From: Gammaproteobacteria bacterium
Lineage (GTDB): Bacteria; Pseudomonadota; Gammaproteobacteria; Eutrophobiales; Eutrophobiaceae
Direction: 5' to 3'
Assembly: GCA_046757565.1 (NCBI GenBank)
Contig: JBHHYN010000004.1
Location: 4,086 to 68,085, forward strand
DNA length: 64,000 nucleotides
The position numbers were made by a program, and so were the translations under genes. Shown here piece by piece: positions 1 to 64,000 of the stretch. The notes under the pieces are model-generated. The model ran no database searches. It saw nothing but the letters and a program-made list of their open reading frames with translations, and was not told where the DNA came from. Within the stretch, counting starts at the first letter, position 1; every line of letters begins with the position of its first letter.

Positions 1-628
1 TGTTGCCATCGTAGATAGCGGCAAAAAGAGTCACTTTCTCGTCTCGGCCAGCTTCCTCGCTAAGCATCTGCAGGAAGCTGATATTCTGACTACGGCGGGC
101 GGTGTCGCTTATGTTGGTAATGCCGCGTTCAAGCTCATCGAGAATGATGACCAGGTGCTTGTCACCCATAGCAGCACGAAATTCGTCCAGGTTGGGGGGG
201 CGGTCCTTTGACCACTCCGTGCCGAGTTGCTGACCGATCAACAGCCACAACGCGTCGTCGGGCATGGATTGATCGGTGAACTTCTGAACGATGATTTCCG
301 TGTCTGCGGGAGGTGACCATTTCAGCCCAAGTGTTTCTGTCCATGCCCGGGCCTGGTCGGGATTCTTGAATAAGTGATATCCCAAGAGGAGGGTGTGGGA
401 TTTACCCAGCCCTTTTACCGACTGGGCGAGAACTGTCCCGGGCGCAGTTTCATTGCCAAAACGCCGGATTAGTCCGCGCAGAACAGCATGCACATCTTCA
501 GTGGGGTAGGTGAGATCAAAGAATTTCTGGGCATTCCGCTCCAAGCTGTTTACCGGACCGGAACGGAGGCGTTCCAGGTCGATAACGCCATCCAAGTTAT
601 GAGCAGAATCGTAGCGTTTTTTCAGCAT
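1..628 (-). CDS. P-loop NTPase, N-terminal part only (gene continues past the left edge); possibly a BrxC/PglY-like DUF499 defense ATPase
   Basis: Reverse-complement reading frame is open from an ATG at 628 to position 1 (MLKKRYDSAHNLDGVIDLERL...). Walker A-like SVKGLGKSHTLLLGY and Walker B HLVIILDELE are present. The tool did not list it because there is no stop codon inside the window. The family assignment is from memory of BrxC N-termini (GFFGSGKSHF) and is only tentative. Confidence 0.55.
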   Translation of the reverse strand, partial: MLKKRYDSAHNLDGVIDLERLRSGPVNSLERNAQKFFDLTYPTEDVHAVLRGLIRRFGNETAPGTVLAQSVKGLGKSHTLLLGYHLFKNPDQARAWTETLGLKWSPPADTEIIVQKFTDQSMPDDALWLLIGQQLGTEWSKDRPPNLDEFRAAMGDKHLVIILDELERGITNISDTARRSQNISFLQMLSEEAGRDEKVTLFAAIYDGN

Positions 629-1203
629 AATTCTATGCTAGTAAAGAAATCTAGATATGTCAAGAATATTACTCTCCTGCCCTATGCGTATAGTTTCAAC
701 AACACCCTGGCCAAAAAAGCTTTTCTATTAGCCTGTCATTGCAAAACCTCATCGTATCGTAGCGAAGTGACGGGCCACGATGCGGGATCTCGACTGTATT
801 TACACCATGATGAGTCTGCATGAGCGAGACGTAGGCAGTCTCCTGGTTTGTGCTATGGGTAGTGGCGATGTGACCACGTAGAGGTAAACGACTGGCTCAT
901 CAAGGACACATAGAGAGAAAGCACTATAAAGACGTTCCGGTGGGGATGAATCCGCTCGACTGAGACCGTCGGGTGTATGGTGCAGTGCATCAGCCATGCG
1001 GATCATGGCTCACACTCGTCAGGGAAATGATAGGTTAACTGTCATTTCCCCGATTCGGCTCCCCTTCCAGCCTGTCAATGATATTCTGATGGCCTGGACC
1101 TGTGATGGGGTCGAATTAATGAAACAGAAGCCGCTATTATGTAAATCCGGTTTGTCTTCCTCCAGACGCCACTGGCAGTGAAACCCGATATTGTTTCATT
1201 CCA

Positions 1204-1902
1204 TTAAAGCCTGAATGATTCCAGTTCCATGGTATAGTTGCCGTTGATTGTATTCGGCGAAGCGGTTTCCTGCCTGACGCTTTTAACCAGGCCTGTCCCC
1301 GGTGCATACCAATCAGTGTGCTCCACCCTGATTGTCCTGACTCCTGCAAACAGCTTAAGCGCCCGTTTTGTATTAAGGTGGCCGCGCCCTTCGATGCGGA
1401 CACAGTGCAGAAAAATACCGGCAGGGACCTCCACCGTTTCATTGATAGCTTCAATCCTGTACTCCAGTTGTACCGGTCCTGTGGTGGCCCAGATCTCAGC
1501 CCTGTTCTGACCGGGTATTTCCAAAAAAGAAATTCTGGAACTGCCTTTCCATTTTGTCCCGACCTGCAAGGGATAGCGCAAAACCTGCATTCCCGTGTCT
1601 TCCAATGAACGCAGGCGCACAATACCATTATTGGATTTGGTATATAGCTCTATTGAGCCGCTGGCCGATTTTCTAGGGAACACGGTAATTCCGTTAATTT
1701 CTCTGGGCGGCAGTGTTGCAACAACGTATTTCTGTGTAAGTTGTTTGCTATCCACAGTACGGGTGATTGTATATTCCCACCAGGCATGATTGCCCAAGGG
1801 AAAATAATCCTGATGATGTTTACTACAGCCGTACAGTAGAAACAGAAGGGGCAGTAAGGCCACCTTCAGGTTCCGGATATTGTTTACTTTGCGTTCATTC
1901 AA
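1204..1902 (-). CDS. hypothetical lipoprotein (signal peptide with lipobox LLYGC)
   Basis: 232-aa ORF. The N-terminus MNERKVNNIRNLKVALLPLLFLLYGCSK carries a lipobox. Its start overlaps the stop of the upstream CPBP gene by 4 nt. The listed start is a TTG. Confidence 0.6.
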   Translation of the reverse strand: MNERKVNNIRNLKVALLPLLFLLYGCSKHHQDYFPLGNHAWWEYTITRTVDSKQLTQKYVVATLPPREINGITVFPRKSASGSIELYTKSNNGIVRLRSLEDTGMQVLRYPLQVGTKWKGSSRISFLEIPGQNRAEIWATTGPVQLEYRIEAINETVEVPAGIFLHCVRIEGRGHLNTKRALKLFAGVRTIRVEHTDWYAPGTGLVKSVRQETASPNTINGNYTMELESFRL

Positions 1903-2822
1903 CTACCGTCCAGCTCCCGAATTTTGTTCTGTTCATGATTATTTGAGCCAGGCTGTATTTGTTTGAACGCAACGACGTAGTAGAAAATGACCGCCACACA
2001 CAACCAGATGGATGCCAGATACCCCGTAGTATGATCGTAATTGTTCACCAGATAGCCAAAGCTGCTGCCGGGCCGGTAATCAGACAAATAAGAGGTAATC
2101 TTGTATGCACAGACAATGCCGGCATGGAGACCGATGCATTGTGTTATGTTGCCCGTTCTCCAGCGCACCATGCCGAGCAATATTCCGAGTATAAACAAGG
2201 TAATAAAGGAATCCACCGTCACCGGATCGCTGAATCTGTGTAGTCCGTTAACAAGTATCCACAGGCCGGTAAACCAGCCAACATCTGTGTTGGCAGGAAG
2301 GGCCGGGTACTTGATAAAGTGAACGGCTGCATAAACCAGAGAGGAAAGTAGCAAGGCCGCCGTTATATTGATTTGTCTGGCAAGGCCGCTAAATATGGCG
2401 CCACGAAAAATGGTTTCCTCTATTAAACCGACGACGAAGCCGCTTAGCAGCGCCTTTAGTGCAATTATCAAAAACGGAACCAGGCCGGCGCCCATATCCG
2501 GATCAGGCAGGCGCATACCCAAAACATACAGGCTGGCTTCTATGACTACCAGGATCAGTGCGCCTGCGGCAAATGCGGAAAGGAGTCCAGGTAACCAATC
2601 GCCGCGCCTGACATTGAACCCCAGGGCCGCAAGAGAGAGATGGCTTAATTTCAGGTATAAAACGCCAAACAGCAGTCCGCAGAACACGGTTGTGTGGGAA
2701 ACCAGCTTGTAAAACCTGATCTCGAAGAACGGCGACAACAGCAGATACACGGGATAGGAAAGCAATGCTCCCGTGAATAGCACGGTCACAACGATAAGGG
2801 AGAAAAGGAGTAAAGGGCGCAA
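1899..2822 (-). CDS. CPBP family (CAAX protease / Abi) intramembrane metalloprotease
   Basis: 307-aa multi-TM protein with the EExxxR-type motif LIEETIFRGAIFSGL and downstream conserved His residues (AAVHFIKYP), typical of the CPBP/Abi family. Confidence 0.8.
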   Translation of the reverse strand: MRPLLLFSLIVVTVLFTGALLSYPVYLLLSPFFEIRFYKLVSHTTVFCGLLFGVLYLKLSHLSLAALGFNVRRGDWLPGLLSAFAAGALILVVIEASLYVLGMRLPDPDMGAGLVPFLIIALKALLSGFVVGLIEETIFRGAIFSGLARQINITAALLLSSLVYAAVHFIKYPALPANTDVGWFTGLWILVNGLHRFSDPVTVDSFITLFILGILLGMVRWRTGNITQCIGLHAGIVCAYKITSYLSDYRPGSSFGYLVNNYDHTTGYLASIWLCVAVIFYYVVAFKQIQPGSNNHEQNKIRELDGS

Positions 2823-2852
2823 TGGAGATCGTAGAACGTCAGTGTCCCGTGG

Positions 2853-3167
2853 TCATTGTATTACTGCCTCCGCCGCGTCCGTATTACCTTTGTTATCCGA
2901 CCAGTTTATACGAATCATATCGCCCGGTTTGGCCCCTGAAAACTTAAATGAAAGGTAAGGATTTTTGGAAACAGCGCGGCCCCAGTTACACCGTAACACC
3001 ACGTCATCGCCGTGCCGGCAGATTACCTCCTTGATAAAATGGGCCGGGACCAGTTCGCCCGTTTCCCTGCTCCGGACAAGGCCGGTTTCCATCGGGTGCC
3101 TGATAATGGACCTGACTGTGGTCGTCCCGTTATGGTAATCCGTTCTGATCCGGATGCTGGACGTCAT
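2853..3167 (-). CDS. soxZ: thiosulfate oxidation carrier protein SoxZ
   Basis: 104 aa; ...HPMETGLVRSRETGELVPAHFIKEV...GRAVSKNPYLSFKF... matches SoxZ family signatures. Immediately downstream of soxY. Confidence 0.85.
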   Translation of the reverse strand: MTSSIRIRTDYHNGTTTVRSIIRHPMETGLVRSRETGELVPAHFIKEVICRHGDDVVLRCNWGRAVSKNPYLSFKFSGAKPGDMIRINWSDNKGNTDAAEAVIQ

Positions 3168-3207
3168 AACCTGGTTGAGAGTGAAGTGTAATCATATTCA
3201 TGCTGTT

Positions 3208-3660
3208 TCAGCCACAGCCTCCTTCGACAACTTTAACGAACTTTCTCGCCGAATAGACTCCCTCTTCCGACCGGACAATGGCGATAATATCTGAAGGCTC
3301 AGCTACTTTTATCCTGGTTGCGACAAAACCGGTACATTCCGGACTCAGTTCAAAGTCAGCAACCAGGGGATTGGGATTCTTTTCGACCAGTATGGTAATC
3401 GATTGAACGGCCGGGATATCGGTGGTAATCCTGATGGGAACAACTGCGCCGTTTTCAACAAGGTCATTGACGCTGATTGTTATCGAATCGCTTGGCGTTA
3501 TCTGTTTGCCCGGAAAGAACGCGGACAGGGCTTCATGTTCCGTCTTCGCCGCAAAGGCGCCTGCATTCCAGCCGGCCCTGACGGAAAATGGCTTGAGCAA
3601 AGCAGTAACGCCGATAAATCCCACAAGTTTCCTGAGTAGTGTTCTGCGGCTGATGTTCAT
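3208..3660 (-). CDS. soxY: thiosulfate oxidation carrier protein SoxY (Tat signal; C-terminus ...VVEGGCG)
   Basis: 150 aa with a twin-arginine signal (SRRTLLRKLVGF...A) and a C-terminal Cys-bearing tail GGCG followed by stop. Adjacent to soxZ. Confidence 0.85.
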   Translation of the reverse strand: MNISRRTLLRKLVGFIGVTALLKPFSVRAGWNAGAFAAKTEHEALSAFFPGKQITPSDSITISVNDLVENGAVVPIRITTDIPAVQSITILVEKNPNPLVADFELSPECTGFVATRIKVAEPSDIIAIVRSEEGVYSARKFVKVVEGGCG

Positions 3661-3700
3661 CCGTCAAAGACAAAATGGCGAGGTAGATGTTTTTTTGATG

Positions 3701-5224
3701 TTACTTGATTAATTTAAGATCTTTCTCGATCTGGAGTTCCTGTTCCAAAAAGGCAATTCTGTCATGGAGGCGCTCCTCCTGAAAGTAATCGGGTTTTGGG
3801 TTTCGTTGCCGCAGAATATATTTTAATTGTTGAATGGCAACTCTTGTCTCCCCGGATAAATAGTAGTACTCAGCACTGGCTATACCCGACTCAATAGTAT
3901 TCCCCGACTCGGCCTCTGCACGGGTCAGAAAATCATAATAAGTCAGATCCTGGTCATGAAACTTTCCGTATCTCTTCAGCAGTTCACGGGCCTGTTGAGG
4001 GTGATCAGCCTGCAACAGCGCCTCGGTGTAGGCAAGGACCACCGGACGATAATCCGGATAAAGCTTTATGGCCTGTTCATAGATTCTAAACGCCTGCTGA
4101 TAGTTGTTTTGGCGGGTTTGTAAATCGGCAGCGGCCAGCAGGTAGGAGGTATTCTCCCCATCCTCTGCCAGTAACTCCTGTAACTGATTGTACGCCTGCC
4201 TGTATCTTCCTGCTTCCATGAGGGCAAGGGCATAGCCATAATGAAGAGGGGCATAATTGTTACCGTACTGCTCGTCTTCCAGTTTCTGTTTGAAAAAGTC
4301 AACAGCGTGCCGGGGATCCTTCTCCGACATGGCCACAATTTTGGCTTGCATGAACGCAAACTTCTTGCTCTCGTTATACCGTAGATCAGGGGGATAGGCT
4401 TCCGCCCTGGCGCGGCTGTCTGCAATCCGGTTGGTAGTGAGCGGATGCGTACGCAAGAACTCGGGCGCCTTACCGGCATAGCGGGAGTTTTTCTGCAGCT
4501 TTTCAAAGAAACTTGGCATGCCACGTGGGTTAAAACCGGACCTTGCCAGTAATTGCATGCCGATCCGATCAGATTCCGCTTCGTTAGAACGGGTAAAGTT
4601 AATCCGGGTCTGGGCGGCCACCCCTTGTACAGCAGCCATGGCAGCCTGCCCGGCCTGGGGATTCTGGGAGGCGATAAGGATAGCGCCCAGCAGTGCCGCC
4701 ATCATGGGCAAACTCATCTTTGATTGCTTTTCGAAGGAACGCGCCATGTGCTTTTGTGTAACGTGTGAGATTTCATGGGCCATCACTGCCGCCAATTCAC
4801 TTTCATTTCCTGCATTCAGGATCACACCGCTGTTTATGCCGACAATGCCTCCCGGGGCGGCAAAGGCATTAATTATCGGATCGTCAATTACAAAGAACGT
4901 AAACAGTTGGGTATTGTTGTCGCTACTCGATACCAGACGGTAACCGATGGATTGAATATAGGTCTCTATCTCCGGATCAGTAATAATCTTTGCCTGTTTG
5001 CGTACCTGGCTGAGAAACGCCTGGCCCAGGCGGCGTTCAAATTCCGGCGACATCAGTGTGCCGGTAGAGTCACCGATATTGGGAAGATCCAGGGTCGTGA
5101 CGGCACTCGCCGTCGCCGTCAACAAAACAAGACTCAACAGTAAATATCTAATGAACGGCAACGCTGAAATTCTCCCGTATATTCTACTCTTGTGAGTCCG
5201 ATAGCATACCCAAGTTCCTGTCAC
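3701..5224 (-). CDS. bepA: M48 metalloprotease with TPR repeats, BepA (YfgC) family
   Basis: HEISHVTQKH zinc motif, signal-peptide-like LLLSLVLLTATASA, C-terminal TPR-like repeats. The true start may be an internal start codon. Confidence 0.85.
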   Translation of the reverse strand: MTGTWVCYRTHKSRIYGRISALPFIRYLLLSLVLLTATASAVTTLDLPNIGDSTGTLMSPEFERRLGQAFLSQVRKQAKIITDPEIETYIQSIGYRLVSSSDNNTQLFTFFVIDDPIINAFAAPGGIVGINSGVILNAGNESELAAVMAHEISHVTQKHMARSFEKQSKMSLPMMAALLGAILIASQNPQAGQAAMAAVQGVAAQTRINFTRSNEAESDRIGMQLLARSGFNPRGMPSFFEKLQKNSRYAGKAPEFLRTHPLTTNRIADSRARAEAYPPDLRYNESKKFAFMQAKIVAMSEKDPRHAVDFFKQKLEDEQYGNNYAPLHYGYALALMEAGRYRQAYNQLQELLAEDGENTSYLLAAADLQTRQNNYQQAFRIYEQAIKLYPDYRPVVLAYTEALLQADHPQQARELLKRYGKFHDQDLTYYDFLTRAEAESGNTIESGIASAEYYYLSGETRVAIQQLKYILRQRNPKPDYFQEERLHDRIAFLEQELQIEKDLKLIK

Positions 5225-5347
5225 TCTCAGATCGGCATTAGCTAATCAGGAGTTCACTGAAATTACCTGGATGCAATTTATCTAAATTTCTACAACAATA
5301 ATAGGCATTATTTAAGTAAATAATGTGAAATTCAGGAGTGATTTATC

Positions 5348-6613
5348 ATGGCACAAGGTAAAAACGCATTTTATGCCCAGTCCGGCGGCGTGACGGCGGT
5401 CATTAACGCTTCTGCCTGCGGCCTCATCCAGGCCGCCCGCGAGAACAGGGACAAAATCGCCAATGTCTATGCCGGGCGCAACGGCATTATCGGCGCCCTG
5501 ACCGAAGACCTTATCGACACAGGCCAGGAGAGTGATGAGGCGATTGCCGGCTTGCGTTACACGCCCTCCGGCGCCTTCGGCTCCTGCCGCTACAAGCTCA
5601 AGGGCCTGGAAGAGAACCACGCTGAATACGAGCGTCTGATCGAGGTCTTCAAGGCCCATGATATCGGCTACTTCTTCTATAACGGCGGCGGGGATTCCGC
5701 CGATACCTGCCACAAGATCTCCCAGCTATCCGGGAGTTTGGATTTTCCCATCCAGACGATACATATCCCCAAGACAGTGGATAATGATCTGCCGATCACC
5801 GATACCTGTCCGGGTTTCGGATCAGTGGCAAAATATATCGCCGTCTCTACCCGGGAGGCCTCCTATGACGTGCGCTCCATGGCCAGGACCTCCACGAAAG
5901 TGTTTGTGCTCGAGGTAATGGGCCGCCATGCCGGCTGGATCGCCGCTGCCGGGGGTCTGGCGGCCGACGAGCAGAATGATATCCCGATTGTTGTGCTGTT
6001 TCCTGAGATCCAATTTGATAAACAGCAGTTCCTGGCACGCGTGAAACAGAATGTTGAGCAATACGAATACTGCACGGTAGTTGTATCGGAAGGGGCGAAG
6101 TGGCCCGATGGCGGCTTTCTGGCGGAGCAGGACAGCCGCGACGCCTTCGGGCATGCCCAGCTTGGAGGCGCTGCGCCGGTGGTTGCCAATATGGTAAAAA
6201 GCGCCCTGGGTTACAAATACCACTGGGCCGTGGCCGACTACCTGCAGCGCTCCGCCCGTCATGTCGCCTCCAGGACCGACGTGGAGCAGGCCTATGCCGC
6301 CGGCAGGGCGGCGGTGGAGTATGCCGTTGCCGGAGAAGATGCCCGGATGGTGACGATTGTACGTACAGCGGACGATCCTTATGCCTGGGAGATCGGCCAG
6401 GTGGACCTGGCCGAGGTAGCTAATGTGGAGAAATTCATGCCGGCGGATTTCATTACTGAAGACGGTTTCGGCATCACGGATAGCTGCCGCCGCTACCTGC
6501 AGCCACTGATCCAGGGAGAGGATTATCCACCCTACGCCAACGGCCTGCCGGCCTATGTCCAGCTGAAGGGTGTGGCGGTACCGAAAAAACTGACTGCTCG
6601 TTTTGCCGTCTGA
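5348..6613 (+). CDS. pfp: pyrophosphate-dependent 6-phosphofructokinase (PPi-PFK)
   Basis: 421 aa; GGGDSADT (GGDGS-like) and PKTVDNDL motifs; length and sequence resemble Methylococcus-type PPi-PFK. Confidence 0.85.
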   Translation: MAQGKNAFYAQSGGVTAVINASACGLIQAARENRDKIANVYAGRNGIIGALTEDLIDTGQESDEAIAGLRYTPSGAFGSCRYKLKGLEENHAEYERLIEVFKAHDIGYFFYNGGGDSADTCHKISQLSGSLDFPIQTIHIPKTVDNDLPITDTCPGFGSVAKYIAVSTREASYDVRSMARTSTKVFVLEVMGRHAGWIAAAGGLAADEQNDIPIVVLFPEIQFDKQQFLARVKQNVEQYEYCTVVVSEGAKWPDGGFLAEQDSRDAFGHAQLGGAAPVVANMVKSALGYKYHWAVADYLQRSARHVASRTDVEQAYAAGRAAVEYAVAGEDARMVTIVRTADDPYAWEIGQVDLAEVANVEKFMPADFITEDGFGITDSCRRYLQPLIQGEDYPPYANGLPAYVQLKGVAVPKKLTARFAV

Positions 6614-6714
6614 GCGGTGATATAGCGTAACAGGACGGGGAAAACAGGCCGTCAGTGTTCGAAAAACTGGTTTTTTACCGGCTTGCTAAGTACAATCTGC
6701 CGCGCTTTATCACG

Positions 6715-6743
6715 TTGGGGGCATGCTTGCCCCCAATTTTTTA
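6715..6743 (+). terminator. rho-independent terminator after pfp
   Basis: ttgggggca-tgct-tgcccccaa perfect 9-bp stem followed by tttttta. Confidence 0.6.
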
Positions 6744-6787
6744 CATTAATCTAACCAACAATCCGTTTCACGGCTAGGGGGAATATT

Positions 6788-8812
6788 ATGTCGCCTATAT
6801 TTTTTGCCTTGCTTTGCGGCGTTCTGGCAATCGTGTACGGTATCTGGTCCATTCGCTGGATACTGTCGCAACAGCAAGGCAATGAGCGTATGCGTGAGAT
6901 CGCCGCTGCCATCCAGCAAGGGGCTGCTGCATATCTCAACAGGCAATACACGACCGTTGCCATGGTTGGTGTTGTGGTGTTTCTCGTGCTGGGGCTGTCG
7001 CCCATTGGCTGGAAGACCGCAATCGGTTTTTTAATTGGCGCTATCTTTTCCGGCGCCACCGGTTATATCGGCATGAATATCTCTGTGCGCGCCAATCTGC
7101 GCACGGCCGAGGTCGCAAACAACGGGATGAATGCGGCCTTGACCGTGGCCTTTCGAGGCGGCGCCATTACCGGTCTGCTGGTCGTCGGTCTGGGCCTGCT
7201 GGGTGTGGCCGGTTACTATGCAATCCTTGGTATGACGGGGGCCGGCGATAATCTATCACCACTGGTGGGGCTTGCCTTCGGAGGTTCATTGATCTCCATT
7301 TTTGCCCGGCTCGGCGGCGGGATCTTTACCAAGGGCGCTGATGTGGGCGCCGATCTGGTGGGCAAGGTTGAAGCCGGTATCCCGGAAGACGACCCACGCA
7401 ATCCAGCAGTCATCGCCGATAACGTTGGCGATAATGTCGGTGACTGCGCCGGTATGGCTGCAGACCTTTTCGAGACCTATGTGGTAACGGTTGTCGCTAC
7501 CATATTGCTCGGCAGCCTCATTGTTAAACCAGCAGAGAGTGCAGTGGTCTATCCGCTGGTTTTAGGGGGGATCTCTATTGTCGCTTCGGTAATTGGCACC
7601 TTTTTCGTCAAGGCCAGGGAAGGGGGCAGTATCATGGGAGCGCTCTACCGTGGTCTGATCGTCGCCGGGGTCCTTGCCGTGATCGCATTTTATCCCGCCA
7701 CGAACCTGCTGCTGGGCGACACCATCAACATAGACGGCGCAGATGTGCTGACACGGTATGTCTACTATGCTGCCCTGATCGGACTTGCCCTGACGGGTGC
7801 GTTGGTCTGGATCACTGAATACTACACCAGCACCGAGTTTTCACCTGTCAGGCACATCGCCCAGGCCTCTGAAACCGGCCATGCCACCAACATTATCGCC
7901 GGTCTCGGGGTCTCCATGAAGGCCACGGCCCTGCCCGTGCTGGCGGTCTGTGCCAGTATCTGGGGCGCTTATGAACTGGCCGGTCTGTATGGCATCGCCA
8001 TCGCGGCCACCTCCATGCTCTCCATGACCGGCATTATTGTGGCGTTGGACGCTTTCGGTCCGATTACTGACAACGCCGGCGGCATCGCCGAAATGGCGGA
8101 ATTGCCGGAGAAGATACGCAATATTACCGACCCGCTGGATGCGGTAGGGAATACCACCAAGGCGGTCACCAAGGGTTACGCCATCGGATCGGCCGGCCTG
8201 GCGGCACTGGTGCTGTTCGCCGACTATACCCATGCGCTGGAACATAACCAGATATCGGTGGAATTCAGCCTTTCCGATCCGTTGGTCATCATCGGCCTGT
8301 TTCTCGGTGGCCTGGTGCCCTATCTGTTCGGCGCCATGGCAATGGAGGCGGTGGGCCGCGCCGCCGGATCAGTGGTGCATGAGGTACGCCGGCAGTTCAG
8401 GGAGATCGAAGGCATCATGGAGGGCAAAACCAAACCCGATTATACACGCGCCGTGGATATGCTGACAAAAGCCGCGATCAAGGAGATGATCTTCCCGTCA
8501 CTGCTGCCGGTACTGGTGCCGGTGCTGGTAGGTATCATCCTCGGCCCCAAGGCGCTGGGCGGCTTACTGGTAGGGACTATCATTACCGGTCTGTTCGTCG
8601 CTATCTCCATGACCACCGGTGGCGGGGCCTGGGATAATGCAAAAAAATATATTGAAGACGGCGCCCTTGGCGGTAAGGGCAGTGAGGCGCACAAGGCGGC
8701 TATCACCGGCGACACAGTGGGCGATCCCTACAAGGATACCGCCGGCCCTGCTGTCAATCCGTTGATCAAGATCATCAATATCGTCGCCCTGCTGATCGTG
8801 CCTTTGATCTAA
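6788..8812 (+). CDS. hppA: membrane-bound proton-translocating pyrophosphatase (H+-PPase)
   Basis: 674 aa polytopic membrane protein with [22 protein letters not shown] and DNAGGIAEM motifs typical of V-type PPases; RBS agggggaatatt precedes the ATG. Confidence 0.9.
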
Positions 8813-8834
8813 CCGTCAGGCACCTGGTTACAGA

Positions 8835-8865
8835 GGCCCGGTTCCGCAACCGGGGCCGGTTTTTC
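8835..8865 (+). terminator. hairpin plus T-run after hppA; overlaps the 3' end of convergent maf
   Basis: ggcccggtt-ccgcaa-ccggggcc stem followed by ggttttt. Confidence 0.5.
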
Positions 8866-9449
8866 AGGACACCCCGATTTTCTGTTCAATCACCCCCTGC
8901 AACAGCTCTGCGGTCTCGTAGAGTGGCAGGCCCATGACACCGGAGAAACTCCCCTCCAGCCTGGAGATAAACGCAGCGGCCCGGCCCTGGATGGCGTAGG
9001 CCCCTGCCTTACCGTAGGGCTCTTCGCTATCGCAATAGACACTGATCTCGGCATCACCCATGGGGCGAAAACTGACCCGGCTTATGTTTAAGCTTGTCTT
9101 TTCGACGCCATGATGAATCAGTGCCACGGCTGAATAGACAAAGTGGTTGCGGCCGGACAGTTTTTGCAACATTGATACAGCCTCATCTCCGTCTTTCGGT
9201 TTACCGAGTATATCGTCATCAAGCACCACTTGCGTATCCGCTGCAAGTACAGGCAGGCTGCTTGTTGAAAGATTTACCCCTTTCCGCGCTTTTTCCAATG
9301 CCAGTCTGCTGACATGGTCCTGCGCCCTTTCTGTGCCATCCCATGTTTCATCGATATCCACGGCCAGCACGTCATATTCGATGCCGAGCTGCTCGAGTAG
9401 TTGCCTGCGTCTTGGGGATTTAGAAGCCAGGTAAATCAACAGATTACTT
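8864..9449 (-). CDS. maf: Maf-like nucleoside triphosphate pyrophosphatase
   Basis: Core LIYLASKSPRRRQLLEQLG matches the Maf N-terminus (E. coli MTSLYLASGSPRR). The tool's longer ORF starts inside rsfS; a TTG start near 9449 is more likely. ...YGKAGAYAIQG... is conserved. Confidence 0.8.
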
Positions 9450-9791
9450 GAAAGAGATGATTTGCCGGTCCTCAGCCAACCAGAGTTTTTCCAATTGATA
9501 ATAGTCACGGGTAACTGGATGCATAAGGTGGGCAACCACATCACCTATATCGACCAGTATCCATTCCGCCTGCCGTTCTCCCTCGACACCGAGGGGAGGC
9601 ATGCCTAACTCCTTCGAGGTTTCGATCACCTTTTCAGCCAGCGCCTTGACCTGGCGGCCCGACCTGCCACTAGCGATGATCATAATATCGGTGATCGAAG
9701 TGAGATTTTGGACATCAAGGACCTGTATATCCACAGCCTTGAGTTCATCCAATGCTGCGTAGAGTTTTTTCGAAATCTGCCTTGGCGTCAT
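9444..9791 (-). CDS. rsfS: ribosome silencing factor RsfS (Iojap)
   Basis: 115-aa Iojap-like sequence; conserved nadD-rsfS synteny. Confidence 0.85.
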   Translation of the reverse strand: MTPRQISKKLYAALDELKAVDIQVLDVQNLTSITDIMIIASGRSGRQVKALAEKVIETSKELGMPPLGVEGERQAEWILVDIGDVVAHLMHPVTRDYYQLEKLWLAEDRQIISFK

Positions 9792-9796
9792 ACGGC

Positions 9797-10435
9797 TTAT
9801 TGATAGAGGCCCTGTTGCTGTATGTATTCGATGACGTTGTCCGGCAACAGATACCTGACATCCCTGTTTACTGCAAGCAAACGGCGGATCCGTGTCGCAG
9901 AGATATCCAGCATGGGGATATTGAGTTTATGGATACGGCCGGCAGGTGTCCGGCGAATGACGGAGGGATCTTCGGTTGAATGTTTTGTAAAAAGCTGTGC
10001 AATTTCCCGATGTGTAAAATCTGTTTTGTTTCCCGGTCTATCTACAACGATAACATGCACATAATTTAATAGCAAAGCCCACTCATGCCAGGAATTCAAT
10101 GACTGGAAGGCGTCCATGCCCATAATCAGGCATAGTGGCCGGCCGCCCAGCTCCTGTCGACAAGCCTTGACGGTATCCACGCTGTAGGAGATACCGCCAC
10201 GCTGCAACTCACACCTATCGATGAGGAGTCCGCTGACCTTTTCTAGGGCGAGTCTCAGCATGACCACTCTTTGCTCAGGACTGGCGATCGGGTTATTGCG
10301 ATGGGGGGCGGTATGCAGGGGGATTAACCGGACCTCGGCCAGGTCCAGTTCCTGCCGGACCTCCATTGCCATGCGCAAATGTCCATAATGTACCGGATCG
10401 AAGGTACCACCCAATAAACCTATCGGCTTTAGCAT
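9797..10435 (-). CDS. nadD: nicotinate-nucleotide adenylyltransferase
   Basis: GGTFDPVHYGHL nucleotidyltransferase motif; 212 aa. Confidence 0.9.
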   Translation of the reverse strand: MLKPIGLLGGTFDPVHYGHLRMAMEVRQELDLAEVRLIPLHTAPHRNNPIASPEQRVVMLRLALEKVSGLLIDRCELQRGGISYSVDTVKACRQELGGRPLCLIMGMDAFQSLNSWHEWALLLNYVHVIVVDRPGNKTDFTHREIAQLFTKHSTEDPSVIRRTPAGRIHKLNIPMLDISATRIRRLLAVNRDVRYLLPDNVIEYIQQQGLYQ

Positions 10436-10442
10436 CAGGAGA

Positions 10443-10524
10443 GTGAAAAGTGAAAAGTGAAAAGTGAAAAGAACAAAAGCATTATTCCTTTATACTTTTA
10501 ACTTTTCACTTTTCACTTTTTACT
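10443..10524. repeat. heptamer tandem-repeat palindrome: 4x GTGAAAA, a 26-nt spacer, then 4x TTTTCAC-like units
   Basis: 10443-10470 is gtgaaaa x4. 10497-10524 is ttttaac, ttttcac, ttttcac, tttttac. The two blocks can form a hairpin of about 28 bp between the proA stop (10520-10522) and the nadD start (10435). Confidence 0.7.
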
Positions 10525-11776
10525 TCCTGATGTGTCCGTCACCAATGACGATGAATTTCTGTGACGTCAGGCCCTCCAGGCCAACGGGTCCACGGGCATG
10601 AAACTTGTCGGTGCTGATCCCCACTTCGGCGCCCAGTCCATACTCAAAACCGTCGGCAAACCGGGTCGAGACGTTCACCATGACCGAGCTGGAATCGACT
10701 TCGTTCAGGAAGCGGCGCGCCCGGCTGATATCTTCCGTGACAATGGCGTCTGTATGGTGTGAACCATATTTTTCGATATGTTCCATGGCCGCATCCATAT
10801 CTTCAACGATCTTCAATGACAGGATAGGGGCCAGGTACTCCGTTGCGTAATCCTCCTCCGTTGCCGCCTGGATATCCGGCAGGATGCCGAGGGATTTTTC
10901 ACAACCACGTATCTCGACACCGGCTTCCCGGTACATCGGTCCGAGCCGGGTAAGGACGGGTCTGGCGATGTCTTCCGCAAGCAGCAGGCATTCCATGGCA
11001 TTACAGACGCCATAACGCTGTGTCTTGGCATTGTAGGCGATGGCGACGGCCTTATCGATGTCCGCCCTGTCATCGATATAGACATGACAGAGACCGTCCA
11101 GATGCTTGATGACCGGCATCCTGGCCTCAGCGCTGACCCGCTGTATTAACCCCTTGCCACCCCGGGGAATGATGACATCGACATATTCCGGCAGACGCAA
11201 TAGTTCCCCTACCGCACTCCTGTCTGTGGTTCCGATCAGCTGAACGGCATCCTCAGGGAGACCGGCGCAGACCAACCCCTCACGGGTACAGGCGGCAATC
11301 GCCTGGTTTGAGTGCAAGGCTTCGGAACCGCCTCTCAGGATGGCGGCATTTCCGGATTTAATACACAACCCGGCTGCATCCGCCGTCACATTGGGCCGGG
11401 ACTCATAGATGATGCCCACCACCCCCAGAGGTACACGCATTCTGCCGACCTGCATACCGTTAGGTCGGTAACTCATGGTGCTAATCTCCCCAACAGGGTC
11501 GTTCAGAGCGGCGATTTGGATCAAACCGTCTGCCATCGCCCCGATCCTGGCAGGGGTAAGTTCCAGACGATCCAGCAGCGCATCGTTAAGACCCTTTTCT
11601 CGGGCCGTGGCCAGGTCCTTTTTATTCGCAGCCAGCAATTGCTTTTGCCGTTCACGAATAACGCCGGCAATGGCCTCCAGCGAGCGGTTTTTGATGCCGG
11701 AATCCGCGCGCGCCATGGCCCGTGCAGCGGCACGCGCCCGCTGACCTGTCTCTTGAATGTAAGTGCTTACGTTCAT
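10520..11776 (-). CDS. proA: gamma-glutamyl phosphate reductase
   Basis: 418-aa aldehyde dehydrogenase-family protein with strong ProA-like sequence throughout. Confidence 0.9.
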
Positions 11777-11833
11777 GCCTCGTGTCCCGGACTAAGGTAC
11801 GGAAATCGGGGTTCAGGATTGTAGAGGGAGGTT

Positions 11834-12892
11834 TTACCCAAGTCCGCCAGGATCCTGGTCCACGATCCTGTCCAGTGATTGTAACCTGATACCCGCCATT
11901 CGGAACATGAAATTCTCCAGCAGTTCCCAGGCACTGTTTTTAATGGCCCCTTTTACCGCCTTGTCCAGGGTCCCGGCAAGACGCAGTAATGACGCCAACT
12001 GCTTTTTATCCAGGCGGTCTAATACAGCATCGACTGCCGATCTGCGTTGTTGCCAGACCCGAAAGCCGGTGAATACCTTTTCCCTGGGCGTTCCGGCATC
12101 TATGGCGAATGCCATGGAGCAGATGCGCCTGAATTCCCACATCAGCGCACCCACAACAGCCAGCGGTTCAACCCCCTCTTTTCTGAGTCCCCTCAACATT
12201 CTCGCAGTGCGCTCTATATCACCTTGCAGGGTGTTTTCGATGAGGGTAAATATGTCGAATCGTGCGCTATCGGAGACAGCGTCCATGGCATCCTTGATAT
12301 CAATCCCGGGCCGGTCCACCAACAGACAGAGTTTTTCCAGTTCCTGCTTCGCCGCAAGCAGATTACCCTCTACTTTTTCAGCAATGAAAGTGGCTGCATC
12401 ACGGCTCATGCGCTTACCATATTGCTGTGTTCGTTTGATAATCCAAGCCGGCAACTTCACCGGCTCCACCGGCCAAATTTGAATGACCAGCCCTGCTTCA
12501 TCGAGCGCCTTGCACCAGCGGCTTTGTAGTGTCCTCTTGTCGAGCTTGCCGGCAATCACCAACAGGACATTATCGGGATTGGCCGCAGCGGTATATTCGA
12601 GCAAGGCGGCGCTGCCTTCCCTGCCCGGTTTACCGGTTTCCAGCCTGAGTTCAATGAGTCGCCGGCTGGCAAACAGGGAAAGTGCAGCATTGACACTCAT
12701 TAACTGACGCCAGTCAAAGTCCTTGTTTACATCCAGCACCATGCGCTCCTCAAATCCATTGGCGCGCGCATAGTGCCTGATTAAATCGGCCGTTTCCAGT
12801 ATCTGCAGGGGTTCATCGCCACTGATAAGGTAGACCGGCATGAGTCCCCGGCGGTCCAGACTGGCGGCGAGTTGATCGGCCTTGAGTCGCAT
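11834..12892 (-). CDS. holA: DNA polymerase III delta subunit
   Basis: 352 aa; N-terminus MRLKADQLAASL...PVYLISGDEPLQ is typical of HolA; leuS-lptE-holA synteny. Confidence 0.85.
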   Translation of the reverse strand: MRLKADQLAASLDRRGLMPVYLISGDEPLQILETADLIRHYARANGFEERMVLDVNKDFDWRQLMSVNAALSLFASRRLIELRLETGKPGREGSAALLEYTAAANPDNVLLVIAGKLDKRTLQSRWCKALDEAGLVIQIWPVEPVKLPAWIIKRTQQYGKRMSRDAATFIAEKVEGNLLAAKQELEKLCLLVDRPGIDIKDAMDAVSDSARFDIFTLIENTLQGDIERTARMLRGLRKEGVEPLAVVGALMWEFRRICSMAFAIDAGTPREKVFTGFRVWQQRRSAVDAVLDRLDKKQLASLLRLAGTLDKAVKGAIKNSAWELLENFMFRMAGIRLQSLDRIVDQDPGGLG

Positions 12893-12918
12893 TCTTTGAG
12901 AGAAGAAACCCTCTTTCT

Positions 12919-13428
12919 TTATCGATTCTTTAAGGCCGCATTCAGCCTCCTGATAATCCTCACAGCGGCCTGTTGCGTCAGATCGTTTTTAAAGACTTCT
13001 TCCTGTGTAACATTACCAAGCACCGCTTCTTCATCGAAGGTGTAGTCATGTGTCACGCTTATGGTTTCACCTGATAGCAAGAGTTTGGCATCGGCCCCCG
13101 ATACGGATATACCGGCAGTCAGAGTTAATTGATATTCCTCAATTTTCCCGGTATCGGGTGAGATCGACAAGATAGTACGTTTAAAGTTTTCGTTTTCGAC
13201 TTTGAGCACGTATTCGGCATCGCCGGCCATTTTTGTCACCCTGGTGCCGGCCGTTTGCAGCTGTAACTTCACTTCAGAGGCAAGCTTGTCCGCGTCAACG
13301 GCCTTTACAAACACACCCGGCAGACCTGTCGAAACCGTCTTTTGTGAACCGCGCAGGTGAAAACCACAGGCGGACAACACCAGTAGCGCAAGGATAAGCG
13401 GGTAATGTCTCCTCATGATATTTTTCAT
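12919..13428 (-). CDS. lptE: LPS-assembly lipoprotein LptE
   Basis: 169 aa, lipobox LVLSACGF; sits between leuS and holA as in other gammaproteobacteria. Confidence 0.8.
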   Translation of the reverse strand: MKNIMRRHYPLILALLVLSACGFHLRGSQKTVSTGLPGVFVKAVDADKLASEVKLQLQTAGTRVTKMAGDAEYVLKVENENFKRTILSISPDTGKIEEYQLTLTAGISVSGADAKLLLSGETISVTHDYTFDEEAVLGNVTQEEVFKNDLTQQAAVRIIRRLNAALKNR

Positions 13429-13541
13429 CTATTATTGTTCACGAAGCCGTTTCGTTAGTTATTTGTCTGTTTGCACCCTGAAGGAAATACACTTGATCTA
13501 TGCTCAGAGACCGGTAACAGATCCTCTCTATCTATCTTACC

Positions 13542-15986
13542 CTAAGCGACCACGATGTTCACCAGACGTTTAGGAACGATTATGACTTTTTTAATCTCCA
13601 TGCCGTCGACAAAGCGTTTGATGTTCTGGTTCACAAGGGCCACAGCCTTGATTTGTTGCTCGTCCGCCTCTGCAGGCACCATGATTTGCGCGCGCCGCTT
13701 ACCGTTAACCTGAACCACCAGCTGGATTTCATCCCTGTGCATGGCGGCCATATCGGCCTGCGGCCAGGCGGCATCGATAATCTGTTCCGAATGTCCCAAC
13801 TCCCGCCAGATAACCTGGGTAATATGTGGAACGATCGGTGACAACAACAGGACGATTGCCTCGATGCCTTCGCGCCGGATTGCGCGCCCGTTTGCCGATG
13901 CATCCTCGGCACGTGAAAGGGCATTGAATAATTCCATCACCGCGGCAATGGCTGTATTGAAGGTATAGCGGCGACCGATATCGTCATTCACCTTGACAAT
14001 GGTTTCATGGAGTTTACGACGCAGCTTACTTTGCTCCCGTGTCAGATCGTTCTCGCCGAGTTCTGCCGGGGAAGCCGCTATGACTTCGGCGGCAAACTTC
14101 CACAGGCGTTTCAGAAAACGGAATGCGCCTTCCACGGCGGAGTCCGACCATTCAAGGCTCTGATCGGGCGGGGACGTGAACATCATATACAAACGAACGG
14201 TATCGGCCCCGTATCGATCAATCAATGCCTGGGGATCGACGGTATTGCCCCGGGATTTGGACATCTTGCTGCCGTTCTTCAGTACCATGCCCTGGGTGAG
14301 CAGATTGGTAAAGGGCTCATCGCATTCCAGCAGACCTTCATCACGCATCAGTTTGTGAAAAAAGCGGGCATAAAGCAGGTGCAACACGGCATGTTCAATG
14401 CCTCCGACGTACTGATCCACAGGCAGCCAGTAATTGACCCGCTCATCAAGCATGGCCGTATCACAGTCCGGGCAACAAAAACGGGCGTAATACCAGGAGG
14501 ATTCGAAAAAGGTATCGAAAGTATCCGTCTCTTTCTCCACCGGCCGGCCCTGGAATTCGACCTTGCGCCATTCCGGGTTGGTTTTTATCGGTGAATTGAT
14601 ACCGTCCATTTCTACATCTTCGGGCAGGATTACCGGTAATCGCTCAGCCGGCACCGGCATCTCACCATTACCCGGGATGTTGTAGATGGGGATCGGGGCG
14701 CCCCAATAGCGCTGACGGGACACGCCCCAGTCACGCAGGCGGTAATTGATCTTGCGCCGCCCCTTGTTTGTTGCCTCCAGCCAATCGGCGATAGCAGCAA
14801 AGGCCTGTTCTGAAGTAAGACCGTCAAAGCGGCCGGAATGCTTCAGTATGCCGTGCTCGAGGAAGGCGCCGGTTTCGATACCCGGATCGCCGCCATCTTC
14901 CGGGTAGATTACCGGTTTAACCGGCAAATGGTATTTCGTTGCAAACTCCCAGTCCCGTTGATCGTGGGCGGGGACCGCCATCACTGCGCCGGTTCCATAT
15001 CCCATGAGGACAAAATTGGCGACCCATAAAGGCAAGGTCTCGCCATTGACGGGATGAATAATATCTATCCCCAACGGCATGCCTTTTTTTTCCATGGTCT
15101 CAAGCTCGGCCTCCGACATCCCGGTTTGACGGCACTCCTGCAGAAACCCGGCCAGTTCGGGATTGCTTTTCGCCGCCTTCATAGAGACGGGATGCTCGGC
15201 GGCTACGGCCATATAGCTTACACCCATGATCGTATCCGCACGGGTAGTGAATATTGTGAGCTTCTCCCTGGTACCGGCGATCTCGAAATCGACTTCGACA
15301 CCCCTGGATTGACCAATCCAGTTGGCCTGCATGGTGCGCACCGCCTCCGGCCAACCGCTGAGTGTCTCCACATCGGCCAGCAACTCCTCTGCATAGGTGG
15401 TGATCTTGAGGAACCACTGCGGGATCTCCTTGCGCTGCACAGGGGTATTGCAACGCCAGCAACAACCCTCAATTACCTGTTCATTGGCAAGTACTGTTTC
15501 ATCCTCCGGGCACCAGTTCACCGCAGCAGTTTTTTTATACACCAGGCCTTTTTTATACAAGCGGTTAAAGAACCATTGCTCCCAGCGGTAATATTCCGGC
15601 CGGCAGGTGGCAATCTCACGCTGCCAGTCATAGGCAAATCCCAGGCGTTTAAGCTGGGAACGCATGTAATCAATGTTTGCATAGGTCCATTTGGCCGGAG
15701 GCACCCGGTTTTCTATGGCGGCATTTTCGGCAGGCAGGCCGAAGGCATCCCAGCCCATGGGCTGCAGCACGTTTTTTCCCTGCATGCGCTGATAACGTGA
15801 AATGACATCGCCAATGGTGTAGTTGCGCACATGACCCATGTGTAGCTTGCCGCTGGGATAGGGAAACATGGACAGGCAGTAAAATTTCTCCTTATCCGGA
15901 TCTTCCGTCACGCTGAAAGCGTGGGTTTGTTCCCAGGATTCCTGTACTTCAACCTCTATGGCTGCCGGATCGTATCGATTTTTCAT
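13542..15986 (-). CDS. leuS: leucyl-tRNA synthetase
   Basis: 814-aa class I aaRS with HMGH ([15 protein letters not shown]) and KMSKS ([10 protein letters not shown]) motifs. Confidence 0.95.
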
Positions 15987-16154
15987 GCCTTCTCGTTCAT
16001 AAATCGTTTCAGGGCAATTCCGGGGAGTGGTACATGTACCTGTCCCGCTGTAACGGAAAGTTTAAGGATGCAATGAATCAGCGTTTCCCCAAAAGACTAC
16101 AGGATACAGCAGTGCAGTCTGAACGGACAAGCAATGCAGCGCCTTGCCACAGGC

Positions 16155-16195
16155 ACAAAAAAGCGGACCGCCTGAATCACAGGGAGGTCCGCCAA
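16155..16195 (-). terminator. rho-independent terminator downstream of comEA
   Basis: On the minus strand: ggcggacc...ggtccgc stem followed by tttttt. Confidence 0.55.
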
Positions 16196-16213
16196 AGAGG
16201 GATGAAAGACGGT

Positions 16214-16492
16214 TTATTTCATCTTATTTTTTTTCCCTACGGTCAGGGTAGCGTGGTTCTTCTCAACAACGGAAGAACCGACACCCTTTACCTCCGCCAG
16301 CTCTTCAATGGACCTGAACGGACCATTTTGATTGCGGTAGGCAACAATTGCCTCCGCCAGCCTTTCACCGATCCCGTTAACCGACATCAGCAACTCTTTG
16401 TCCGCCGTATTGATATTAATTGCCTCGCCGGCAAACAGAATTAAAGGAAGGATTAAAAGAACGGCAAGAACAGATCTCCTGAGGTTTTCCAT
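16214..16492 (-). CDS. comEA: ComEA-family helix-hairpin-helix DNA-binding protein
   Basis: Start moved to the internal Met (MENLRRSVLAVLL...), which has an aggaga RBS. INTADKELLMSVNGIGERLAEAIVAYRNQNGPFRSIEEL is the HhH competence motif. Confidence 0.75.
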   Translation of the reverse strand: MENLRRSVLAVLLILPLILFAGEAININTADKELLMSVNGIGERLAEAIVAYRNQNGPFRSIEELAEVKGVGSSVVEKNHATLTVGKKNKMK

Positions 16493-16683
16493 GTTTATCT
16501 CCTTTGTTGTTAATTTGCGTCCTGAAAGCTCCATTTAAGCTCCATGAGACAGTGATAACTCTAATACAATTGTAAACAAATTGGAATATACCCCAAAAAG
16601 GGGATAAAGATTCGGCCGGATGAGCCAGTTAGCAGCAACTTATCGTGGCCGTATGTCCCGGTGCCGGAGGAATGCCTGATAAA

Positions 16684-17976
16684 TTAGAATTTGATCACAA
16701 TATCCGTCTGCAACAGGTTCTGGTCGGTATTACCGGCAATTTTTTCGCTCCGATAGAAATCCAGTCCCAAAACCACATTTTTCATGACCGCATAATTGAC
16801 GATAAATTCGTGTCCCTTGATCCCCGTCAGGCCATCGAAACGATCGGAATCAGGTAGAAAATCCGGGAACGCATTGGCCTCCAGACGGGCATAAATGTAT
16901 TTGAACTGCCATGTCCCTGCATGCGCGGTTTTTTTATCCCCGAACTTCAGGCCAACCGCATAACCGGTATCTTCCGGACTGCCGGTATCGGCATTTTTTA
17001 TAAAATCGGTAAACACAGCAGCACTTTTTCCGCTTCCGAAAATATTTGAGGCACCGATTTCAGCGGACAATCCGAGTGAATCAAATCTGAAATCCGTATT
17101 GGTTCCTTCCGAGTTTGTCAGGACAGCGAGACTGCTGATATCATTGAAGCCATAATATGTCGCAGCGGCAGTCGCATAGAAGTCATCCGTTCTGAATTTC
17201 TGCCCCAATTGTCCATAAAACAGATAGGGATCATTACTTGAATTGGGGTCCTCCTCAAGCACCCAGATACCCGTATTGACAAAGGTATCGCCCAGCGCAT
17301 TTCTGAAATCGAAACCGGCGGAAAAGCCTTCCGGGTTAATGTCTGAATCCCATATCAGATCGGTCGGCGCCCACAGATAATGCTTACGTTTGAACTTGCC
17401 GGCAATGGCCTTTATTGAGTCCGTTGCTCTAAATTCCGCATAGGCATAATCCAGCCCGATATTCTTTGTATCAAAGGAGCCATCAAATGACTGATTGGTG
17501 GAACGTTGATCACTCGAGCCACTGGCCAGGCCCGCTCCCACCTCGACCCTGTTGACGGGGTGTGCAATGAAACCAAGCCGATAACGGACCCTGCCTCTAC
17601 CCCTGTTGGGTTTTCCATCCTCGGTCTGTTTTTGATAGCGCATGCGCGCATCCCCTTTAATTCTTATCTTCTCTGCCCACCTGGCCCTGTCCAGTCCCCT
17701 GACCGTTTGAGTAATTTCCTTTTTGAAATCATGGTTGACCTCATCAGATTTCTCCTCATCGGCCCTGGCGGCATTAACCAGCAGACCGTATTCCTCTGCT
17801 GAAATACTGCCTTTGTCCTTCAGGAGTTTAAGCAACTCCAGCATGGCGTCACTGCCTGCAAAGACAGGCATCGAGAGAAATAACATAGAGGCAAGCATGA
17901 GTATACTGTTCAGGTATTTGACTTTTTTCTTGTTTAACACATTTATTCTCCCACGATTAAGGGTTATAGACTCCAC
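16684..17976 (-). CDS. Pho-box-regulated putative outer-membrane porin (phosphate-starvation porin candidate)
   Basis: 430 aa with a signal peptide, a helical N-terminal segment, a G/S/D/N/Y-rich beta-strand body and a C-terminal ...IVIKF. Pho box lies upstream. The start codon is uncertain. Confidence 0.55.
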   Translation of the reverse strand: MESITLNRGRINVLNKKKVKYLNSILMLASMLFLSMPVFAGSDAMLELLKLLKDKGSISAEEYGLLVNAARADEEKSDEVNHDFKKEITQTVRGLDRARWAEKIRIKGDARMRYQKQTEDGKPNRGRGRVRYRLGFIAHPVNRVEVGAGLASGSSDQRSTNQSFDGSFDTKNIGLDYAYAEFRATDSIKAIAGKFKRKHYLWAPTDLIWDSDINPEGFSAGFDFRNALGDTFVNTGIWVLEEDPNSSNDPYLFYGQLGQKFRTDDFYATAAATYYGFNDISSLAVLTNSEGTNTDFRFDSLGLSAEIGASNIFGSGKSAAVFTDFIKNADTGSPEDTGYAVGLKFGDKKTAHAGTWQFKYIYARLEANAFPDFLPDSDRFDGLTGIKGHEFIVNYAVMKNVVLGLDFYRSEKIAGNTDQNLLQTDIVIKF

Positions 17977-18070
17977 CGATTCTTCTCCTTTTATGAGGCT
18001 GGTTTGATTTCAGGGATGGCGATGATACGGGTTGTCTGTTGCAGGTAGATGAATATGAGATGACGCCGGG

Positions 18071-18099
18071 ATGAAAGAATTATGACAGCAGTGTTACAA
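18071..18099 (-). promoter_or_regulatory. Pho box (1.5 boxes) upstream of the porin gene
   Basis: Minus strand reads TTGTAAC-actg-CTGTCAT-aatt-CTTTCAT: 7-nt direct repeats with 4-nt spacers, about 95 nt upstream of the porin start. Confidence 0.65.
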
Positions 18100-18160
18100 A
18101 AACACAGAGGAGGGTTTAAGATTGCTGGTTATAAAGATAAGATCACGAAATTTATGATCG

Positions 18161-18178
18161 CCGTCATGAAACTGTAAC
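18161..18178 (+). promoter_or_regulatory. Pho box upstream of phoB
   Basis: CCGTCAT-gaaa-CTGTAAC, about 45 nt upstream of the phoB start. Confidence 0.55.
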
Positions 18179-18225
18179 AGGTTTGCTATCTAATAGCATG
18201 CATGCTGAATGCATCCACAGGGCAA

Positions 18226-18915
18226 ATGAAAGAAAAGATACTCATCGTTGAAGATGAGGCGGCAATCCGGGAAATGCTTGGGTATACGCTGATGAAGGAG
18301 GGCTTTTCATTCCAGGAGGCTGCTGATGTGGAACAGGCCCGCCCACTCATAACTGCGCGGAAACCTGATCTGATCCTGCTTGACTGGATGCTTCCCGGTA
18401 TGAGTGGAATCGATTATGCCCGCCGCCTGCGCAGTGATCCGGAAACCAGCAGCATCCCGGTTATCATATTGACAGCGAAAGGGGAGGAGGCTGACAAGGT
18501 GCGTGGCCTCGACAGCGGCGCCGATGATTATATCACCAAGCCCTTCTCAACCCGGGAATTACTGGCGCGTATCAAGGCCGTGCTCAGACGCACGGGCAAT
18601 AGCGAACAAACCGGTATTGTAACGGTTGCCGACCTGACACTGGATCCGGAGTCATACCGGGTCATGGTGCGGGACCAACATATCGACATCAGTCCCACTG
18701 AATTCCGGCTGTTACATTTTTTTATTTCTCACCCGGAACGGGTTTACAGCCGCGCCCAGTTGCTGGATCAGGTGTGGGGACAGAATGTCTATGTGGAAGA
18801 ACGTACGGTGGATGTGCATATCAGGCGCTTGCGCCAGACGCTGGCGCCGTTTGCTTACGATAAATTCATACAAACAGTCCGTAGTGTAGGCTACCGGTTT
18901 TCAGTTCACGGATAA
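18226..18915 (+). CDS. phoB: phosphate regulon response regulator PhoB
   Basis: Start moved to MKEKILIVEDEAAIREML (229 aa). OmpR-family receiver plus winged-helix domain; followed directly by phoR. Confidence 0.9.
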   Translation: MKEKILIVEDEAAIREMLGYTLMKEGFSFQEAADVEQARPLITARKPDLILLDWMLPGMSGIDYARRLRSDPETSSIPVIILTAKGEEADKVRGLDSGADDYITKPFSTRELLARIKAVLRRTGNSEQTGIVTVADLTLDPESYRVMVRDQHIDISPTEFRLLHFFISHPERVYSRAQLLDQVWGQNVYVEERTVDVHIRRLRQTLAPFAYDKFIQTVRSVGYRFSVHG

Positions 18916-18919
18916 CATT

Positions 18920-20236
18920 ATGAAAGAGGATTTTTGGCGATTTTCAGGCGTCATCATTCTTTCCGCATTGGCGGGCACCGTAACCGGACAAGTCACTGCC
19001 TGTCTGCTGGCCGGTGTGGTACTTTTTGTTTTCTGGCAATACCGGACCCTGAGGCGATTGTTGTTGTGGCTACAGCGCAGGGGGGAAAACGATCCGCCCG
19101 AAACTCCGGGCATCATTGATGAAATCTGCCGCGAAATTGACTCTATGCGGGTGCGGCATAAAAAGCGCAAAGCCAAATTATCCGGTTTTCTGAACCGTTT
19201 TCAGGACTCGACCGCCGCCCTGCCGGATGCCATTGTCATACTGGGAATGGGGAGTGAGATAGAGTGGGCGAACAACAAGGCACAGGATTATCTCGGGGTG
19301 AATTGGCCCCAGGATGCGAGACAACGTATCTCCAACCTGATCCGCCATCCTGAGCTGATGAACTACATCGGTAACGAGAGTCGCTACAACTCCGGCCAGA
19401 GTCTGCAACTGTCATCACCGGTTAACAACGGGCTGGAACTCGAACTCAGGGTGGTCCCCTATGGTAAAAAGCAGAAACTGCTGGTAGCCAGGGACATTAC
19501 AAAAATACACCGTATCAACCGGATGCGCAAAGACTTTATTGCCAATGCCTCCCATGAGTTACGTACACCTCTGACCGTTATTGCCGGGTACCTGGAGGGA
19601 CTTGACAGTGAAGAGTGTCCGCCTGGCTGGAGGCCGCAGATAGAACAGATGCGCCGGCAGACTGAGCGTATGCAGAGACTGATTGAAGATCTGCTGATGC
19701 TGTCTTCGCTGGAATCGGATGTCGCACAGCAGGAGAAAGAGGTAGTAGCCGTTCCGGAAATGCTCTCAACGATCTATCAGGAGGCCCAATCCCTGAGTGG
19801 CATAATGGGGCATATATTTTATCTGGAAACCGATGCGGATCTCCGCGTAAAGGGCTACCAGCGCGAGTTGTATAGTGCCTTCTCCAACCTGGTTTTCAAT
19901 GCGGTGCAGCATACCCCCGAGAAGGGGATCATTCGTATCAAATGGTATAGAGAGGGAAACAATGCCTGTCTTGAGGTTATCGACACAGGAGCGGGTATCG
20001 GTGCAGAACACATACCCAGGTTAACGGAACGTTTCTACCGCGTCGATAAAGGACGCTCCCGGGACAAGGGTGGCACAGGGCTTGGGCTGGCCATCGTTAA
20101 ACACGCCCTGGTACGGCATGGCGCCAGCCTGCAGATTCATAGCCAACCGGGCAAGGGGAGTACGTTTCGCTGTGAATTCCCTGAACTGCTAATCATCACC
20201 AAACCAGTGGAGGATGCAGCAAGCCTGCCGGCCTGA
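18920..20236 (+). CDS. phoR: phosphate regulon sensor histidine kinase PhoR
   Basis: 438 aa; N-terminal TM segment, PAS region, H-box FIANASHELRTPLTVI, and N/G boxes. Confidence 0.9.
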   Translation: MKEDFWRFSGVIILSALAGTVTGQVTACLLAGVVLFVFWQYRTLRRLLLWLQRRGENDPPETPGIIDEICREIDSMRVRHKKRKAKLSGFLNRFQDSTAALPDAIVILGMGSEIEWANNKAQDYLGVNWPQDARQRISNLIRHPELMNYIGNESRYNSGQSLQLSSPVNNGLELELRVVPYGKKQKLLVARDITKIHRINRMRKDFIANASHELRTPLTVIAGYLEGLDSEECPPGWRPQIEQMRRQTERMQRLIEDLLMLSSLESDVAQQEKEVVAVPEMLSTIYQEAQSLSGIMGHIFYLETDADLRVKGYQRELYSAFSNLVFNAVQHTPEKGIIRIKWYREGNNACLEVIDTGAGIGAEHIPRLTERFYRVDKGRSRDKGGTGLGLAIVKHALVRHGASLQIHSQPGKGSTFRCEFPELLIITKPVEDAASLPA

Positions 20237-20279
20237 ACCGCCTCTTTTAGGGCACATCGAAAAACGCCCTTTAATTAAA

Positions 20280-20319
20280 CTGTCATAATCTCTTCATTAG
20301 CCTGTCATTAACACTTGCC
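20280..20319 (+). promoter_or_regulatory. tandem Pho boxes upstream of pstS
   Basis: CTGTCAT-aatc-TCTTCAT-tagc-CTGTCAT-taac-ACTTGCC, a canonical PhoB-binding array about 80 nt upstream of pstS. Confidence 0.7.
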
Positions 20320-20395
20320 AGAATCTGCCTTCAGCAGGGTTTACTGATCAACCGTAAGTCCGGTTATCCCACTATCAATTAATGGAGAATGAGAA

Positions 20396-21394
20396 ATGCC
20401 TAAACAGATAATTTTTACGACGAGTATTTTACTTGTTTCCCTGCTGCCGGCTGCAGTCATGGCGGACAGCGGCGGGCTTGACCCCATGCTGGCGGCATAC
20501 ACCAAGTCCAGCGGTGTTTCCGGCAATATTATCAGTGTCGGCTCGGATACCCTGGCCAATGTAATGACCGAGTGGGCAGAAGCATTTAAAAAACTTTATC
20601 CCAATGTCAACATACAGATCCAGGCAGCCGGGTCATCCACGGCGCCGCCGGCCTTGACCGAAGGAACCTCCAATTTTGGCCCCATGAGCCGCAAGATGAA
20701 GGACCGGGAGCTGGCCGCCTTTGAGAAAAAATACGGTTATAAGCCGACCCCTGTCCGGGTAGCCATCGATGCCCTCGCTGTCTACGTCAACAAGGACAAC
20801 CCCATCCAGGGACTGACCATTCCCCAGGTCGATGCAATTTTTTCCGCAACACGCAAATGCGGTTATGGTAAAGATATCAACACCTGGGGACAACTTGGTC
20901 TCAGCGGCGCCTGGGCGCACCGACCCATACAAATCTATGGGCGAAACTCTGTCTCCGGGACCTATGGATACTTCAAGAAACATGCCTTGTGTAAGGGGGA
21001 TTACCGGAATAGTGTCAACGAACAGCCCGGTTCCGCCTCGGTGGTCCAGGGCGTGACCAAGTCCATCAACGGTATCGGTTATTCCGGCATCGGCTACAAA
21101 ACCTCCGGGGTACGTGCCTTGCCACTGACAAAGAAGCCCGGCCACGCATTCATCGCGGCAACAACGGCTAATGCCATCAATGGCCGCTATCCACTGGCCC
21201 GTTTCCTGTATATATACGTGAATAAGGCCCCGAATAAACCCCTGTCACCGCTTGAGCGCGAGTTCATCAAGATGGTCCTCTCCAGGGTGGGACAGACAGT
21301 GGTCATAAAGGACGGCTATATCTCCTTGCCCTCCAAGATAGTGAACAAGGAGCTGGCCAGGGTTTCGGTCGACCTGGCCAGCAATAGAAAATGA
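20396..21394 (+). CDS. pstS: phosphate ABC transporter substrate-binding protein PstS
   Basis: 332 aa with signal peptide and PstS/PBP-family sequence ([18 protein letters not shown]...). Confidence 0.85.
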
Positions 21395-21565
21395 ACAACA
21401 GGTGGGCAAGCACTAGAGATTTTTGGTTGGTTTTTTTAACTTTTATTATCTCTGTGACCTCTGTGCCCCTGTGGTTAATCAGAAATTTAAAATAAACCCC
21501 AAACAGTAAAAAAATAAAGCCCCTCTAGACTCTTGCAACCCCCCTCCTTCCTGCTTGAGTCCTTC

Positions 21566-21592
21566 CGGCCCCGCAATAGCGGGGCTTTTTTC
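21566..21592 (+). terminator. rho-independent terminator after pstS
   Basis: gccccgc-aata-gcggggc stem followed by tttttt. Confidence 0.6.
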
Positions 21593-21654
21593 TCCTGCAG
21601 GTTAATTATCTGTGAAGTAATAATATTGTCACATTTAAGCCCTACACTACCCGC

Positions 21655-23937
21655 ATGTCTGATGCCGATACATCGCTCGCCGCTATCATCCCGGCTTTTA
21701 ATTCCCCTGCTGCAGCGCGTTTCCGGAGCTGGCGTCATATCAGGGACATCGCCACCCGGCACCTGATGACCATTGGCGGCGTCAGCATTATTATTGCGAT
21801 CGTCCTGATTGCCTTTTATCTGTTCTACGTCGTACTGCCGATGTTCCGGCCCGCTCACATGCAACAACTGGGGGAGTATCCATTACCCGGCAATGCACAG
21901 GCTGGCACCCTGCTCTATGCCATGGAGGAACAGCATGAGATTGGCCTGCGCCTGAGCGCGGACGGACGCGCCGTTTTTTTCAGGACGAAAGATGGCCAGG
22001 TGTATGAAAAAGCAGACGGGTCAATTACCATGCCGGCCGCCATCACCGCCTTTGCCAGCGGTGACCCCGCGCAGAGGATTATTGCCCTCGGCTTCGCCGA
22101 CGGCACGGCAAAACTCATCCGGCATAATTACGCGGTATCCTATCCGGATGATGTACGGGTCATCACCCCCCGCCTTGACTACCCGTTCGGCGGGCAGCCC
22201 ATAGCAATCGACCCTGCAGGCAACAGTCTGGCGTTGATCAGCGCCCAGGCGGATGCGGAGCAGGCCACCATTGCCGCACTGACGGCTGATGGGCGTTTGC
22301 TCCTTGTCAACCTGCAGAGGGAAGAGTCCCTGCTCGAGGATGAGGTCACTTTAAACCGGACCGAAACCCGAATTCCCTCACCTGACAACCACATCAGTCA
22401 TCTGGTCCTCGATGTAGAACAGCGTGACCTGTACCTGGCAGACGAGAACGGATTCATCAGCTACCTGGATATCAGTGACAAGGCGAAACCGAGGCTAATA
22501 CAGCGGGTCAAGGCGGTGCCGGACGCTGTACACATCACCAGCCTCAAGTTCTTGAGTGGCGGGATTTCCATCCTGGTGGGTGATTCCCGCGGCACGGTGA
22601 CACAGTGGTTTCCGGTCAGGGACGCAGACAATAATTATACCCTTGAGAACATCCGTCATTTTGATGACCAGAATGCCCCAATCAACGCCATTGCCCCGGA
22701 ATACAACCGCAAGGGATTTCTTGCCATCGGCGAAGATGGGTCCCTGGGTATTTATCACACCACGGCCCATCGCACCGTGCTGCTGAGACAGATCAGCCCT
22801 GACAGTCTCTCCGCCATCGCTATCGCCCCACGCGCCAATGCGGCCCTGATAGAAGCTGCTGGCCGGCAACTGCAATTCTGGCGCATCGATAATGAATACC
22901 CCGAAGTCTCGTGGCAATCCCTGTGGGGGAAGGTCTGGTATGAAAGCCGGGATAAACCCGAGTATATCTGGCAATCGTCATCGGCGAGCAGTGACTTCGA
23001 GCCCAAGTTCAGCCTGACTCCACTGGCCTTTGGCACCCTGAAGGCCGCCTTCTATGCCATGCTGTTTGCCGTGCCTCTGGCGCTCATGGGTGCCATCTAT
23101 ACCGCCTATTTCATGTCGACGCCGATGCGCAGTTTTGTGAAGCCGACTATTGAAATTATGGCGGCGCTGCCGACCGTGATTCTGGGCTTTATCGCCGGAC
23201 TCTGGTTTGCGCCGTACGTGGAGCACCATCTGGCAGGCATATTACTGTTGCTTATCCTGATACCATTGGCGACGCTTGCCGCGGCATGGCTCTGGCGGCA
23301 ACTCCCGGCCGGGATGCAACATATCATTCCTAAAGGCTGGGAGGCAGCGCTACTGATACCGGTCATTCTCGTTGCCACTTTCATATCCATCTGGATTGGT
23401 CAATACCTCGAAACCCTGTTCTTCGGAGGCCACCTGCCCCTCTGGCTGACCCATGATATGGGGATCGATTATGATCAGCGCAACTCCCTCATTGTGGGCA
23501 TTGCCATCGCTTTCGCCGTCATACCGACCATCTTTTCCATCAGTGAAGACGCCATTTTCAGCGTTCCCAAACACCTGACCTCCGGTTCCCTGGCTTTGGG
23601 CGCCACTCCATGGCAGACCATGGTGCGGGTCGTCTTACTGACGGCGAGCCCGGGGATTTTTTCTGCCGTGATGATTGGGATGGGCCGGGCCATCGGCGAG
23701 ACCATGATCGTGGTGATGGCAACGGGCAACACCGCCATTATGGATATGAATATTTTCGAGGGGTTTCGCGCCCTGTCCGCCAATATCGCCGTGGAGATAC
23801 CGGAAGCCGAAGTGGGCAGCAGCCATTATCGTATTCTGTTCCTGGCAGCACTGGTACTGTTTCTCGCTACTTTTCTGTTCAATACCCTGGCGGAAGTGGT
23901 CCGGCAACGCCTGCGCACCCGATACAGCAACTTGTAA
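21655..23937 (+). CDS. pstC: phosphate ABC transporter permease PstC, long form with an N-terminal TM helix and a periplasmic beta-propeller-like domain
   Basis: 760 aa; the C-terminal 300 aa is a PstC permease core. Residues 60-440 contain repeated xDGxhhhh blade-like motifs (ADGRAVFF, ADGTAKLI, ADGRLLLV, DENGFISY, DSRGTVTQW, EDGSLGIY). Confidence 0.85.
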   Translation: MSDADTSLAAIIPAFNSPAAARFRSWRHIRDIATRHLMTIGGVSIIIAIVLIAFYLFYVVLPMFRPAHMQQLGEYPLPGNAQAGTLLYAMEEQHEIGLRLSADGRAVFFRTKDGQVYEKADGSITMPAAITAFASGDPAQRIIALGFADGTAKLIRHNYAVSYPDDVRVITPRLDYPFGGQPIAIDPAGNSLALISAQADAEQATIAALTADGRLLLVNLQREESLLEDEVTLNRTETRIPSPDNHISHLVLDVEQRDLYLADENGFISYLDISDKAKPRLIQRVKAVPDAVHITSLKFLSGGISILVGDSRGTVTQWFPVRDADNNYTLENIRHFDDQNAPINAIAPEYNRKGFLAIGEDGSLGIYHTTAHRTVLLRQISPDSLSAIAIAPRANAALIEAAGRQLQFWRIDNEYPEVSWQSLWGKVWYESRDKPEYIWQSSSASSDFEPKFSLTPLAFGTLKAAFYAMLFAVPLALMGAIYTAYFMSTPMRSFVKPTIEIMAALPTVILGFIAGLWFAPYVEHHLAGILLLLILIPLATLAAAWLWRQLPAGMQHIIPKGWEAALLIPVILVATFISIWIGQYLETLFFGGHLPLWLTHDMGIDYDQRNSLIVGIAIAFAVIPTIFSISEDAIFSVPKHLTSGSLALGATPWQTMVRVVLLTASPGIFSAVMIGMGRAIGETMIVVMATGNTAIMDMNIFEGFRALSANIAVEIPEAEVGSSHYRILFLAALVLFLATFLFNTLAEVVRQRLRTRYSNL

Positions 23938-25598
23938 TGGGCGGGAACATCAAGACCTGGATCGACAGCGGTGAGCCCTATATCTGGCTCAATGCCGGGG
24001 CAGTCAGTATATCGATCCTGCTTGTGACCGGTCTGGTGGGCATGATCACAGTGCGCGGGCTCGTTCATTTCTGGCCGGCGGCCGTGGTTGCACTCGACTA
24101 TACCGGGCAGGACGGTTCGATCACGCCTATTATCGGGGAATTGGTGGAGCATGAGCGAACAACCCTGGATCACCCTGGTCAGCAAAAAGGGCTAACCACA
24201 GGATCGCTTGTCGGCCGCTATCTGGTTAAAACCGGCAACCGAGATCTCTCCGGACTGGATTTCCGATGGGTTGATGAGACCGGCATGGGGAAACTGCAAC
24301 ATCCGGATAATGTGATGGTAGTTGAGCGCAGGGAATGGGGTAATTTTTACGGTTATCTGCACGAAATCAGGGAAAACGGGCAGGCCGTCAACCCGGAGAG
24401 TGGCCTGTGGCACACCTTTCAGACACAGATCCGGCGCAGTGGATCCCTGTTTGACCGGATCAGGCATACCGAGAAGGACCTGATCGGTAACATTAACTAC
24501 CGGATGGAACATCTGCGCCTGCAACAACGGGGCCTGACACTGCAGGGAATTTCCGATCCGGTCCGGATGAAGGCCATCAGCCGGCAACGCCGGCAGTTAC
24601 AACTGAAATATGATGGTTATACACAACAACTTGCCCGGCTCTACCGGCAACTCAACAGCGTTACTGTCATCGCCACCCAGGCCGATGGCAAGGAAGTCAC
24701 TATCCCCTTGTCCAAGGTAGTTCGCGCCTATCGTCCGAACCGGATGAGTATGCTGGAGAAGACGGCATTTTACTTTACGAAGTTGTGGGAATTCATTGCA
24801 GCCGAACCGCGGGAATCCAACACCGAAGGCGGCATCTTCCCGGCCATCTTCGGGACGGTCATAATGGTCATGATTATGGCAATCATGGTCACTCCGTTTG
24901 GAGTGATCGCTGCCATCTATCTACATGAGTATGCCCGGCAAGGGCCCTTGACCCGGTTAATCCGGATCGCCGTCAATAACCTCGCCGGGGTGCCATCTAT
25001 CGTCTATGGTGTGTTCGGGCTGGGTTTTTTCGTCTATTTCCTCGGCGGTCATATCGATCAGCTATTTTTCCCCGAGGCCCTGCCCACCCCCACCTTCGGC
25101 ACACCGGGCCTGCTCTGGGCATCCGTCACCCTGGCGCTGCTCACTGTCCCCGTTGTCATCGTAGCGACGGAAGAGGGCCTGTCCCGGGTCCCGCAGAACA
25201 TACGGGAAGGCAGCCTGGCCCTGGGTGCGACCAAGGCCGAGACCTTATGGTTAACCGTGTTGCCGATGACAGCCCCTGCCATGATAACGGGCTTGATACT
25301 GGCAATTGCCAGGGCAGCCGGAGAGGTCGCGCCCCTGATGTTGGTCGGTGTTGTCAAGCTTGCGCCGTCACTACCCCTGGATAGCAATTATCCGTTTCTG
25401 CATCTGGACAGAAAATTCATGCATCTGGGATTTCATATCTATGACGCAGGGTTTCAGAGCCCCAATGTTGAGGCAGCCAGGCCACTGGTCTACTCCACGG
25501 CCCTGCTGTTGATCGCCATTATTATCATTTTAAACCTGACAGCTATCAGGATTCGTAATAGGCTTAGGGAGAAATATCGTGCAGCAGAGCAATATTAG
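23937..25598 (+). CDS. pstA: phosphate ABC transporter permease PstA, long form
   Basis: ATG at 23937 overlaps the pstC stop (TAATG). 554 aa with an N-terminal periplasmic extension and a C-terminal PstA core. Confidence 0.85.
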
Positions 25599-26493
25599 CA
25601 ATTTCGCGGAACTAAACGACAAATTTTCTGATGAACCGGAAACCATGCCGGAAACGGAGATAAGCACCACCACACCCACTCATGCGATGCATAGGGGGAC
25701 GCTGGTGCAACCAGAGAACAACCCCAGGCTTGCCGATGAGTCCATATGTATCCAGGTGCAGGATTTAAATCTTCACTATGCGGATAATCATGCCCTTAAA
25801 AATATCAGCATGGCTATCCCTGAACGGCGGGTCACGGCATTTATCGGCCCCAGCGGCTGCGGCAAGTCATCCCTGCTGCGCTGTTTCAATCGTATGAATG
25901 ACCTGATCGAGGGCGTACGCATCGATGGTGCAATCCACCTGCACGGTAACGATATCAATGATAAATCAGTCAATGTGGCGGAATTGCGCAGGCGTGTCGG
26001 CATGGTCTTTCAGAAACCCAACCCGTTTCCCAAATCGATTTATGAGAATGTAGCTTATGGGCTGCGCATCCAGGGCATTAAAAAACGCCGCATACTGGAT
26101 GCCGTCGTTGAAAAGTCGTTAAAACGGGCAGCCTTGTGGAATGAGGTCAAAGATCGACTGCATGTTAATGCCCTGGGGCTTTCCGGCGGGCAGCAGCAAA
26201 GGCTGGTCATCGCACGGGCAATCGCCATTGAACCGGAAGTCTTGTTGCTTGATGAACCGGCATCGTCACTGGATCCGATATCCACCCTGAAGATCGAAGA
26301 ACTGATTTATGAATTGAAATCGGATTACACCATCATCATCGTCACCCATAATATGCAACAGGCAGCGAGGGTTTCCGATTACACCGCCTATATATATCTG
26401 GGCGAGATGATCGAACACGATAACACCAATACCCTGTTCACCAATCCGGCGCAGAAGATTACCGAAGACTATATCACCGGCCGTTATGGATAA
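25579..26493 (+). CDS. pstB: phosphate ABC transporter ATP-binding protein PstB
   Basis: Walker [13 protein letters not shown] signature LSGGQQQRL, Walker B LLLDEP. The N-terminal extension may mean the true start is internal. Confidence 0.9.
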
Positions 26494-26582
26494 CATCAAC
26501 CGGCATTGCCTGTTCTGCGTACAGTCTAATAACCCGTAGCCTGGATATCGGGTTTTGTAGAGATGTTTCAGGAGCCAACATT

Positions 26583-27296
26583 ATGAGCGCGAGTCAACTA
26601 TCAAGACACATTTCCCGGCAATTCGACAATGAGTTGGAGAATATCCGTAACCAGGTGCTGTTGATGGGGGGCTTAATTGAGCAGCAATTGAGCGATGCCA
26701 TCAAGTCAATGACGGACTCCGATATGGAACTGGCGGAATCCGTAATCAGGAATGAGTTTGAGGTCAATCGATACGATGTCTCAATCGACGAAGAGTGTAC
26801 CCGGATCCTGGCCAGACGCCAGCCTGCCGCCGGTGACTTGCGTCTGATTATGGCCATCATCAAGACCATCACCGATCTGGAGCGGATCGGTGATGAGGCG
26901 GAAAAGGTCGCCAAAATGGCCATCGATCTCTCTGAAAAACAGGGACCAAGGTCGTATTATGTAGGGATTAACGCCATGGGTAATCATGTGTTAAAGATGC
27001 TGCATGACGCCCTGGATGCCTTCGCCCGCATGGACTCAGAGGCGGCCCTGGAGGTGGTGAGAAAAGAACCGGAATCCGATGAACAATACAGCGCCATACT
27101 CCGGCAATTGATCACCTATATGATGGAAGATCCGAGAAACATCACCAGCGCCATGGATGCGGTATGGACCGCTCGGGCCATGGAGCGGATCGGGGACCAT
27201 GTCCGCAACCTTTGCGAATATGTGATCTTTTTTGTTGAAGGCAAGGATGTGCGCCACATCAGCGTTGAAGAGATGGAAAAAAAAGTGCTGGGATAA
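26583..27296 (+). CDS. phoU: phosphate-specific transport system accessory protein PhoU
   Basis: 237 aa with duplicated PhoU domains (LERIGDEAEKVA / MERIGDHVRNLCE). Confidence 0.9.
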   Translation: MSASQLSRHISRQFDNELENIRNQVLLMGGLIEQQLSDAIKSMTDSDMELAESVIRNEFEVNRYDVSIDEECTRILARRQPAAGDLRLIMAIIKTITDLERIGDEAEKVAKMAIDLSEKQGPRSYYVGINAMGNHVLKMLHDALDAFARMDSEAALEVVRKEPESDEQYSAILRQLITYMMEDPRNITSAMDAVWTARAMERIGDHVRNLCEYVIFFVEGKDVRHISVEEMEKKVLG

Positions 27297-27457
27297 GACA
27301 GACTTTATCATGGAAAAACAGGTGGTTGCCTTGACCTTGATAGATTAAAGCCTGGTAAATTTCCGTATTTATTGATCTCCATCAATGACCGCTGCCTGAT
27401 TGTGTGATAAGGAAGCTCTGATTATTCATTCTGTTAGCTAAGAGTAACCGGTATTTA

Positions 27458-29533
27458 ATGGATACTGCCAACCTGAACAATCCAGAGGTCTATATCAATC
27501 GCGAACTGAGTATGCTCGAGTTCAACAGGCGGGTTATCGATCAGGCAAAAGACGAGAATGTCCCGTTGCTGGAAAGATTGCGATTTCTCTGTATTGCCAG
27601 TACCAACCTTGATGAGTTCTTTGAGATCCGTGTCGCCGGGATAAAACAACAGGTAAAATACCGTTCCGTCCAGACCGGTCCCGATAACCTCACTCCTACC
27701 GAGGTATTAAAGCGTATCAGCGAAACGGCGCATAAACTGGTCGAAGAGCAATACCGTGTTTTAAATGAGATTATCAGGCCGGAACTTGAAAAGGCCAAAA
27801 TAAGATTAAGGCCGCGTTCTTCATGGAAACCGGCAGTCGCCCGTTGGGTAAAACGCTATTTCAACGGCAATGTACGCCCCGTATTAAGTCCGATCGGGCT
27901 GGATCCGGCCCATCCCTTCCCCAGGATACTGAATAAAAACCTCTATTTTATCGTCTCGCTGGACGGCAAGGACGCCTTTGGCCGGGAGGCACGCCAGGCG
28001 ATTATACAAGCGCCCCGATCCTTACCCCGAGTGGTGCCTATACCCACCGAGAACAGCAGCGGCACAAACGATTTCGTATTACTCTCCTCCATCATCCACG
28101 CACAAGTGGACGATTTGTTCCCGGGTATGAAGGTGACCGGTTTTTATCAGTTCAAGGTGACCCGTGATAGCGATCTGTTTGTTGACGACGAAGAGGTGGA
28201 CGATTTACTCCGCGCCCTGGAGGGTGAGTTGCCTTCACGCCGGTTCAATGACGCGGTCAGACTTGAGGTCGCTGACAACTGTCCGGATGAACTTAGCAAC
28301 TTTCTCCTGCGGATATTTGATTTGCAGGAAAATGACCTGTACCGGGTAAAGGGCCCGGTCAATCTCAACCGCCTGCTTGCCATCGTCGAATTAATCGATC
28401 GACCGGATCTGAAATTCAGGGGTTTTACCCCCGATATTCCACCAAGGCTTCTGAAAAATACCGACATATTCGAAGCACTGCACCATGGCGATATCCTGTT
28501 GCATCATCCCTTTCAATCGTTCGCTCCCGTCATCGATTTCCTGCGTCAATCGGCCGTTGACCCCAATGTACTTTCGATCAAGCAGACCTTGTACCGGACC
28601 GGCGATGATTCGGCGATTATCGATGCTCTGAAGGAAGCGGCACGCTGCGGGAAAGAGGTCATGGTCGTCATCGAGTTAAGAGCCAGGTTTGATGAAGAGG
28701 CAAATATCGAACTTGCCAATGAATTACAGGAGGCAGGGGCCCATGTTGTCTATGGCGTCGTGGGATATAAAACCCATGCCAAAATGATCCTGGTGATACG
28801 CAGGGAAGGCCGCTCATTAAGGCGCTATGTGCACCTTGGCACGGGGAATTATCATGCCCGTACTTCGAGGCTCTATACCGACTACGGCCTGCTGACGTGT
28901 GACAAAGCGGTTGCCGAGGATGTCAATAAGCTGTTCCACCAGCTTACTGGCCTTGGACGGGCGAGTAAACTGAAAAAAATTCTTCAGTCACCTTTCACCC
29001 TGTATAAGGGGATGCTCGACTATATTGAGGAGGAGGCCAAAAACGCGCTTGAGGGCAAGCAGGCGCGCATCATCGCCAAGATGAATGCCCTGGTAGAACC
29101 AGGGATCATTCAGGCATTGTACCGGGCGTCGCAATCGGGTGTGAAGATCGATCTGATTATAAGAAGCATGTGTTGCCTGCGGCCCGGCATCAAGGGAATT
29201 TCGGAGAATATAAACGTCCGCTCTGTAGTCGGCCGGTTTCTTGAGCATACACGCGTCTTCTATTTTTATCACGATGGCAAGGAATTACTGTTTTGTTCCA
29301 GCGCAGACTGGATGCCCAGGAACCTCCACCATCGTGTGGAAACCTGCTTCCCGATTGAGGAAAAAAGACCACGGGAACATATAATAAAATATGGTTTGTT
29401 AAATTATCTTTCCGATAATACCCAGGCCTGGATTTTACAGGCAGATGGAAGCTATAAGCATAGTAAACCCGGTAGCCACAAACCCCGTGCAGCGCAGCAG
29501 ATATTGCTGGATCATCATTGTCATTTTATCTAA
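27458..29533 (+). CDS. ppk: polyphosphate kinase 1
   Basis: 691 aa; PPK1 N-terminus (INRELSMLEFNRRV...) and the duplicated PLD-like C-terminal domains. Confidence 0.95.
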   Translation: MDTANLNNPEVYINRELSMLEFNRRVIDQAKDENVPLLERLRFLCIASTNLDEFFEIRVAGIKQQVKYRSVQTGPDNLTPTEVLKRISETAHKLVEEQYRVLNEIIRPELEKAKIRLRPRSSWKPAVARWVKRYFNGNVRPVLSPIGLDPAHPFPRILNKNLYFIVSLDGKDAFGREARQAIIQAPRSLPRVVPIPTENSSGTNDFVLLSSIIHAQVDDLFPGMKVTGFYQFKVTRDSDLFVDDEEVDDLLRALEGELPSRRFNDAVRLEVADNCPDELSNFLLRIFDLQENDLYRVKGPVNLNRLLAIVELIDRPDLKFRGFTPDIPPRLLKNTDIFEALHHGDILLHHPFQSFAPVIDFLRQSAVDPNVLSIKQTLYRTGDDSAIIDALKEAARCGKEVMVVIELRARFDEEANIELANELQEAGAHVVYGVVGYKTHAKMILVIRREGRSLRRYVHLGTGNYHARTSRLYTDYGLLTCDKAVAEDVNKLFHQLTGLGRASKLKKILQSPFTLYKGMLDYIEEEAKNALEGKQARIIAKMNALVEPGIIQALYRASQSGVKIDLIIRSMCCLRPGIKGISENINVRSVVGRFLEHTRVFYFYHDGKELLFCSSADWMPRNLHHRVETCFPIEEKRPREHIIKYGLLNYLSDNTQAWILQADGSYKHSKPGSHKPRAAQQILLDHHCHFI

Positions 29534-31026
29534 TCAAATATAACCTTAAATCCCATCGCATCGAGATAATCTGTTTCAGTGTCAAGATCCGCCCGGGTCA
29601 GGGGATGCTGGTCGAGCCACCCTTCAGGGAATTCCAACTTTAAGCTATCGTCACCGGTATCGGCATTGATCTGCGGTAATGCCACATGAGAGCGGCTCCT
29701 GTGCAGCACTACGGCAAGCCTTAGTAAAATTGCGAGGTATTTTATTTTGCGCCTGTTCGCATGCTGTATCTCTTTCATCTCTTCAACAGGAAATTTTCTC
29801 CGGTGCGCCCGCACCAGCATGGCAAGGCTCAATTGCTCTTGACTTGAAAACCCCGGTAGATCCGAGTGAGAGAGCAGATAGGCGCCATGCCGGTGGTGCT
29901 GGGCATGGGCGATGGAGAGGCCTATTTCATGTATCTGCGATGCCCAGTGTAACAGCTGTAAATCGGGTTTTTTAGATAGTCCCCAGGCCTTCCTTACTTC
30001 CGCAAACAGGATGGTAGATGTCGCTTCAACCCGTTGTGCCTGTTCACTATCGACAGCATAACGTTGCATCAAACCGGCAATGGTTTTATCGCGGGTATCT
30101 TCATCATGGAGACGTCCGATGAGATCGTGCAACAGCCCCTCACGCAGGGCCCCATCCGAGACATCCATGCGCTCGATTTGCAGCGCCTCGAAAGCTGCGC
30201 AGAGAATCGCTACGCCACCGGGGAATACCGCTTTTCTGGCTTCCGGAAGCCCTTCCAAATCAAGTTTCTCCATTTTTCCGATCTTGAGCATGGTCTCTTT
30301 AAGGTTCTCCAGGGATTCGGCCGTTATGCCACTCTTACTCCACCCCTGGGCAGTAACCGTATCGTTGATACTGATGTTCGTCCCTGATGATCCGATGACC
30401 GAATCCCAGCCGACTCTTTTATAAGTTGTCTCGATCGATTCCAGTTCCAGTCGGGCGAACAGGATAGCCTTACGCATCTTCTTGGCGGTAATATCACCAT
30501 TGCCAAAAAACCGTTGGCTCATGCTGACACATCCCATATACAGACTTTCCATATAATGAGGCTCAAAACCCCGGCCTATAACCGCTTCTGTACTGCCGCC
30601 ACCTATATCAATCAGCAGGCGCCGGTCCTTTTTGTTATAGATAGTATGCGATACGCCCATATAGATAAGTCTCGCCTCTTCCCGGCCGGCTATGATTTCG
30701 ATGGGATGCCCCAGGGTCCGATAGGCGCGGTCCAGGAAATCGGCGCCGTTGCGCGCCTGACGCAGGGTATTGGTGCCCACCGCCCGGACATTGACTCTGG
30801 GGATCTCACGAATACGCTGGCCGAAACGTTGCAGGCAGTCAATGGCCCTCTCTATCGATTCTTCAGTCAGACAGTTGTTGCTGTCCAGGCCGGAGGCAAG
30901 TCTGACCATCTCCTTCAACCGGTCAACAATCTGCAGGCGATCCTCGCTATAATTCGCTACGATCATATGAAAACTGTTGGATCCCAAATCGACAGCGGCA
31001 AAATATTCGTTCGGAAAGCTAGTCAT
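29530..31026 (-). CDS. ppx: exopolyphosphatase / guanosine pentaphosphate phosphohydrolase (Ppx/GppA family)
   Basis: 498 aa; N-terminus AAVDLGSNSFHMIVA (ASKHA fold) and a C-terminal HD-like domain. Its 3' end overlaps the ppk 3' end by 4 nt, tail to tail. Confidence 0.9.
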   Translation of the reverse strand: MTSFPNEYFAAVDLGSNSFHMIVANYSEDRLQIVDRLKEMVRLASGLDSNNCLTEESIERAIDCLQRFGQRIREIPRVNVRAVGTNTLRQARNGADFLDRAYRTLGHPIEIIAGREEARLIYMGVSHTIYNKKDRRLLIDIGGGSTEAVIGRGFEPHYMESLYMGCVSMSQRFFGNGDITAKKMRKAILFARLELESIETTYKRVGWDSVIGSSGTNISINDTVTAQGWSKSGITAESLENLKETMLKIGKMEKLDLEGLPEARKAVFPGGVAILCAAFEALQIERMDVSDGALREGLLHDLIGRLHDEDTRDKTIAGLMQRYAVDSEQAQRVEATSTILFAEVRKAWGLSKKPDLQLLHWASQIHEIGLSIAHAQHHRHGAYLLSHSDLPGFSSQEQLSLAMLVRAHRRKFPVEEMKEIQHANRRKIKYLAILLRLAVVLHRSRSHVALPQINADTGDDSLKLEFPEGWLDQHPLTRADLDTETDYLDAMGFKVIFD

Positions 31027-31055
31027 CCAGCCGGACAGTAAAAATTAATGAGAGA

Positions 31056-31568
31056 ATGAGTAACCATAAACTAATTCTCATGCGTCATGCAAAATCGGAC
31101 TGGAAAAGCAGCGCCCAAACCGATTTTGACAGACCCCTTGCAGCAAGAGGGGAAAGAGATGCACCGCGGATGGGTGAATGGTTAAAAAAACAGGGGGTTA
31201 TTCCTGATCTGTTTCTGAGCTCTCCTGCCCTGCGTGCGAGACAGACGGCTTGTATTATGGCTGACGCGCTCGGTATTTTACAACAGGCTATAAACTGGGA
31301 TGAACGGATTTATAACGCCGGTTTGGATGATTTACTGGATATCATCGACACCAGTGCCGGAGACGCGTTGACCATGCTTCTGATAGGACACAACCCGGGG
31401 CTCGATTCGCTACTGGAATATTTCTCCGATGAGGCACTTGACTATAATCGGCAGAGAAAGCTGATGACCACAGCAGCCATAGCGGTGATCGATTTTGCCA
31501 AAGGACCCATTTCTACGTCCATACAGCATGCGCATTTGCAGCAGCTTATCCGGCCCAGGGAATTATAG
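31056..31568 (+). CDS. sixA: phosphohistidine phosphatase SixA
   Basis: 170 aa; histidine phosphatase motif LILMRHAKS. Confidence 0.8.
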   Translation: MSNHKLILMRHAKSDWKSSAQTDFDRPLAARGERDAPRMGEWLKKQGVIPDLFLSSPALRARQTACIMADALGILQQAINWDERIYNAGLDDLLDIIDTSAGDALTMLLIGHNPGLDSLLEYFSDEALDYNRQRKLMTTAAIAVIDFAKGPISTSIQHAHLQQLIRPREL

Positions 31569-31583
31569 GGGGAAACAATCCGG

Positions 31584-32423
31584 TTATTTCGCTGCAACGA
31601 TGTAGGCAATCCATCCGGCATCGGCTTCTCCTTTAGTCGTAGGGGTAAACACGCCATTACCCTCACCGTCCTTATCCGTGCCTTCCCAGTAAACCGAGGC
31701 CTTGAACCCCGCCTCCTGCAGCAGTTCCGTTAATTCGGGCAGGGTCCACATCCGCCAGTGATAGGTAAAGGCTTTTTTTATGCGGGAGCCATCCTTGAAT
31801 TTAAAATGGATGTATAACGTAGCATCGCCCGTTATCGGGTTATAGTGCGCCTGCTCCCAGATATAGGTGAAGCCGTTGTATTTCGTACTCTCCTGCATCT
31901 CCTGGAAGGCCTCATAGCCGCCGAATGCATCGAGAAACAAAACACCGTCCTTATTCAAACCCCTGTAGATGCGGTCAAAATAGTGCTTCATGTTGGCACG
32001 GTCTTTGAAAATCCAGTAACTGAAATTCATGGCCACTACTGCATCGGTCGGCGGCACATCCGCCTGCATGACATCGGTATTGAAAATATGCAGCCGTTTG
32101 ACCTGATCGGCCGTCAGCTCGGAAAGGTGATGGTCTCTGCCCCAATCGAGCACCCCGGGGTCGATATCGACAGCATAGGCAATAGTGTTATGTCGCCGCC
32201 TGACCCATTCGCAAGAGCTGTTCATGGTGCCGCAAAAGTCCTCCCGCAAGGTACGTGGCGACCTCCCTCTCAGTCTCTTAAAGGTCTTGTCAACAAAATC
32301 GGCCTCGGCTTCAACGCACTGCACCGCCTGTTCATAAAGCATATATTTATCGGCCAGTTCCGCCATCATGGATTTTACCTTGGCGGCTTTAGCTTTATTT
32401 TTGTATTTTCTGTTCTTTGCCAT
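31584..32423 (-). CDS. class I SAM-dependent methyltransferase (substrate unknown)
   Basis: 279 aa; motif I-like LREDFCGTMNSS and a Rossmann-type beta-strand pattern. Confidence 0.65.
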   Translation of the reverse strand: MAKNRKYKNKAKAAKVKSMMAELADKYMLYEQAVQCVEAEADFVDKTFKRLRGRSPRTLREDFCGTMNSSCEWVRRRHNTIAYAVDIDPGVLDWGRDHHLSELTADQVKRLHIFNTDVMQADVPPTDAVVAMNFSYWIFKDRANMKHYFDRIYRGLNKDGVLFLDAFGGYEAFQEMQESTKYNGFTYIWEQAHYNPITGDATLYIHFKFKDGSRIKKAFTYHWRMWTLPELTELLQEAGFKASVYWEGTDKDGEGNGVFTPTTKGEADAGWIAYIVAAK

Positions 32424-32543
32424 GTTGCCGTGCCCGCTGGTATATATCTGCCCTTAAAAGTGAAACGGCGCATTATACCGATATAATATCCAACATGAAT
32501 TCAATGTTTGCACAAATTTTAACCCGGTCGAGATAAGTATGAA

Positions 32544-33362
32544 ATGAACTGGTGGGGAAAAATTATCGGCGGCACATTCGGCTTTATGCTGGGCGGACCA
32601 CTTGGCGCCATGTTAGGCGCAGCGATAGGACATAACTTCGATGTGGGGGTGCAAGTCTCCGGAACCGGTGCTGTTGGCAGGGGAGGGCAACAACGCATAC
32701 AGACAGCATTCTTTACTGCGACGTTCTCCGTCATGGGGAATATCTGCAAGGCGGATGGACAGGTATGCGAAGATGAAATAGCTATCGCCAGGCAGGTCAT
32801 GGCCCAGATGGAGCTGTCACCGGCACAAAAAAAGGCCGCCGTCGCCCTGTTTAACGAAGGGAAACAGAAGGATTTCCCCATTGATGATGTGCTCAGGCAG
32901 TTAAGGCAGGAGATCGGTTATTACCCCAATCTGCAACGGATGTTTATCGAGATCCAGTTGTATGCCGCCTATGCCGATGGGATTATGCATCCCGCCGAGA
33001 GAAGGCTGTTGCTCAAGGTATGCAAAACCTTTGGATTATCCGATCAGGATTTTGAAATCCTGGCGGGGGCGATCAGGGGGGAAACCCGGCACCGGGGTCC
33101 AGGCCGGACTGCTAAAGGCCCACAACTCACCTTAAAAGATGCCTATGCAATTTTAAATATTCCTGCCGGCGCAACGGAGGATGAGGTCAGGAAGGCCTAC
33201 CGCAGACTGATGAGCCAGCACCATCCCGACAAGCTGGTCTCCAGGGGCCTGCCGGAAGAGATGATGAAAATGGCCACACAGCGAACCCAGGAGATCAGGC
33301 AGGCCTATGAGCGTATCCGTGAAGAGCGTGGTTTTACAAACAGACGCCGCAGAAAAAAATAG
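32544..33362 (+). CDS. djlA: co-chaperone DjlA (TerB-like domain plus C-terminal J domain)
   Basis: 272 aa; N-terminal TM segment; C-terminal J domain DAYAILNIPAGATEDEVRKAYRRLMSQHHPDKL. Confidence 0.85.
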   Translation: MNWWGKIIGGTFGFMLGGPLGAMLGAAIGHNFDVGVQVSGTGAVGRGGQQRIQTAFFTATFSVMGNICKADGQVCEDEIAIARQVMAQMELSPAQKKAAVALFNEGKQKDFPIDDVLRQLRQEIGYYPNLQRMFIEIQLYAAYADGIMHPAERRLLLKVCKTFGLSDQDFEILAGAIRGETRHRGPGRTAKGPQLTLKDAYAILNIPAGATEDEVRKAYRRLMSQHHPDKLVSRGLPEEMMKMATQRTQEIRQAYERIREERGFTNRRRRKK

Positions 33363-33518
33363 GGAACCCCTGATAAATCAGATTCCAGTGTTAGCGGGAT
33401 ATAACACACTGCATCCGGTCCGGTGGGCATGTGATCTCCTGCCCGGGCGCTTGCCCGCTGTGCAATTTTCAGGGCGAATCATTGTCTATACACAGAAGAA
33501 ACCCTTATCAAAAGAGCA

Positions 33519-34493
33519 GTGTTATCACCACTTATGTCAACACTTATCAGAGTACTGGTTGTCGTTGTTTTCGCCGGCTCCGCTGTTAGCAGTTATGCCG
33601 GGAGTAAAAAAAATGGTTTTGATTTGAGCGACAGTCTGATCCCGGCTAAAAAAATAAAACATGGCGGACCACCACGGGACGGGATTCCCTCAATCGACCA
33701 ACCAAAATTTATCAGTGCCGGGGAAGCCTCTTTCCTGAAGGATAAAGATCGGATTATCGGCGTTTATCATAACGGTATTGCCAAAGCCTATCCGATCCGG
33801 ATCCTGGACTGGCACGAGATCGTCAACGATCGCTTCACGGATGAGGCCGTGCTCATCAGTTACTGTCCGCTGTGTGGTTCCGGTATGGTATTTACCGTTC
33901 AGGGCGCTGGCGTTCATTTTACTTTCGGCGTCTCCGGCCTGCTGTATAACAACGATGTGTTGTTGTACGACCGGCAGACGGGTTCCCTCTGGTCACAAAT
34001 CCTGGGCAAGGCCATTTCCGGCCCGCTGAAAGGGGTCACCCTTCCCCTGCTGCCCTCCGCCAACACGACCTGGCGGGCATGGCAAACGCGTTATCCCGAA
34101 ACGCTGGTACTGTCGACCGACACCGGTTACCGGCGTAATTACAGACACTCTCCTTACCGGGGCTACAGCAGTTCCGGAGAGTTGTATTTTCCCGTAGAGC
34201 ACAAGAGTAACGAATATCGCAGGAAAGAACTGGTCCTGGGCGTAACCTTGAATAAGCAGCACAAGGCCTACCCTTTCATGGAATTGAAAAAACAGGGGTT
34301 ACCGGCCTTCAAGGACAATGTGGCCGGCAAACGAATGACGGTTGAATGGTCTGCATCCGAAAAATCGGCGCGTCTACTGGATGAAAACGGAACTGAAGTC
34401 CCCAGCGTTGTTGCCTACTGGTTTGCCTGGTATGCCTTCCATCCGGATACGGACGTTTTTCATGCTGAGGAAAGGGAATTTCGGGGACAGTGA
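33519..34493 (+). CDS. DUF3179 family secreted protein
   Basis: 324 aa with a signal peptide; conserved AYPIRILDWHEIVND...YCPLCGSG...FGVSGLLYNNDVLLYDRQTGSLWSQ pattern. Confidence 0.7.
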   Translation: MLSPLMSTLIRVLVVVVFAGSAVSSYAGSKKNGFDLSDSLIPAKKIKHGGPPRDGIPSIDQPKFISAGEASFLKDKDRIIGVYHNGIAKAYPIRILDWHEIVNDRFTDEAVLISYCPLCGSGMVFTVQGAGVHFTFGVSGLLYNNDVLLYDRQTGSLWSQILGKAISGPLKGVTLPLLPSANTTWRAWQTRYPETLVLSTDTGYRRNYRHSPYRGYSSSGELYFPVEHKSNEYRRKELVLGVTLNKQHKAYPFMELKKQGLPAFKDNVAGKRMTVEWSASEKSARLLDENGTEVPSVVAYWFAWYAFHPDTDVFHAEEREFRGQ

Positions 34494-34594
34494 CTTTAAT
34501 TTCTCTTAACGCGAATCGTGGCAAATCAGCAACTTGACCAATACTTCAACAACAGAAGTAATTAAAGTCACTATCCCCGAAACCAATCAAGATT

Positions 34595-35038
34595 TCAATG
34601 CAGAAATCTGTTTTGATCCTCTTCCCAATATTCACCATCCAGCGTAACCGAGTGATGGACGGTATATTGCGTTCCACGCAGAAACATGCGGTTCAGGAAA
34701 GAGGTAGCGATATATCTCCTTATTTTTGGAACAAGGCACAGGAACCCTATGGTATCCGTGAAGAAGCCGGGTGTAAGCAATAGTGCACCACACATCAACA
34801 GGATCAGTCCCTCGAGCAGATCTGTTGCCGGCATCTCGCCATGCTCGAGCCTCCTCTGGACCCGGGCAAGTGTCTGCAATCCTTGCAAGCGAAGCAGCCA
34901 GGCACCAATGATGGCCGTGAGGACGCATAACCCGATGGTAGGCATGACCCCCACCAGACCACCCACCTGAATGAGAAGATAGATCTCAATCAGGGGAACG
35001 GTAAAGAACAGAATTAATAACAATCTGAACAGAGGCAC
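34595..35038 (-). CDS. fxsA: FxsA family inner-membrane protein
   Basis: 147 aa; N-terminal TM helices and the LLLTPGFFTDTIGFLCLVP motif conserved in FxsA. Confidence 0.75.
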   Translation of the reverse strand: MPLFRLLLILFFTVPLIEIYLLIQVGGLVGVMPTIGLCVLTAIIGAWLLRLQGLQTLARVQRRLEHGEMPATDLLEGLILLMCGALLLTPGFFTDTIGFLCLVPKIRRYIATSFLNRMFLRGTQYTVHHSVTLDGEYWEEDQNRFLH

Positions 35039-35130
35039 TGCTTCAATCCACCGATAGAATTAGCTTATTAATAAATGTGTTGGCAAAATACCATTTTTCA
35101 AGGGCACAAGACAGGTATTAAGCGTGTAGT

Positions 35131-35463
35131 ATGACAAACGAGAGACAACACCTTCTGGTACTGAGCAGCTGTCCAGGCCCGGATTCAGCCGAAAAAATCG
35201 CTAATGAGCTCGTTACGAACCGCCTCGCAGCCTGTGTCCAGATCCTGCCGCACATCCAATCCTGCTTCCGTTGGCAAAAGAAGGTAGACCATGCAGAGGA
35301 ACAACTGCTATTGATCAAGACCACCCTGCAACGCTATCCGGACCTGGAGAACAAGATCAAATCCATGCATCCCTATGAACTTCCCGAGATCATCGCAGTC
35401 CCTATCAGTACCGGCTTGCAAGACTATCTCTCCTGGATTGAAGACTGTACTCTATCCGCATGA
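35131..35463 (+). CDS. cutA: divalent-cation tolerance protein CutA
   Basis: 110 aa; typical CutA1 sequence; immediately upstream of dsbD as in E. coli cutA-dsbD. Confidence 0.85.
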   Translation: MTNERQHLLVLSSCPGPDSAEKIANELVTNRLAACVQILPHIQSCFRWQKKVDHAEEQLLLIKTTLQRYPDLENKIKSMHPYELPEIIAVPISTGLQDYLSWIEDCTLSA

Positions 35464-37325
35464 AATGTAATCGTTTCCTCCTTGCTCTGGTCTGCCTGGT
35501 CACCCTGCAATGGGCCGGCGCCGCCTCCCTAAGCGAGCGCTTACATAACCTGTTCGCCGGTACAGATGCGGGTATCACTCAGGATGAAATCCTCGCTCCC
35601 GATGAGGCATTTGTTATGTCAACGACGGTGACGGGGCCCAGGAGACTGCTCGTCACCTGGCAGATCGCTGCAGGTTATTATCTGTATCACGACAAGTTCA
35701 GTTTCAGAATTGCTGAAGGTGACGCAAAGATCGATACCAGGATGGTGCAGATCCCCCATGGCAAGCTTAAGGAAGACCCTACATTCGGCAGTGTTGAGGT
35801 CAATACCGGGGCGGTGCAGGTGGATCTGCCTCTGCTAAGACAGGCCCTGAACAGATCGTCCATTACCCTGGAAGTGGGTTATCAGGGCTGCAAGGAGAAC
35901 TCCATCTGTTATCCGCCGATTAAAAAACAACTGCCCCTCATGCTGGATCTGTTCGCCACCCCTGCAGCAGCGGCAACCGCGTCCCCCGGCATTACCCGGG
36001 GGAATGCAGGAACTCTCTCCTCACAGGATGCCGTCACGCAAAGACTTGAAGAGGCCGGTCTGTTATTGAATATTTTCGCTTTCTTCGGTTTTGGATTATT
36101 GCTCTCGCTGACACCGTGCGTGTTTCCCATGATCCCGATCCTGTCCGGCATTATTGTCGGCCAGGGAGACCGGATCACGGTCTTGCAGGCATTTCTGCTC
36201 TCGCTTGCCTACGTTCTGGCGATGGCTGTCACCTATGCCCTGCTGGGAGTAATCGCCGGATCATTTTATTTCAACCTGCAAACGGCCTCACAAAATGTCT
36301 GGGTCATAACGGCCTTCAGCCTGGTGTTTGTTGCGCTCGCGTTTTCGATGTTTGGCTTCTACGAACTACAGCTGCCTGCCGCTATACAAAGCCGGTTAAC
36401 CGGCCTGAGCGATGATCGACGTAGCGGGACTCTGGCGGGCGCCGCGATTATGGGGGCACTGTCGGCAATTATTGTCGGGCCCTGCGTTGCCCCGCCACTG
36501 GCCGGTGCCCTGCTGTATATCAGCCAGACCGGTAATGCCGTTCTCGGCGGGCTTACCCTGTTTGCCATGGGGCTGGGATTCGGCGTGCCGTTACTCATCA
36601 TCGGCGCTTCAGCAGGCAGCCTGCTGCCCCGGGCCGGACCGTGGATGAACACTATCAAGCGGATCTTCGGCGTCATCATGCTCGGCGTCGCCATCTGGTT
36701 CATGGGGCGGATCCTGACAGGGCCTTTCATCATGTATGCGTGGGCCCTGTTACTCATCATCAGCGGGATCTATATGGGAGCACTGGATCGTATGGAAAAG
36801 GGCGTTACCTGGACGCGTTTATGGAAAGGGATTGGCCTTGCCGTTCTGGTTTATGGAGTGGTACTGGTTATCGGCGCAAGCAGCGGTAGCCGGGATGTTT
36901 TTAAACCGTTGCAGCGATTGACACAAGCCAGGGGGACAGTGGCACAGACAGATAATGAGCTGCATTTCAAGACGATTAAAACAGTGGATGATCTTAACCG
37001 TGAACTTATCGAAGCGGTCCGTATGGGGAAACCGGTCATGCTGGATTTCTATGCCGACTGGTGTGTCGTCTGTAATGAGATGGAAAAAAACACCTTTCCC
37101 GATCCGAAGGTCCACGCAGCCCTGAAAGATGTCATACTATTGCAGGCCGACGTTACCAGAAATGATAAGAATGACCAGGAACTGTTACAGAAATTCGATC
37201 TCTATGGTCCACCGGCCATCCTGTTTTTCGGGACAGACGGCAAAGAACGTAAATCCTACCGCCTGATCGGCTTCGTTGCAGCGGACGAGTTTACTCATCA
37301 TGCCAGGGAGGCGATCGGTTCATGA
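35460..37325 (+). CDS. dsbD: thiol:disulfide interchange protein DsbD
   Basis: 621 aa; N-terminal periplasmic domain, central TM domain with a Cys pair, C-terminal thioredoxin domain with WCVVC. Confidence 0.9.
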   Translation: MKCNRFLLALVCLVTLQWAGAASLSERLHNLFAGTDAGITQDEILAPDEAFVMSTTVTGPRRLLVTWQIAAGYYLYHDKFSFRIAEGDAKIDTRMVQIPHGKLKEDPTFGSVEVNTGAVQVDLPLLRQALNRSSITLEVGYQGCKENSICYPPIKKQLPLMLDLFATPAAAATASPGITRGNAGTLSSQDAVTQRLEEAGLLLNIFAFFGFGLLLSLTPCVFPMIPILSGIIVGQGDRITVLQAFLLSLAYVLAMAVTYALLGVIAGSFYFNLQTASQNVWVITAFSLVFVALAFSMFGFYELQLPAAIQSRLTGLSDDRRSGTLAGAAIMGALSAIIVGPCVAPPLAGALLYISQTGNAVLGGLTLFAMGLGFGVPLLIIGASAGSLLPRAGPWMNTIKRIFGVIMLGVAIWFMGRILTGPFIMYAWALLLIISGIYMGALDRMEKGVTWTRLWKGIGLAVLVYGVVLVIGASSGSRDVFKPLQRLTQARGTVAQTDNELHFKTIKTVDDLNRELIEAVRMGKPVMLDFYADWCVVCNEMEKNTFPDPKVHAALKDVILLQADVTRNDKNDQELLQKFDLYGPPAILFFGTDGKERKSYRLIGFVAADEFTHHAREAIGS

Positions 37326-37897
37326 AAAGACCCATCCTGATCACGGGCATGCTAATAGTAATGGGCGGCGCAGCGGTAGCCGGTTTTTACTATCAACGCC
37401 ATCAGTCCGAAACCCGGGACGGTGCCTATCAGGCAGCCTCGCAGTCCGTCATTGTCAACGAACAGAAACAGCAGATGAAGGGCAGGTACCGGCCGGACTT
37501 CAGTCTGGCCGATGTCAACGGCCGTATGCACCATATCAGTGAATGGGATGGCCGGGTGGTGGCGTTGAATTTCTGGGCCACATGGTGTCCGCCCTGCCTC
37601 AAGGAGATCCCGGAATTTATCAAATTGCAGGCACAATACAGAGATCGGGGACTGCAGTTTATTGGCATCGCGCTACAACGCCCCGAGGATGTCACTGAAT
37701 TTATGCAGACACAGGGAATGAACTATCCGGTATTGGCCGGCGAACGGGCCGTTATTAAAATCACCAAATCCTATGGAAATGATATCGGGGCTTTGCCTTA
37801 CACGGTGATCGTCGACCGTAACGGCCGGATTGCCTTTACTAAATTTGGCCAACTCACGGGTGAGACCGCTGAACGGGTAATCGCTGCCCTATTATAG
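37322..37897 (+). CDS. TlpA/ResA-like periplasmic thiol-disulfide oxidoreductase
   Basis: 191 aa; N-terminal TM anchor and a WATWCPPC thioredoxin motif. Confidence 0.8.
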   Translation: MKRPILITGMLIVMGGAAVAGFYYQRHQSETRDGAYQAASQSVIVNEQKQQMKGRYRPDFSLADVNGRMHHISEWDGRVVALNFWATWCPPCLKEIPEFIKLQAQYRDRGLQFIGIALQRPEDVTEFMQTQGMNYPVLAGERAVIKITKSYGNDIGALPYTVIVDRNGRIAFTKFGQLTGETAERVIAALL

Positions 37898-37962
37898 ACA
37901 CCCTTCTTTTTTAATTAAATTTCGGCTAAAATCTGCAAATTGCGCTGATTTTGGGGAGATTT

Positions 37963-38406
37963 ATGGCAAAAATCCTGGTTCTCAACGGACCTAATCTGAA
38001 TCTGCTGGGAAAACGTGAGCCGGAGGTTTATGGTACTACCACGCTCGCTGAAATTGATGAGTCGCTCATTGCCGAGGCGGGTTTAAAAGGACATACCCTT
38101 GAATGCCTGCAAAGCAATGCGGAACATGAGCTGATAGACCGGATCCATTCCGCCAGGGAAGACGGGACCGAGTTTATCATTGTCAATCCCGGTGCTTTTA
38201 CCCATACCAGTATCGCATTGCGTGATGCTTTCCTTGGCGTTGCCATACCGTTTATCGAGGTACACCTCTCCAATGTTTTTGCACGGGAGTCCTTCCGGCA
38301 ACACTCTTTCCTTTCCGACATCGCCATTGGCGTGATCAGCGGTATGGGTGCGCAGGGATACAGTCTGGCGTTGCAGGCAGCCGAGAAACGACTCAGTAAA
38401 ACGTAA
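37963..38406 (+). CDS. aroQ: 3-dehydroquinate dehydratase type II
   Basis: Start moved to [24 protein letters not shown]; 148 aa. Confidence 0.9.
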
Positions 38407-38416
38407 TTCAACAACT

Positions 38417-38878
38417 ATGGACATTCGCAAAGTAAAAAAACTCATCGAAATGCTGGAAGAGTCCGGCATTGCTGAAATAGAGATCCATGAGGGAGAGGAG
38501 TCTGTGCGTATCAGCCGGCAAAGCTCGCTCGCTCCGGCACAGACAATCGTGCAGGTGCCTGATGCCGGCGTGACTTCCCGGGCACAGGCTGGGGAACCGG
38601 CGCCGGTTGCCGATACCCAGGAGGAGAATGAACCTGAAGGGAATATCGTCACAGCGCCGATGGTGGGTATTTTTTATGAGGCCCCGTCCCCGGATAAACC
38701 TCCGTTCGTTGAACGGGGACAGCCGGTACGCAAGGGCGATGTGCTCTGTATCATTGAAGCCATGAAGATCATGAACCAGATTGAGGCGGACACGAGTGGT
38801 ATCGTTGCCAGGATCATGGTTGAAAACGGAGAACCGGTAGAGTATGGACAGCCTCTGTTTGTGCTTCGTGAGGAATAG
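38417..38878 (+). CDS. accB: acetyl-CoA carboxylase biotin carboxyl carrier protein
   Basis: Start moved to [17 protein letters not shown]; biotinylation motif EAMKIMNQI; 153 aa. Confidence 0.9.
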
Positions 38879-38990
38879 GTCATGTTTCGCACTGCTTATG
38901 CGTTATGAACCCCGGACCCCCTTCAACGTGCCAGTTCAGTATCACTGCTGCTGACAAGCTGTTATATTACTCGTCCGATTAGCTACTCCC

Positions 38991-40334
38991 ATGCTCGAGA
39001 AGGTTGTTATTGCAAACCGTGGCGAGGTAGCGTTACGCATCCTGCGGGCATGTCACGAACTCAGGATCAAGACCGTAGCCGTCTTTTCCGAGGCAGACCG
39101 GGATCAGAAACATGTCCTTCTTGCCGATGAGTCTGTTTGTATCGGTCCGGCCGCATCCATAGACAGCTACCTCAATATCCCGGCCGTCATCAGCGCTGCG
39201 GAGGTAACCGATGCAGTGGCCATTCATCCGGGTTATGGTTTTCTCGCCGAGAATGCGGATTTTGCCGAACGGGTTGAACAGAGCGGATTTATTTTTATCG
39301 GTCCACGTGTTGATACCCTTCGCCTGATGGGCAACAAAATTACCGCCATCGATACCATGAAAAAATCAGGCGTGCCGTGCCTGCCCAGTTCCGGTGACCT
39401 GCGGGAAGAAGATCTGGATGAAACAACCAGGATTGCCAAGAAGATTGGCTATCCCGTTATTATCAAGGCTGCCGGCGGTGGCGGCGGCCGCGGTATGCGT
39501 GTTGTCTTCAGTGAAGCCACCCTGCGCAATGCCATTACACTTACGCGCAGCGAGGCAGCGGCGGCCTTTGGCGACGATACGATCTACATGGAAAAATTTC
39601 TTGAACACCCGAGGCATATTGAGATACAGGTATTGGCAGACGGACATGGCAATGTTGTTTATCTCGGGGAACGTGACTGCTCCATGCAGCGGCGCCACCA
39701 GAAGGTAATTGAAGAAGCCCCCGCTCCCGGAATAGACGAAAGAACACGCAGCAGAATCGGAGAGAGTTGCCTGGAGGCCTGCCGCTCCATGCATTACCGG
39801 AGTGCCGGAACCATCGAATTTTTATATGAGGAGGGACAATTCTACTTTATCGAGATGAATACCCGCCTGCAGGTTGAACATCCCGTCACAGAGATGGTAA
39901 CCGGGATTGATATTGTGCGTGAGCAACTTCGTATTGCCGCAGGAGAAAAGCTTGGCTATTCACAAAGAGATATCCATATTAACGGTCATGCCATTGAATG
40001 CCGGATTAATGCGGAAGACGCAGAAACCTTTATGCCCTCGCCGGGTGTCATCGAACATTACCACCCACCGGGCGGCCCGGGTATACGTGTTGATACCCAT
40101 GTTTACCAGGGGTATCGGATCCCGCCGCACTACGATTCGATGATTGGAAAATTAATTGCCCATGCCGAGACCCGGGAACTGGCCCTGGCAAGAATGTCGA
40201 TAGCCCTCTCTGAAATAATCATTGAAGGAATTAACACCAACATAGCCCTGCATGAAAAGCTCATCGACGATGCCGCGTTTGTCGCCGGTGGAACAGATAT
40301 ACACTATCTGGAAAACAAACTTGGGCTGAAATGA
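38991..40334 (+). CDS. accC: acetyl-CoA carboxylase biotin carboxylase subunit
   Basis: 447 aa; ATP-grasp with GGGGRGMRV glycine loop. Confidence 0.95.
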
Positions 40335-40458
40335 ACGTACCATACAGTAGCGGCCGGTCTGCTAACAGGAGCGATGATGGAGATGAGTCCTGAATTGACT
40401 GCGCATCCTGTCTCCTCAATCACTCCTGTACCCGGCACCGTTTAACTGCTCCGCTCTT

Positions 40459-41343
40459 ATGCCCTGGTTGCGGCTAAGGATCGATACCAATAAAGATAAA
40501 ATCGGGCTGGTGACGGGTCTGTTTGAACAGTTTGGCGCCGCTTCAATTAGCTATCGTCCCGCCAGCGGCGAGACCCTGTTTGCGGGATCGGCCGAAAACA
40601 GCATCTTTTGGCAACGCACCGCTGTCATTGCATTACTGGATCCCGAAATTGATATGGATATTCTGCTCGCGTGTCTACGCAACCGCATCGGGACCGCCAA
40701 TATCCTTGCCCACAAGATCGATGTACTGGAGGAGAGGGAATGGACTGAGGCGCATAAACAAGGTTACGGAACCATGTTGTTCGGCGGGCGTTTGTGCGTC
40801 TGTCCGGGTTGGCTGGATCCCCCGCCAGACTACCCCTGCTCAATTACCCTGGACCCGGGGCTCGCTTTCGGGACGGGGACACATGCAACCACGGCGCTCT
40901 GTCTCGACTGGCTCGCAGGACATGAACTGTATGACAAGACGGTTATCGACTACGGCTGCGGTTCAGGTATTCTGGCCCTGGCGGCTGCGCGACTTGGCGC
41001 CAGGCATGTATATGCCGTCGACACTGATCCCCAGGCCATTACGGCAGCCTCGGCCAATGCAGGACGGAATAATCTGGTTGAGAAAATAACCATCACTGCT
41101 CCACAGCAGTTAACACTGTCCGACGCGGATATTCTCGTCGCCAATATATTGCTGGATCCACTGCTGACACTCGCCCCTGAATTCAGCAGGCGGGTCCAGG
41201 CTGGAGGGGAAATTGCTCTATCGGGCATCCTGGCATCACAGGCACAAGAGTGTTTGTCGGTCTATGGCCGCTGGTTTACCATGCAAGAAACGGAGTTTCA
41301 CGACGAGTGGGCCTTGATAAAAGGCCATCGATCAACCGAGTGA
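40459..41343 (+). CDS. prmA: ribosomal protein L11 methyltransferase
   Basis: 294 aa; DYGCGSGILA SAM-binding motif; accBC-prmA synteny. Confidence 0.9.
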   Translation: MPWLRLRIDTNKDKIGLVTGLFEQFGAASISYRPASGETLFAGSAENSIFWQRTAVIALLDPEIDMDILLACLRNRIGTANILAHKIDVLEEREWTEAHKQGYGTMLFGGRLCVCPGWLDPPPDYPCSITLDPGLAFGTGTHATTALCLDWLAGHELYDKTVIDYGCGSGILALAAARLGARHVYAVDTDPQAITAASANAGRNNLVEKITITAPQQLTLSDADILVANILLDPLLTLAPEFSRRVQAGGEIALSGILASQAQECLSVYGRWFTMQETEFHDEWALIKGHRSTE

Positions 41344-41367
41344 TGCCAAAGATACCGATGTCATAAG

Positions 41368-42414
41368 ATGTTTACCGATTGTCCCGGTTGCAGCAGACAG
41401 TTTCATATCTATGCGATACAGTTAACGGCAGCCAAAGGGCTGGTAAAGTGTGGTTTTTGCGGACAGCAGTTTAATGCTATAGAGCGGTTGCACGACAAGC
41501 CGCTGCCGATTATCGATCAGCAGCATAACGGCAACCACTTGCGGGCGCAGCATGAACCACTGCCACATGAGGCGATGCAACCGCGGTTTCCTGTCCCGGA
41601 TTCAGCGGAAGGGCCTCTGGAAAACGGAACGCTTGATACACCTGGGGCAGAATCGGTCTCCTATGTCGGCGCTTTCCCGGTTGGTATACAACCACAATCA
41701 TACGAACCGCCGCAGCCGCAGTTTCCTCTCCCGGATTCAGCGGAAGAGACACCGGAAAACGGAGCGACTGAACCACCGGGAGCGGATCCTGTTTTCAATG
41801 CCGGCCCTCTTCCGGTTGATGCGGAACCGCAACAACAGAGGCCTGAAGAAGATAATGGGCAACTTGAACAGGTGCAACCACCACAGGAATATGCGTTTAA
41901 CGGGGATGATCGGGTTGATGTCCGGCCGTCAAGACCGGGAATGGTGTTGTCCTTGTTTTGGACTGCCGGCGTCCTGTTGTTAACGGTTGTCGCCATAACC
42001 CAGCTTGCCTGGTTTAACCGGGATCAATTATTGAGCCGGTATCCGGCGATGATGCCCTGGGTAATCAGGCTCTGTGACCGGATGCAATGCCAGGTATTTC
42101 GCCATCGGGACGTAGCCGCCATCAAATTGATTAACCGGGATGTCAGGGACCACCCACGGTATGAACATGCCTTGCTGGTCAATGCGACCATGAGCAGTCA
42201 GTCGGACACCTTTCAACCATACCCCGAAGTGCAACTGCTTTTGTACGATACAAACGGAAAAATGGTCGCTCATCGAAAATTCCATCCACAGGATTACCTG
42301 GATGACAGCGTTCAGATAACCGCAGGAATGGCGCCCAACAGGCTGGTACATTTTGTGTTGGAGGTTACCGGAATGACTGCAAGGGCGGTCAGTTTTGAAT
42401 TCAATTTCCTATAA
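41368..42414 (+). CDS. zinc-ribbon plus DUF3426 domain protein with a Pro-rich internally repeated linker
   Basis: N-terminal CPGCSRQF...CGFCGQQF zinc ribbon; a central TM segment; two copies of a motif of about 22 aa (PRFPVPDSAEGPLENG... / PQFPLPDSAEETPENG...). Same position (prmA-X-dusB) as in Pseudomonas. Confidence 0.7.
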   Translation: MFTDCPGCSRQFHIYAIQLTAAKGLVKCGFCGQQFNAIERLHDKPLPIIDQQHNGNHLRAQHEPLPHEAMQPRFPVPDSAEGPLENGTLDTPGAESVSYVGAFPVGIQPQSYEPPQPQFPLPDSAEETPENGATEPPGADPVFNAGPLPVDAEPQQQRPEEDNGQLEQVQPPQEYAFNGDDRVDVRPSRPGMVLSLFWTAGVLLLTVVAITQLAWFNRDQLLSRYPAMMPWVIRLCDRMQCQVFRHRDVAAIKLINRDVRDHPRYEHALLVNATMSSQSDTFQPYPEVQLLLYDTNGKMVAHRKFHPQDYLDDSVQITAGMAPNRLVHFVLEVTGMTARAVSFEFNFL

Positions 42415-42415
42415 A

Positions 42416-42442
42416 GGAAACTCTGATTAAGTCAGAGTTTCC
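42416..42442 (+). other. perfect 11-bp stem-loop directly after the DUF3426 gene stop (no U-tract)
   Basis: ggaaactctga-ttaag-tcagagtttcc. Confidence 0.4.
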
Positions 42443-42566
42443 AGCAGCATAGGGATGTGCTTATTCAGGGCGTCCTAAAATAAATAGCCAACAAACAGCA
42501 CTTCAGAATCTTTTACTCAGCGACCACATTAATCACTTTCTTCTTCTTGCAATCCCCGCTATTATC

Positions 42567-43040
42567 TTGTCCAACCGCCAGATAAAACAAGAAGCGCTAT
42601 ACAGAAGGATGAAAATAGGGCCCCGGTTATTTCAAAACAATCTGATCCTCGTCAATGGCGATGCCCGTTCGCCTCAGGACGCCGCCAGAGTATTGGCCTA
42701 TACATCCGCCGACGGGATCATGATTGGCATGGCCGCGCAGGGTAATCCGTGGCTATTTAGAGAGATTTCTCACTATCTTGCCACCGGGGAATTGCTTCAT
42801 GGACCGGAACCCGGAGAAATCAGGAGGGTGCTGCTATCGCAGCTTGAAAATCTTTATGCCTTTTATGGAAAGTTTACCGGCGTACGTATTGCCAGAAAGC
42901 ATATCCGCTGGTATGGTCGTCATCAGAAAAATATAAAACAGTTTCTCGCTCTGGTAAACCAGACAGAGTCAGTTATAAAACAGTTGGAAATGGTATCGCA
43001 ATTCTTCAGTCAAAACGGTATGCAAGAGATGGCGGCATGA
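42567..43040 (+). pseudogene. dusB: tRNA-dihydrouridine synthase B, 5'-truncated remnant (C-terminal helical domain only), translationally coupled to fis
   Basis: The 157 aa align only to the C-terminal third of DusB (from LVNGDARSPQDAARVLAYTSADGIMIGMAAQGNPWLFREI to the end). The upstream in-frame sequence hits a stop at 42450 and no catalytic TIM-barrel region exists in any frame between the DUF3426 gene and 42567. The 3' end overlaps the fis ATG (ATGA). Confidence 0.6.
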
Positions 43041-43318
43041 CGTCCGGCCGCAGCTCATCAAAAGAGAAGAGAAAGGCTGAAAGGCGCAAGGAGTATTTAT
43101 GTGACCATGTACACCGTTCTCTCAACAACTATTTCAAAGACCTCGATGGCCACAAGGCCAATGGCCTTTACAATCTGATGATTTCACAAGTCGAAAAACC
43201 TATGTTTGAACGGGTGATGAAAGAAACACACGGTAACATAACCAGGGCAGCTGAGCTGTTGGGCATCAATCGGGGAACGCTGCGCAACCGTTTGATAAAA
43301 TATGGCCTCGACAAATAA
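43037..43318 (+). CDS. fis: DNA-binding protein Fis
   Basis: 93 aa; C-terminal HTH ...[26 protein letters not shown] matches Fis (E. coli [26 protein letters not shown]). Confidence 0.9.
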   Translation: [93 protein letters not shown]

Positions 43319-43341
43319 CATCCCGGGGACAGACAGGTCCT

Positions 43342-43377
43342 AATATCGCCACGGCAGCTTGCTCAGTGGCGATATTA
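43342..43377 (+). other. 11-bp stem-loop after fis (terminator-like, weak U-tract)
   Basis: aatatcgccac-ggcagcttgctca-gtggcgatatt. Confidence 0.35.
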
Positions 43378-43493
43378 AAGAAGCTCTGATTAGTTCATCA
43401 CGGGATACATCATGTCCCGATACGGCAGGGACCTTATGATTAATCAGGGGCCCCTTAAACAGAGTCGAGGTTAATTAGCGGAAATAATCACCT

Positions 43494-45056
43494 ATGTCTG
43501 TTGTTACACGCGCACTTGTCAGCGTCTCCGATAAAACAGGCGTGGTTAACCTGTGCAAAGCACTGGCCGGCCTGGACATCAAGATCCTCTCTACGGGTGG
43601 TACTGCACGATTACTGGAAGATAACGGCATCAAGGTCATGCAGGTATCCGGTTATACCGGATTTCCGGAGATCATGGACGGACGTGTGAAGACCCTGCAT
43701 CCAAAAGTCCACGGCGCCCTGCTTGGGAGGCGCGGTCAGGATGATGAGGTGATGCTGGAGCATAACATTAAGCCCATCGATCTGGTTGTGGTCAACCTCT
43801 ATCCCTTCGAGGCAACGGTCAGCAGGCCGGAGTGCACATTGGCAGAGGCGATTGAAAACATTGATATTGGTGGACCGGCCATGCTGCGATCAGCAGCAAA
43901 GAACCATGCCCGTGTCGGAGTGGTGGTGGACCATGCAGATTACGAAACGGTATTGGCAGAACTCAGGGACAATGCCTGTGAGTTGAGTGGCGCAACCCGT
44001 TTCAACCTGGCCCGGAAGGCATTTGCGCATACGGCCAATTACGATGCCGCCGTCTCAAATTATCTGGGCAGTATCGATGCAGAAGGAAATTATACCGATT
44101 ATCCGCTCACTTATACCATGCAATTCCGCAAACTTCATGAATTACGTTATGGTGAAAATCCACATCAGACCGCAGCATTCTACAGCGAGGCGGCTCCCCC
44201 GGAAGGAACACTGGCAAATGCCAGGCAACTGCAGGGCAAGGAGCTGTCTTACAACAACATCGCCGATAGCGATGCGGCGCTGGAATGTGTTTTAGCTTTT
44301 ACAGAACCCGCCTGCGTGATTGTGAAACATGCCAATCCCTGTGGCGTGGCGCAAGCTGCAGACATTCTTGATGCCTATGAAAAGGCCTACGCAACCGATC
44401 CCACCTCGTCCTTCGGTGGCATCATCGCCTTTAACCGGAGACTGGATGCAGCAACGGTTGAAGCCATTACCAGCAGACAATTTGTAGAGGTGATCATTGC
44501 CCCGCAAATCGATGAAGCGGCCCTGATCATTACCGCAAAAAAGGCGAACATCCGCGTTCTGGCAGTTGCCGATCGCAGCGGGCCTGTTCAGCGACTGGAG
44601 TTGAAGCGGGTGAGTGGAGGAGTGTTGATCCAGGATGGCGATGCGGGCGTTATTTCCAGGGGAGATCTTGAAGTGGTCAGCAAACGGCCACCATCTCCAC
44701 AGGAGCTGGAGGATCTCCTGTTTGCCTGGCGGGTGGTTAAATATGTCAAATCCAATTCAATCGTCTATGCAAAAGGGGCCCGCACCATAGGCATTGGCGC
44801 CGGCCAGATGAGCCGCGTGTATAGCGCCCGTATAGCCGCCATCAAGGCGGCGGATGAAGGACTCGAGGTAGCGGGATCGGTGATGGCATCGGACGCCTTT
44901 TTTCCCTTCCGCGATGGTATCGATTCGGCCGCAGAGGTGGGGATCACTGCTGTGATCCAGCCGGGGGGATCCGTGCGGGATGAAGAAGTCATTGCCGCGG
45001 CGGATGAACACGACATGACCATGGTGTTTACAGGCATGAGACACTTTCGGCATTAA
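43494..45056 (+). CDS. purH: bifunctional AICAR transformylase / IMP cyclohydrolase
   Basis: 520 aa; MGS-like N-terminal domain (VLISVSDKTG...) and an AICARFT domain. Confidence 0.95.
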
Positions 45057-45062
45057 CATATT

Positions 45063-46358
45063 ATGAAAGTATTGATTGTCGGTGGTGGCGGGCGCGAGCA
45101 CGCCCTGGCATGGAAGGTGGCCCAGTCCGTTGAAGTCGAGAAGGTCTACGTGGCGCCGGGTAATGCCGGCACGGCAATGGAACCCGGCGTTGAAAATATA
45201 GCAATCGGCGCGGATGATATCGATGCATTAAAACAATTCGCTGCCGATAAGCATCTTGATCTCACTATCGTCGGGCCAGAGGTGCCACTGGTGGCCGGTA
45301 TCGTCGATACCTTTACGGAGGCGGGTTTGGCCTGCTTCGGCCCGGTCAGGGAAGCAGCCATGCTGGAAGGCTCAAAATCTTTTACGAAAGATTTCCTTAG
45401 GCGGCATCATATTCCCACCGCTGCGTATCAAACCTTCACAGATCTGAAACAGGCGACTCGATACATTCGGCACAAAGGCGCGCCAATCGTCATCAAGGCA
45501 GATGGCCTTGCCGCCGGTAAGGGCGTGATTGTCGCACAGACTGTTGAGCAGGCCGTTGATGCCGTAACCGGGATGTTAGCAGGTAACACCTTCGGTAATG
45601 CCGGACACCGGGTCGTTGTTGAAGAGGCCCTGATGGGCGAGGAGGCCAGTTTTATCGTACTATGCGATGGCAGACATATCCTGCCATTGGCCAGTTCCCA
45701 GGACCATAAGACCAGGGATGACGGCGACAAGGGCCCGAATACGGGGGGGATGGGCGCCTATTCCCCCGCGCCTGTGGTGAATACAGAAATTCACGCAAGG
45801 ATAATGCATGAGATCATGGAACCGGCTGTTGCCGGTATGCACGCTGAAGGCAGACCCTATACCGGATTTCTTTATGCCGGATTGATGATCATGGCGGACG
45901 GTTCTGTAAAGGTACTGGAGTTCAATTGCCGTTTTGGCGATCCGGAAACACAGCCAATACTGTTGCGCTTGAAGAGCGATATTGTTTCCTTATGCAACAG
46001 GGCGCTTGCCGGGGAACTCGATGGCGCCACGGTAGAGTGGGAGGAACGCGCGGCTGTGGGCGTAGTGCTGGCAGCGGCGGGTTACCCGCTGAACGCAGGT
46101 AAAGGTCATATTATTTCCGGTCTGGAAGAGAAGTTCGACGAGCAGATAAAGATTTTTCACGCCGGGACTGAAAACAGGAATGGAAACATCGTCACCGCTG
46201 GCGGCCGTGTACTGTGTGTAACGGCATTAGGCGAAAATGTAACAGAAGCAAAACAGGCCGCCTATAAGGCGGTAAAGAAGATAGCATGGGAGGGTATGTT
46301 ATACCGCAGGGATATCGGCTATCGCGCCATTCGACGTGAGAATCGGTTGCAAAATTAA
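45063..46358 (+). CDS. purD: phosphoribosylamine-glycine ligase
   Basis: 431 aa ATP-grasp; N-terminus MKVLIVGGGGREHALAWK is typical of PurD. Confidence 0.95.
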   Translation: MKVLIVGGGGREHALAWKVAQSVEVEKVYVAPGNAGTAMEPGVENIAIGADDIDALKQFAADKHLDLTIVGPEVPLVAGIVDTFTEAGLACFGPVREAAMLEGSKSFTKDFLRRHHIPTAAYQTFTDLKQATRYIRHKGAPIVIKADGLAAGKGVIVAQTVEQAVDAVTGMLAGNTFGNAGHRVVVEEALMGEEASFIVLCDGRHILPLASSQDHKTRDDGDKGPNTGGMGAYSPAPVVNTEIHARIMHEIMEPAVAGMHAEGRPYTGFLYAGLMIMADGSVKVLEFNCRFGDPETQPILLRLKSDIVSLCNRALAGELDGATVEWEERAAVGVVLAAAGYPLNAGKGHIISGLEEKFDEQIKIFHAGTENRNGNIVTAGGRVLCVTALGENVTEAKQAAYKAVKKIAWEGMLYRRDIGYRAIRRENRLQN

Positions 46359-46575
46359 GTAACATCTCCATGAATTTCCGGTTGGCTTTAATCCCGGTAA
46401 ATAGGATAATTGCTGCCCTTTTGGGAATGGCTGATACAAATAGCGCGCCTGTGACTTGCAAAGTATAACTTAAGGAAACTCCGGAGCATGGTGCATGGAG
46501 GCACTGTTAACAGGGCTAAGGATATAATGGATCAGTTCTCCCTTAATCATTAAATAAAAACTTTAAGGAGACACC

Positions 46576-46908
46576 ATGGCAAAAAAACCTTCTGCAATTG
46601 CAATGAAACAGACAAAATCACAGATCCTGAGCACCCTCGCTGAGGAGACGGGCCTGACCAAAAAAGAGGTTGGTACTGTCCTGGTATCATTGGCCGGTCT
46701 CGCGCAGCGCCATCTCAGAAAACGGGGCTCCGGCGAGTTTACAGTGCCATCACTCGGGGTCAAATTACGGCGCGTTGTTAAACCGGCGCGCAAGGCGCGC
46801 AAGGGTGTCAATCCATTTACCGGTGAGGAGATGATGTTCAAGGCAAAGCCGGCCAGCACGGGTGTCCGCATTACTGCCTTGAAAGCGATTAAGGACGCCA
46901 TTGCCTGA
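46576..46908 (+). CDS. HU/IHF-family nucleoid-associated DNA-binding protein (N-terminally extended)
   Basis: 110 aa; HU-fold arm motif ...RKGVNPFTGEEMMFKAKP... with an N-terminal Lys/Ala-rich extension. Confidence 0.75.
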   Translation: MAKKPSAIAMKQTKSQILSTLAEETGLTKKEVGTVLVSLAGLAQRHLRKRGSGEFTVPSLGVKLRRVVKPARKARKGVNPFTGEEMMFKAKPASTGVRITALKAIKDAIA

Positions 46909-46926
46909 TTGCATAGTGGCTTTCAG

Positions 46927-46962
46927 AGGGCCATCTGCCTGTCCGGCGAATGGCCCTTTTTC
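46927..46962 (+). terminator. rho-independent terminator after the HU-like gene, shared 3' region with convergent hisH
   Basis: agggccat...atggccct stem followed by ttttt. Confidence 0.55.
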
Positions 46963-47599
46963 ATGACCAGTCCAGAAAATTCCTTAATAATTGCAGTCCG
47001 GCACGCTGGCTTTTTTCCGGATGAAACTGCACCGCGAACAGGTTGTCCCGGGCAATGACTGAGGTAAACTCCGTCACATAATCCGTCATTGCAGCAATAT
47101 CCTGTTCCCGCTCGGGCAATACATAGTAGCTATGCACAAAATAAAACCTCTCTGACGTATCTATTCCTTTCCATAATGGATGTTCCTGAGTACGCATGAG
47201 GTTATTCCAGCCCATGTGCGGGATCTTGCAGGGATTACCATATTTGTCCCTGGCGTCATCGGGAAACTTGATCACCTTGCCCGGGATAATACCCAGGCCC
47301 AGTGTGCCACCGTTTTCTTCACTCTCCTGCATCAGCGTTTGCAAACCGAGACAGATACCAAGAAAGGGCTTGTCTGCAACAGATTCACGCAGTGTTTCCA
47401 TCAGGCCCTTCTTGCCCAGGCGTTCCATGCATTGTCCAATTGCGCCCTGGCCGGGAAACACAACGCGGCTGCAAGTGCGTATCGTCCGGGCTTCATCGCT
47501 GACAATGATCCTGTGTTTCCCGCCGGAGACGTGTTCAAGGGCTTTGCTGACCGAGCGCAGGTTACTCGCTCCGTAATCCAGGACGGCGATTCTGCTCAT
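46961..47599 (-). CDS. hisH: imidazole glycerol phosphate synthase, glutamine amidotransferase subunit
   Basis: 212 aa; class I GATase with MSRIAVLDYGASNLRSV N-terminus. Confidence 0.9.
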   Translation of the reverse strand: MSRIAVLDYGASNLRSVSKALEHVSGGKHRIIVSDEARTIRTCSRVVFPGQGAIGQCMERLGKKGLMETLRESVADKPFLGICLGLQTLMQESEENGGTLGLGIIPGKVIKFPDDARDKYGNPCKIPHMGWNNLMRTQEHPLWKGIDTSERFYFVHSYYVLPEREQDIAAMTDYVTEFTSVIARDNLFAVQFHPEKSQRAGLQLLRNFLDWS

Positions 47600-47619
47600 G
47601 GCGTTAAAACATAGGAGAT

Positions 47620-48216
47620 TTACAACGCGCCTTTTGTAGACGGGATGCTTCCCTCCATGCGGGGATCCGGTTCCACGGCCATACGCAGCGCACGGCCAAA
47701 TGCCTTGAATATTGTTTCGGCAATATGGTGTGCATTTCGTCCACGCAGATTATCAATATGCAGGGTCACCTGAGCATGATTGACAAAACCCTGAAAAAAT
47801 TCAGACAACAGATCAATATCAAATTCACCTACGCGTGCCCTCGGGTATTCAACCCGATATTCCAGGCTGGGCCGTCCGGAGCAATCCAGCACAACCCGTG
47901 ACAGGGCTTCATCCAGAGGCACGTAGGCATAACCGTAACGGCGTATTCCCCGTTTGTCGCCCAGGGCCTGGTTAAATGCCTGTCCCAGGGTGATGCCGAC
48001 ATCCTCTACCGTGTGATGAGCGTCGATCTCCAGATCGCCCCTGGCTTCAATGTTAAGGTCAAACATACCATGACGGGCAACCTGCTCCAGCATGTGTTGC
48101 AGAAACGGGATGCCTATATCCATAGCTGCTGTGCCTGCTCCATCGAGGGAGAGTGCAACGCTGATCCGGGTTTCTTTCGTCTCCCGTTTAACGGTAGCTG
48201 TGCGTTTGCTGCTCAT
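47620..48216 (-). CDS. hisB: imidazoleglycerol-phosphate dehydratase
   Basis: 198 aa; duplicated IGPD motifs ([20 protein letters not shown]). Confidence 0.9.
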
Positions 48217-48295
48217 TGGCGCCCACTTAAAGCATTAAAAATCGACTGTTTTCCGACAGCCCTGTATCGAACCAGCCGCAGTTTAGAGGATGTAA

Positions 48296-49433
<1,138 letters not shown>

Positions 49434-49442
49434 TGATACAGA

Positions 49443-49880
49443 TTAAACCTGTAACCAAAACGTCACCGGCCCATCATTGGTCAAACTGACCTGCATAGAC
49501 GTACCAAATTGACCTGCGGCCACCTTGTCATAGCGTGCCTGTGCCCGGACAACCAGGTAATGAAATAATGCCTTACCCTGTTCCGGCGGTGGCGAGGCAC
49601 TGAAACCGGGACGCATACCCTTCCTGGTGTCCGCGAGCAGGGTAAATTGGGGAACGAGCAGTAATTCAGCCTGAATATCAATAAGGCTAAGATTCATCTT
49701 GCCGTCTATATCAGGGAAGACGCGGTAACCAAGCAAGCGCTTCAATAAGCGGTCCGCCCTGGCTTTAGAATCCTGTTTTTCGACACCAACCAGTACCAGC
49801 AGCCCGGCATCTATTTGAGCGATGGTCCCGTTATCAACCTCTATCCGGGCCCGGGTCACCCGTTGCAGGAGGCCAATCAC
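49443..49880 (-). CDS. dtd: D-aminoacyl-tRNA deacylase
   Basis: 145 aa; MIGLLQRV...SNGPVTF-type Dtd sequence (…SLTNDGPVTFWLQV). The start codon appears to be GTG. Confidence 0.9.
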   Translation of the reverse strand: MIGLLQRVTRARIEVDNGTIAQIDAGLLVLVGVEKQDSKARADRLLKRLLGYRVFPDIDGKMNLSLIDIQAELLLVPQFTLLADTRKGMRPGFSASPPPEQGKALFHYLVVRAQARYDKVAAGQFGTSMQVSLTNDGPVTFWLQV

Positions 49881-49898
49881 GATTTATGAAAGAAAGGA

Positions 49899-50051
49899 TT
49901 AAATGATTCTCAAATAATCGAGAATATTTACAGCGAAAAGGGCTATAGCGGCCACTAATACCATCCATTCCATATTTCTGCGCAGCAACCATCCCGTAAA
50001 ATGCAAAATCAGGACAATTATTGATGCTACATAAACGGTGTAAAAGATCAT
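49899..50051 (-). CDS. hypothetical 50-aa hydrophobic peptide between rpiA and dtd
   Basis: ATG...TAA ORF found by manual reverse-complement translation: MIFYTVYVASIIVLILHFTGWLLRRNMEWMVLVAAIALFAVNILDYLRII. Too short for the ORF track. It sits in AT-rich sequence. Confidence 0.2.
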   Translation of the reverse strand: MIFYTVYVASIIVLILHFTGWLLRRNMEWMVLVAAIALFAVNILDYLRII

Positions 50052-50187
50052 TTGTCAGCTCCCTTAGTTAACTGGATGTATGCACCACAATTATACTATT
50101 AACTACGTTCAAACCATTGTATCGTCACAGATTATTTAACTCAATGATAAAAACATAATTTACAAAACGTATACAATTCCGGGCGGG

Positions 50188-50844
50188 CTATATCATGGTC
50201 CGCACTGACTTGGCTTCTCCTACCAGTAACACATCGGCGGGGCGCTGTGCGAATAATCCGTTGGTGACGACGCCTGTTATATTATTCAGAATCTGTTCCA
50301 GTTCGGCGGGTTTCAGGATAGTAAGATTATGCACATCCAGGATGATATTACCGTTGTCGGTGGTAAATCTTTCACGCAAAACCGGTTGACCGCCGAGTTT
50401 GACCAGTTCACGGGCCACATAACTCTGTGCCATGGGTATGACCTCCACGGGTAAAGGAAACTTTCCCAACACCCCGACAAGCTTGGAATCATCGACGATA
50501 CATATAAATTTTTCGGCAGCTGCGGCAATAATCTTTTCACGGGTCAAGGCGCCGCCGCCTCCCTTAATCATCTGCAGATGCTTGGTTACTTCATCTGCGC
50601 CATCGATATATACGGCGAGTTCATTAACGCTGTTCAGGCTGGCCACAGGGATGTGGTGTTTTTTGAGCAACTCCTCACTCGCAATCGAACTGGCTACAGC
50701 TCCTTCTATCCTGTTTTTGATCCCGGCCAGTTTTTCAATAAAAAAATTTACCGTGCTGCCTGTACCGACGCCAACAACAATGTCATCGTCAATATATGAC
50801 AGCGCCGCCTCCGCCACGCGCTGTTTCCTGGTATTCTGGGTCAA
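50188..50844 (-). CDS. rpiA: ribose-5-phosphate isomerase A
   Basis: 218 aa; [10 protein letters not shown] and DGADEV motifs. Confidence 0.9.
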
Positions 50845-50922
50845 TTGATCCCCCTAACTCTTCGTAACAGAAATTTCTAACCTTACACGGGTTTCACAGC
50901 ATGTTCCGATTAATGTTATCTT

Positions 50923-52449
50923 ATGCGCATGTTCGATAAATACAAACAATTAATTTCAGAAGCCAGTGATCGGATCTACGCAGTAGCCCGCAAGACATCA
51001 CTGGATTTTGCGCCGCAACTGTCAATGCATTTCAACAACCGGATATGTTTGAAACGCGAAGATCAGCAACCGGTATTTTCCTACAAGATACGCGGCGCCT
51101 ACAACATGATGGCGACCCTGTCCAAACAGGAAAAAGCGCAGGGGGTCATCACCGCCTCAGCCGGGAACCATGCCCAGGGAGTGGCATTGGCCGCAAAGCA
51201 ACTGGCTATCTCTGCAACCATTGTCATGCCCAAAACGACACCGGAGATCAAAATCACGTCGGTGGGAAATCTCGAGGCAGAGGTCGTATTACATGGGAAC
51301 ACCTACGACGAGGCGAAGGTACACGCTGAATCGCTGGTCAGATCCCGGCACATGATTTTCATTCCGCCTTATGACCATCCGCTTATTATTGCCGGGCAGG
51401 CAACCATCGGTGTGGAATTGCTGGAACAGGCATCCCAAAGGCCGGATGTGATTTTTGTACCGGTAGGCGGCGGCGGACTTATTTCGGGGATCGCTGCCTA
51501 CATCAAGTCGGTAGATCCCTCGCTGAAGATCATCGGCGTAGAACATGATGAAGCACCGTCTATGCATCATGCACTTCGGGCCGGGGAAAGAGTGATTCTG
51601 GAACAGATAGGGATTTTTGCCGATGGCGCGGCCGTGAAACAGGTGGGAAAGGAACCCTTCAGGATCTGCCGTAAGCTTGTCGAAGAGGTATTGCTGGTAA
51701 ATATCGACGAGATCTGCGCAGCGGTGAAAGATATCTTCGAGAATACACGCGCCATCCCGGAACCGGCAGGTGCGCTGGCGCTGGCCGGCCTGAAACATTA
51801 CGTCGCACGCGAAGCGATTGAAGGTAAAAATCTGATTGCCATCTTCAGTGGCGCCAACGTTAATTTTGATCGGCTCCGGCACATTGCCGAGCTGGCTGAA
51901 CTGGGCGAACAGCGGGAAGCATTAATCGGCGCCAGGATACCGGAACACCCCGGCAGTTTCCGCAAGTTGTGCCATGATCTGGGGCCACGGCATATCACCG
52001 AATTCAATTATCGCTATGAAGACGCGCAGGACGCCCATGTGTTTGTCGGCATACAGCTTCGCCACGGGATTGAGGAAAAGCAGGGCCTTATCAATAGCCT
52101 TAAGGAAAAGAACTATGAAGTCGTGGATTTAAGCAATGATGAAGTCGCCAAGATGCATATTCGTTATATGGTAGGCGGGCATGCCCCACAGGCTGAAAAT
52201 GAACTATTGTACCGGTTTGAGTTCCCGGAGCGATCCGGGGCGTTATTGCACTTCCTTGCCGAGATGGGGGATCGTTGGAATATCAGCCTGTTTCATTACC
52301 GCAATCATGGTTCGGCTTACGGCCGTGTCCTGATGGGTATTCAGGTACCTCTCCCGGATCGATCGGAATTCCAGGAGTTTCTGGATAGTCTCGGAATGGA
52401 GTATTCGAATGAAACCTCCAATCCAGCCTATAAGATATTTCTAAGCTAG
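50923..52449 (+). CDS. ilvA: biosynthetic threonine dehydratase
   Basis: 508 aa; PLP-fold N-terminal catalytic domain plus two C-terminal ACT-like regulatory domains. Confidence 0.9.
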   Translation: MRMFDKYKQLISEASDRIYAVARKTSLDFAPQLSMHFNNRICLKREDQQPVFSYKIRGAYNMMATLSKQEKAQGVITASAGNHAQGVALAAKQLAISATIVMPKTTPEIKITSVGNLEAEVVLHGNTYDEAKVHAESLVRSRHMIFIPPYDHPLIIAGQATIGVELLEQASQRPDVIFVPVGGGGLISGIAAYIKSVDPSLKIIGVEHDEAPSMHHALRAGERVILEQIGIFADGAAVKQVGKEPFRICRKLVEEVLLVNIDEICAAVKDIFENTRAIPEPAGALALAGLKHYVAREAIEGKNLIAIFSGANVNFDRLRHIAELAELGEQREALIGARIPEHPGSFRKLCHDLGPRHITEFNYRYEDAQDAHVFVGIQLRHGIEEKQGLINSLKEKNYEVVDLSNDEVAKMHIRYMVGGHAPQAENELLYRFEFPERSGALLHFLAEMGDRWNISLFHYRNHGSAYGRVLMGIQVPLPDRSEFQEFLDSLGMEYSNETSNPAYKIFLS

Positions 52450-52451
52450 TC

Positions 52452-52662
52452 TGCATATTGATGGGCATCAACCGTGGTGCCGTTACAGACTTTTAACCTG
52501 AACCATGGGTTCAAGTGGGAACAGCGGGCGACGTTTCAGGCTCCCCACCAAAGCGGGTCTGCACAACAACATCGCGGTTTAGTCCCCTGGCAAACAAAGA
52601 TAGGCTCAAGTTTATGCCAGCCTGACCACGAACACCACAGAAGATACCCGAACCTTATGCCG
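52452..52662 (-). ncRNA. ssrS: 6S RNA (SsrS) candidate
   Basis: 52493-52545 resembles the E. coli 6S 3'-bubble hairpin and 3' arm (CCUUGAACCAAGGGUUCAAGG...ACAGC...GCGGCGG). It lies immediately downstream of zapA on the same strand, as in the conserved zapA-ssrS arrangement. A long closing helix can only form on the minus strand because it needs G·U pairs: 5' GGGUAUC-UU-CUGUGGUGUU (52650-52631) pairs with 3' GGCACCACGG-UU-GAUGCCC (52481-52463). The ends are approximate. Confidence 0.55.
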
Positions 52663-52720
52663 ATAGTCCAATGCGATGATTGTTCAGGGAATCCCTGGTT
52701 GCTTCAGGGCCTTCCCGATA

Positions 52721-53035
52721 TCAAATAGCCAACGGTCTGTCCTTGACCAGCACACCATCAATTTTGTTTCGCAGGCGCTTGATTGCTGAATCCATAGTAT
52801 CAGTATAGTCGTTATTTTCCCGTTTGTACGCCAGATATTCATGGGTAATATTCAGCGCCGTCATGATAGCAATCCTCTCGCTGCCAATAACTTTACCGCT
52901 TTTCTTCAGCTCATCTAATTTATCATTCAGATATTCCGCTGCTGTGAGTAATTGCTCACGTTCTTCCTCTTCGCAGGAAATTAAATACTCCTTGTCCAGT
53001 ATCATGATGCTGACCGGTTTGTTCGATTGACTCAC
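52721..53035 (-). CDS. zapA: cell division protein ZapA
   Basis: 104 aa; ZapA-like sequence and position (divergent from ygfB-pepP-ubiH). Confidence 0.85.
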   Translation of the reverse strand: MSQSNKPVSIMILDKEYLISCEEEEREQLLTAAEYLNDKLDELKKSGKVIGSERIAIMTALNITHEYLAYKRENNDYTDTMDSAIKRLRNKIDGVLVKDRPLAI

Positions 53036-53268
53036 GAACGGGTCTCCATGGCGCGCAGCCGGGAGATCATTGATTCGATTCTTATCCTTGCCTGTTCCGT
53101 TTTTTCGATCAATGTTGCACGTTCATTAACCAGGCTATCCTGCTGATTACGAAGCGCCGAGTTCTCATGTTGCAGTTGGTCCACGGTCCGGATAAGCTCA
53201 TCAACCCGTGCTTCAAGTGCGGTTAAATCCAGGTTATCTGGTTTACTGTCAGTCATAGCGTCCGCCAC
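53032..53268 (-). CDS. small coiled-coil protein (ZapB-like / TIGR02449-like) cotranscribed with zapA
   Basis: 78 aa, predicted all coiled-coil (heptad-rich LTALEARVDELIRTVDQLQHENSALRNQ...); its stop overlaps the zapA start. Confidence 0.5.
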   Translation of the reverse strand: MADAMTDSKPDNLDLTALEARVDELIRTVDQLQHENSALRNQQDSLVNERATLIEKTEQARIRIESMISRLRAMETRS

Positions 53269-53526
53269 ATCTAAAGTTATGCAATGTTCAAAAGCTTTAG
53301 TATTATTGCACGATTAATATAGAGCGGTAGCAGATACCGGTCAACACTCATGTTGCCATCAGATTCAAAATGAGGCCGTTTTTTCAGAAATATGTCCATA
53401 TATTCCGCACCGTGGCCACTCAGGCGGCCGTGATTCACCCTGAACGGGTTAATCGCCAGGTTAGCAATACGCGCGGTATGCACGATTGAAAGCGGCCGGA
53501 TGACAGCCTATTAATCCCCGCAACGA

Positions 53527-54093
53527 GTGCTTTTTTCGATGTTGGATTATATTGGTTTAAAAGAACGTCTGTATCAGGCACAGGCGGAAACCGGCGCCGC
53601 AGAGTGTCACGGCTTTCTGTGCGGGCAGGTTTGTGTTTCCACTTCGCCGGCTGAAAACACGTGGCAGGAATTCCTGGACGTACAATCTAATGACGATGAA
53701 CTGATCACTGAGTGTTACAGGTATATAACGCTCCTGCTGGCGGACATCATCGATGGACTTCGATCGCCGGATCTGGATTTTCAATTACTCCTGCCGGAGG
53801 AAGATTGCACTGTTACCAGGCGTATAGAGGCCCTGACCGGCTGGTGCCACGGCTTTCTTAATGGTTATGGAGCCGGGTCAGAAGAGGGAAAAGCGTCAAT
53901 GGCAGAAGAGTGCCTGGAGGTATTGGATGACTTTACCCGGATATGCCGGGTTGAGATTGAACCGGAAGAGAGTGAGGAGAGTGAACAGGCATTTATGGAA
54001 CTGAGCGAATACGTGCGTATGGGAGTCATTTACATCTTCGATGAGATGTCCCCCGGTATGGCTCCAGACGATAAACTGGAGCGACTGCATTAA
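53527..54093 (+). CDS. ygfB: UPF0149 family protein YgfB
   Basis: 188 aa; upstream of pepP as in E. coli ygfB-pepP-ubiH-ubiI. Confidence 0.75.
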   Translation: MLFSMLDYIGLKERLYQAQAETGAAECHGFLCGQVCVSTSPAENTWQEFLDVQSNDDELITECYRYITLLLADIIDGLRSPDLDFQLLLPEEDCTVTRRIEALTGWCHGFLNGYGAGSEEGKASMAEECLEVLDDFTRICRVEIEPEESEESEQAFMELSEYVRMGVIYIFDEMSPGMAPDDKLERLH

Positions 54094-55403
54094 TGGATGC
54101 AAAGGAGTTTCCGCGCCGAAGAAAACGGCTGATGAACATGATGGGCGATGAAAGCGTTGCCATCCTGCCTACAGCATCAGTAAGAATACGGAACCGGGAC
54201 GTTGAGTTCCCTTTCAGGCCCGACAGCGATTTTTACTATCTCACCGGTTTTCCTGAACCGGAGGCAGTAGCCATGTTAATCCCGGACCGGGCAGCAGGTG
54301 AATACATCCTCTTCTGCCGGGAGAAAGACCCGAAGATGGAGACATGGCATGGACGCCGGGCCGGGCTTGAGGGGGCGTGCGATATTTACGGTGCCGAGGA
54401 CGCCTTCCCGATTGAGGATCTGGACGATATTTTGCCGGGTCTGCTTGAAGACCGGGAACGGATCTACTACACCATGGGCAATGATGCGGCGTTCGATCAA
54501 CGCGTCGTCGGTTGGGTAAAGCAGGTGCGGGACAGGGTACGGACCGGTGTCAATGCCCCGGATGAATTCATTTCCCTGAATCATCTGTTGCATGATATGC
54601 GCCTGTATAAAAGCCGGCAGGAGGTCAGGGCCATCAGACAGGCCGCACACATCGCTGCGAAAGCACATCAACGCGCCATGCAAACCTGCGAGGCGGGCTT
54701 GACGGAATATCAGATAGAGGCTGAATTGATACATGAATTCATGCGCCAAGGCGCCCGCAACCCGGCTTATCCACCTATTGTTGGAAGTGGCGAGAACAGC
54801 TGTATCCTGCATTACACGGAAAACTCAAAGGAACTCAATGACGGAGATATATTACTGATTGACGCCGGCGCTGAATATGAAGGATATGCCAGCGATATTA
54901 CGCGAACATTTCCCGTAAACGGAATATTCAGTAAGTCACAACGCACGATTTATGAAATCGTGCTGGCGGCCCAGTTGGCGGCAATAGAACAGGTGCAACC
55001 GGGAAACCATTGGAACGAACCACATGATGCCGCCATTAACGTCATCACAGAAGGTCTGCTTGCCCTGGGAATATTAAAAGGAACAAAGCGTCAACTCATC
55101 AGGGACCATGCCTACAGTAAATACTTTATGCACCGGACCGGGCACTGGCTCGGCATGGATGTGCATGATGTGGGCGAATATAAAATCGAGGGCGGTTGGC
55201 GTATGCTGGAACCCGGCATGGCGCTGACTGTAGAACCGGGCCTCTATTTCCCGGCCGGCCGCGGGCTGGCCAGGAAGTGGTGGAATATCGGCGTACGCAT
55301 CGAAGACGATGTCCTGGTCACAAAGGCTGGTCACGATGTATTGAGTAAAGAGGCCCCTAAAACAGTTGAAGAAATCGAGTCCTTAATGGCAAATCCTGCC
55401 TGA
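54093..55403 (+). CDS. pepP: Xaa-Pro aminopeptidase
   Basis: 436 aa; M24B metal-ligand motifs (DAGAEYEGYASDITRT, HRTGHWLGMDVHD, EPGLYF...RIEDDV). Confidence 0.9.
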   Translation: MDAKEFPRRRKRLMNMMGDESVAILPTASVRIRNRDVEFPFRPDSDFYYLTGFPEPEAVAMLIPDRAAGEYILFCREKDPKMETWHGRRAGLEGACDIYGAEDAFPIEDLDDILPGLLEDRERIYYTMGNDAAFDQRVVGWVKQVRDRVRTGVNAPDEFISLNHLLHDMRLYKSRQEVRAIRQAAHIAAKAHQRAMQTCEAGLTEYQIEAELIHEFMRQGARNPAYPPIVGSGENSCILHYTENSKELNDGDILLIDAGAEYEGYASDITRTFPVNGIFSKSQRTIYEIVLAAQLAAIEQVQPGNHWNEPHDAAINVITEGLLALGILKGTKRQLIRDHAYSKYFMHRTGHWLGMDVHDVGEYKIEGGWRMLEPGMALTVEPGLYFPAGRGLARKWWNIGVRIEDDVLVTKAGHDVLSKEAPKTVEEIESLMANPA

Positions 55404-55479
55404 AAGAAGCACCCGGATCCGCCTTGTGTTGTAACCCAAACAGGTTAGCTATCCGTATAAAAAACTGAAAAATTGAATC

Positions 55480-56700
55480 ATGTTGCACAGATCTGAATAT
55501 GATATTGTCATTGTTGGTGGCGGCATGGTTGGCGCCAGCCTCGCCTGTGCCTTGGCGGACGAGGAAACGGACATTGCCTTGATCGATGCCGCCCCACTCA
55601 AGCCCGGCAAGCAACCCAGTTATGATGATCGGGCCCTGGCCTTATCGTTATCATCGCAACGGGTCTTTACGGCCTTGAAACTATGGCCACAAATTGCAGT
55701 CAATGCCAATCCAATCCAGCGCATTCACGTGAGTGATCGCGGTCATTTCGGTTTCGTCAGGTTGCAAGCCGATATGTTAGGGCTGGACAACCTGGGTCAT
55801 GTCGTGATCGCCCGTGATCTGGGCAAGGCCCTGATATCCCGAATCAAGGCAGCGGTAAATATCGATTTTATCTGTCCGGCAATGCTATCGGCAGTAACCA
55901 TAGAGCAGGACAGGGTCCGTATGGACTTGATAAACGGTGATGCAACGGAACAATTCTCAGGGAAATTACTGGTGGTTGCAGATGGCACCCACTCAACGGT
56001 GAGGGAGCAACTGGGGATCCGGACGCGGATCAGGGACTATGGCCAAACCGCCATCATTGCCAATGCCACTACGGAAAAACCGCACAGGGACACTGCCTAT
56101 GAACGCTTTACCGAAGGCGGGCCCTTCGCCCTGCTTCCTCTGAAGGAACAACGATGCAAAATGGTTTTCACCCTGCCTGCCGGCGAAAGCGAGGAGTACA
56201 TGAAGATGGACAGGGAGGCCTTCCTGGCAAAGGCGCAACAACGTTTTGGCAAACGCCTGGGCAGATTCAAAACCGTGGGATCACGTCTGACACATCCGTT
56301 ACTGTTGCTGGAGGCGCAACAACAGACAGGGGACAGGATTGTGCTGCTCGGTAATGCGGCCCACACCATTCACCCAAACGGCGCCCAGGGATTTAATCTC
56401 TGTCTGCGCGATGTGGCCGCACTGGCGGAGCAGTTAATCTCCGTGATCCGAAGCGGCAAGGACCCGGGCGGCAGGCAGGCACTGGATGACTATCTCTCCT
56501 GCCGTCACCGTGATCAACAACGGGTTATGCGTTTCTCTGAAAGACTCGCCGATCTCTTCTATAATCGTCACCGCCTGAAAATCTTCGCCCGCAATACCGG
56601 CATGCTGATCACCGATCTTGTCCCCGCCCTTAAACGGGAGTGCATACGGCAGGGTGCGGGGATCACAGGATTGCAACCGGCCATTGTCCGCGGGCTGTAA
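55480..56700 (+). CDS. ubiH: 2-octaprenyl-6-methoxyphenol hydroxylase (UbiH-type FAD monooxygenase)
   Basis: 406 aa; DIVIVGGGMVGASLA FAD-binding motif; GDAAH-like GNAAHTIHP motif. Confidence 0.85.
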   Translation: MLHRSEYDIVIVGGGMVGASLACALADEETDIALIDAAPLKPGKQPSYDDRALALSLSSQRVFTALKLWPQIAVNANPIQRIHVSDRGHFGFVRLQADMLGLDNLGHVVIARDLGKALISRIKAAVNIDFICPAMLSAVTIEQDRVRMDLINGDATEQFSGKLLVVADGTHSTVREQLGIRTRIRDYGQTAIIANATTEKPHRDTAYERFTEGGPFALLPLKEQRCKMVFTLPAGESEEYMKMDREAFLAKAQQRFGKRLGRFKTVGSRLTHPLLLLEAQQQTGDRIVLLGNAAHTIHPNGAQGFNLCLRDVAALAEQLISVIRSGKDPGGRQALDDYLSCRHRDQQRVMRFSERLADLFYNRHRLKIFARNTGMLITDLVPALKRECIRQGAGITGLQPAIVRGL

Positions 56701-56717
56701 TCTCCCCCTTCCGGAAC

Positions 56718-57935
56718 ATGCCTGAGATAGAAACAGAAGTAGTCATCATCGGGGCGGGTCCTGTGGGCGCTTGCCTGGCGGCCTTACTGGGCAGTCAGGG
56801 TGTGAATTGCGTCGTCATTGATGCCCGCGAGGAGAACACCCAGGGTAGAGACGGGCAGGCGGACCCGCGGGTCCTGGCGCTTACCCATGCCTCCAGGCGC
56901 ATTTTGCAGTCATTCGATCTGTGGCGGCAATTACCGCAACAACGAATAGGACGTTTCCGGTGCATGCATGTTTGGGACGAAAACGGTAAGGGTGAGATCC
57001 GGTTCGATAGTGCCGATCTGTGTAAACAGACCCTGGGCTATATCGTGGAACAGTCTCAGTTACAGCATCATCTCGACAGGATTCTGGAGTATTTACCCTG
57101 TGTCAGCGTTTTCCGGGGCGCCTCCCCAAAAGGCCTGGTTTGGGGGAAAGAGTGGCTAACGGTGACGTTGGATAATCAGAGCTTCAATGCAAGAGTCGTG
57201 GTTGCAGCAGACGGAATCCATTCCTGGACCCGTCGCTTTGCGGATATAGGTTATCGCCTCCACGACTATAAACAGCAGGCCGTTGCCTGTACCGTTACCA
57301 CTGCGTTGCCCCATGAGCAGGTAGCCAGACAACGCTTTCTGACGAACGGGCCGCTTGCTTTTTTGCCTCTGGCCGATAGTAACCGCTGCGGCATCGTCTG
57401 GTCTACTTCGACACACCACGCACGACAGTTGCTGGATCTGGATAAGGAGAATTTTAACCGGGTCCTGCAGTCATCATTCGCGAATACCCTTGGAGAGATT
57501 ATCGAGAGTGGTCCCAGGAGCTGTTTTCCTTTGCAACGGGCGCAGGCGGAACATTATTGCAAGGAGCGTTTGGTCTTGGCAGGAGATGCCGCCCACAGCA
57601 TACATCCATTGGCCGGGCAAGGGGCAAATCTGGGGCTGCTGGATGCAGCCAGCCTTGGACAGGTTTTACTGGAAGCGAGGTCAAGGCAGAAGGATATCGG
57701 GAATATGCGCGTACTCAGACGCTATGAACGCTGGCGTAAGGGTGAAAACCGCTTCATGATGGTGCTATGCGAGGGATTAAAAACCCTTTTTGAAACCCAG
57801 ACCACTCCCTTGCCCTTACTGCGTAATACAGGTTTGGACCTGGTTAATTCGAGCTCACCGGTCAAACATTTTATTATGCGCCATGCAATGGGACTGGCAG
57901 GAGATCTGCCTGCCATTGCCAGGGTATACGGATAA
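56718..57935 (+). CDS. ubiI: 2-octaprenylphenol hydroxylase (UbiI/VisC-type FAD monooxygenase)
   Basis: Start moved to MPEIETEVVIIGAGPVGA; GDAAHSIHP motif; second paralogue following ubiH. Confidence 0.8.
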   Translation: MPEIETEVVIIGAGPVGACLAALLGSQGVNCVVIDAREENTQGRDGQADPRVLALTHASRRILQSFDLWRQLPQQRIGRFRCMHVWDENGKGEIRFDSADLCKQTLGYIVEQSQLQHHLDRILEYLPCVSVFRGASPKGLVWGKEWLTVTLDNQSFNARVVVAADGIHSWTRRFADIGYRLHDYKQQAVACTVTTALPHEQVARQRFLTNGPLAFLPLADSNRCGIVWSTSTHHARQLLDLDKENFNRVLQSSFANTLGEIIESGPRSCFPLQRAQAEHYCKERLVLAGDAAHSIHPLAGQGANLGLLDAASLGQVLLEARSRQKDIGNMRVLRRYERWRKGENRFMMVLCEGLKTLFETQTTPLPLLRNTGLDLVNSSSPVKHFIMRHAMGLAGDLPAIARVYG

Positions 57936-57955
57936 ACGGCAAGGAACATTAACCT

Positions 57956-59641
57956 GTGAATGAAACACCGGTTCCCACGAATTTTATACGCAAGATCATT
58001 GAAGAGGATCTGAGACAGAACAGAATCGATGATAGAGTTCGCACGCGTTTCCCACCCGAGCCCAACGGCTATTTACACATTGGTCATGCCAAATCCATCT
58101 GCCTGAACTTCGGTATCGCCGAAGAGTACCAGGGCGAATGCAACCTGCGCTTTGATGACACCAACCCGGAAAAGGAGGAGGAGGAATACGTACGGGCAAT
58201 TAAGGAGGATGTCCGCTGGCTGGGATTCGATTGGGGAGATCGTGAATATTTCTCGTCGGATTACTTCGAACAGCTGTATGAATTCGCCATTGATCTTATC
58301 AGACAAGGCAAGGCCTATGTAGACAGCATGAGCATGGATGAGATCAGGGAATATCGGGGCACGCTCACCAGCCCCGGCAAGGAGAGTCCCTATCGGGAAC
58401 GTCCGGTTGACGAAAATATTGCGCTGTTTGAGGGCATGCGCAAGGGAGAATTCAAGGACGGAGAGCATGTTCTGCGTGCAAGGATTGATATGCACTCGCC
58501 CAATATAAACCTGCGTGATCCGGTGATCTACCGCATAAAACGGGCACATCATCATCGAAGCGGCGATAAATGGAAAATCTATCCCATGTATGATTTCAGC
58601 CACTGCCTGTCCGATGCCATCGAACACATTACCCACTCGATTTGCACCCTTGAATTTGAGGACAATCGCGCCCTGTATGACTGGGTGATTGATAACCTTG
58701 ATACACCCTCACGCCCGCATCAATACGAGTTTGCCAGGCTTAATCTCGATTACACCGTCCTCAGCAAACGCAGGTTGATCGAACTGGTCAGAGACGCCCA
58801 TGTACATGGCTGGGATGATCCGCGTATGCCGACCATTAGCGGTCTCCGGCGCCGCGGCTACACCCCTGAGGCCATACGCAGTTTCTGTGAGCGTATCGGC
58901 GTCACCAAAAACGACACTCATATCGATATGAACGTATTGGAAAATGCATTACGGGAGGATCTGGACCGAAACGCACCACGGGCCCTGGCTGTATTGCGCC
59001 CCCTGCGTATCGTCATCGAAAATTATCCCGAGGGCAGAGAGGAACAGATAGACGCCCCCAATCATCCCGGCAAACCGGAGATGGGTTCACGCAAGGTTCC
59101 TTTTGGGAAGGTGATATATATTGAACAAGATGACTTCATGGAGGAACCGCCAAAGAAATTCTTCAGGCTCTCCCCCGGCATGGAGGTACGGCTGCGTTAC
59201 GCCTATTTCATCACCTGCACCGATGTCATCAAGGACCCGGAGACCGGAGAGATTATCGAACTCCGTTGCAACTACGACCCGGAAACCCGGGGCGGAAACT
59301 CCCCGGATGGCAGAAAAGTAAAGGGGACACTGCATTGGGTCTCAGGGAAGCATTCGGTAAAATCGGAGGTACGGCTGTATGATCGGTTGTTTAGTGTAGC
59401 AAACCCCGAGCAGGGCGATGCAGGCTGGAAAAGTTTCCTGAATCCGGATTCGAAGCAGATCCTTGATGGATGTCTGCTGGAACCCTCCCTGCTGAATGCT
59501 CAACCGGAAGACCGCTTCCAGTTCGAGCGTCTGGGTTACTTCTGTGCCGACAGATATGATTGGCAAAAGCAGAAACCGGTATTTAACAGAACCGTGACGC
59601 TGCGCGATAGCTGGGCGAAAATCGGCAGGCGCACCATCTAA
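57956..59641 (+). CDS. glnS: glutaminyl-tRNA synthetase
   Basis: 561 aa; HIGH ([13 protein letters not shown]) and MSK-type (VLSKRRL) class I motifs. Confidence 0.95.
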
Positions 59642-59658
59642 TAAAATTTCATCAGGCA

Positions 59659-60591
59659 GTGTCTCGGCAACAATTACAGCAAATATTTATGACCATGTCT
59701 TTAAAAACCCTGTATCGCTCCGACATAAAAAAACTGCCACTCATCAACATGGGCAAGGTACGGGACATCTATGCAGTCGATGATGAATATCTGTTAATTG
59801 TCACCACTGACCGGCTCTCTGCCTTTGATGTAGTCTTGCCCGATCCTATCCCCGGCAAGGGCGCCGTATTGACGGCTGTTTCCAACTTCTGGTTTAACCG
59901 GACACGAGACGTCATTCCGAATCATCTCAGTGATATACACCTGCCGGACGTGCTGGGCGGTGGGGACACGACAGCGCAACTGCAAAGCCGTTCCATCATC
60001 GTGCGCAGACTGAAGCCCCTGCCTGTTGAAGCAATTGTCCGGGGTTACATTATTGGCTCCGGCTGGAAAGACTATCAGGAAACCGGGATGATCTGCGGCA
60101 TCGAACTGCCGCAGGATCTCCGGCAAGCAGAACAGTTGTCAGTGCCCATCTTCACCCCTTCAACCAAGGCGGAGGCTGGTAGGCACGATGAAAATATCCG
60201 CTTTGGTGAGATCGTCACACTTCTGGGCCGGGAGATGGCGGAGAAGGTGCGTGACATCAGTCTGAAAATTTATCGGGAGGCAGCGGATTATGCACGGCGA
60301 TGCGGCATAATCATAGCCGACACCAAATTCGAATTCGGCACGGACGACAGCGGCAATCTGTTCCTGATCGACGAAGTGCTTACCCCGGATTCCTCCCGCT
60401 TCTGGCCGGTCGATTCCTACCAACCTGGGATCAGTCCGCCGAGTTTCGATAAACAGTACGTACGCGATTATCTGGAGACGCTTGACTGGGACAAGACCCC
60501 ACCGGGACCGAAATTGCCGGATCAGGTAATCCATAACACCGCGGCCAAATACCGGGAAGCACGGGACAGATTGATAAACACTGGAGAGTAA
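59659..60591 (+). CDS. purC: phosphoribosylaminoimidazole-succinocarboxamide synthase (long form)
   Basis: SAICAR synthetase motifs ([29 protein letters not shown]). The true start is probably an internal Met (MTMSLKT...). Confidence 0.9.
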
Positions 60592-60625
60592 TTATTCATC
60601 AATTCTTAACCTTAATAAAACTCCC

Positions 60626-61468
60626 ATGAAATATATCGGAGCCCACGTCAGCGCCCAGGGGGGTGTCGAAAATGCGCCGCTTAATGCGCAGGCGATCGGC
60701 GCCAGGGCCTTCGCCCTGTTCACCAAAAACCAGCGACAATGGCAGGCCAAACCATTAACGGCCGGGTCCATTACCGCCTTCAAGACCAATCTGAAAACAG
60801 CAGGGATTAGTCCGGAACATATTCTGCCCCATGACAGTTACCTGATTAATCTTGGCCACCCCGAAAAAGAGGCTTTGGAGAAATCGCGCCACGCCTTTCT
60901 CGACGAATTGCAGCGTTGTGAGCTGCTGGGGATCCAGCTCCTTAACTTCCATCCGGGCAGCCACCTGAAAAAGATCCCTGAAAAAGAGTGTCTCAAGCGC
61001 ATTGCGGATTCCGTTAATTGGGCACTGCAACAGACCGATGAAGTTATAGGCGTCATTGAAAATACCGCGGGGCAGGGAACCAATGTCGGTTACAGATTCG
61101 AACATATTGCGCAGATTATTGAACAGGTCAAAGACAAGAGCCGCATAGGCGTGTGCCTCGATACCTGCCATACCTTCACCGCAGGTTACGATTTACGGAC
61201 GCCGGAAGCTTGCCGGAAAACCTTTGCAGAGTTTGACGAGGCCGTCGGTTTTGATTACCTCAGGGGCATGCACCTGAACGGCTCCAAGGCCGCATTTGCC
61301 TCACGTGTGGACCGGCATCATAGCCTGGAACAGGGTGAACTGGGACTCGCTGTATTTGATTTCATCATGAATGACGATCGTTTCTCGGATATGCCCATGG
61401 TGCTGGAGACCATCGACAGTGACCTCTGGGCCGATGAGATAGCGCTGTTATACTCCCTGCAACAATGA
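60626..61468 (+). CDS. nfo: endonuclease IV
   Basis: 280 aa; [14 protein letters not shown]-terminus and TIM-barrel AP endonuclease 2 motifs. Confidence 0.9.
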
Positions 61469-62193
61469 TCCCCCTCCACGACGATAACCCGACGATCGTT
61501 TTCCCGTTTTTGACGATCACTCTCATCGCTACCTGTGTACTGGTTTACCTGTGGCAAATCTCGCTCGGACCCGGGGGTTCCCAGGCTATTGTTTACAGTC
61601 TTGGCCTGATCCCGGCGGTTCTGCTGGAGAAACTGTCGTTGCCGGCGAACCTGGCGCTTGTGCCTGCGGAGATGACGATTTTTACCTCCATGTTTTTACA
61701 TGGCGGGCTTTTCCATCTGGCCGGGAACATGCTATATCTCTGGATCTTCGGAAATAACATTGAGGACGCCTTGGGCAGAAGCCGTTTTATCATTTTTTAT
61801 TTTCTCTGTGGTATCGCCGCTGCGGCAGGACAAACACTCCAGAACCCCGATTCTCAAATCCCGATGATTGGCGCCAGTGGCGCTATTTCCGGTGTCTTGG
61901 GCGCCTATCTGCTGCTGTATCCCCACGCGCGGGTGTTGGTGCTCATCCCGCTGGGGTTTTTTATACAACTGATACGCATGCCGGCGTCCTGGGTACTGGG
62001 GCTCTGGTTCGTTATGCAACTAATCAGTTCTGCCTTGTCGAACCTTGAGGGAGGTGGCGTCGCCTTTTCGGCCCATATAGGCGGATTCATTGCCGGGATG
62101 GTACTGGTGCCTTTATTAAAACGAAAAAATATTAAATTTTTTCAGAAGGCCCGTGCTCCCAGCCAATGGCACCGGCGAGTCAGGCGCCGTTGA
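61465..62193 (+). CDS. rhomboid family intramembrane serine protease
   Basis: 242 aa; [13 protein letters not shown] (catalytic Ser) and HIGGFIAGM (catalytic His) on TM helices. Confidence 0.85.
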
Positions 62194-62264
62194 TCGGGCT
62201 GTCGCCAACGTCCACCCCGAGTAACCACTTTTTTTGTAACGGCAGTAACCGGGATCAGTTATTT

Positions 62265-64000
62265 ATGAAGCATTGTGCATTCTTGGTAAAAAGCACCGGA
62301 TTGGTGTGTATCCTGGTCGCCGGTTTGTCCGCCCACGCACAATCTGGGCAGGCAAATGCCGTAGGTACTCCCCCCTATCCTGCGGAACTAACAGCGAAAC
62401 TGGCGGCTGCACTGGCGGCAAAAGGTCATGATTACAAACCGAGGACCGTGCATCTACGCGAGGATGGCACGCCGAAATTTACCAACCGCCTGATCCTGGA
62501 AGACTCGCCTTATCTGCTGCAGCATGCGCATAACCCCGTGAACTGGTATCCGTGGGGGAAAGAGGCCTTTGCCGCTGCACGGCGTGAGAACAAACCGGTA
62601 TTCCTCTCCATAGGATATTCCACCTGTCACTGGTGTCACGTGATGGAACGGGAGAGTTTCGATAAGCTGGATGTCGCCCGCTATATGAATGAGCATTTTA
62701 TCGCCATCAAAGTGGACCGGGAACGGCGGCCGGATGTCGATGCGACCTACATGATTGCAGTGATGTTGTTAACTCAGCATGGCGGTTGGCCGATGAGCAG
62801 TTTCCTGACAGCGGATGGTAAAACTTTTTTCGGCGGTACCTATTTCCCGCCGGACAGATTTATGAAACTGCTGCATCGCGCCGCCCAGCTCTGGCATGAG
62901 AAACAACCGGAGTTGATAGAACAGGCGAACAGCATCGCAGCGGAAGTCCAGCGGATTTCTACTGCCAATCGTCAGGCGGCTACGGTCGATGCCGCAGTAA
63001 TCAAACAGGCCATCGACCGTATCCTCCAGCGGAGCGATGATCTGGACGGAGGATTCGGCCCGGCGCCAAAATTCCCCAATGAAACCTATCTGATGTTGTT
63101 GCTGGAGGCGGCAAAACGCCATAACGATCAGGCGGCGCTCGCTGCCGCCGAACAAGCGCTTCAGGCAATGGCGCAGGGCGGAATTTACGATCAGATCGGT
63201 GGCGGTTTTCATCGCTATTCCACGGACAATCACTGGCTGGTTCCCCATTTCGAGAAGATGCTCTATAACCAGGCCAATCTGGTCCGTGCCTATCTCACTG
63301 CCTACGAAATTACCGGAAAAGGGCTCTATGCGCGCGTCAGCCGCCAGACGCTGGACTATGTGTTAAGGGAGATGACAGCAGCCAACGGTGGATTTTATTC
63401 GGCGACGGATGCAGACAGTGCCGGACAGGAAGGGGCTTTTTTCGTCTGGACACCCACCCAGATCAGACAGGCACTTGCCAAGGAGGATGCGGCACTCGCC
63501 ATAAGGCTCTTTGGTGTGACGCCATCGGGTAATTTTGAGGGCAAAAATATCCTCTACCTGCCCCGGCCCATTGAACAAGTTGCCAGACAACAATCACTCG
63601 GCTTACCGGACCTTCAGGAAAAAATTGAGCGCCTACGCACACGCTTGCGCCGGTCACGCGAGCAGCGCCCCCATCCCGGCCTGGATAACAAGATCGTGAC
63701 TGCCTGGAACGGCATGATGATCACGGCCCTTGCCATGGCAGGCGGCATACTCGGTGAACCACCTTATCTGCACGCCGCGGTAAAGGCCGCCGGTTTCCTG
63801 TGGAACAGCAATCGCGACCGCAAAACAGGGCAGCTCTGGCGCTCCAACCTTGATGACCGCCCCTCCGTGCCGGCTGCACAACAGGATTACGCCTACCTGT
63901 CCGAGGCATTCATAACCCTGTTCGATATCAGCGGACAGGACTACTGGCTGGAGCGTGCGCAGACCATTACGGAGATGATGATCGATCAGTTCTGGGACAG
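62265..64000 (+). CDS. thioredoxin-domain protein, DUF255/YyaL family; 3' end lies beyond the window
   Basis: Manual translation from the ATG at 62265 stays open to the window edge. Signal peptide; ...[22 protein letters not shown]... thioredoxin-like motif, then a six-hairpin-like region. Absent from the ORF track because there is no stop in the window. Confidence 0.75.

What the first reader, a model, noticed from the sequence alone, without database searches (positions are those of the whole stretch)
1..1203. Window-edge accessory locus: 5'-truncated defense-like P-loop ATPase with an unusually long (575 nt) structured leader
The minus-strand frame from the ATG at 628 to position 1 encodes a Walker A/B ATPase. 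Its N-terminal architecture (DGVI..L.......FGNET.PG.V.AQSVKGLGKSHTLLLGYHLFKNP...HLVIILDELE) resembles what I recall of BREX BrxC/PglY (DUF499) N-termini. Between its start and the next gene lie about 575 nt with no credible ORF in any frame. This stretch contains two perfect local hairpins (agccatg-cggatc-catggct at about 991-1011; gggaaatgata-ggttaac-tgtcatttccc at about 1022-1051). The flanking genes (lipoprotein, CPBP/Abi-family protease) are also accessory-type. This looks like the border of a defense or accessory island whose body lies left of the window. The structured region could be a regulatory leader, an ncRNA, or decayed brxA/brxB-like genes.
Basis: partly seen in the sequence, partly recalled or inferred. 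Interest (0 to 1): 0.55.

Follow-up and report, generated by a model that had tools for sequence, protein, structure and literature searches.

The report
Defence-operon ATPase with promoter abutting its start
The window's left edge holds the first 209 codons of an 875-residue ATPase that opens a recently described BREX-related phage-defence operon. The 575 bases in front of it are not a structured leader, because a promoter conserved across phyla sits directly against the start codon.

Summary
The ORF, its Walker A/B motifs, the 575-nt gap without a supported gene and the two hairpins are all real. The missing part is the gene's 3' end (C-terminus), not its 5' end.

A same-species contig (L004) and an identical GenBank protein (MFQ5659001.1) show an intact 875-aa DUF499/HmaC-type AAA+ ATPase. 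A standalone PglZ gene follows it with a 4-nt overlap. More than 300 homologues share the operon ATPase–PglZ–(small protein + PIN)–DUF1156 methyltransferase–SNF2 helicase. This is the "Type-3 BREX-related" system of Rakesh & Krishnan (NAR 2026). It is related to PADLOC's Hma and is not canonical BREX.

The "structured leader" reading fails:
- The whole gap folds no better than shuffles (z −0.95 and −0.57).
- Rfam finds nothing.
- Only bases 634–670 are conserved in relatives.

Those bases hold TTGACA-17-TAGCAT ending 6 nt before the ATG, with no Shine-Dalgarno sequence. In 19 of 20 relatives from several phyla the −35 lies 28–31 nt from the ATG, and a palindrome overlaps it. This predicts a leaderless mRNA, which is inferred and not shown.

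The tandem hairpins are locally significant but unconserved. They are probably a 3'-end or insulator element of the upstream operon.

Verdict: a new member of a known kind.

The parts
1..628 (-). First 209 codons of an 875-aa DUF499/HmaC-type AAA+ ATPase. It is the first gene of a Type-3 BREX-related (Hma-like) defence operon, and the remaining 666 codons lie left of the window.
   Evidence: Translation is. Full length comes from the same-species contig L004 and from the identical GenBank protein P0029/MFQ5659001.1. More than 300 homologues of 860-900 aa were found. The AF2 model with Foldseek matches clamp-loader, ORC/Cdc6 and STAND ATPases.
395..415 (-). Walker A / P-loop, KGLGKSH (residues 72-78).
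   Evidence: Sequence. K72, G73, G75, K76, S77 and H78 are invariant in 34 homologues.
128..154 (-). Walker B, LVIILDELE (residues 159-167).
   Evidence: Sequence. D164, E165, L166 and E167 are invariant.
635..665 (-). Conserved promoter module TCTTGACATATCTAGATTTCTTTACTAGCAT. The -35 TTGACA is at 663-658, the spacer is 17 nt, and the -10 TAGCAT is at 640-635. The half-sites TCTTGA (665-660) and TCTAGA (655-650) form an imperfect palindrome over the -35. Only AGAATT (634-629) separates the -10 from ATG 628, so the predicted transcription start is at or next to the A of the ATG (leaderless mRNA).
   Evidence: Promoter scan scored 10 of 12. The same element is in register in 19 of 20 relatives found by protein similarity, and none of those 19 has a Shine-Dalgarno sequence. 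Of 52 metagenome loci carrying the motif, 17 have the ATPase 15-16 nt downstream. It is the only part of the gap with matches in relatives.
666..1203 (.). Non-coding spacer between the soxYZ-CPBP-lipoprotein operon and the defence operon. It has no supported gene, no Rfam family and no conservation outside the species.
   Evidence: A 1-nt indel at about 911 in L004 breaks the two longest minus-strand ORFs. The 61-aa plus-strand ORF has one weak PD40-repeat hit.
992..1050 (.). Tandem hairpins: 992-998/1004-1010 (7 bp, loop 5) and 1022-1032/1040-1050 (9 perfect bp plus G·T and A·T, loop 7). They lie 154-212 nt downstream of the lipoprotein stop and about 330-385 nt upstream of the -35. Neither strand has a U-tract after them.
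   Evidence: -33.9 kcal/mol for 76 nt on the minus strand, z -6.2. No copy elsewhere in the window or in relatives.
1204..1902 (-). Flanking context only: DUF3108-like lipoprotein gene. It overlaps the CPBP/Rce1-like gene (1899-2822) by 4 nt and lies downstream of soxZ and soxY. It is the last chromosomal gene before the defence operon.

Best explanation
**What it is.** Positions 1-628 (minus strand) are the start of an intact 875-aa DUF499-type AAA+ ATPase. It is the lead gene of a 'Type-3 BREX-related' (Hma-like) restriction-modification-like phage-defence operon that extends left of the window.

**Shown.**
- In the same species the ATPase is full length and is followed, with a 4-nt overlap, by a standalone PglZ-type phosphatase/nuclease gene.
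- In homologous loci the operon continues with a small protein plus a PIN nuclease, a DUF1156 N6-adenine methyltransferase, DUF8076 and a nuclease-less SNF2 (BrxHII-like) helicase.

**Inferred from the family description (PMC12839542).** The ATPase assembles and scans, the methyltransferase marks self DNA, and PglZ with the helicase restricts unmarked invader DNA.

**Expression.**
- Shown: a sigma70-type promoter (TTGACA-17-TAGCAT, 663-635) ends 6 nt before the ATG. There is no Shine-Dalgarno sequence. The promoter-to-ATG spacing is conserved across Gammaproteobacteria, Rhodocyclales, NC10 and Desulfobacterota.
- Inferred: the operon is transcribed as a leaderless mRNA starting at the A of the AUG. 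The 6-4-6 palindrome over the -35 is an operator for an unidentified repressor.

**The rest of the gap.**
- Positions 666-1203 are not a leader. They are unconserved spacer at the junction between the chromosomal soxYZ-CPBP-lipoprotein operon and the acquired defence operon.
- The tandem hairpins at 992-1050 most likely end or stabilise the upstream operon's transcript, or insulate the defence promoter from read-through. This is inferred, and confidence is low because no U-tract follows them.
For: Identity:
- The 209-aa fragment hits HmaC at 4.7e-8 and DUF499_antiphage at 2e-7.
- Full length (L004 3249-5876) hits HmaC at 6e-18, PADLOC DUF499 at 7e-14 and NCBIfam DUF499_antiphage at 6e-22.
- 19 of 34 family members hit Pfam DUF499, best 8.6e-9.
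[quoted passage not shown] Foldseek returns clamp loader, ORC/Cdc6 and NLRP14.
- P0029/MFQ5659001.1 is identical to window residues 12-209 and lies on a 75,984-bp contig.

Operon:
- The next gene in L004 is 66% identical to the 330-aa PglZ-like protein of L020 and carries VTSDHGY. PADLOC PglZ scores 5.5e-6, and Pfam PglZ is recorded on many homologues.
- Relatives' loci hold the same gene set, the ATPase, PglZ, the small protein plus PIN, the DUF1156 methyltransferase and the SNF2 helicase, with L079 lacking the last two in the stretch seen.
- The helicase hits BrxHII at 6e-102 and HmaA at 1e-101.
- This matches the published definition.

Promoter:
- TTGACA, with at most 2 mismatches, lies 28-31 nt from the ATG in 19 of 20 relatives.
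- The one exception, L007, has the promoter 57 nt upstream and then carries a GGGAGGAAGG Shine-Dalgarno sequence.
- In the metagenome motif scan, 17 of 52 motif loci have the ATPase 15-16 nt downstream.

Not a leader:
-.
Against: - No transcript data exist, so the transcription start, leaderless translation and operator function are untested.
- The window's -10 (TAGCAT) and its palindrome (TCTTGA/TCTAGA, 5 of 6) are weaker than the family consensus.
- The promoter scan alone is not significant in this region (3 sites found against 2.4 expected).
- The methyltransferase and helicase were not seen in the source species, because contig L004 ends inside the PglZ gene.
- Degenerate copies exist in relatives (L001, L002), so an incomplete system cannot be excluded.
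- HMM scores to DUF499 models are far below the curated full-length cut-offs (Pfam 16.5 against 23; NCBIfam 77 against 1200). The family is a divergent branch.
- No phage-defence experiment exists for Type-3 BR systems. Only a Type-1 HmaA helicase-nuclease has been tested (PMC11232893).
- The hairpins lack a U-tract, so a terminator role is a guess.
Confidence: 0.72

Rival explanations
1. One reading: the ATPase is transcribed from a promoter near the lipoprotein gene. Positions 629-1203 would then be a long structured 5' leader (riboswitch, attenuator or ncRNA) controlling the defence operon.
For: The two hairpins are real, and the 76-nt segment around them folds far better than shuffles (z -6.2). 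No gene is supported in the gap. A weak promoter-like site lies at 1106-1078 on the minus strand (9 of 12).
Against: - The whole-gap MFE is ordinary (z -0.95).
- Rfam finds nothing at E<=10.
- Nothing beyond 634-670 is shared with any of 74 related loci.
- Relatives have upstream gaps of only 83-126 nt in several cases.
- A conserved promoter abuts the ATG, and no Shine-Dalgarno sequence exists for internal initiation on a long transcript.
Confidence: 0.06
2. The conserved 634-665 element is not a promoter. It would be an operator or other protein-binding site inside a longer transcript. In that case the gene is not leaderless, and it is translated by read-through from the upstream operon or from another promoter.
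For: The palindrome TCTTGA-N4-TCAAGA is conserved inside what would be the promoter spacer, where sequence is usually free. The same motif at the same spacing precedes two ArsR-like genes, suggesting a regulator site. The -10 is only moderately conserved (TAnnn[T/A]).
Against: - The perfect TTGACA, the T-rich upstream tract, the 17-nt spacing to a TA-initial hexamer and the fixed 6-7 nt to the ATG fit a promoter exactly.
- No Shine-Dalgarno sequence is present in the window or in 19 of 20 relatives.
- The one relative with the element displaced upstream has gained a strong Shine-Dalgarno sequence.
- Promoter and operator roles are not mutually exclusive.
Confidence: 0.15
3. Canonical BREX island border: the ATPase is BrxC/PglY, and the gap holds decayed brxA/brxB genes.
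For: DUF499 was historically the BrxC annotation. A PglZ gene follows the ATPase.
Against: - There is no DUF6079 or BrxC hit in Pfam or PADLOC at E<=1.
- The PglZ is a 330-aa standalone domain, not the ~850-aa BREX protein.
- The partners are a DUF1156 methyltransferase and an SNF2 helicase.
- tblastx and Pfam on the gap find nothing.
- In relatives nothing conserved precedes the promoter.
Confidence: 0.04
4. The spacer contains a decayed gene fragment: a PD40/TolB-like beta-propeller repeat on the plus strand at about 970-1100. The hairpins would then be incidental.
For: ORF 996-1181(+) has one hit among 1.84 billion representatives. The hit is P0269, a kinase with PD40-like repeats, at E 1e-5 summed over 5 repeats. 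tblastn extends the match slightly upstream of the ORF.
Against: PD40 repeats are extremely common, yet only one protein matched. Identity is 25% over 55 aa with a 12-residue gap. The Pfam PD40 model was not hit at E<=1.
Confidence: 0.08

Closest known systems
Type-3 BREX-related (BR) system, DUF499-centred (Rakesh & Krishnan, Nucleic Acids Res 2026, PMC12839542)
   Same: - A DUF499-type ORC/Cdc6/STAND-like AAA+ ATPase with a C-terminal RRM-like domain.
- A standalone PglZ encoded next to it.
- A DUF1156 N6-methyltransferase.
- An SNF2 helicase of BrxHII architecture without a nuclease fusion.
- PIN-type auxiliary nucleases embedded in the operon.
   Different: - In the source genome only the ATPase and 257 aa of PglZ could be seen.
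- An iSTAND gene (present in 82% of published loci) is not evident in most relatives examined. A 434-aa ORF in L078 is only a candidate.
- The promoter/palindrome module abutting the start codon is not mentioned in the sections of that paper read here.
Hma system (HmaA helicase, HmaB methylase, HmaC ATPase; PADLOC, PMC8565338; HmaA tested in PMC11232893)
   Same: The best PADLOC hit of the ATPase is HmaC. The relatives' helicase hits HmaA (1e-101) and their methyltransferase hits HmaB (2e-8). It has the same tripartite ATPase-methylase-helicase logic.
   Different: Hma proper (Type-1 BR) has a helicase with a C-terminal PD-(D/E)XK nuclease and no PglZ. Here the helicase has no nuclease domain and a PglZ gene is present. 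The HmaC match covers only parts of the model.
BREX type 3 (BrxF, BrxC/PglY, PglXI, BrxHII, PglZ, BrxA)
   Same: The functional set is shared: AAA+ ATPase, N6_N4 methyltransferase, SNF2 helicase (best PADLOC hit BrxHI|BrxHII, 6e-102) and PglZ.
   Different: The ATPase is of DUF499 type, not DUF6079/BrxC type. The PglZ is a 330-aa standalone catalytic domain, whereas BREX-type PglZ models run to roughly 675-855 residues. The methyltransferase carries DUF1156. No BrxF or BrxA was seen.
Leaderless bacterial mRNAs (e.g. lambda cI from PRM, Tn1721 tetR; established knowledge)
   Same: The -10 hexamer ends 6-7 nt before an AUG, and there is no Shine-Dalgarno sequence.
   Different: No transcription start has been mapped here. 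The arrangement is conserved across several phyla together with a mobile defence operon.

Membership tests
DUF499-centred Type-3 BREX-related system | Lead ATPase of the DUF499 lineage: an N-terminal ORC/Cdc6/STAND-like AAA+ domain with Walker A/B | tested here: met
   Walker A/B are invariant. PADLOC HmaC 6e-18 and DUF499 7e-14, NCBIfam DUF499_antiphage 6e-22. 19 of 34 members hit Pfam DUF499. Foldseek returns clamp loader, ORC/Cdc6 and NLRP14. Scores are below the curated full-length cut-offs, so this is a divergent branch.
DUF499-centred Type-3 BREX-related system | C-terminal RRM/ferredoxin-like domain instead of the BrxC coiled-coil | tested here: met
   [quoted passage not shown] This rests on topology only, with no domain-level fold search.
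DUF499-centred Type-3 BREX-related system | Standalone PglZ gene in the core locus | tested here: met
   In same-species contig L004 the next gene overlaps the ATPase stop by 4 nt. It is 66% identical to the 330-aa PglZ-like protein of L020 and carries VTSDHGY. PADLOC PglZ scores 5.5e-6, and Pfam PglZ is recorded on many homologues. Only 257 aa are visible in the source species.
DUF499-centred Type-3 BREX-related system | DUF1156 N6-methyltransferase and a nuclease-less SNF2 (BrxHII-like) helicase in the same operon | not testable with these tools
   Both are present in relatives L020-L024, and L078 has the methyltransferase and the start of the next gene. The source contig beyond L004 could not be fetched: P0029 is not on record and the source genome was not among the hits of the species-representative scan.
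DUF499-centred Type-3 BREX-related system | iSTAND component (82% of published loci) | not tested
   A 434-aa ORF without a Pfam hit follows PglZ in L078 and is a candidate. It is absent from L020 and L024.
Canonical BREX BrxC/PglY | Top profile match to DUF6079/BrxC models, with BrxA, BrxB, PglX and BrxL neighbours | tested here: not met
   Pfam at E<=1 gives only DUF499, and PADLOC at E<=1 gives only HmaC and DUF499. The neighbours in relatives are a DUF1156 methyltransferase and an SNF2 helicase.
Hma (PADLOC) / Type-1 BR | SNF2 helicase fused to a C-terminal PD-(D/E)XK nuclease, with no PglZ | tested here: not met
   The relatives' 932-938-aa helicases show only SNF2, ResIII and Helicase_C domains, and a PglZ gene is present.
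Structured cis-regulatory RNA leader / known ncRNA | A match to a curated RNA family, or folding and conservation beyond chance across the leader | tested here: not met
   Rfam 15 at E<=10 gives 0 hits. The whole gap has z -0.95 and -0.57. There is no similarity in relatives beyond the promoter. Only the 76-nt hairpin pair is locally stable.
Leaderless mRNA | Transcription start at or within a few nt of the start codon | not testable with these tools
   The geometry fits: the -10 ends 6 nt before the ATG, there is no Shine-Dalgarno sequence, and the arrangement is conserved in 19 of 20 relatives. No transcript data are available.

The most novel reading that the evidence does not exclude
The Type-3 BREX-related operon travels between phyla with its own portable expression module. 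This is a near-consensus promoter placed so that the mRNA is leaderless, which would make it translatable without a host-matched Shine-Dalgarno sequence. A conserved 6-4-6 palindrome over the -35 would let an as yet unidentified repressor, possibly the operon's small RHH-like protein, keep the system silent until needed. Separately, the species-specific tandem hairpins at 992-1050 could belong to an unannotated small RNA.
Probability: 0.4. Interest if true: 0.45.

Novelty: new member of a known kind. Interest (0 to 1): 0.3.

Why it matters
- It places an unannotated 'hypothetical protein' of an uncultured sulfur-oxidising gammaproteobacterium in a defence family defined only in 2026 and not yet tested experimentally.
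- It corrects the probable start codon of the GenBank protein.
- It removes a false lead, the long regulatory leader.
- The conserved promoter, palindrome and leaderless geometry give a concrete, testable handle on how these BREX-related operons are expressed and perhaps repressed across very different hosts. The literature searched here does not mention this.

Tried and rejected
- **Rfam.** Searched 1-3000 at E<=10 with no hit.
- **tRNA scan.** Scanned 1-6000 for an integration site and found none.
- **Whole-gap folding.** Both strands fold like shuffles.
- **Similarity of the gap.** blastn and tblastx against the window and 74 related loci matched only the promoter. blastn against plasmid and phage collections found nothing.
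- **ORFs in the gap.** Pfam found nothing on six gap ORFs. An exhaustive phmmer search of the 61-aa ORF gave one weak PD40-repeat hit, which I judge unconfirmed.
- **Small divergent ORFs upstream of the ATPase in L001, L020 and L024.** They are unrelated to each other.
- **Extending into the source contig.** P0029 is not in the contig index, and the source genome was not among the hits of the species-representative scan. The closest PglZ homologue, P0149, sits on a 1.9-kb contig. Only L004 extended the window, by about 3.4 kb.
- **Sequence search of the PDB.** Single-sequence and profile searches found no significant relative with a solved structure.
- **Literature.** A search for leaderless/promoter together with BREX found nothing relevant.
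Full report
**1. Observation**

The minus-strand frame from ATG 628 to position 2 is open and runs off the window. It encodes MLKKRYDSAHNLDGVIDLERL…VKGLGKSHT…HLVIILDELE…. The P-loop (K72 G73 G75 K76 S77 H78) and Walker B (D164 E165 L166 E167) are invariant in an alignment of 34 homologues.

The missing part is the C-terminus, so the title's "5'-truncated" is a slip.

The distance to the next gene is exactly 575 nt. That gene is a DUF3108-like lipoprotein at 1204-1902 on the minus strand. ORFs inside the gap are 68 aa or shorter and have no Pfam hit.

Both hairpins exist:
- 992-998/1004-1010 has 7 bp and a 5-nt loop.
- 1022-1030/1042-1050 has 9 perfect bp, or 11 bp counting one G·T and one A·T pair.

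A stem of 9 bp or more arises in 1.5% of Markov simulations of the gap. About seven comparable hairpins occur in the 64-kb window. The 76-nt pair is locally very stable (-33.9 kcal/mol, z -6.2), although the segment was chosen after seeing it.

**2. What the gene is**

The 209-aa fragment has no Pfam hit. It does match PADLOC HmaC (4.7e-8), PADLOC DUF499 and NCBIfam DUF499_antiphage.

An exact-protein look-up of the neighbouring lipoprotein returned two contigs of the same species, L003 and L004. They are about 99% identical to the window over 1.3 kb. L004 runs 3.4 kb beyond the window edge. There the ATPase is 875 aa, and another gene follows it with a 4-nt overlap.

The full-length protein scores as follows:
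- PADLOC HmaC 6e-18 and DUF499 7e-14.
- NCBIfam DUF499_antiphage 6e-22.
- Pfam DUF499 only 0.0019, below the gathering score.
- No DUF6079 or BrxC model matches.

GenBank protein MFQ5659001.1 is annotated "MAG: Gammaproteobacteria bacterium, ACE5GZ_01135" and sits on a 75,984-bp contig. It is identical to window residues 12-209, so the window very probably comes from that contig and the gene there is intact. Its annotated TTG start (codon 12) is probably wrong. The N-terminus M(L)KKRY…DGVIDLE is conserved in all relatives, and a stop codon lies 1-3 codons upstream of the ATG in most of them.

[quoted passage not shown] Foldseek against the PDB returns clamp loaders, ORC/Cdc6 and NLRP14. That is the ORC/Cdc6/STAND-like AAA+ class described for DUF499 ATPases.

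**3. The operon**

More than 300 homologues of 860-900 aa and 53-88% identity exist in many phyla. In every long contig examined the ATPase gene is followed by a 330-aa protein. That protein scores PADLOC PglZ 5.5e-6, many homologues carry a Pfam PglZ hit, and it has an SDHG motif.

After it come an 80-aa protein plus a PIN-domain protein, a DUF1156/N6_N4 methyltransferase, DUF8076, and a roughly 935-aa SNF2 helicase. The helicase hits BrxHI|BrxHII at 6e-102 and HmaA at 1e-101, and it has no nuclease domain.

The gene after the ATPase in L004 is 66% identical to that PglZ-like protein.

This architecture is the "Type-3 BREX-related system" of Rakesh & Krishnan (PMC12839542). It comprises a DUF499 ATPase, a methyltransferase, a BrxHII-like helicase without a nuclease, a standalone PglZ, and often an iSTAND. 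It is a sister of PADLOC's Hma (Type-1 BR), in which only the HmaA helicase-nuclease has been tested experimentally (PMC8565338 and PMC11232893).

The system is not canonical BREX, however, and no BrxA or BrxB remnants were found.

**4. The 575 nt are not a leader**

- The whole gap folds like shuffled sequence (z -0.95 on the minus strand, -0.57 on the plus strand).
- Rfam finds nothing.
- The gap has no similarity to plasmids or phages.
- Against 74 related loci, only gap positions 6-42 (window 634-670) match.

That stretch is a sigma70-type promoter, TTGACA (663-658), 17 nt, TAGCAT (640-635). Only AGAATT follows before ATG 628.

In 20 relatives found by protein similarity alone, 19 carry TTGACA with at most 2 mismatches. 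Fifteen of those are perfect matches. The hexamer ends 28-31 nt before the ATG, and in 14 cases the distance is exactly 29 nt. At 17-nt spacing there is a TA-initial hexamer, upstream there is a T-rich tract, and there is no Shine-Dalgarno sequence.

The exception is informative. In L007 (Acidobacteria) the same promoter lies 57 nt upstream, and a strong GGGAGGAAGG Shine-Dalgarno sequence has appeared.

An exact-pattern scan of metagenome contigs for TCTTGACANNTCAAGAAANCT found 52 loci. In 17 of them an ATPase homologue starts 15-16 nt after the motif. I take the rest to be chance matches or other genes.

With the -10 ending 6-7 nt from the ATG, the expected transcription start is the A of the AUG, which gives a leaderless mRNA. 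This step is inferred and not shown.

The spacer of the promoter contains TCAAGA. Together with TCTTGA over the -35 it forms a 6-4-6 palindrome. The palindrome is perfect in 11 of 20 relatives and matches 5 of 6 positions in the window. Sequence conservation in a promoter spacer suggests an operator. The binding protein is unknown.

**5. The rest of the gap**

Upstream non-coding gaps in relatives range from 83 to 998 nt, so 575 nt is not unusual. Conservation with relatives stops about 45 nt upstream of the ATG. The acquired unit therefore probably begins near position 670, and 670-1203 is junction DNA.

A 1-nt deletion at about 911 in L004 breaks the two longest minus-strand ORFs. The 61-aa plus-strand ORF gave a single weak hit to a PD40-repeat kinase among 1.84 billion representatives. 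That is not enough to call it a pseudogene.

The tandem hairpins lie 154-212 nt after the lipoprotein stop and have no U-tract on either strand. The most economical reading is a 3'-end or insulator element of the soxYZ-CPBP-lipoprotein operon, but this is a guess.

**6. Neighbourhood**

The genes to the right are the lipoprotein, a CPBP/Rce1-like protease, SoxZ, SoxY, an M48 peptidase and a PPi-phosphofructokinase. They are syntenic in L003 and L004 and look chromosomal. The 4-nt overlap of the lipoprotein and CPBP genes indicates one operon.

**7. Verdict**

- The defence-ATPase interpretation is supported but refined to a Type-3 BREX-related/Hma-like system rather than BREX.
- The "structured leader" is not supported.
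- The locus is a new member of a known, recently described kind.
- The one unreported feature is the cross-phylum conserved promoter, palindrome and leaderless geometry, which deserves a simple 5'-end mapping experiment.

Noticed in passing
window 593-628 (minus strand); protein P0029/MFQ5659001.1: The GenBank annotation starts the ATPase at a TTG (codon 12, 864 aa). The conserved N-terminus MLKKRY…, and a stop 1-3 codons upstream of the ATG in most relatives, indicate that ATG 628 (875 aa) is the true start.
   Followed up: yes
L001 10001-11086; L002 10001-17431: L001 holds a lone degenerate N-terminal remnant of the ATPase with an out-of-frame tail, between a porin gene and cobD. It still has a promoter variant containing the 14-bp palindrome TCTAGATATCTAGA. 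In L002 the operon is split into many short ORFs with an Mrr gene inserted, which could be decay or long-read frameshift errors.
   Followed up: partly
L020 13628-14373; L024 15555-17432; L078 4006-6060; L079 7589-15589: The stretch between PglZ and the methyltransferase/helicase is an insertion hot spot in relatives. Insertions seen:
- An 80-aa (DUF6364/RHH-like) protein plus PIN pair in all four loci.
- A 434-aa ORF in L078, an iSTAND candidate.
- A 625-aa ORF splitting the methyltransferase from DUF8076 in L024.
- SMC-like AAA_15 plus Schlafen/AlbA_2 genes in L079.
   Followed up: partly
L044 about 597-618 (minus strand); L064 939-975: The same motif TCTTGACAnnTCAAGAAAnCT, followed by exactly 16 nt and an ATG, precedes ArsR/SmtB-like regulator ORFs in two unrelated metagenome contigs. 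The promoter/palindrome module may therefore not be exclusive to the defence operon.
   Followed up: no
window 996-1181 (+): A 61-aa ORF spanning both hairpins has one weak match to P0269, a Ser/Thr kinase with PD40/TolB-like repeats (E 1e-5 summed over 5 repeats). It has no Pfam hit. It could be a decayed repeat fragment or chance.
   Followed up: partly
window about 476-503 (codons 43-50 of the ATPase) compared with L004: Eight substitutions, including E44D and H47Y, are packed into about 25 nt between two otherwise almost identical strains. The remaining roughly 1.3 kb has only one further substitution and one 1-nt indel. This looks like a short recombination or hypervariable patch.
   Followed up: no
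window 1204-3660 (minus strand): soxY (3208-3660) and soxZ (2853-3167) are followed in the same orientation by a CPBP/Rce1-like intramembrane protease (1899-2822) and a DUF3108-like lipoprotein (1204-1902). The last two overlap by 4 nt. This is an unusual pairing of sulfur-carrier genes with a CPBP protease, and it is conserved in L003 and L004.
   Followed up: no

Follow-up and report, generated by a model that had tools for sequence, protein, structure and literature searches.

The row of genes considered here raises the question of whether the close linkage of the sulfur carrier genes soxY and soxZ to genes for a CPBP family protein and a lipoprotein reflects a common function, in particular an action of the putative protease on the cysteine-bearing C-terminus of SoxY, or whether these genes have been inherited as mere neighbours. 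The window, that is, the whole stretch of DNA that was analysed, comprises 64,000 nucleotides, and contains the following features of relevance:

1204..1902, minus strand: lipoprotein gene (232 aa, TTG start; lipobox, weak PF21347 match)
1899..2822, minus strand: gene for a predicted CPBP / Rce1-like glutamic intramembrane protease, here called CPBP (307 aa, TTG start; PF02517)
2853..3167, minus strand: soxZ (104 aa; PF08770, TIGR04490)
3208..3660, minus strand: soxY (150 aa; PF13501, TIGR04488)
3701..5224, minus strand: gene for a BepA-like periplasmic M48 metalloprotease with TPR repeats (507 aa; PF01435 and TPR)
5348..6613, plus strand: gene for a PPi-dependent phosphofructokinase, PPi-PFK (NF010675, 642 bits), a synteny anchor
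6788..8812, plus strand: gene for an H+-translocating pyrophosphatase, H+-PPase, with homologs in the corresponding place of related loci (76-84% identity), a further synteny anchor

With respect to the organisation of the row, the first-pass annotation had described four genes, soxY-soxZ-CPBP-lipoprotein, on one strand, and all four open reading frames are indeed present, with soxZ starting 40 nt past the soxY stop codon, CPBP following soxZ after 30 nt, and the lipoprotein gene overlapping CPBP (-4 nt, TTGA). That annotation had missed the bepA-like gene, which lies on the same strand and ends 40 nt before soxY, so that five genes in all make up the co-directional row. Homologs in more than 30 loci align with CPBP from residue 1 and so support its TTG start; one gene caller chose a start 11 codons further in (P0001, 296 aa), in which case the gap to soxZ is 63 nt. 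The spacing of the junctions is compatible with co-transcription of the row. A scan of positions 900-5500 for promoters and terminators returned four promoter-like and six terminator-like sites, which did not exceed the numbers in shuffled sequences and of which none lies in a junction, and RNA folding of the soxZ-CPBP and bepA-soxY junctions gave no structure beyond that of shuffled controls (z-scores -0.13 and +0.41). The G + C content is alike across the five genes (0.48-0.53), and the notion of soxYZ as a compositionally foreign insert was rejected, G + C and GC3 of the pair being similar to those of its neighbours. A search of the whole window against Rfam found 6S RNA alone, far from the locus, and no tRNAs were found in the window.

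The identity of the sulfur carrier genes is clear. SoxY matches PF13501 (E = 6.6e-29, 100.8 bits, cutoff 28.4) and, over profile positions 1-148 of 149, TIGR04488 (132.9 bits, cutoff 125), and SoxZ matches PF08770 (E = 2e-32) and passes the equivalog cutoff of TIGR04490 (118.3 bits, cutoff 76). Split Sox systems, as in Allochromatium vinosum and other sulfur-oxidizing Gammaproteobacteria, have soxYZ in a different place from soxXA(KL)B. The pair in the window resembles these systems in passing the NCBIfam equivalog cutoffs, in the presence of a Tat signal on SoxY, where a twin-arginine motif (SRRTLLRKL, residues 4-12) is followed by a hydrophobic stretch, and in the lack of a signal peptide on SoxZ. 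Also in line with such systems, the pair is standalone, and the earlier statement that soxXAB and soxCD are missing nearby holds for the window, in which no CxxCH haem motif occurs in any of the 63 open reading frames of 80 aa or more, and SoxY and SoxZ are found in one copy each. The pair differs from split Sox systems in its tail, GGCG instead of GGCGG, and in the constant position of its clade downstream of a bepA-like gene, within a block with PPi-PFK and H+-PPase. It probably represents an ordinary standalone sulfur-carrier module, for which the genes of the partner enzymes must presumably lie elsewhere in the genome; SoxY may be exported via the Tat pathway, probably carrying the signal-less SoxZ along.

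The C-terminal arm of SoxY reads VVEGGCG followed by the stop codon, as had been reported, and thus retains the GGC core including the carrier residue Cys149 while being one glycine short of the canonical GGCGG. The first-pass annotation had expected the longer end. Of the 120 SoxY homologs closest to that of the window, however, 111 share the shorter one, a single residue follows the cysteine in 34 of 150 diverse SoxY representatives (about 23%), and Thermus thermophilus SoxY ends in GGCG as well, as read from the sequence of PDB chain 4uwq_B. Since many SoxY proteins have the GGCG variant, the short end is no reason to doubt that the protein belongs to the family. A sequencing error or truncation as its source was rejected, as the tail is common to all 12 genome orthologs and to the homologs counted above. 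The 'missing glycine' is therefore a normal clade trait, and the SoxY of the window belongs to a distinct short-tail (GGC+1) SoxY clade. Matches in the PDB are 2nnc, 2oxg and 4uwq (E = 1e-11 to 2e-18, at low identity), all belonging by sequence to the same fold family, and sulfur adducts would be carried by Cys149 on a flexible GGCG arm. The crystallised Thermus protein shares the tail of the window SoxY, and its SoxYZ serves a standard Sox system and is not known to have a CPBP partner, which speaks against a functional coupling of CPBP and SoxY. In contrast to the window SoxY, those of Paracoccus (2oxg) and Chlorobium (2nnc) carry the canonical GGCGG tail (PMC6067878).

The first-pass annotation had raised the possibility that CPBP is tied to the Cys-tail of SoxY. 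In such a scenario CPBP might trim the arm, clear it of dead-end adducts, serve in quality control, or hold the short-tail SoxYZ at the membrane or help it mature there, and soxY-soxZ-CPBP would be a functional operon. What makes this worth considering is the linkage itself, as 23 of 30 SoxY-seeded loci, and 34 of 41 when all loci are taken, have CPBP next after soxZ, with gaps of 17-60 nt that persist across SoxY identities of 46-63%, and as this adjacency is exclusive to the short-tail clade (0/22 GGCGG-tail loci). However, comparison of about 165 related loci, in which presence of soxYZ and CPBP was scored at the locus itself, reveals several losses of each partner from loci that have kept the other, although genomes without soxYZ there may carry it elsewhere. 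Mapped onto the BepA tree, there are at least 4-5 losses of soxYZ with CPBP kept and at least three losses of CPBP with soxYZ kept. Accordingly, BepA is directly followed by CPBP without soxYZ in nine loci (L004, 9, 13, 16, 18, 19, 20, 21 and 22), and BepA-SoxYZ occurs without CPBP in seven (L081, 82, 84, 85, 91, 100 and 113). The former include the closest relative and sister of the window, L004, which has kept CPBP and the lipoprotein gene and lacks soxYZ at the locus, and in the metagenome-assembled genome GCA_022614965 soxYZ (L084) and a CPBP homolog (L027) reside on separate contigs. Moreover, CPBP orthologs with intact catalytic residues are found in at least 64 loci without adjacent soxYZ. 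Outside the loci of the block discussed below, 55 orthologs occur in unrelated housekeeping contexts, namely MalQ/ArgH, Tig-ClpP-ClpX with AcrB, and TraB/Lon-N/Mpl. Conservation of the linkage is therefore no more than partial. Functional coupling consequently appears rather unlikely, the more so as the adjacency of soxYZ and CPBP is conserved no better than that of functionally unrelated neighbours of the same block.

This block comprises, in order, the genes for H+-PPase and PPi-PFK and, in divergent orientation to the latter, the bepA-like gene, soxYZ, CPBP, the lipoprotein gene, a Zn-ribbon protein, DUF502 and aspS, of which soxYZ, CPBP and the lipoprotein gene are variable. The order PFK-BepA-SoxY-SoxZ-CPBP-ZnR-DUF502-AspRS recurs in both CPBP-seeded and SoxY-seeded loci, the position of the PPi-PFK gene is kept in nearly all related loci, and the Pfam family H_PPase is recorded for the pyrophosphatase orthologs in L082 and L084. 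In all 45 loci for which this could be determined, the gene that directly precedes short-tail soxY is the bepA-like one, and this adjacency is more constant than that of SoxZ and CPBP.

Taken together, the data are best explained, with a probability of about 0.72, by a standalone SoxYZ carrier module that adjoins an independent envelope protease by descent, and not by a system for the processing of the SoxY tail; a dedicated SoxY-processing role of CPBP finds no support, since the genes are neighbours in an inherited block and are lost from it independently. The soxYZ pair sits in a chromosomal block conserved in this gammaproteobacterial lineage, beside CPBP and, in part of the loci, the lipoprotein gene, the latter two lying near soxYZ by common descent and probably being transcribed by read-through, and CPBP may act on some envelope or membrane substrate, apart from the SoxY tail. 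Of the three findings that had been named in advance as speaking against a role tied to this tail, two are made here, namely the incomplete conservation of the linkage in related genomes and the frequency of the GGCG end. A tight, co-oriented and fairly conserved row of genes can therefore be inherited synteny and need not be a functional unit. For the annotation of sulfur oxidizers, the comparison yields a well-defined SoxY subclade with a one-residue tail, always located downstream of a bepA-like gene.

A related form of coupling assumes that the short-tail SoxY clade has co-evolved with CPBP, which would act on the arm or on maturation, turnover or membrane association of SoxYZ. In addition to the clade-exclusive adjacency and its retention in 23 of 30 loci, the rate of CPBP evolution speaks for this reading. 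Relative to PFK and BepA, and in a comparison computed gap-free, CPBP diverged about twice as fast in the soxYZ-less clade L016/19/20/22 as in soxYZ-containing clades, which is the pattern expected of relaxed constraint after loss of a partner. This is a weak hint, as only one clade shows it and as CPBP of locus L104, where soxYZ is present, has a similarly high rate, and co-evolution of the two is considered unlikely. Where CPBP is present, GGCG is preceded by E, and where it is absent, mostly by A or T; this difference was rejected as independent evidence for a link, since on the BepA tree the A/T state is essentially confined to a single clade. Literature searches that paired SoxY or soxYZ with CAAX or CPBP found no paper linking them, and a substring search gave incidental co-occurrences only. 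If the coupling were true, CPBP would be a hitherto unrecognised accessory factor of the Sox pathway in gammaproteobacterial sulfur oxidizers of marine and sediment habitats, and the finding would touch a major pathway of the sulfur cycle.

The assignment of CPBP to its family, including the motif LIEETIFRG, stands as originally made, with a PF02517 match of 58.5 bits (cutoff 22.4) and E135, E136 and R140 forming the EExxxR motif (motif 1). Together with H168 and H233, these residues are invariant in the CPBP alignment A1 and in 101 orthologs, as is motif 2 (FxxxH), present here as (Y164)xxxH168. Eight transmembrane helices are predicted, the AF2 model is of high confidence (pLDDT 92.5, pTM 0.88), and a Foldseek search of the PDB gave SpdC of S. 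aureus (6u0o) and MmRce1 of M. maripaludis (4cad) as the only confident matches (probability 1.00, TM 0.47-0.59), both of which share PF02517 and the eight-helix fold with CPBP. Like other members of the CPBP / type II CAAX protease superfamily, the window protein has the EExxxR motif and two conserved histidines, and unlike SpdC, which is a non-catalytic scaffold, its family keeps the catalytic residues. It differs from Rce1 in a near-invariant valine (V237) four positions after the second, invariant histidine, H233, where motif 3 of Rce1 (HxxxN/D) has Asn or Asp. Prenylated CAAX substrates are not known from bacteria. Judged by its residues, CPBP probably encodes a catalytically competent glutamic intramembrane protease, and annotators may note that a family of this kind, catalytically intact by residues, is conserved across the Gammaproteobacteria, with a positionally conserved ortholog in more than 100 genomes. 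No conserved neighbourhood of the orthologs pointed to a substrate.

In favour of an action on SoxY it might further be argued that some CPBP enzymes act at C-terminal signals containing a cysteine. In addition to Rce1, these include the myxosortases MrtX, MrtS and MrtJ, which process sorting signals with an invariant Cys (PMC11980579; bioRxiv 10.1101/2023.06.07.544157), and similar to these, CPBP of the window is encoded near a protein with a key Cys at its extreme C-terminus. However, CPBP scores far below the cutoffs of the NCBIfam myxosortase models (MrtS 36.7/130, MrtJ 34.5/75 and Mrt_core 18.3/100 bits), and neither SoxY nor the lipoprotein, which ends in ...ELESFRL, fits the tripartite signal of myxosortase substrates, consisting of a Cys motif, a transmembrane helix and a basic cluster. 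SoxY stops one residue past its Cys, and since neither helix nor basic cluster follows, it is not a sorting-signal substrate. In addition, the positive-inside rule and the homology to MmRce1 suggest that the cavity of the active site opens toward the cytoplasm, whereas mature SoxYZ would be periplasmic.

An alternative hypothesis places CPBP in an operon for envelope proteostasis, in which the bepA-like gene, CPBP and the lipoprotein gene would jointly serve outer-membrane or lipoprotein biogenesis, with soxYZ as an inserted passenger. E. coli BepA (YfgC) is an M48/TPR protease-chaperone of the periplasm that serves the assembly of outer-membrane proteins. The protein of the window resembles it in its M48 + TPR architecture (PF01435, E = 2.5e-36, and TPR families including TPR_19) and in a full-length match to NF052400 (BepA), and is distinct in scoring 440.6 bits against an equivalog cutoff of 570 and in its lineage-specific fixed place upstream of soxYZ. 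The lipoprotein gene agrees in its start with the NCBI annotation (P0241, 232 aa, 100% identity) and encodes a signal with a K/R-rich n-region, a hydrophobic core and the lipobox LLYG-C26, of which Cys26 is kept by every homolog whose sequence extends to the N-terminus (14, in a family of 15 members). Its product is DUF3108-like, with a weak match to PF21347 (E = 2e-4, below cutoff), and is modelled by AF2 as an all-beta open barrel (pLDDT 81.5), the best PDB match of which is the putative lipoprotein 4fvs (E = 2e-5, TM 0.41), with weak matches only to LolA/LolB-like proteins. The hypothesis can draw on the nine loci in which BepA adjoins CPBP without soxYZ, on the overlap of the lipoprotein gene with CPBP, which it follows in eight loci, two of these without soxYZ, and on the CPBP family protein LnsB, which takes part in N-acylation of lipoproteins in S. 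aureus (PMC7387801). Against it stand the 55 more distant CPBP loci, which lack an adjacent BepA, the homologs of the lipoprotein outside the subclade of the window, which have neighbours other than CPBP, and the distribution of loci with both soxYZ and CPBP on both sides of the BepA tree, a state that looks ancestral and not like the result of an insertion. A joint role in proteostasis is thus quite improbable, and the lipoprotein gene is an add-on of one subclade, translationally coupled to CPBP.

It had finally been suggested that CPBP and the lipoprotein gene form an unrelated, Abi-like module. While the comparative data favour mere adjacency, the Abi-like part of this suggestion, i.e. a cassette for self-immunity or an anti-phage accessory cassette inserted beside soxYZ, is highly improbable. 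In bacteria, many members of the CPBP family carry an annotation as Abi or bacteriocin self-immunity proteins, and an 875-aa P-loop open reading frame downstream has weak PADLOC matches to HmaC and DUF499, so that an accessory region may begin just past the lipoprotein gene. However, PADLOC returns nothing for CPBP or the lipoprotein, no bacteriocin-like, toxin or peptide genes are adjacent, the G + C content of CPBP matches that of its neighbours, and its conserved position in housekeeping contexts is unlike that of a mobile accessory gene. Positions 1-1300 of the window have neither DNA nor translated similarity to any of the fetched loci. On the longer contig L165, the lipoprotein gene is followed by a gap of 575 nt and then by the 875-aa open reading frame, which is unrelated to the row. 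The locus lies 1.2 kb from the edge of the window.

On the minus strand of the window, five consecutive, co-oriented genes form a single row, all components of which are members of known families:

5224-3701, minus strand: BepA-like M48/TPR protease, 507 aa
3660-3208, minus strand: soxY, 150 aa
3167-2853, minus strand: soxZ, 104 aa
2822-1899, minus strand: CPBP/Rce1-like intramembrane protease (CPBP), 307 aa, TTG start
1902-1204, minus strand: lipoprotein, 232 aa, TTG start

The first-pass annotation had described the anatomy and spacing of the last four genes correctly but had missed the co-oriented bepA-like gene by which the row is extended; the junctions measure, in the order listed, 40, 40, 30 and -4 nt. 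In profile searches, SoxY reached 132.9 bits against TIGR04488 (cutoff 125), SoxZ 118.3 bits against TIGR04490 (cutoff 76) and CPBP 58.5 bits against PF02517 (cutoff 22.4). The bepA-like protein combines M48 and TPR matches with 440.6 bits for NF052400, which is under the cutoff of 570, and the lipoprotein gave only a sub-threshold, DUF3108-like match. SoxY carries the twin-arginine motif SRRTLLRKL and SoxZ is devoid of a signal peptide. Since neither an ORF with a CxxCH haem motif nor a second soxY or soxZ was found in the 64-kb window, the earlier statement that soxXAB/CD are not nearby is true for these 64 kb. The junctions of the row showed no terminator-like element and no significant RNA structure, which makes a read-through transcript from bepA via soxY, soxZ and CPBP to the lipoprotein gene plausible, as it does an internal soxYZ promoter.

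The locus is best read as a SoxYZ carrier module that stands alone and belongs to a clade with a short SoxY tail. It lies by descent within a conserved chromosomal block, where its neighbours are a CPBP intramembrane protease that is maintained independently of it and a lipoprotein specific to the lineage. With respect to the tail, the textbook SoxY motif is GGCGG (PMC6067878) and the window SoxY ends in VVEGGCG directly before the stop codon. In each of the 12 genome orthologs that share this gene arrangement, the tail is GGC followed by a single residue (GGCG in 10, GGCD in one, GGCA in one), and among the 120 nearest homologs (at least 52% identity) GGCG terminates 111 and GGCGG none. In a diverse set of 150 representatives of 50%-identity clusters, the Cys is followed by two residues in 95 (GGCGG in 70), by one in 34 (GGCG in 15) and by none in 6. 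The Thermus thermophilus chain (PDB 4uwq), aligned through its final residue, likewise ends in GGCG, in contrast to the Paracoccus and Chlorobium chains in the PDB, whose tails are one residue longer. Judged by the homolog counts and the Thermus chain, the one-residue tail is a common minority state that defines a whole clade and no peculiarity of the window gene. The comparison of C-termini proposed in the first-pass annotation, which had tentatively tied CPBP to the Cys tail of SoxY, hence yielded the very ending in SoxY homologs that had been named as speaking against this idea.

As a side observation, in loci L081-L122 the residue preceding [GN]GC-x of SoxY is E, D, K or Q (e.g., EGGCG, ENGCG) where CPBP is present. 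Most loci that lack CPBP have A or T at this position (AGGCG, TGGCG) or a tail longer by one residue (GGCGT, GGCGE), a pattern that appears to follow one clade of the BepA tree.

CPBP has about 270 homologs. An alignment-based scan seeded with CPBP (80 loci, one genome per species, neighbours found by tblastn with the window proteins) returned the order PFK / BepA-SoxY-SoxZ-CPBP, PFK being a PPi-dependent phosphofructokinase, in 12 loci, BepA followed directly by CPBP without soxYZ in 9, and a full-length CPBP ortholog (31-41% identity) with neither BepA nor soxYZ nearby in about 55. Around CPBP in this last group, the neighbours confirmed by Pfam are without exception housekeeping genes, and no partner recurs: MalQ and ArgH were found in Chromatium; an RND pump together with trigger factor, ClpP and ClpX in Sedimenticola-like genomes; and TraB/GumN, Lon-N and Mpl in Steroidobacteraceae. 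The complete chromosome OZ245331 lacks soxYZ at this locus. For four SoxY proteins on long contigs, BepA-SoxY-SoxZ occurs without CPBP in three and with it in one. A SoxY-seeded metagenome scan contributed 80 further loci. Counted over the pooled loci after removal of duplicates, a bepA-like gene lies immediately upstream of short-tail SoxY in 45 of 45 determinable loci (window 3701-5224, minus strand; loci L001-L122), an adjacency tighter than that of SoxZ and CPBP: CPBP follows soxZ after 17-60 nt in 34 short-tail loci and is missing in 7, and in the unbiased SoxY-seeded subset the figures are 23 versus 7. SoxY of at most 45% identity has a VTLGGCGG tail and no BepA upstream, and CPBP was found beside it in 0 of 22 loci with enough downstream sequence. 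The recurrent backbone reads H+-PPase, PPi-PFK / bepA-like, (soxYZ), (CPBP), (lipoprotein), Zn_ribbon_8, DUF502, AspRS, NadA, with variable members in brackets.

The PFK and H+-pyrophosphatase genes are adjacent in the window (5348-8812, plus strand), and many related loci retain the pair beside bepA; such a pair is known in chemoautotrophic sulfur oxidizers among the Gammaproteobacteria. Several public MAG records bearing the block (L019 and L022, i.e., CAMDWI01 and CAMBTO01, as well as L006 and L008) carry the titles 'Klebsiella pneumoniae', 'Enterobacteriaceae' or 'Planctomycetota', which look like taxonomic mislabels because their PFK and H+-PPase are 77-80% identical to those of the window.

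With the soxYZ and CPBP states mapped onto a neighbour-joining tree built from BepA-like sequences, both sides of the root include loci that have soxYZ and CPBP together, which is probably the ancestral condition. soxYZ was lost with CPBP kept at least four to five times (L018; L004; L021; the L013/16/19/20/22 clade; L009), L004, the sister locus of the window, retaining CPBP and the lipoprotein gene. CPBP was lost with soxYZ kept at least three times (L084; the L100/101/082/085 clade; L081), and one MAG has soxYZ (L084) and a CPBP homolog (L027) on separate contigs. The soxYZ-CPBP linkage is conserved only in part.

In CPBP itself the catalytic residues are conserved, E135, E136, R140, H168 and H233 being invariant in 101 of 101 orthologs (35 adjoining soxYZ, 9 with BepA only, 57 elsewhere). 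Its predicted structure is confident (pLDDT 92.5), with meaningful PDB matches only to SpdC and MmRce1, the two solved CPBP-family members, and it scored far under the cutoffs of myxosortase-type models. Such enzymes process Cys-containing sorting signals with a TM helix and a basic cluster (PMC11980579), both of which are missing from SoxY. The distribution of K and R in the loops weakly suggests an Rce1-like N-in/C-in topology, with which the catalytic cavity would face the cytoplasm and not the periplasm, where mature SoxYZ resides. PADLOC matched neither CPBP nor the lipoprotein. Throughout this particular CPBP family, the position four residues past the second catalytic His is almost always Val (V237; gene at window 1899-2822, minus strand), and C229 and K241 are also conserved within the BepA-linked clade. 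Rce1-type enzymes have Asn or Asp at the position of this Val.

A role of CPBP in processing the SoxY tail is not supported, two of the outcomes that the first-pass annotation had itself listed as contrary to it, the common GGCG ending among them, having been obtained; we regard it as distinctly unlikely. Literature searches pairing SoxY or soxYZ with CAAX or CPBP returned no paper linking both, substring matches being incidental co-occurrences. However, a hint to the contrary comes from relative rates, based on gap-free pairwise identities with PFK and BepA as clocks:

soxYZ-less clade L016/19/20/22: dPFK ~0.09, dCPBP 0.37-0.44
soxYZ-containing pairs at similar depth: dPFK ~0.09, dCPBP 0.16-0.30
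L019 vs L022 (soxYZ-less): dPFK 0.026, dBepA 0.027, dCPBP 0.139
L107 vs L111 (soxYZ-containing): dPFK 0.026, dBepA 0.033, dCPBP 0.070

Relative to both clocks, CPBP diverges about twice as fast in L016, L019, L020 and L022 (and L013), which would resemble relaxed constraint following the loss of soxYZ. This signal, so far unreplicated, comes from a single clade in which the catalytic residues are intact, and CPBP is equally fast in the soxYZ-containing L104.

The lipoprotein belongs to a family of 15 members with a conserved lipobox Cys. Its model, an all-beta open barrel (pLDDT 81.5), resembles 4fvs, an uncharacterised lipoprotein from Bacteroidetes, and has weak similarity to LolA/LolB-like proteins. 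The gene follows CPBP only in the subclade of the window (L001-4, L008, L021, L119), and homologs outside this subclade have different neighbours. The protein is 100% identical to the NCBI entry 'MAG: hypothetical protein ACE5GZ_01140 [Gammaproteobacteria bacterium]'. Downstream of the lipoprotein gene, beyond a gap of about 575 nt, lies an unrelated ORF:

1-628, minus strand: 875-aa P-loop ORF (GLGKSHTLL ... VIILDE), cut off by the window edge; complete at 3249-5876 of L165, a longer contig carrying the locus

This ORF had no Pfam match and weakly matched two PADLOC models, HmaC at E=6e-18 and DUF499 at E=7e-14. Related genomes have the Zn-ribbon, DUF502 and aspS genes in its place, and the ORF may be a sign of a defence or accessory region there.

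Elsewhere in the 64-kb window no tRNA genes were found, and the sole Rfam match is a 6S (SsrS) RNA (52465-52646, minus strand; 72.5 bits). By eye, 18202-31026 resembles a phosphate/polyphosphate cluster with PhoB/PhoR-like, PstS-like and PhoU-like ORFs, a putative polyphosphate kinase (27458-29533) and a putative Ppx/GppA (29530-31026).

Follow-up and report, generated by a model that had tools for sequence, protein, structure and literature searches.

The window, the whole 64-kb stretch of DNA that was analysed, was found to contain the gene order accC-prmA-(Zn-ribbon/DUF3426)-dusB remnant-fis-purH-purD. This agrees with the synteny of the original prediction, prmA-(zinc-ribbon/DUF3426)-dusB-fis-purH-purD, and accC was found to adjoin prmA upstream. 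The dusB remnant (42609-43040) is located immediately 5' of fis (43037-43318), both on the plus strand, and it has lost the catalytic core but kept intact start and stop codons and an intact 4-base overlap with fis. The features of the locus are given below, where alignment A4 comprises the window and the relatives L021, L022 and L017.

41368..42414, plus strand: Zn-ribbon/DUF3426 gene, 348 aa, upstream of the operon (Pfam DUF3426 8.9e-37, MJ0042-type zinc ribbon)
42416..42442, plus strand: hairpin with a perfect 11-bp stem (arms 42416-42426/42432-42442) and a 5-nt loop, 2 nt past the DUF3426 stop codon
42537..42565, plus strand: promoter-like block TTTCTT-17-TATTAT, invariant columns in alignment A4
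42573..42598, plus strand: leader blocks AACCGCC (42573-42579) and AAGAAGCGCT (42589-42598), conserved in alignment A4, ahead of the dusB start
42609..43040, plus strand: dusB with a very probable in-frame internal deletion, 143 codons and a stop (NCBI MFQ5659040.1, 'tRNA-dihydrouridine synthase')
43037..43040, plus strand: ATGA, the fis start overlapping the dusB stop (GCnGCATGA invariant in 7/7 relatives)
43037..43318, plus strand: fis, intact, 93 aa (NF001659 and Pfam HTH_8)
43341..43377, plus strand: hairpin beyond fis, with perfect 12-bp arms and without a U tract

The fis product reached the equivalog cutoff of NF001659 (100.7 bits vs 99) and contained HTH_8 at the C-terminal end (2.3e-14). 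The position of the Zn-ribbon/DUF3426 gene was found to be likewise occupied in the relatives L010, L014, L017 and L022. The hairpin downstream of fis is a possible candidate for the 3' end of the operon. The Rfam scan gave no match at the locus, the sole match in the window being a 6S RNA elsewhere.

Upstream region and the dusB-fis junction

The perfect 11-bp stem-loop that had been described between the DUF3426 gene and the remnant was found at 42416-42442 as predicted, with a loop of 5 nt. It showed a fold z of -4.9, was unique within the window and was absent from the relatives in the alignment. As an intrinsic terminator it was found to lack a U tract, with CAGCAGCATAGGG coming next, and it was not reported by the terminator scan. 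The TTTCTT-17-TATTAT block appears promoter-like and, as in E. coli, a TA(A/T)TAT -10-like box preceded by GC was present; a transcription start is predicted at about 42572. The consensus promoter and terminator scan found nothing in 42415-42608 and did not flag this block, and the internal 9/12 promoter match at 42889-42917 was within chance expectation. With strict scoring, local DNA alignment gave no significant match for the intergenic region, conservation being seen solely as short collinear blocks. The dusB start was found in a poor Shine-Dalgarno context, with GAAGG directly abutting the ATG.

The predicted ATGA overlap with the fis start was confirmed at 43037-43040; it was likewise present in 7/7 relatives, whereas E. 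coli has a spacer of 25 nt between dusB and fis. The purine-rich AAGAGA (43024-43029), a putative fis ribosome-binding region, is contained in the remnant at a spacing of 7 nt from the ATG, and the relatives contained AAGAA, AAAGGA or AAGAGAG at the same place. The fis translation signals would be placed in the dusB 3' end as in E. coli and Salmonella. RNAalifold on 7 loci gave 0 conserved pairs upstream of fis, and no stem-loop of the E. coli type was detected in the dusB 3' end in this clade.

Architecture of the dusB remnant

The ORF 42567-43040 matched the Pfam PF01207 profile at positions 186-304 of 311 only and TIGR00737 at positions 195-317 of 319 only, where 98.9 bits did not reach the equivalog cutoff of 293.3. 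Gammaproteobacterial DusB proteins were 46-60% identical to the remnant, and PDB 6EI9 was matched at E = 3e-31. The features within it were as follows.

42609..42650, plus strand: native DusB N-terminus kept, codons 1-14, MKIGPRLFQNNLIL (profile rank, identity to L021, 6EI9 pairing)
42648..42656, plus strand: deletion junction CTC GTC AAT (L14-V15-N16), from codon-level comparison with L021, L010 and L014
42654..42785, plus strand: TIM-barrel leftover, residues 16-59 (E. coli 200-243), beta-alpha-beta-alpha, with NGD kept and E. coli R225 changed to Met41
42810..43037, plus strand: complete C-terminal four-helix domain, residues 68-143 (AF2 helices, 6EI9 helical-domain match)

The gene had been taken as 5'-truncated dusB, which was not borne out, as the ATG at 42609 and the 14 codons MKIGPRLFQNNLIL were found to form the authentic N-terminus of a frame with an internal in-frame deletion. 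Against a profile built of 15 DusB N-termini, MKIGPRLFQNNLIL ranked 1/80,653 among the stop-free six-frame 14-mers with a score of 26.2, followed by a runner-up of 16.9. It was identical at 9/14 positions to the closest relative L021 (MKIGSHLLCNNLLL), and HMMER also paired it with RIGQYQLRNRLI of 6EI9. Codons 1-14 directly adjoin the C-terminal match in the same frame and are fused to DusB residues ~199-327; since the N-terminus is top-ranked, in frame and adjoining this match, the lesion is read as an internal deletion and not as a 5' truncation. The MAFFT placement of the 14 residues was arbitrary and was replaced by the profile ranking and the codon-level comparison. A second HMMER stretch in P0171, considered as a match to the N-terminus, was found to be an internal duplication of P0171.

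The segment missing from the remnant comprised ~184 codons (552 bp), corresponding to E. coli P16-I198 (codons ~15/16-198/199), and the relatives L021, L010 and L014 encode a DusB of 327 aa vs 143 aa here. Codon-level comparison with these three relatives also showed a TTGCC/CTTGC microhomology common to both deletion endpoints. The claim that only the C-terminal part of Dus remains stood as far as the Pfam and TIGR00737 matches are concerned, and failed in that two further parts were found to be kept, namely the N-terminal 14 residues and the final pair of beta-alpha units in the barrel (E. coli residues 199-243). Full-length DusB (TIGR00737; PDB 6EI9) could be aligned over its N-terminal 14 residues and over ~199-321, whereas the catalytic Cys and most FMN contacts are among the 184 residues of the (beta/alpha)8 barrel that the remnant has lost; compared with dusB of E. 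coli and Salmonella, the gene is without codons ~16-198. The in-frame stop predicted upstream was present as TAG at 42450-42452. The stated lack of TIM-barrel and FMN coding sequence in 42415-42566 was confirmed in any frame by tblastn with full-length DusB and was extended to the rest of the 64-kb window, where the best other match had E = 0.03. From these comparisons, the lesion is very probably one in-frame internal deletion that abolishes catalysis.

The (beta/alpha)8 TIM barrel (E. coli 1-243) was found to be incomplete, with residues 1-14 and 199-243 only remaining. The catalytic Cys (E. coli C100 in NMGCPAKK) is within the deleted segment, as are the FMN contacts P16, M17 and H169, and N200-D202 (NGD) and G224 are kept. 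The FMN-phosphate Arg R225, which is Arg in 122/122 homologs, was found to be Met41, and in all the remnant has lost two residues invariant in the 122 homologs (R41M and H78Q); 45/50 highly conserved positions were retained. The C-terminal four-helix tRNA-binding domain was present by alignment to 6EI9, and AF2 gave helices at 68-86, 88-103, 109-116 and 122-142 with pLDDT >90. With C100, P16/M17 and H169 missing and Met in place of R225, Dus activity is gone, as the original prediction had held, and the 143-aa product, judged by its residues, cannot make dihydrouridine.

Relatives and the second assembly

The sampled relatives (PurH <=79% identical) were all, with one exception, found to contain full-length dusB and the same ATGA overlap. 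The exception was L017 (Logan SRR31012006), which contained the same synteny, fis, the upstream blocks and GCATGA at the fis start as the window, and has itself lost dusB, with no open dusB frame. Only 320 bp were present between DUF3426 and fis in L017; the dusB ATG and the fis-overlapping TGA were found in the same frame, 73 codons apart, and this frame was interrupted by two stops. Its residual similarity to DusB 218-261 was weak and inconsistent, the shuffle tests giving 3/1000 vs L010 and 35/1000 vs L021 and no significance vs L022 or the window. That the L017 gap is a decayed dusB was left as possible, the tblastn search without composition correction giving E = 0.019 and the HMM search being negative.

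The scan of genome contigs with the remnant found no close relatives, the nearest species representatives being only 45% identical, and the deletion was seen in one species-level lineage only. No other protein with the architecture of the remnant was found, the searches giving full-length proteins, contig-end fragments and frameshift-split genes. The short Dus proteins P0074, P0043 and P0115 on long contigs were considered as recurrent truncations and were found to be frameshift-split full-length genes or noisy assembly, not deletions. The mean identity of the remnant to five outgroups was 50.6% vs 53.8% for the intact L009 ortholog, and from this small relative-rate excess the deletion is probably young. 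The comparison of the locus with close relatives thus gave an intact dusB in all sampled but L017 and a lineage-specific deletion that looks recent.

The Logan contig L001, 99.95% identical over 16.2 kb, contained the same deletion and the same architecture, which speaks against an assembly gap as the explanation of the missing 5' half. The two assemblies were found to differ by 8 SNPs, of which 2/8 are in the 432-bp remnant, both nonsynonymous (binomial p = 0.018).

Possible roles of the remnant in the dusB-fis operon

As in E. coli and Salmonella, dusB follows prmA and immediately precedes fis on the same strand. In those species the operon promoter is upstream of dusB, and for E. coli fis expression is documented to depend on it and on cis-acting RNA elements of the dusB 3' end (PMC7069363, PMC7482072). 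The promoter is single and autoregulated (PMC7482072), the fis RBS is inside dusB, and a Salmonella dusB nonsense mutation appears to disrupt fis expression (PMC7069363). In E. coli, translation of dusB is ~100-fold lower than that of fis (0.02 vs 2.06). The E. coli dusB-fis pair had been quoted as a precedent for dependence of fis on translation of the upstream frame, which misstates it, the genes being 25 nt apart and dusB barely translated. Yersinia strains with in-frame scar deletions in dusB and in fis have been constructed, partly so that the polar effects of transposon insertions would be avoided (PMC5045184). The present lesion is like such laboratory non-polar deletions in that dusB coding sequence is removed in frame, and unlike them in that it arose naturally via microhomology and 129 C-terminal codons are kept.

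With a probability of roughly 0.5, any function left to the remnant is that of a translated leader in the dusB-fis operon, whose layout is kept in the native start, the conserved upstream blocks, the open frame and the ATGA overlap. A single microhomology-mediated deletion of ~552 bp would have taken out almost the whole catalytic TIM barrel with the frame preserved, and the promoter upstream of dusB would still drive fis. Ribosomes on the short ORF may protect the transcript from premature-stop polarity, and those reading the remnant would terminate on the fis start codon, with the putative ribosome-binding region AAGAGA inside the remnant. Selection would tolerate the loss of the enzyme and act against damage to the frame or to the 3' end. 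Constraint on the protein sequence of the remnant appears relaxed, which is what a mere leader would show, because both of its SNPs are nonsynonymous and R41M and H78Q are changed.

Several observations stand against a leader role. An in-frame outcome has a 1-in-3 chance without any selection. The deletion is in one lineage and the remnant has diverged hardly further than the L009 ortholog, so that there was maybe no time to decay, and the intact ORF is therefore weak evidence for selection. In L017 both fis and the upstream blocks are present although no dusB frame is open, so that this group does not strictly need an upstream ORF. The Shine-Dalgarno context of dusB is poor and E. coli dusB is translated at a low level, so that delivery of ribosomes by coupling may be minor. 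The intergenic region contained no consensus promoter, and the search for a conserved RNA structure ahead of fis was negative. The original claim that the remnant is retained for fis expression is thus plausible and unproven: the operon layout on which it leans is intact, and the fis of L017 without the ORF counts against it.

A serious competing explanation is that the remnant is a young neutral pseudogene, in frame by chance (p = 1/3), which will decay like L017, with the upstream promoter and its own RBS serving fis whatever the translation of the remnant. The small relative-rate excess points to a recent event as this explanation expects, L017 contains fis and no open dusB frame, dusB is hardly translated in E. 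coli, and the nonsynonymous state of both remnant SNPs and the loss of two invariant residues agree with it. The frame, start, stop and overlap are, however, all intact, the Salmonella nonsense mutation appeared to disrupt fis expression, and if the in-frame ATG and TGA of L017 represent a second independent deletion, two in-frame events would have p ~1/9 under neutrality. A stronger form of the leader reading is that selection maintains the gutted dusB as a 143-codon translated leader, serving solely to supply the promoter, to hold ribosomes on the mRNA and to bring them to the overlapping fis start. This form is tentative and rather doubtful; under it, L017 would be a later stage at which fis has become independent.

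It is improbable that the 143-aa product is a functional small protein whose four-helix domain acts alone, e.g. as a tRNA or RNA binder. The domain is complete and modelled with high pLDDT, 45/50 highly conserved positions are retained, and the Dus helical domain has been called a major tRNA recognition module (PMC5814906), but the high pLDDT is driven by the full-length-enzyme alignment and is uninformative on the stability of a fragment with two orphan beta-alpha units. Moreover, H78 of the helical domain, invariant in 122 homologs, is changed, both population SNPs alter amino acids, and the architecture recurs in no other protein among the full-length proteins, contig-end fragments and frameshift-split genes obtained. 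An assembly or sequencing artefact, or a minority variant of a genome with full-length dusB, is very unlikely: although both sequences are metagenome assemblies (NCBI MAG and Logan contig), perhaps from non-independent reads, the junction is common to two assemblies that differ by 8 SNPs, its endpoints share only ~5 nt, far too little for repeat collapse, it is exactly in frame, and lineage-specific substitutions are present at FMN-site residues. Hardly credible is a split gene whose catalytic barrel is encoded elsewhere and assembles with the fragment, as tblastn with full-length DusB found nothing else in the window and the N-terminal 14 residues fused to residue 199 are the signature of a deletion, not of gene fission.

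The public label 'tRNA-dihydrouridine synthase' for MFQ5659040.1 is functionally wrong, and the organism is predicted to be without D17 in tRNA, unless another Dus is encoded elsewhere. If the leader reading is not true, the locus would be an ordinary lineage-specific gene inactivation. If the leader reading is true, it would be a natural experiment that separates the coding role of dusB from its cis role for fis; ATGA translational coupling would constrain how an upstream gene can decay, and operon architecture, not protein function, would decide which parts of a dying gene survive.

The dusB lesion and its neighbours

The source organism was an uncultured 'Gammaproteobacteria bacterium' MAG, whose contig is 75,984 bp long, and the region around dusB and fis was found to contain the following features:

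38991-40334, accC
40459-41343, prmA
41368-42414, zinc-ribbon/DUF3426 gene
42567-43040, Dus-like short ORF of the mechanical call, 157 codons from a TTG start
42609-43040, dusB remnant from the ATG, 143 aa
43037-43318, fis
downstream of fis, purH followed by purD

The ORF at 42567-43040 was found to match the Dus models in their C-terminal third only, at positions 186-304 of 311 in PF01207 (Pfam) and at positions 195-317 of 319 in TIGR00737 (DusB; score 98.9 bits, cutoff 293.3). The original prediction of a dusB remnant was thus borne out, as were the ATGA overlap of dusB with fis at 43037-43040, the TAG stop in frame at 42450 and, at 42416-42442, the hairpin with its perfect 11-bp stem. The 5' truncation that it had proposed was found to be wrong, as the native DusB N-terminus was present in frame at 42609, the ATG also chosen by the gene callers including that of NCBI. 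The resulting 143-aa protein (MFQ5659040.1) is publicly named 'tRNA-dihydrouridine synthase' though the catalytic core is absent.

A weak second tblastn match placed DusB residues 2-16 at 42609-42653, in the same frame as the residue-198 match and adjoining it. Of the 80,653 stop-free 14-mers that the six reading frames of the window contain, MKIGPRLFQNNLIL at 42609 gave the best score against a profile built from 15 independent DusB N-termini (the 14 residues ahead of APMAG in each), reaching 26.2 where the next best reached 16.9 (z = 6.4). The N-terminus of L021, the nearest relative by PurH, was MKIGSHLLCNNLLLAPMAG and was identical to that of the window at 9 of 14 residues. The DNA around the ATG was alike in the window (GAAGGATGAAAATAGGG) and in the relative L022 (GCGGATGAAAATAGGAT), and HMMER aligned the N-terminal segment to RIGQYQLRNRLI of E. 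coli DusB (6EI9). Since the relatives L021, L010 and L014 encode 327 aa against 143 aa in the window, 184 codons (552 bp) are missing from the remnant. Judged from sequence, dusB has undergone an internal deletion that stayed in frame, with no 5' truncation. The window junction reads CTG ATC CTC GTC AAT GGC GAT, and the endpoints in L021 read CTT CTT GCC CCG (5') and GTG ATT GCC AAT (3'). The microhomology common to both endpoints, TTGCC (CTTGC in L014), is by its sequence a signature of deletion by slippage or illegitimate recombination.

E. coli DusB consists of a TIM barrel (residues 1-243), an 8-residue linker and a four-helix domain; its FMN contacts are P16, M17, H169, N200-D202, G224 and R225, and the catalytic cysteine is strictly conserved in the Dus family (PMC5814906). 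This cysteine was taken to be C100 in the E. coli NMGCPAKK motif. The window protein was found to retain the equivalents of E. coli residues 1-14 and 199-321. The MIGRAAQG motif was retained as MIGMAAQG (R41M), its Arg being present in 122/122 homologs, and H78 of the helical domain, also invariant among homologs, was replaced by Gln (H78Q). Because the equivalents of P16, M17, C100 and H169 are lost and the conserved Arg is now Met, Dus catalysis by the product is excluded. In the AF2 model, beta-alpha-beta-alpha elements precede four helices, and the N-terminal tail is of low confidence; resting on the homolog alignment, the model describes leftover topology and says nothing on fragment stability.

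dusB and fis in relatives

No close relative was found in the collections, the best PurH match being 79% identical and the best Fis match 73% identical overall and 78% over the conserved 72 residues. All sampled relatives spanning the region, except L017, were found to contain a full-length or near-full-length dusB with the ATGA overlap with fis. It encoded 327 aa in L021 and L010/L011, 327 aa from the aligned start in L014-L016 (called at 346-347 aa), at least 290 aa in L009, where the contig end cuts the gene, and was called at 311 aa in L022, where the true start lies further upstream.

L017 (Logan SRR31012006, 3681-4004) was found to contain window-like synteny and upstream blocks, with accC 81% identical. 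Its gap between DUF3426 and fis was only 320 bp, within which no Dus coding was detectable by HMM, and similarity to DusB 218-261 was weak and inconsistent. The dusB ATG (3783) and GCATGA at fis were kept; 73 codons separate the ATG from the fis-overlapping TGA, which shares its frame, and two stops lie between them. Given the window deletion and L017 without dusB, the gene was therefore lost at least twice near the window lineage, and fis was retained each time.

Elsewhere, short Dus proteins encoded on long contigs were considered as deletions and rejected, being frameshift-split full-length genes. In two gammaproteobacterial metagenome contigs, the dusB upstream of fis was split into two adjacent Dus ORFs, of 136 and 147 aa in L018 (2423-3444) and of 192 and 136 aa in L020 (2426-3411); each split is due to a frameshift or a sequencing error, and the DNA is kept at full length. 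In P0175 (391 aa, representative library), the DusB C-terminus runs on into a complete Fis, and this DusB-Fis fusion could be genuine or could stem from an error (frameshift or assembly) at a junction of the ATGA type. Within the window DUF3426 gene, 135 nt (45 codons) were found to be tandemly duplicated at 41555-41824, unreported by TRF; the copies, at 41555-41689 and 41690-41824, are 71% identical and lie in the Pro/Glu-rich linker, and the duplication brings the protein to 348 aa, where relatives have 233-290 aa.

Signals around the operon

Collinear short blocks upstream of the ATG at 42609 were found to be common to the window, L021, L022 and L017:

42537-42565, TTTCTT-17 nt-TATTAT
42573-42579, AACCGCC
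42589-42598, AAGAAGCGCT

The comparable place in E. coli reads GCG-TAATAT, and the reported -10 of the Salmonella operon is TAATAT (PMC7069363). As the intergenic DNA, aligned locally under strict scoring, gave by itself no significant match and a consensus promoter scan found nothing in it, TTTCTT-17-TATTAT is considered only a putative dusB-fis operon promoter. If so, the TTG at 42567 would lie upstream of the transcript start, which would further favour the ATG at 42609. The GCnGCATGA at the dusB/fis overlap was invariant in the window, L009, L013, L010, L014, L021 and L022, and was accompanied in these seven loci by a purine-rich stretch 8-15 nt ahead of the fis ATG. No conserved structure upstream of fis was found in the clade by RNAalifold. 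The fis gene scored above the Fis equivalog cutoff, and the operon frame is intact.

In L017 and L022, the leader blocks (window equivalents 42573-42598) form a candidate 5-bp stem, ACCGC...GCGGT, around an A/U-rich loop; the stem has only 4 bp in L021 (CCGC...GCGG) and one mismatch in the window (GCGCT). Downstream of fis, 23 nt past its stop codon, a hairpin with perfect 12-bp arms was found at 43341-43377 (region z = -2.9). Because this hairpin and the one after DUF3426 both lack a U tract, terminators in this genome may depart from the canonical intrinsic form. A 25-nt direct repeat, 80% identical and possibly due to chance, flanks the dusB-fis unit, its copies beginning at the DUF3426 stop codon (42410-42434) and lying just past the downstream hairpin (43373-43397). 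The sole Rfam match in the window at the gathering threshold was 6S RNA (RF00013) at 52465-52646 (-), with 72.5 bits.

Role of the remnant

An in-frame dusB deletion allele, unable to be a Dus enzyme, was shown in an otherwise intact dusB-fis layout. An assembly artefact is improbable as its source: microhomology of five nucleotides cannot produce assembler collapse, and an identical junction was found in L001 (Logan, SRR29324611), which is 99.95% identical to the window over 16,238 bp, its reads possibly not being independent. A split gene is a similarly minor alternative, since tblastn with full-length DusB found no other Dus-like coding in the whole 64 kb. Little weight is likewise given to the 143-aa product being a functional stand-alone helical-domain protein.

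The original prediction that the remnant is kept for fis expression was upheld in part. The remnant may serve as the leader of the dusB-fis operon (probability about 0.5), in which case it would carry the promoter and the fis ribosome-binding region, and its translation might prevent polarity and might end on the fis start. This is favoured by the clade-wide conservation of the ATGA overlap, by the fis RBS inside dusB and by the Salmonella dusB nonsense allele Trp232stop, found among operon mutations apparently disrupting fis expression (PMC7069363). Against it stand the 25 nt between E. coli dusB and fis in place of the overlap, E. coli dusB translation about 100-fold below that of fis (0.02 vs 2.06), the poor Shine-Dalgarno context of the window dusB start and L017, which manages without a dusB ORF. 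In E. coli, moreover, fis depends on the sequence and structure of the RNA at the dusB 3' end and not on dusB translation. That the remnant is a neutral young pseudogene is somewhat less probable than a leader role. Mean identity to five outgroup DusB was 50.6% for the remnant and 53.8% for the intact L009 ortholog over the same columns, and because this excess divergence is small the deletion is probably recent relative to lineage depth; that 143 codons remain open so soon after it is weak evidence that the frame is under selection. The window and L001 differed at 8 positions, 2 of them in the 432-bp remnant and both nonsynonymous (A30D, V122A; binomial p = 0.018); along with R41M and H78Q, this suggests that the protein sequence of the remnant is under relaxed constraint.

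The locus is a naturally occurring variant, specific to this lineage, of the well-known dusB-fis operon. Its modest interest lies in the possibility that operon architecture has shaped gene decay here, and in the correction to the public annotation of MFQ5659040.1.
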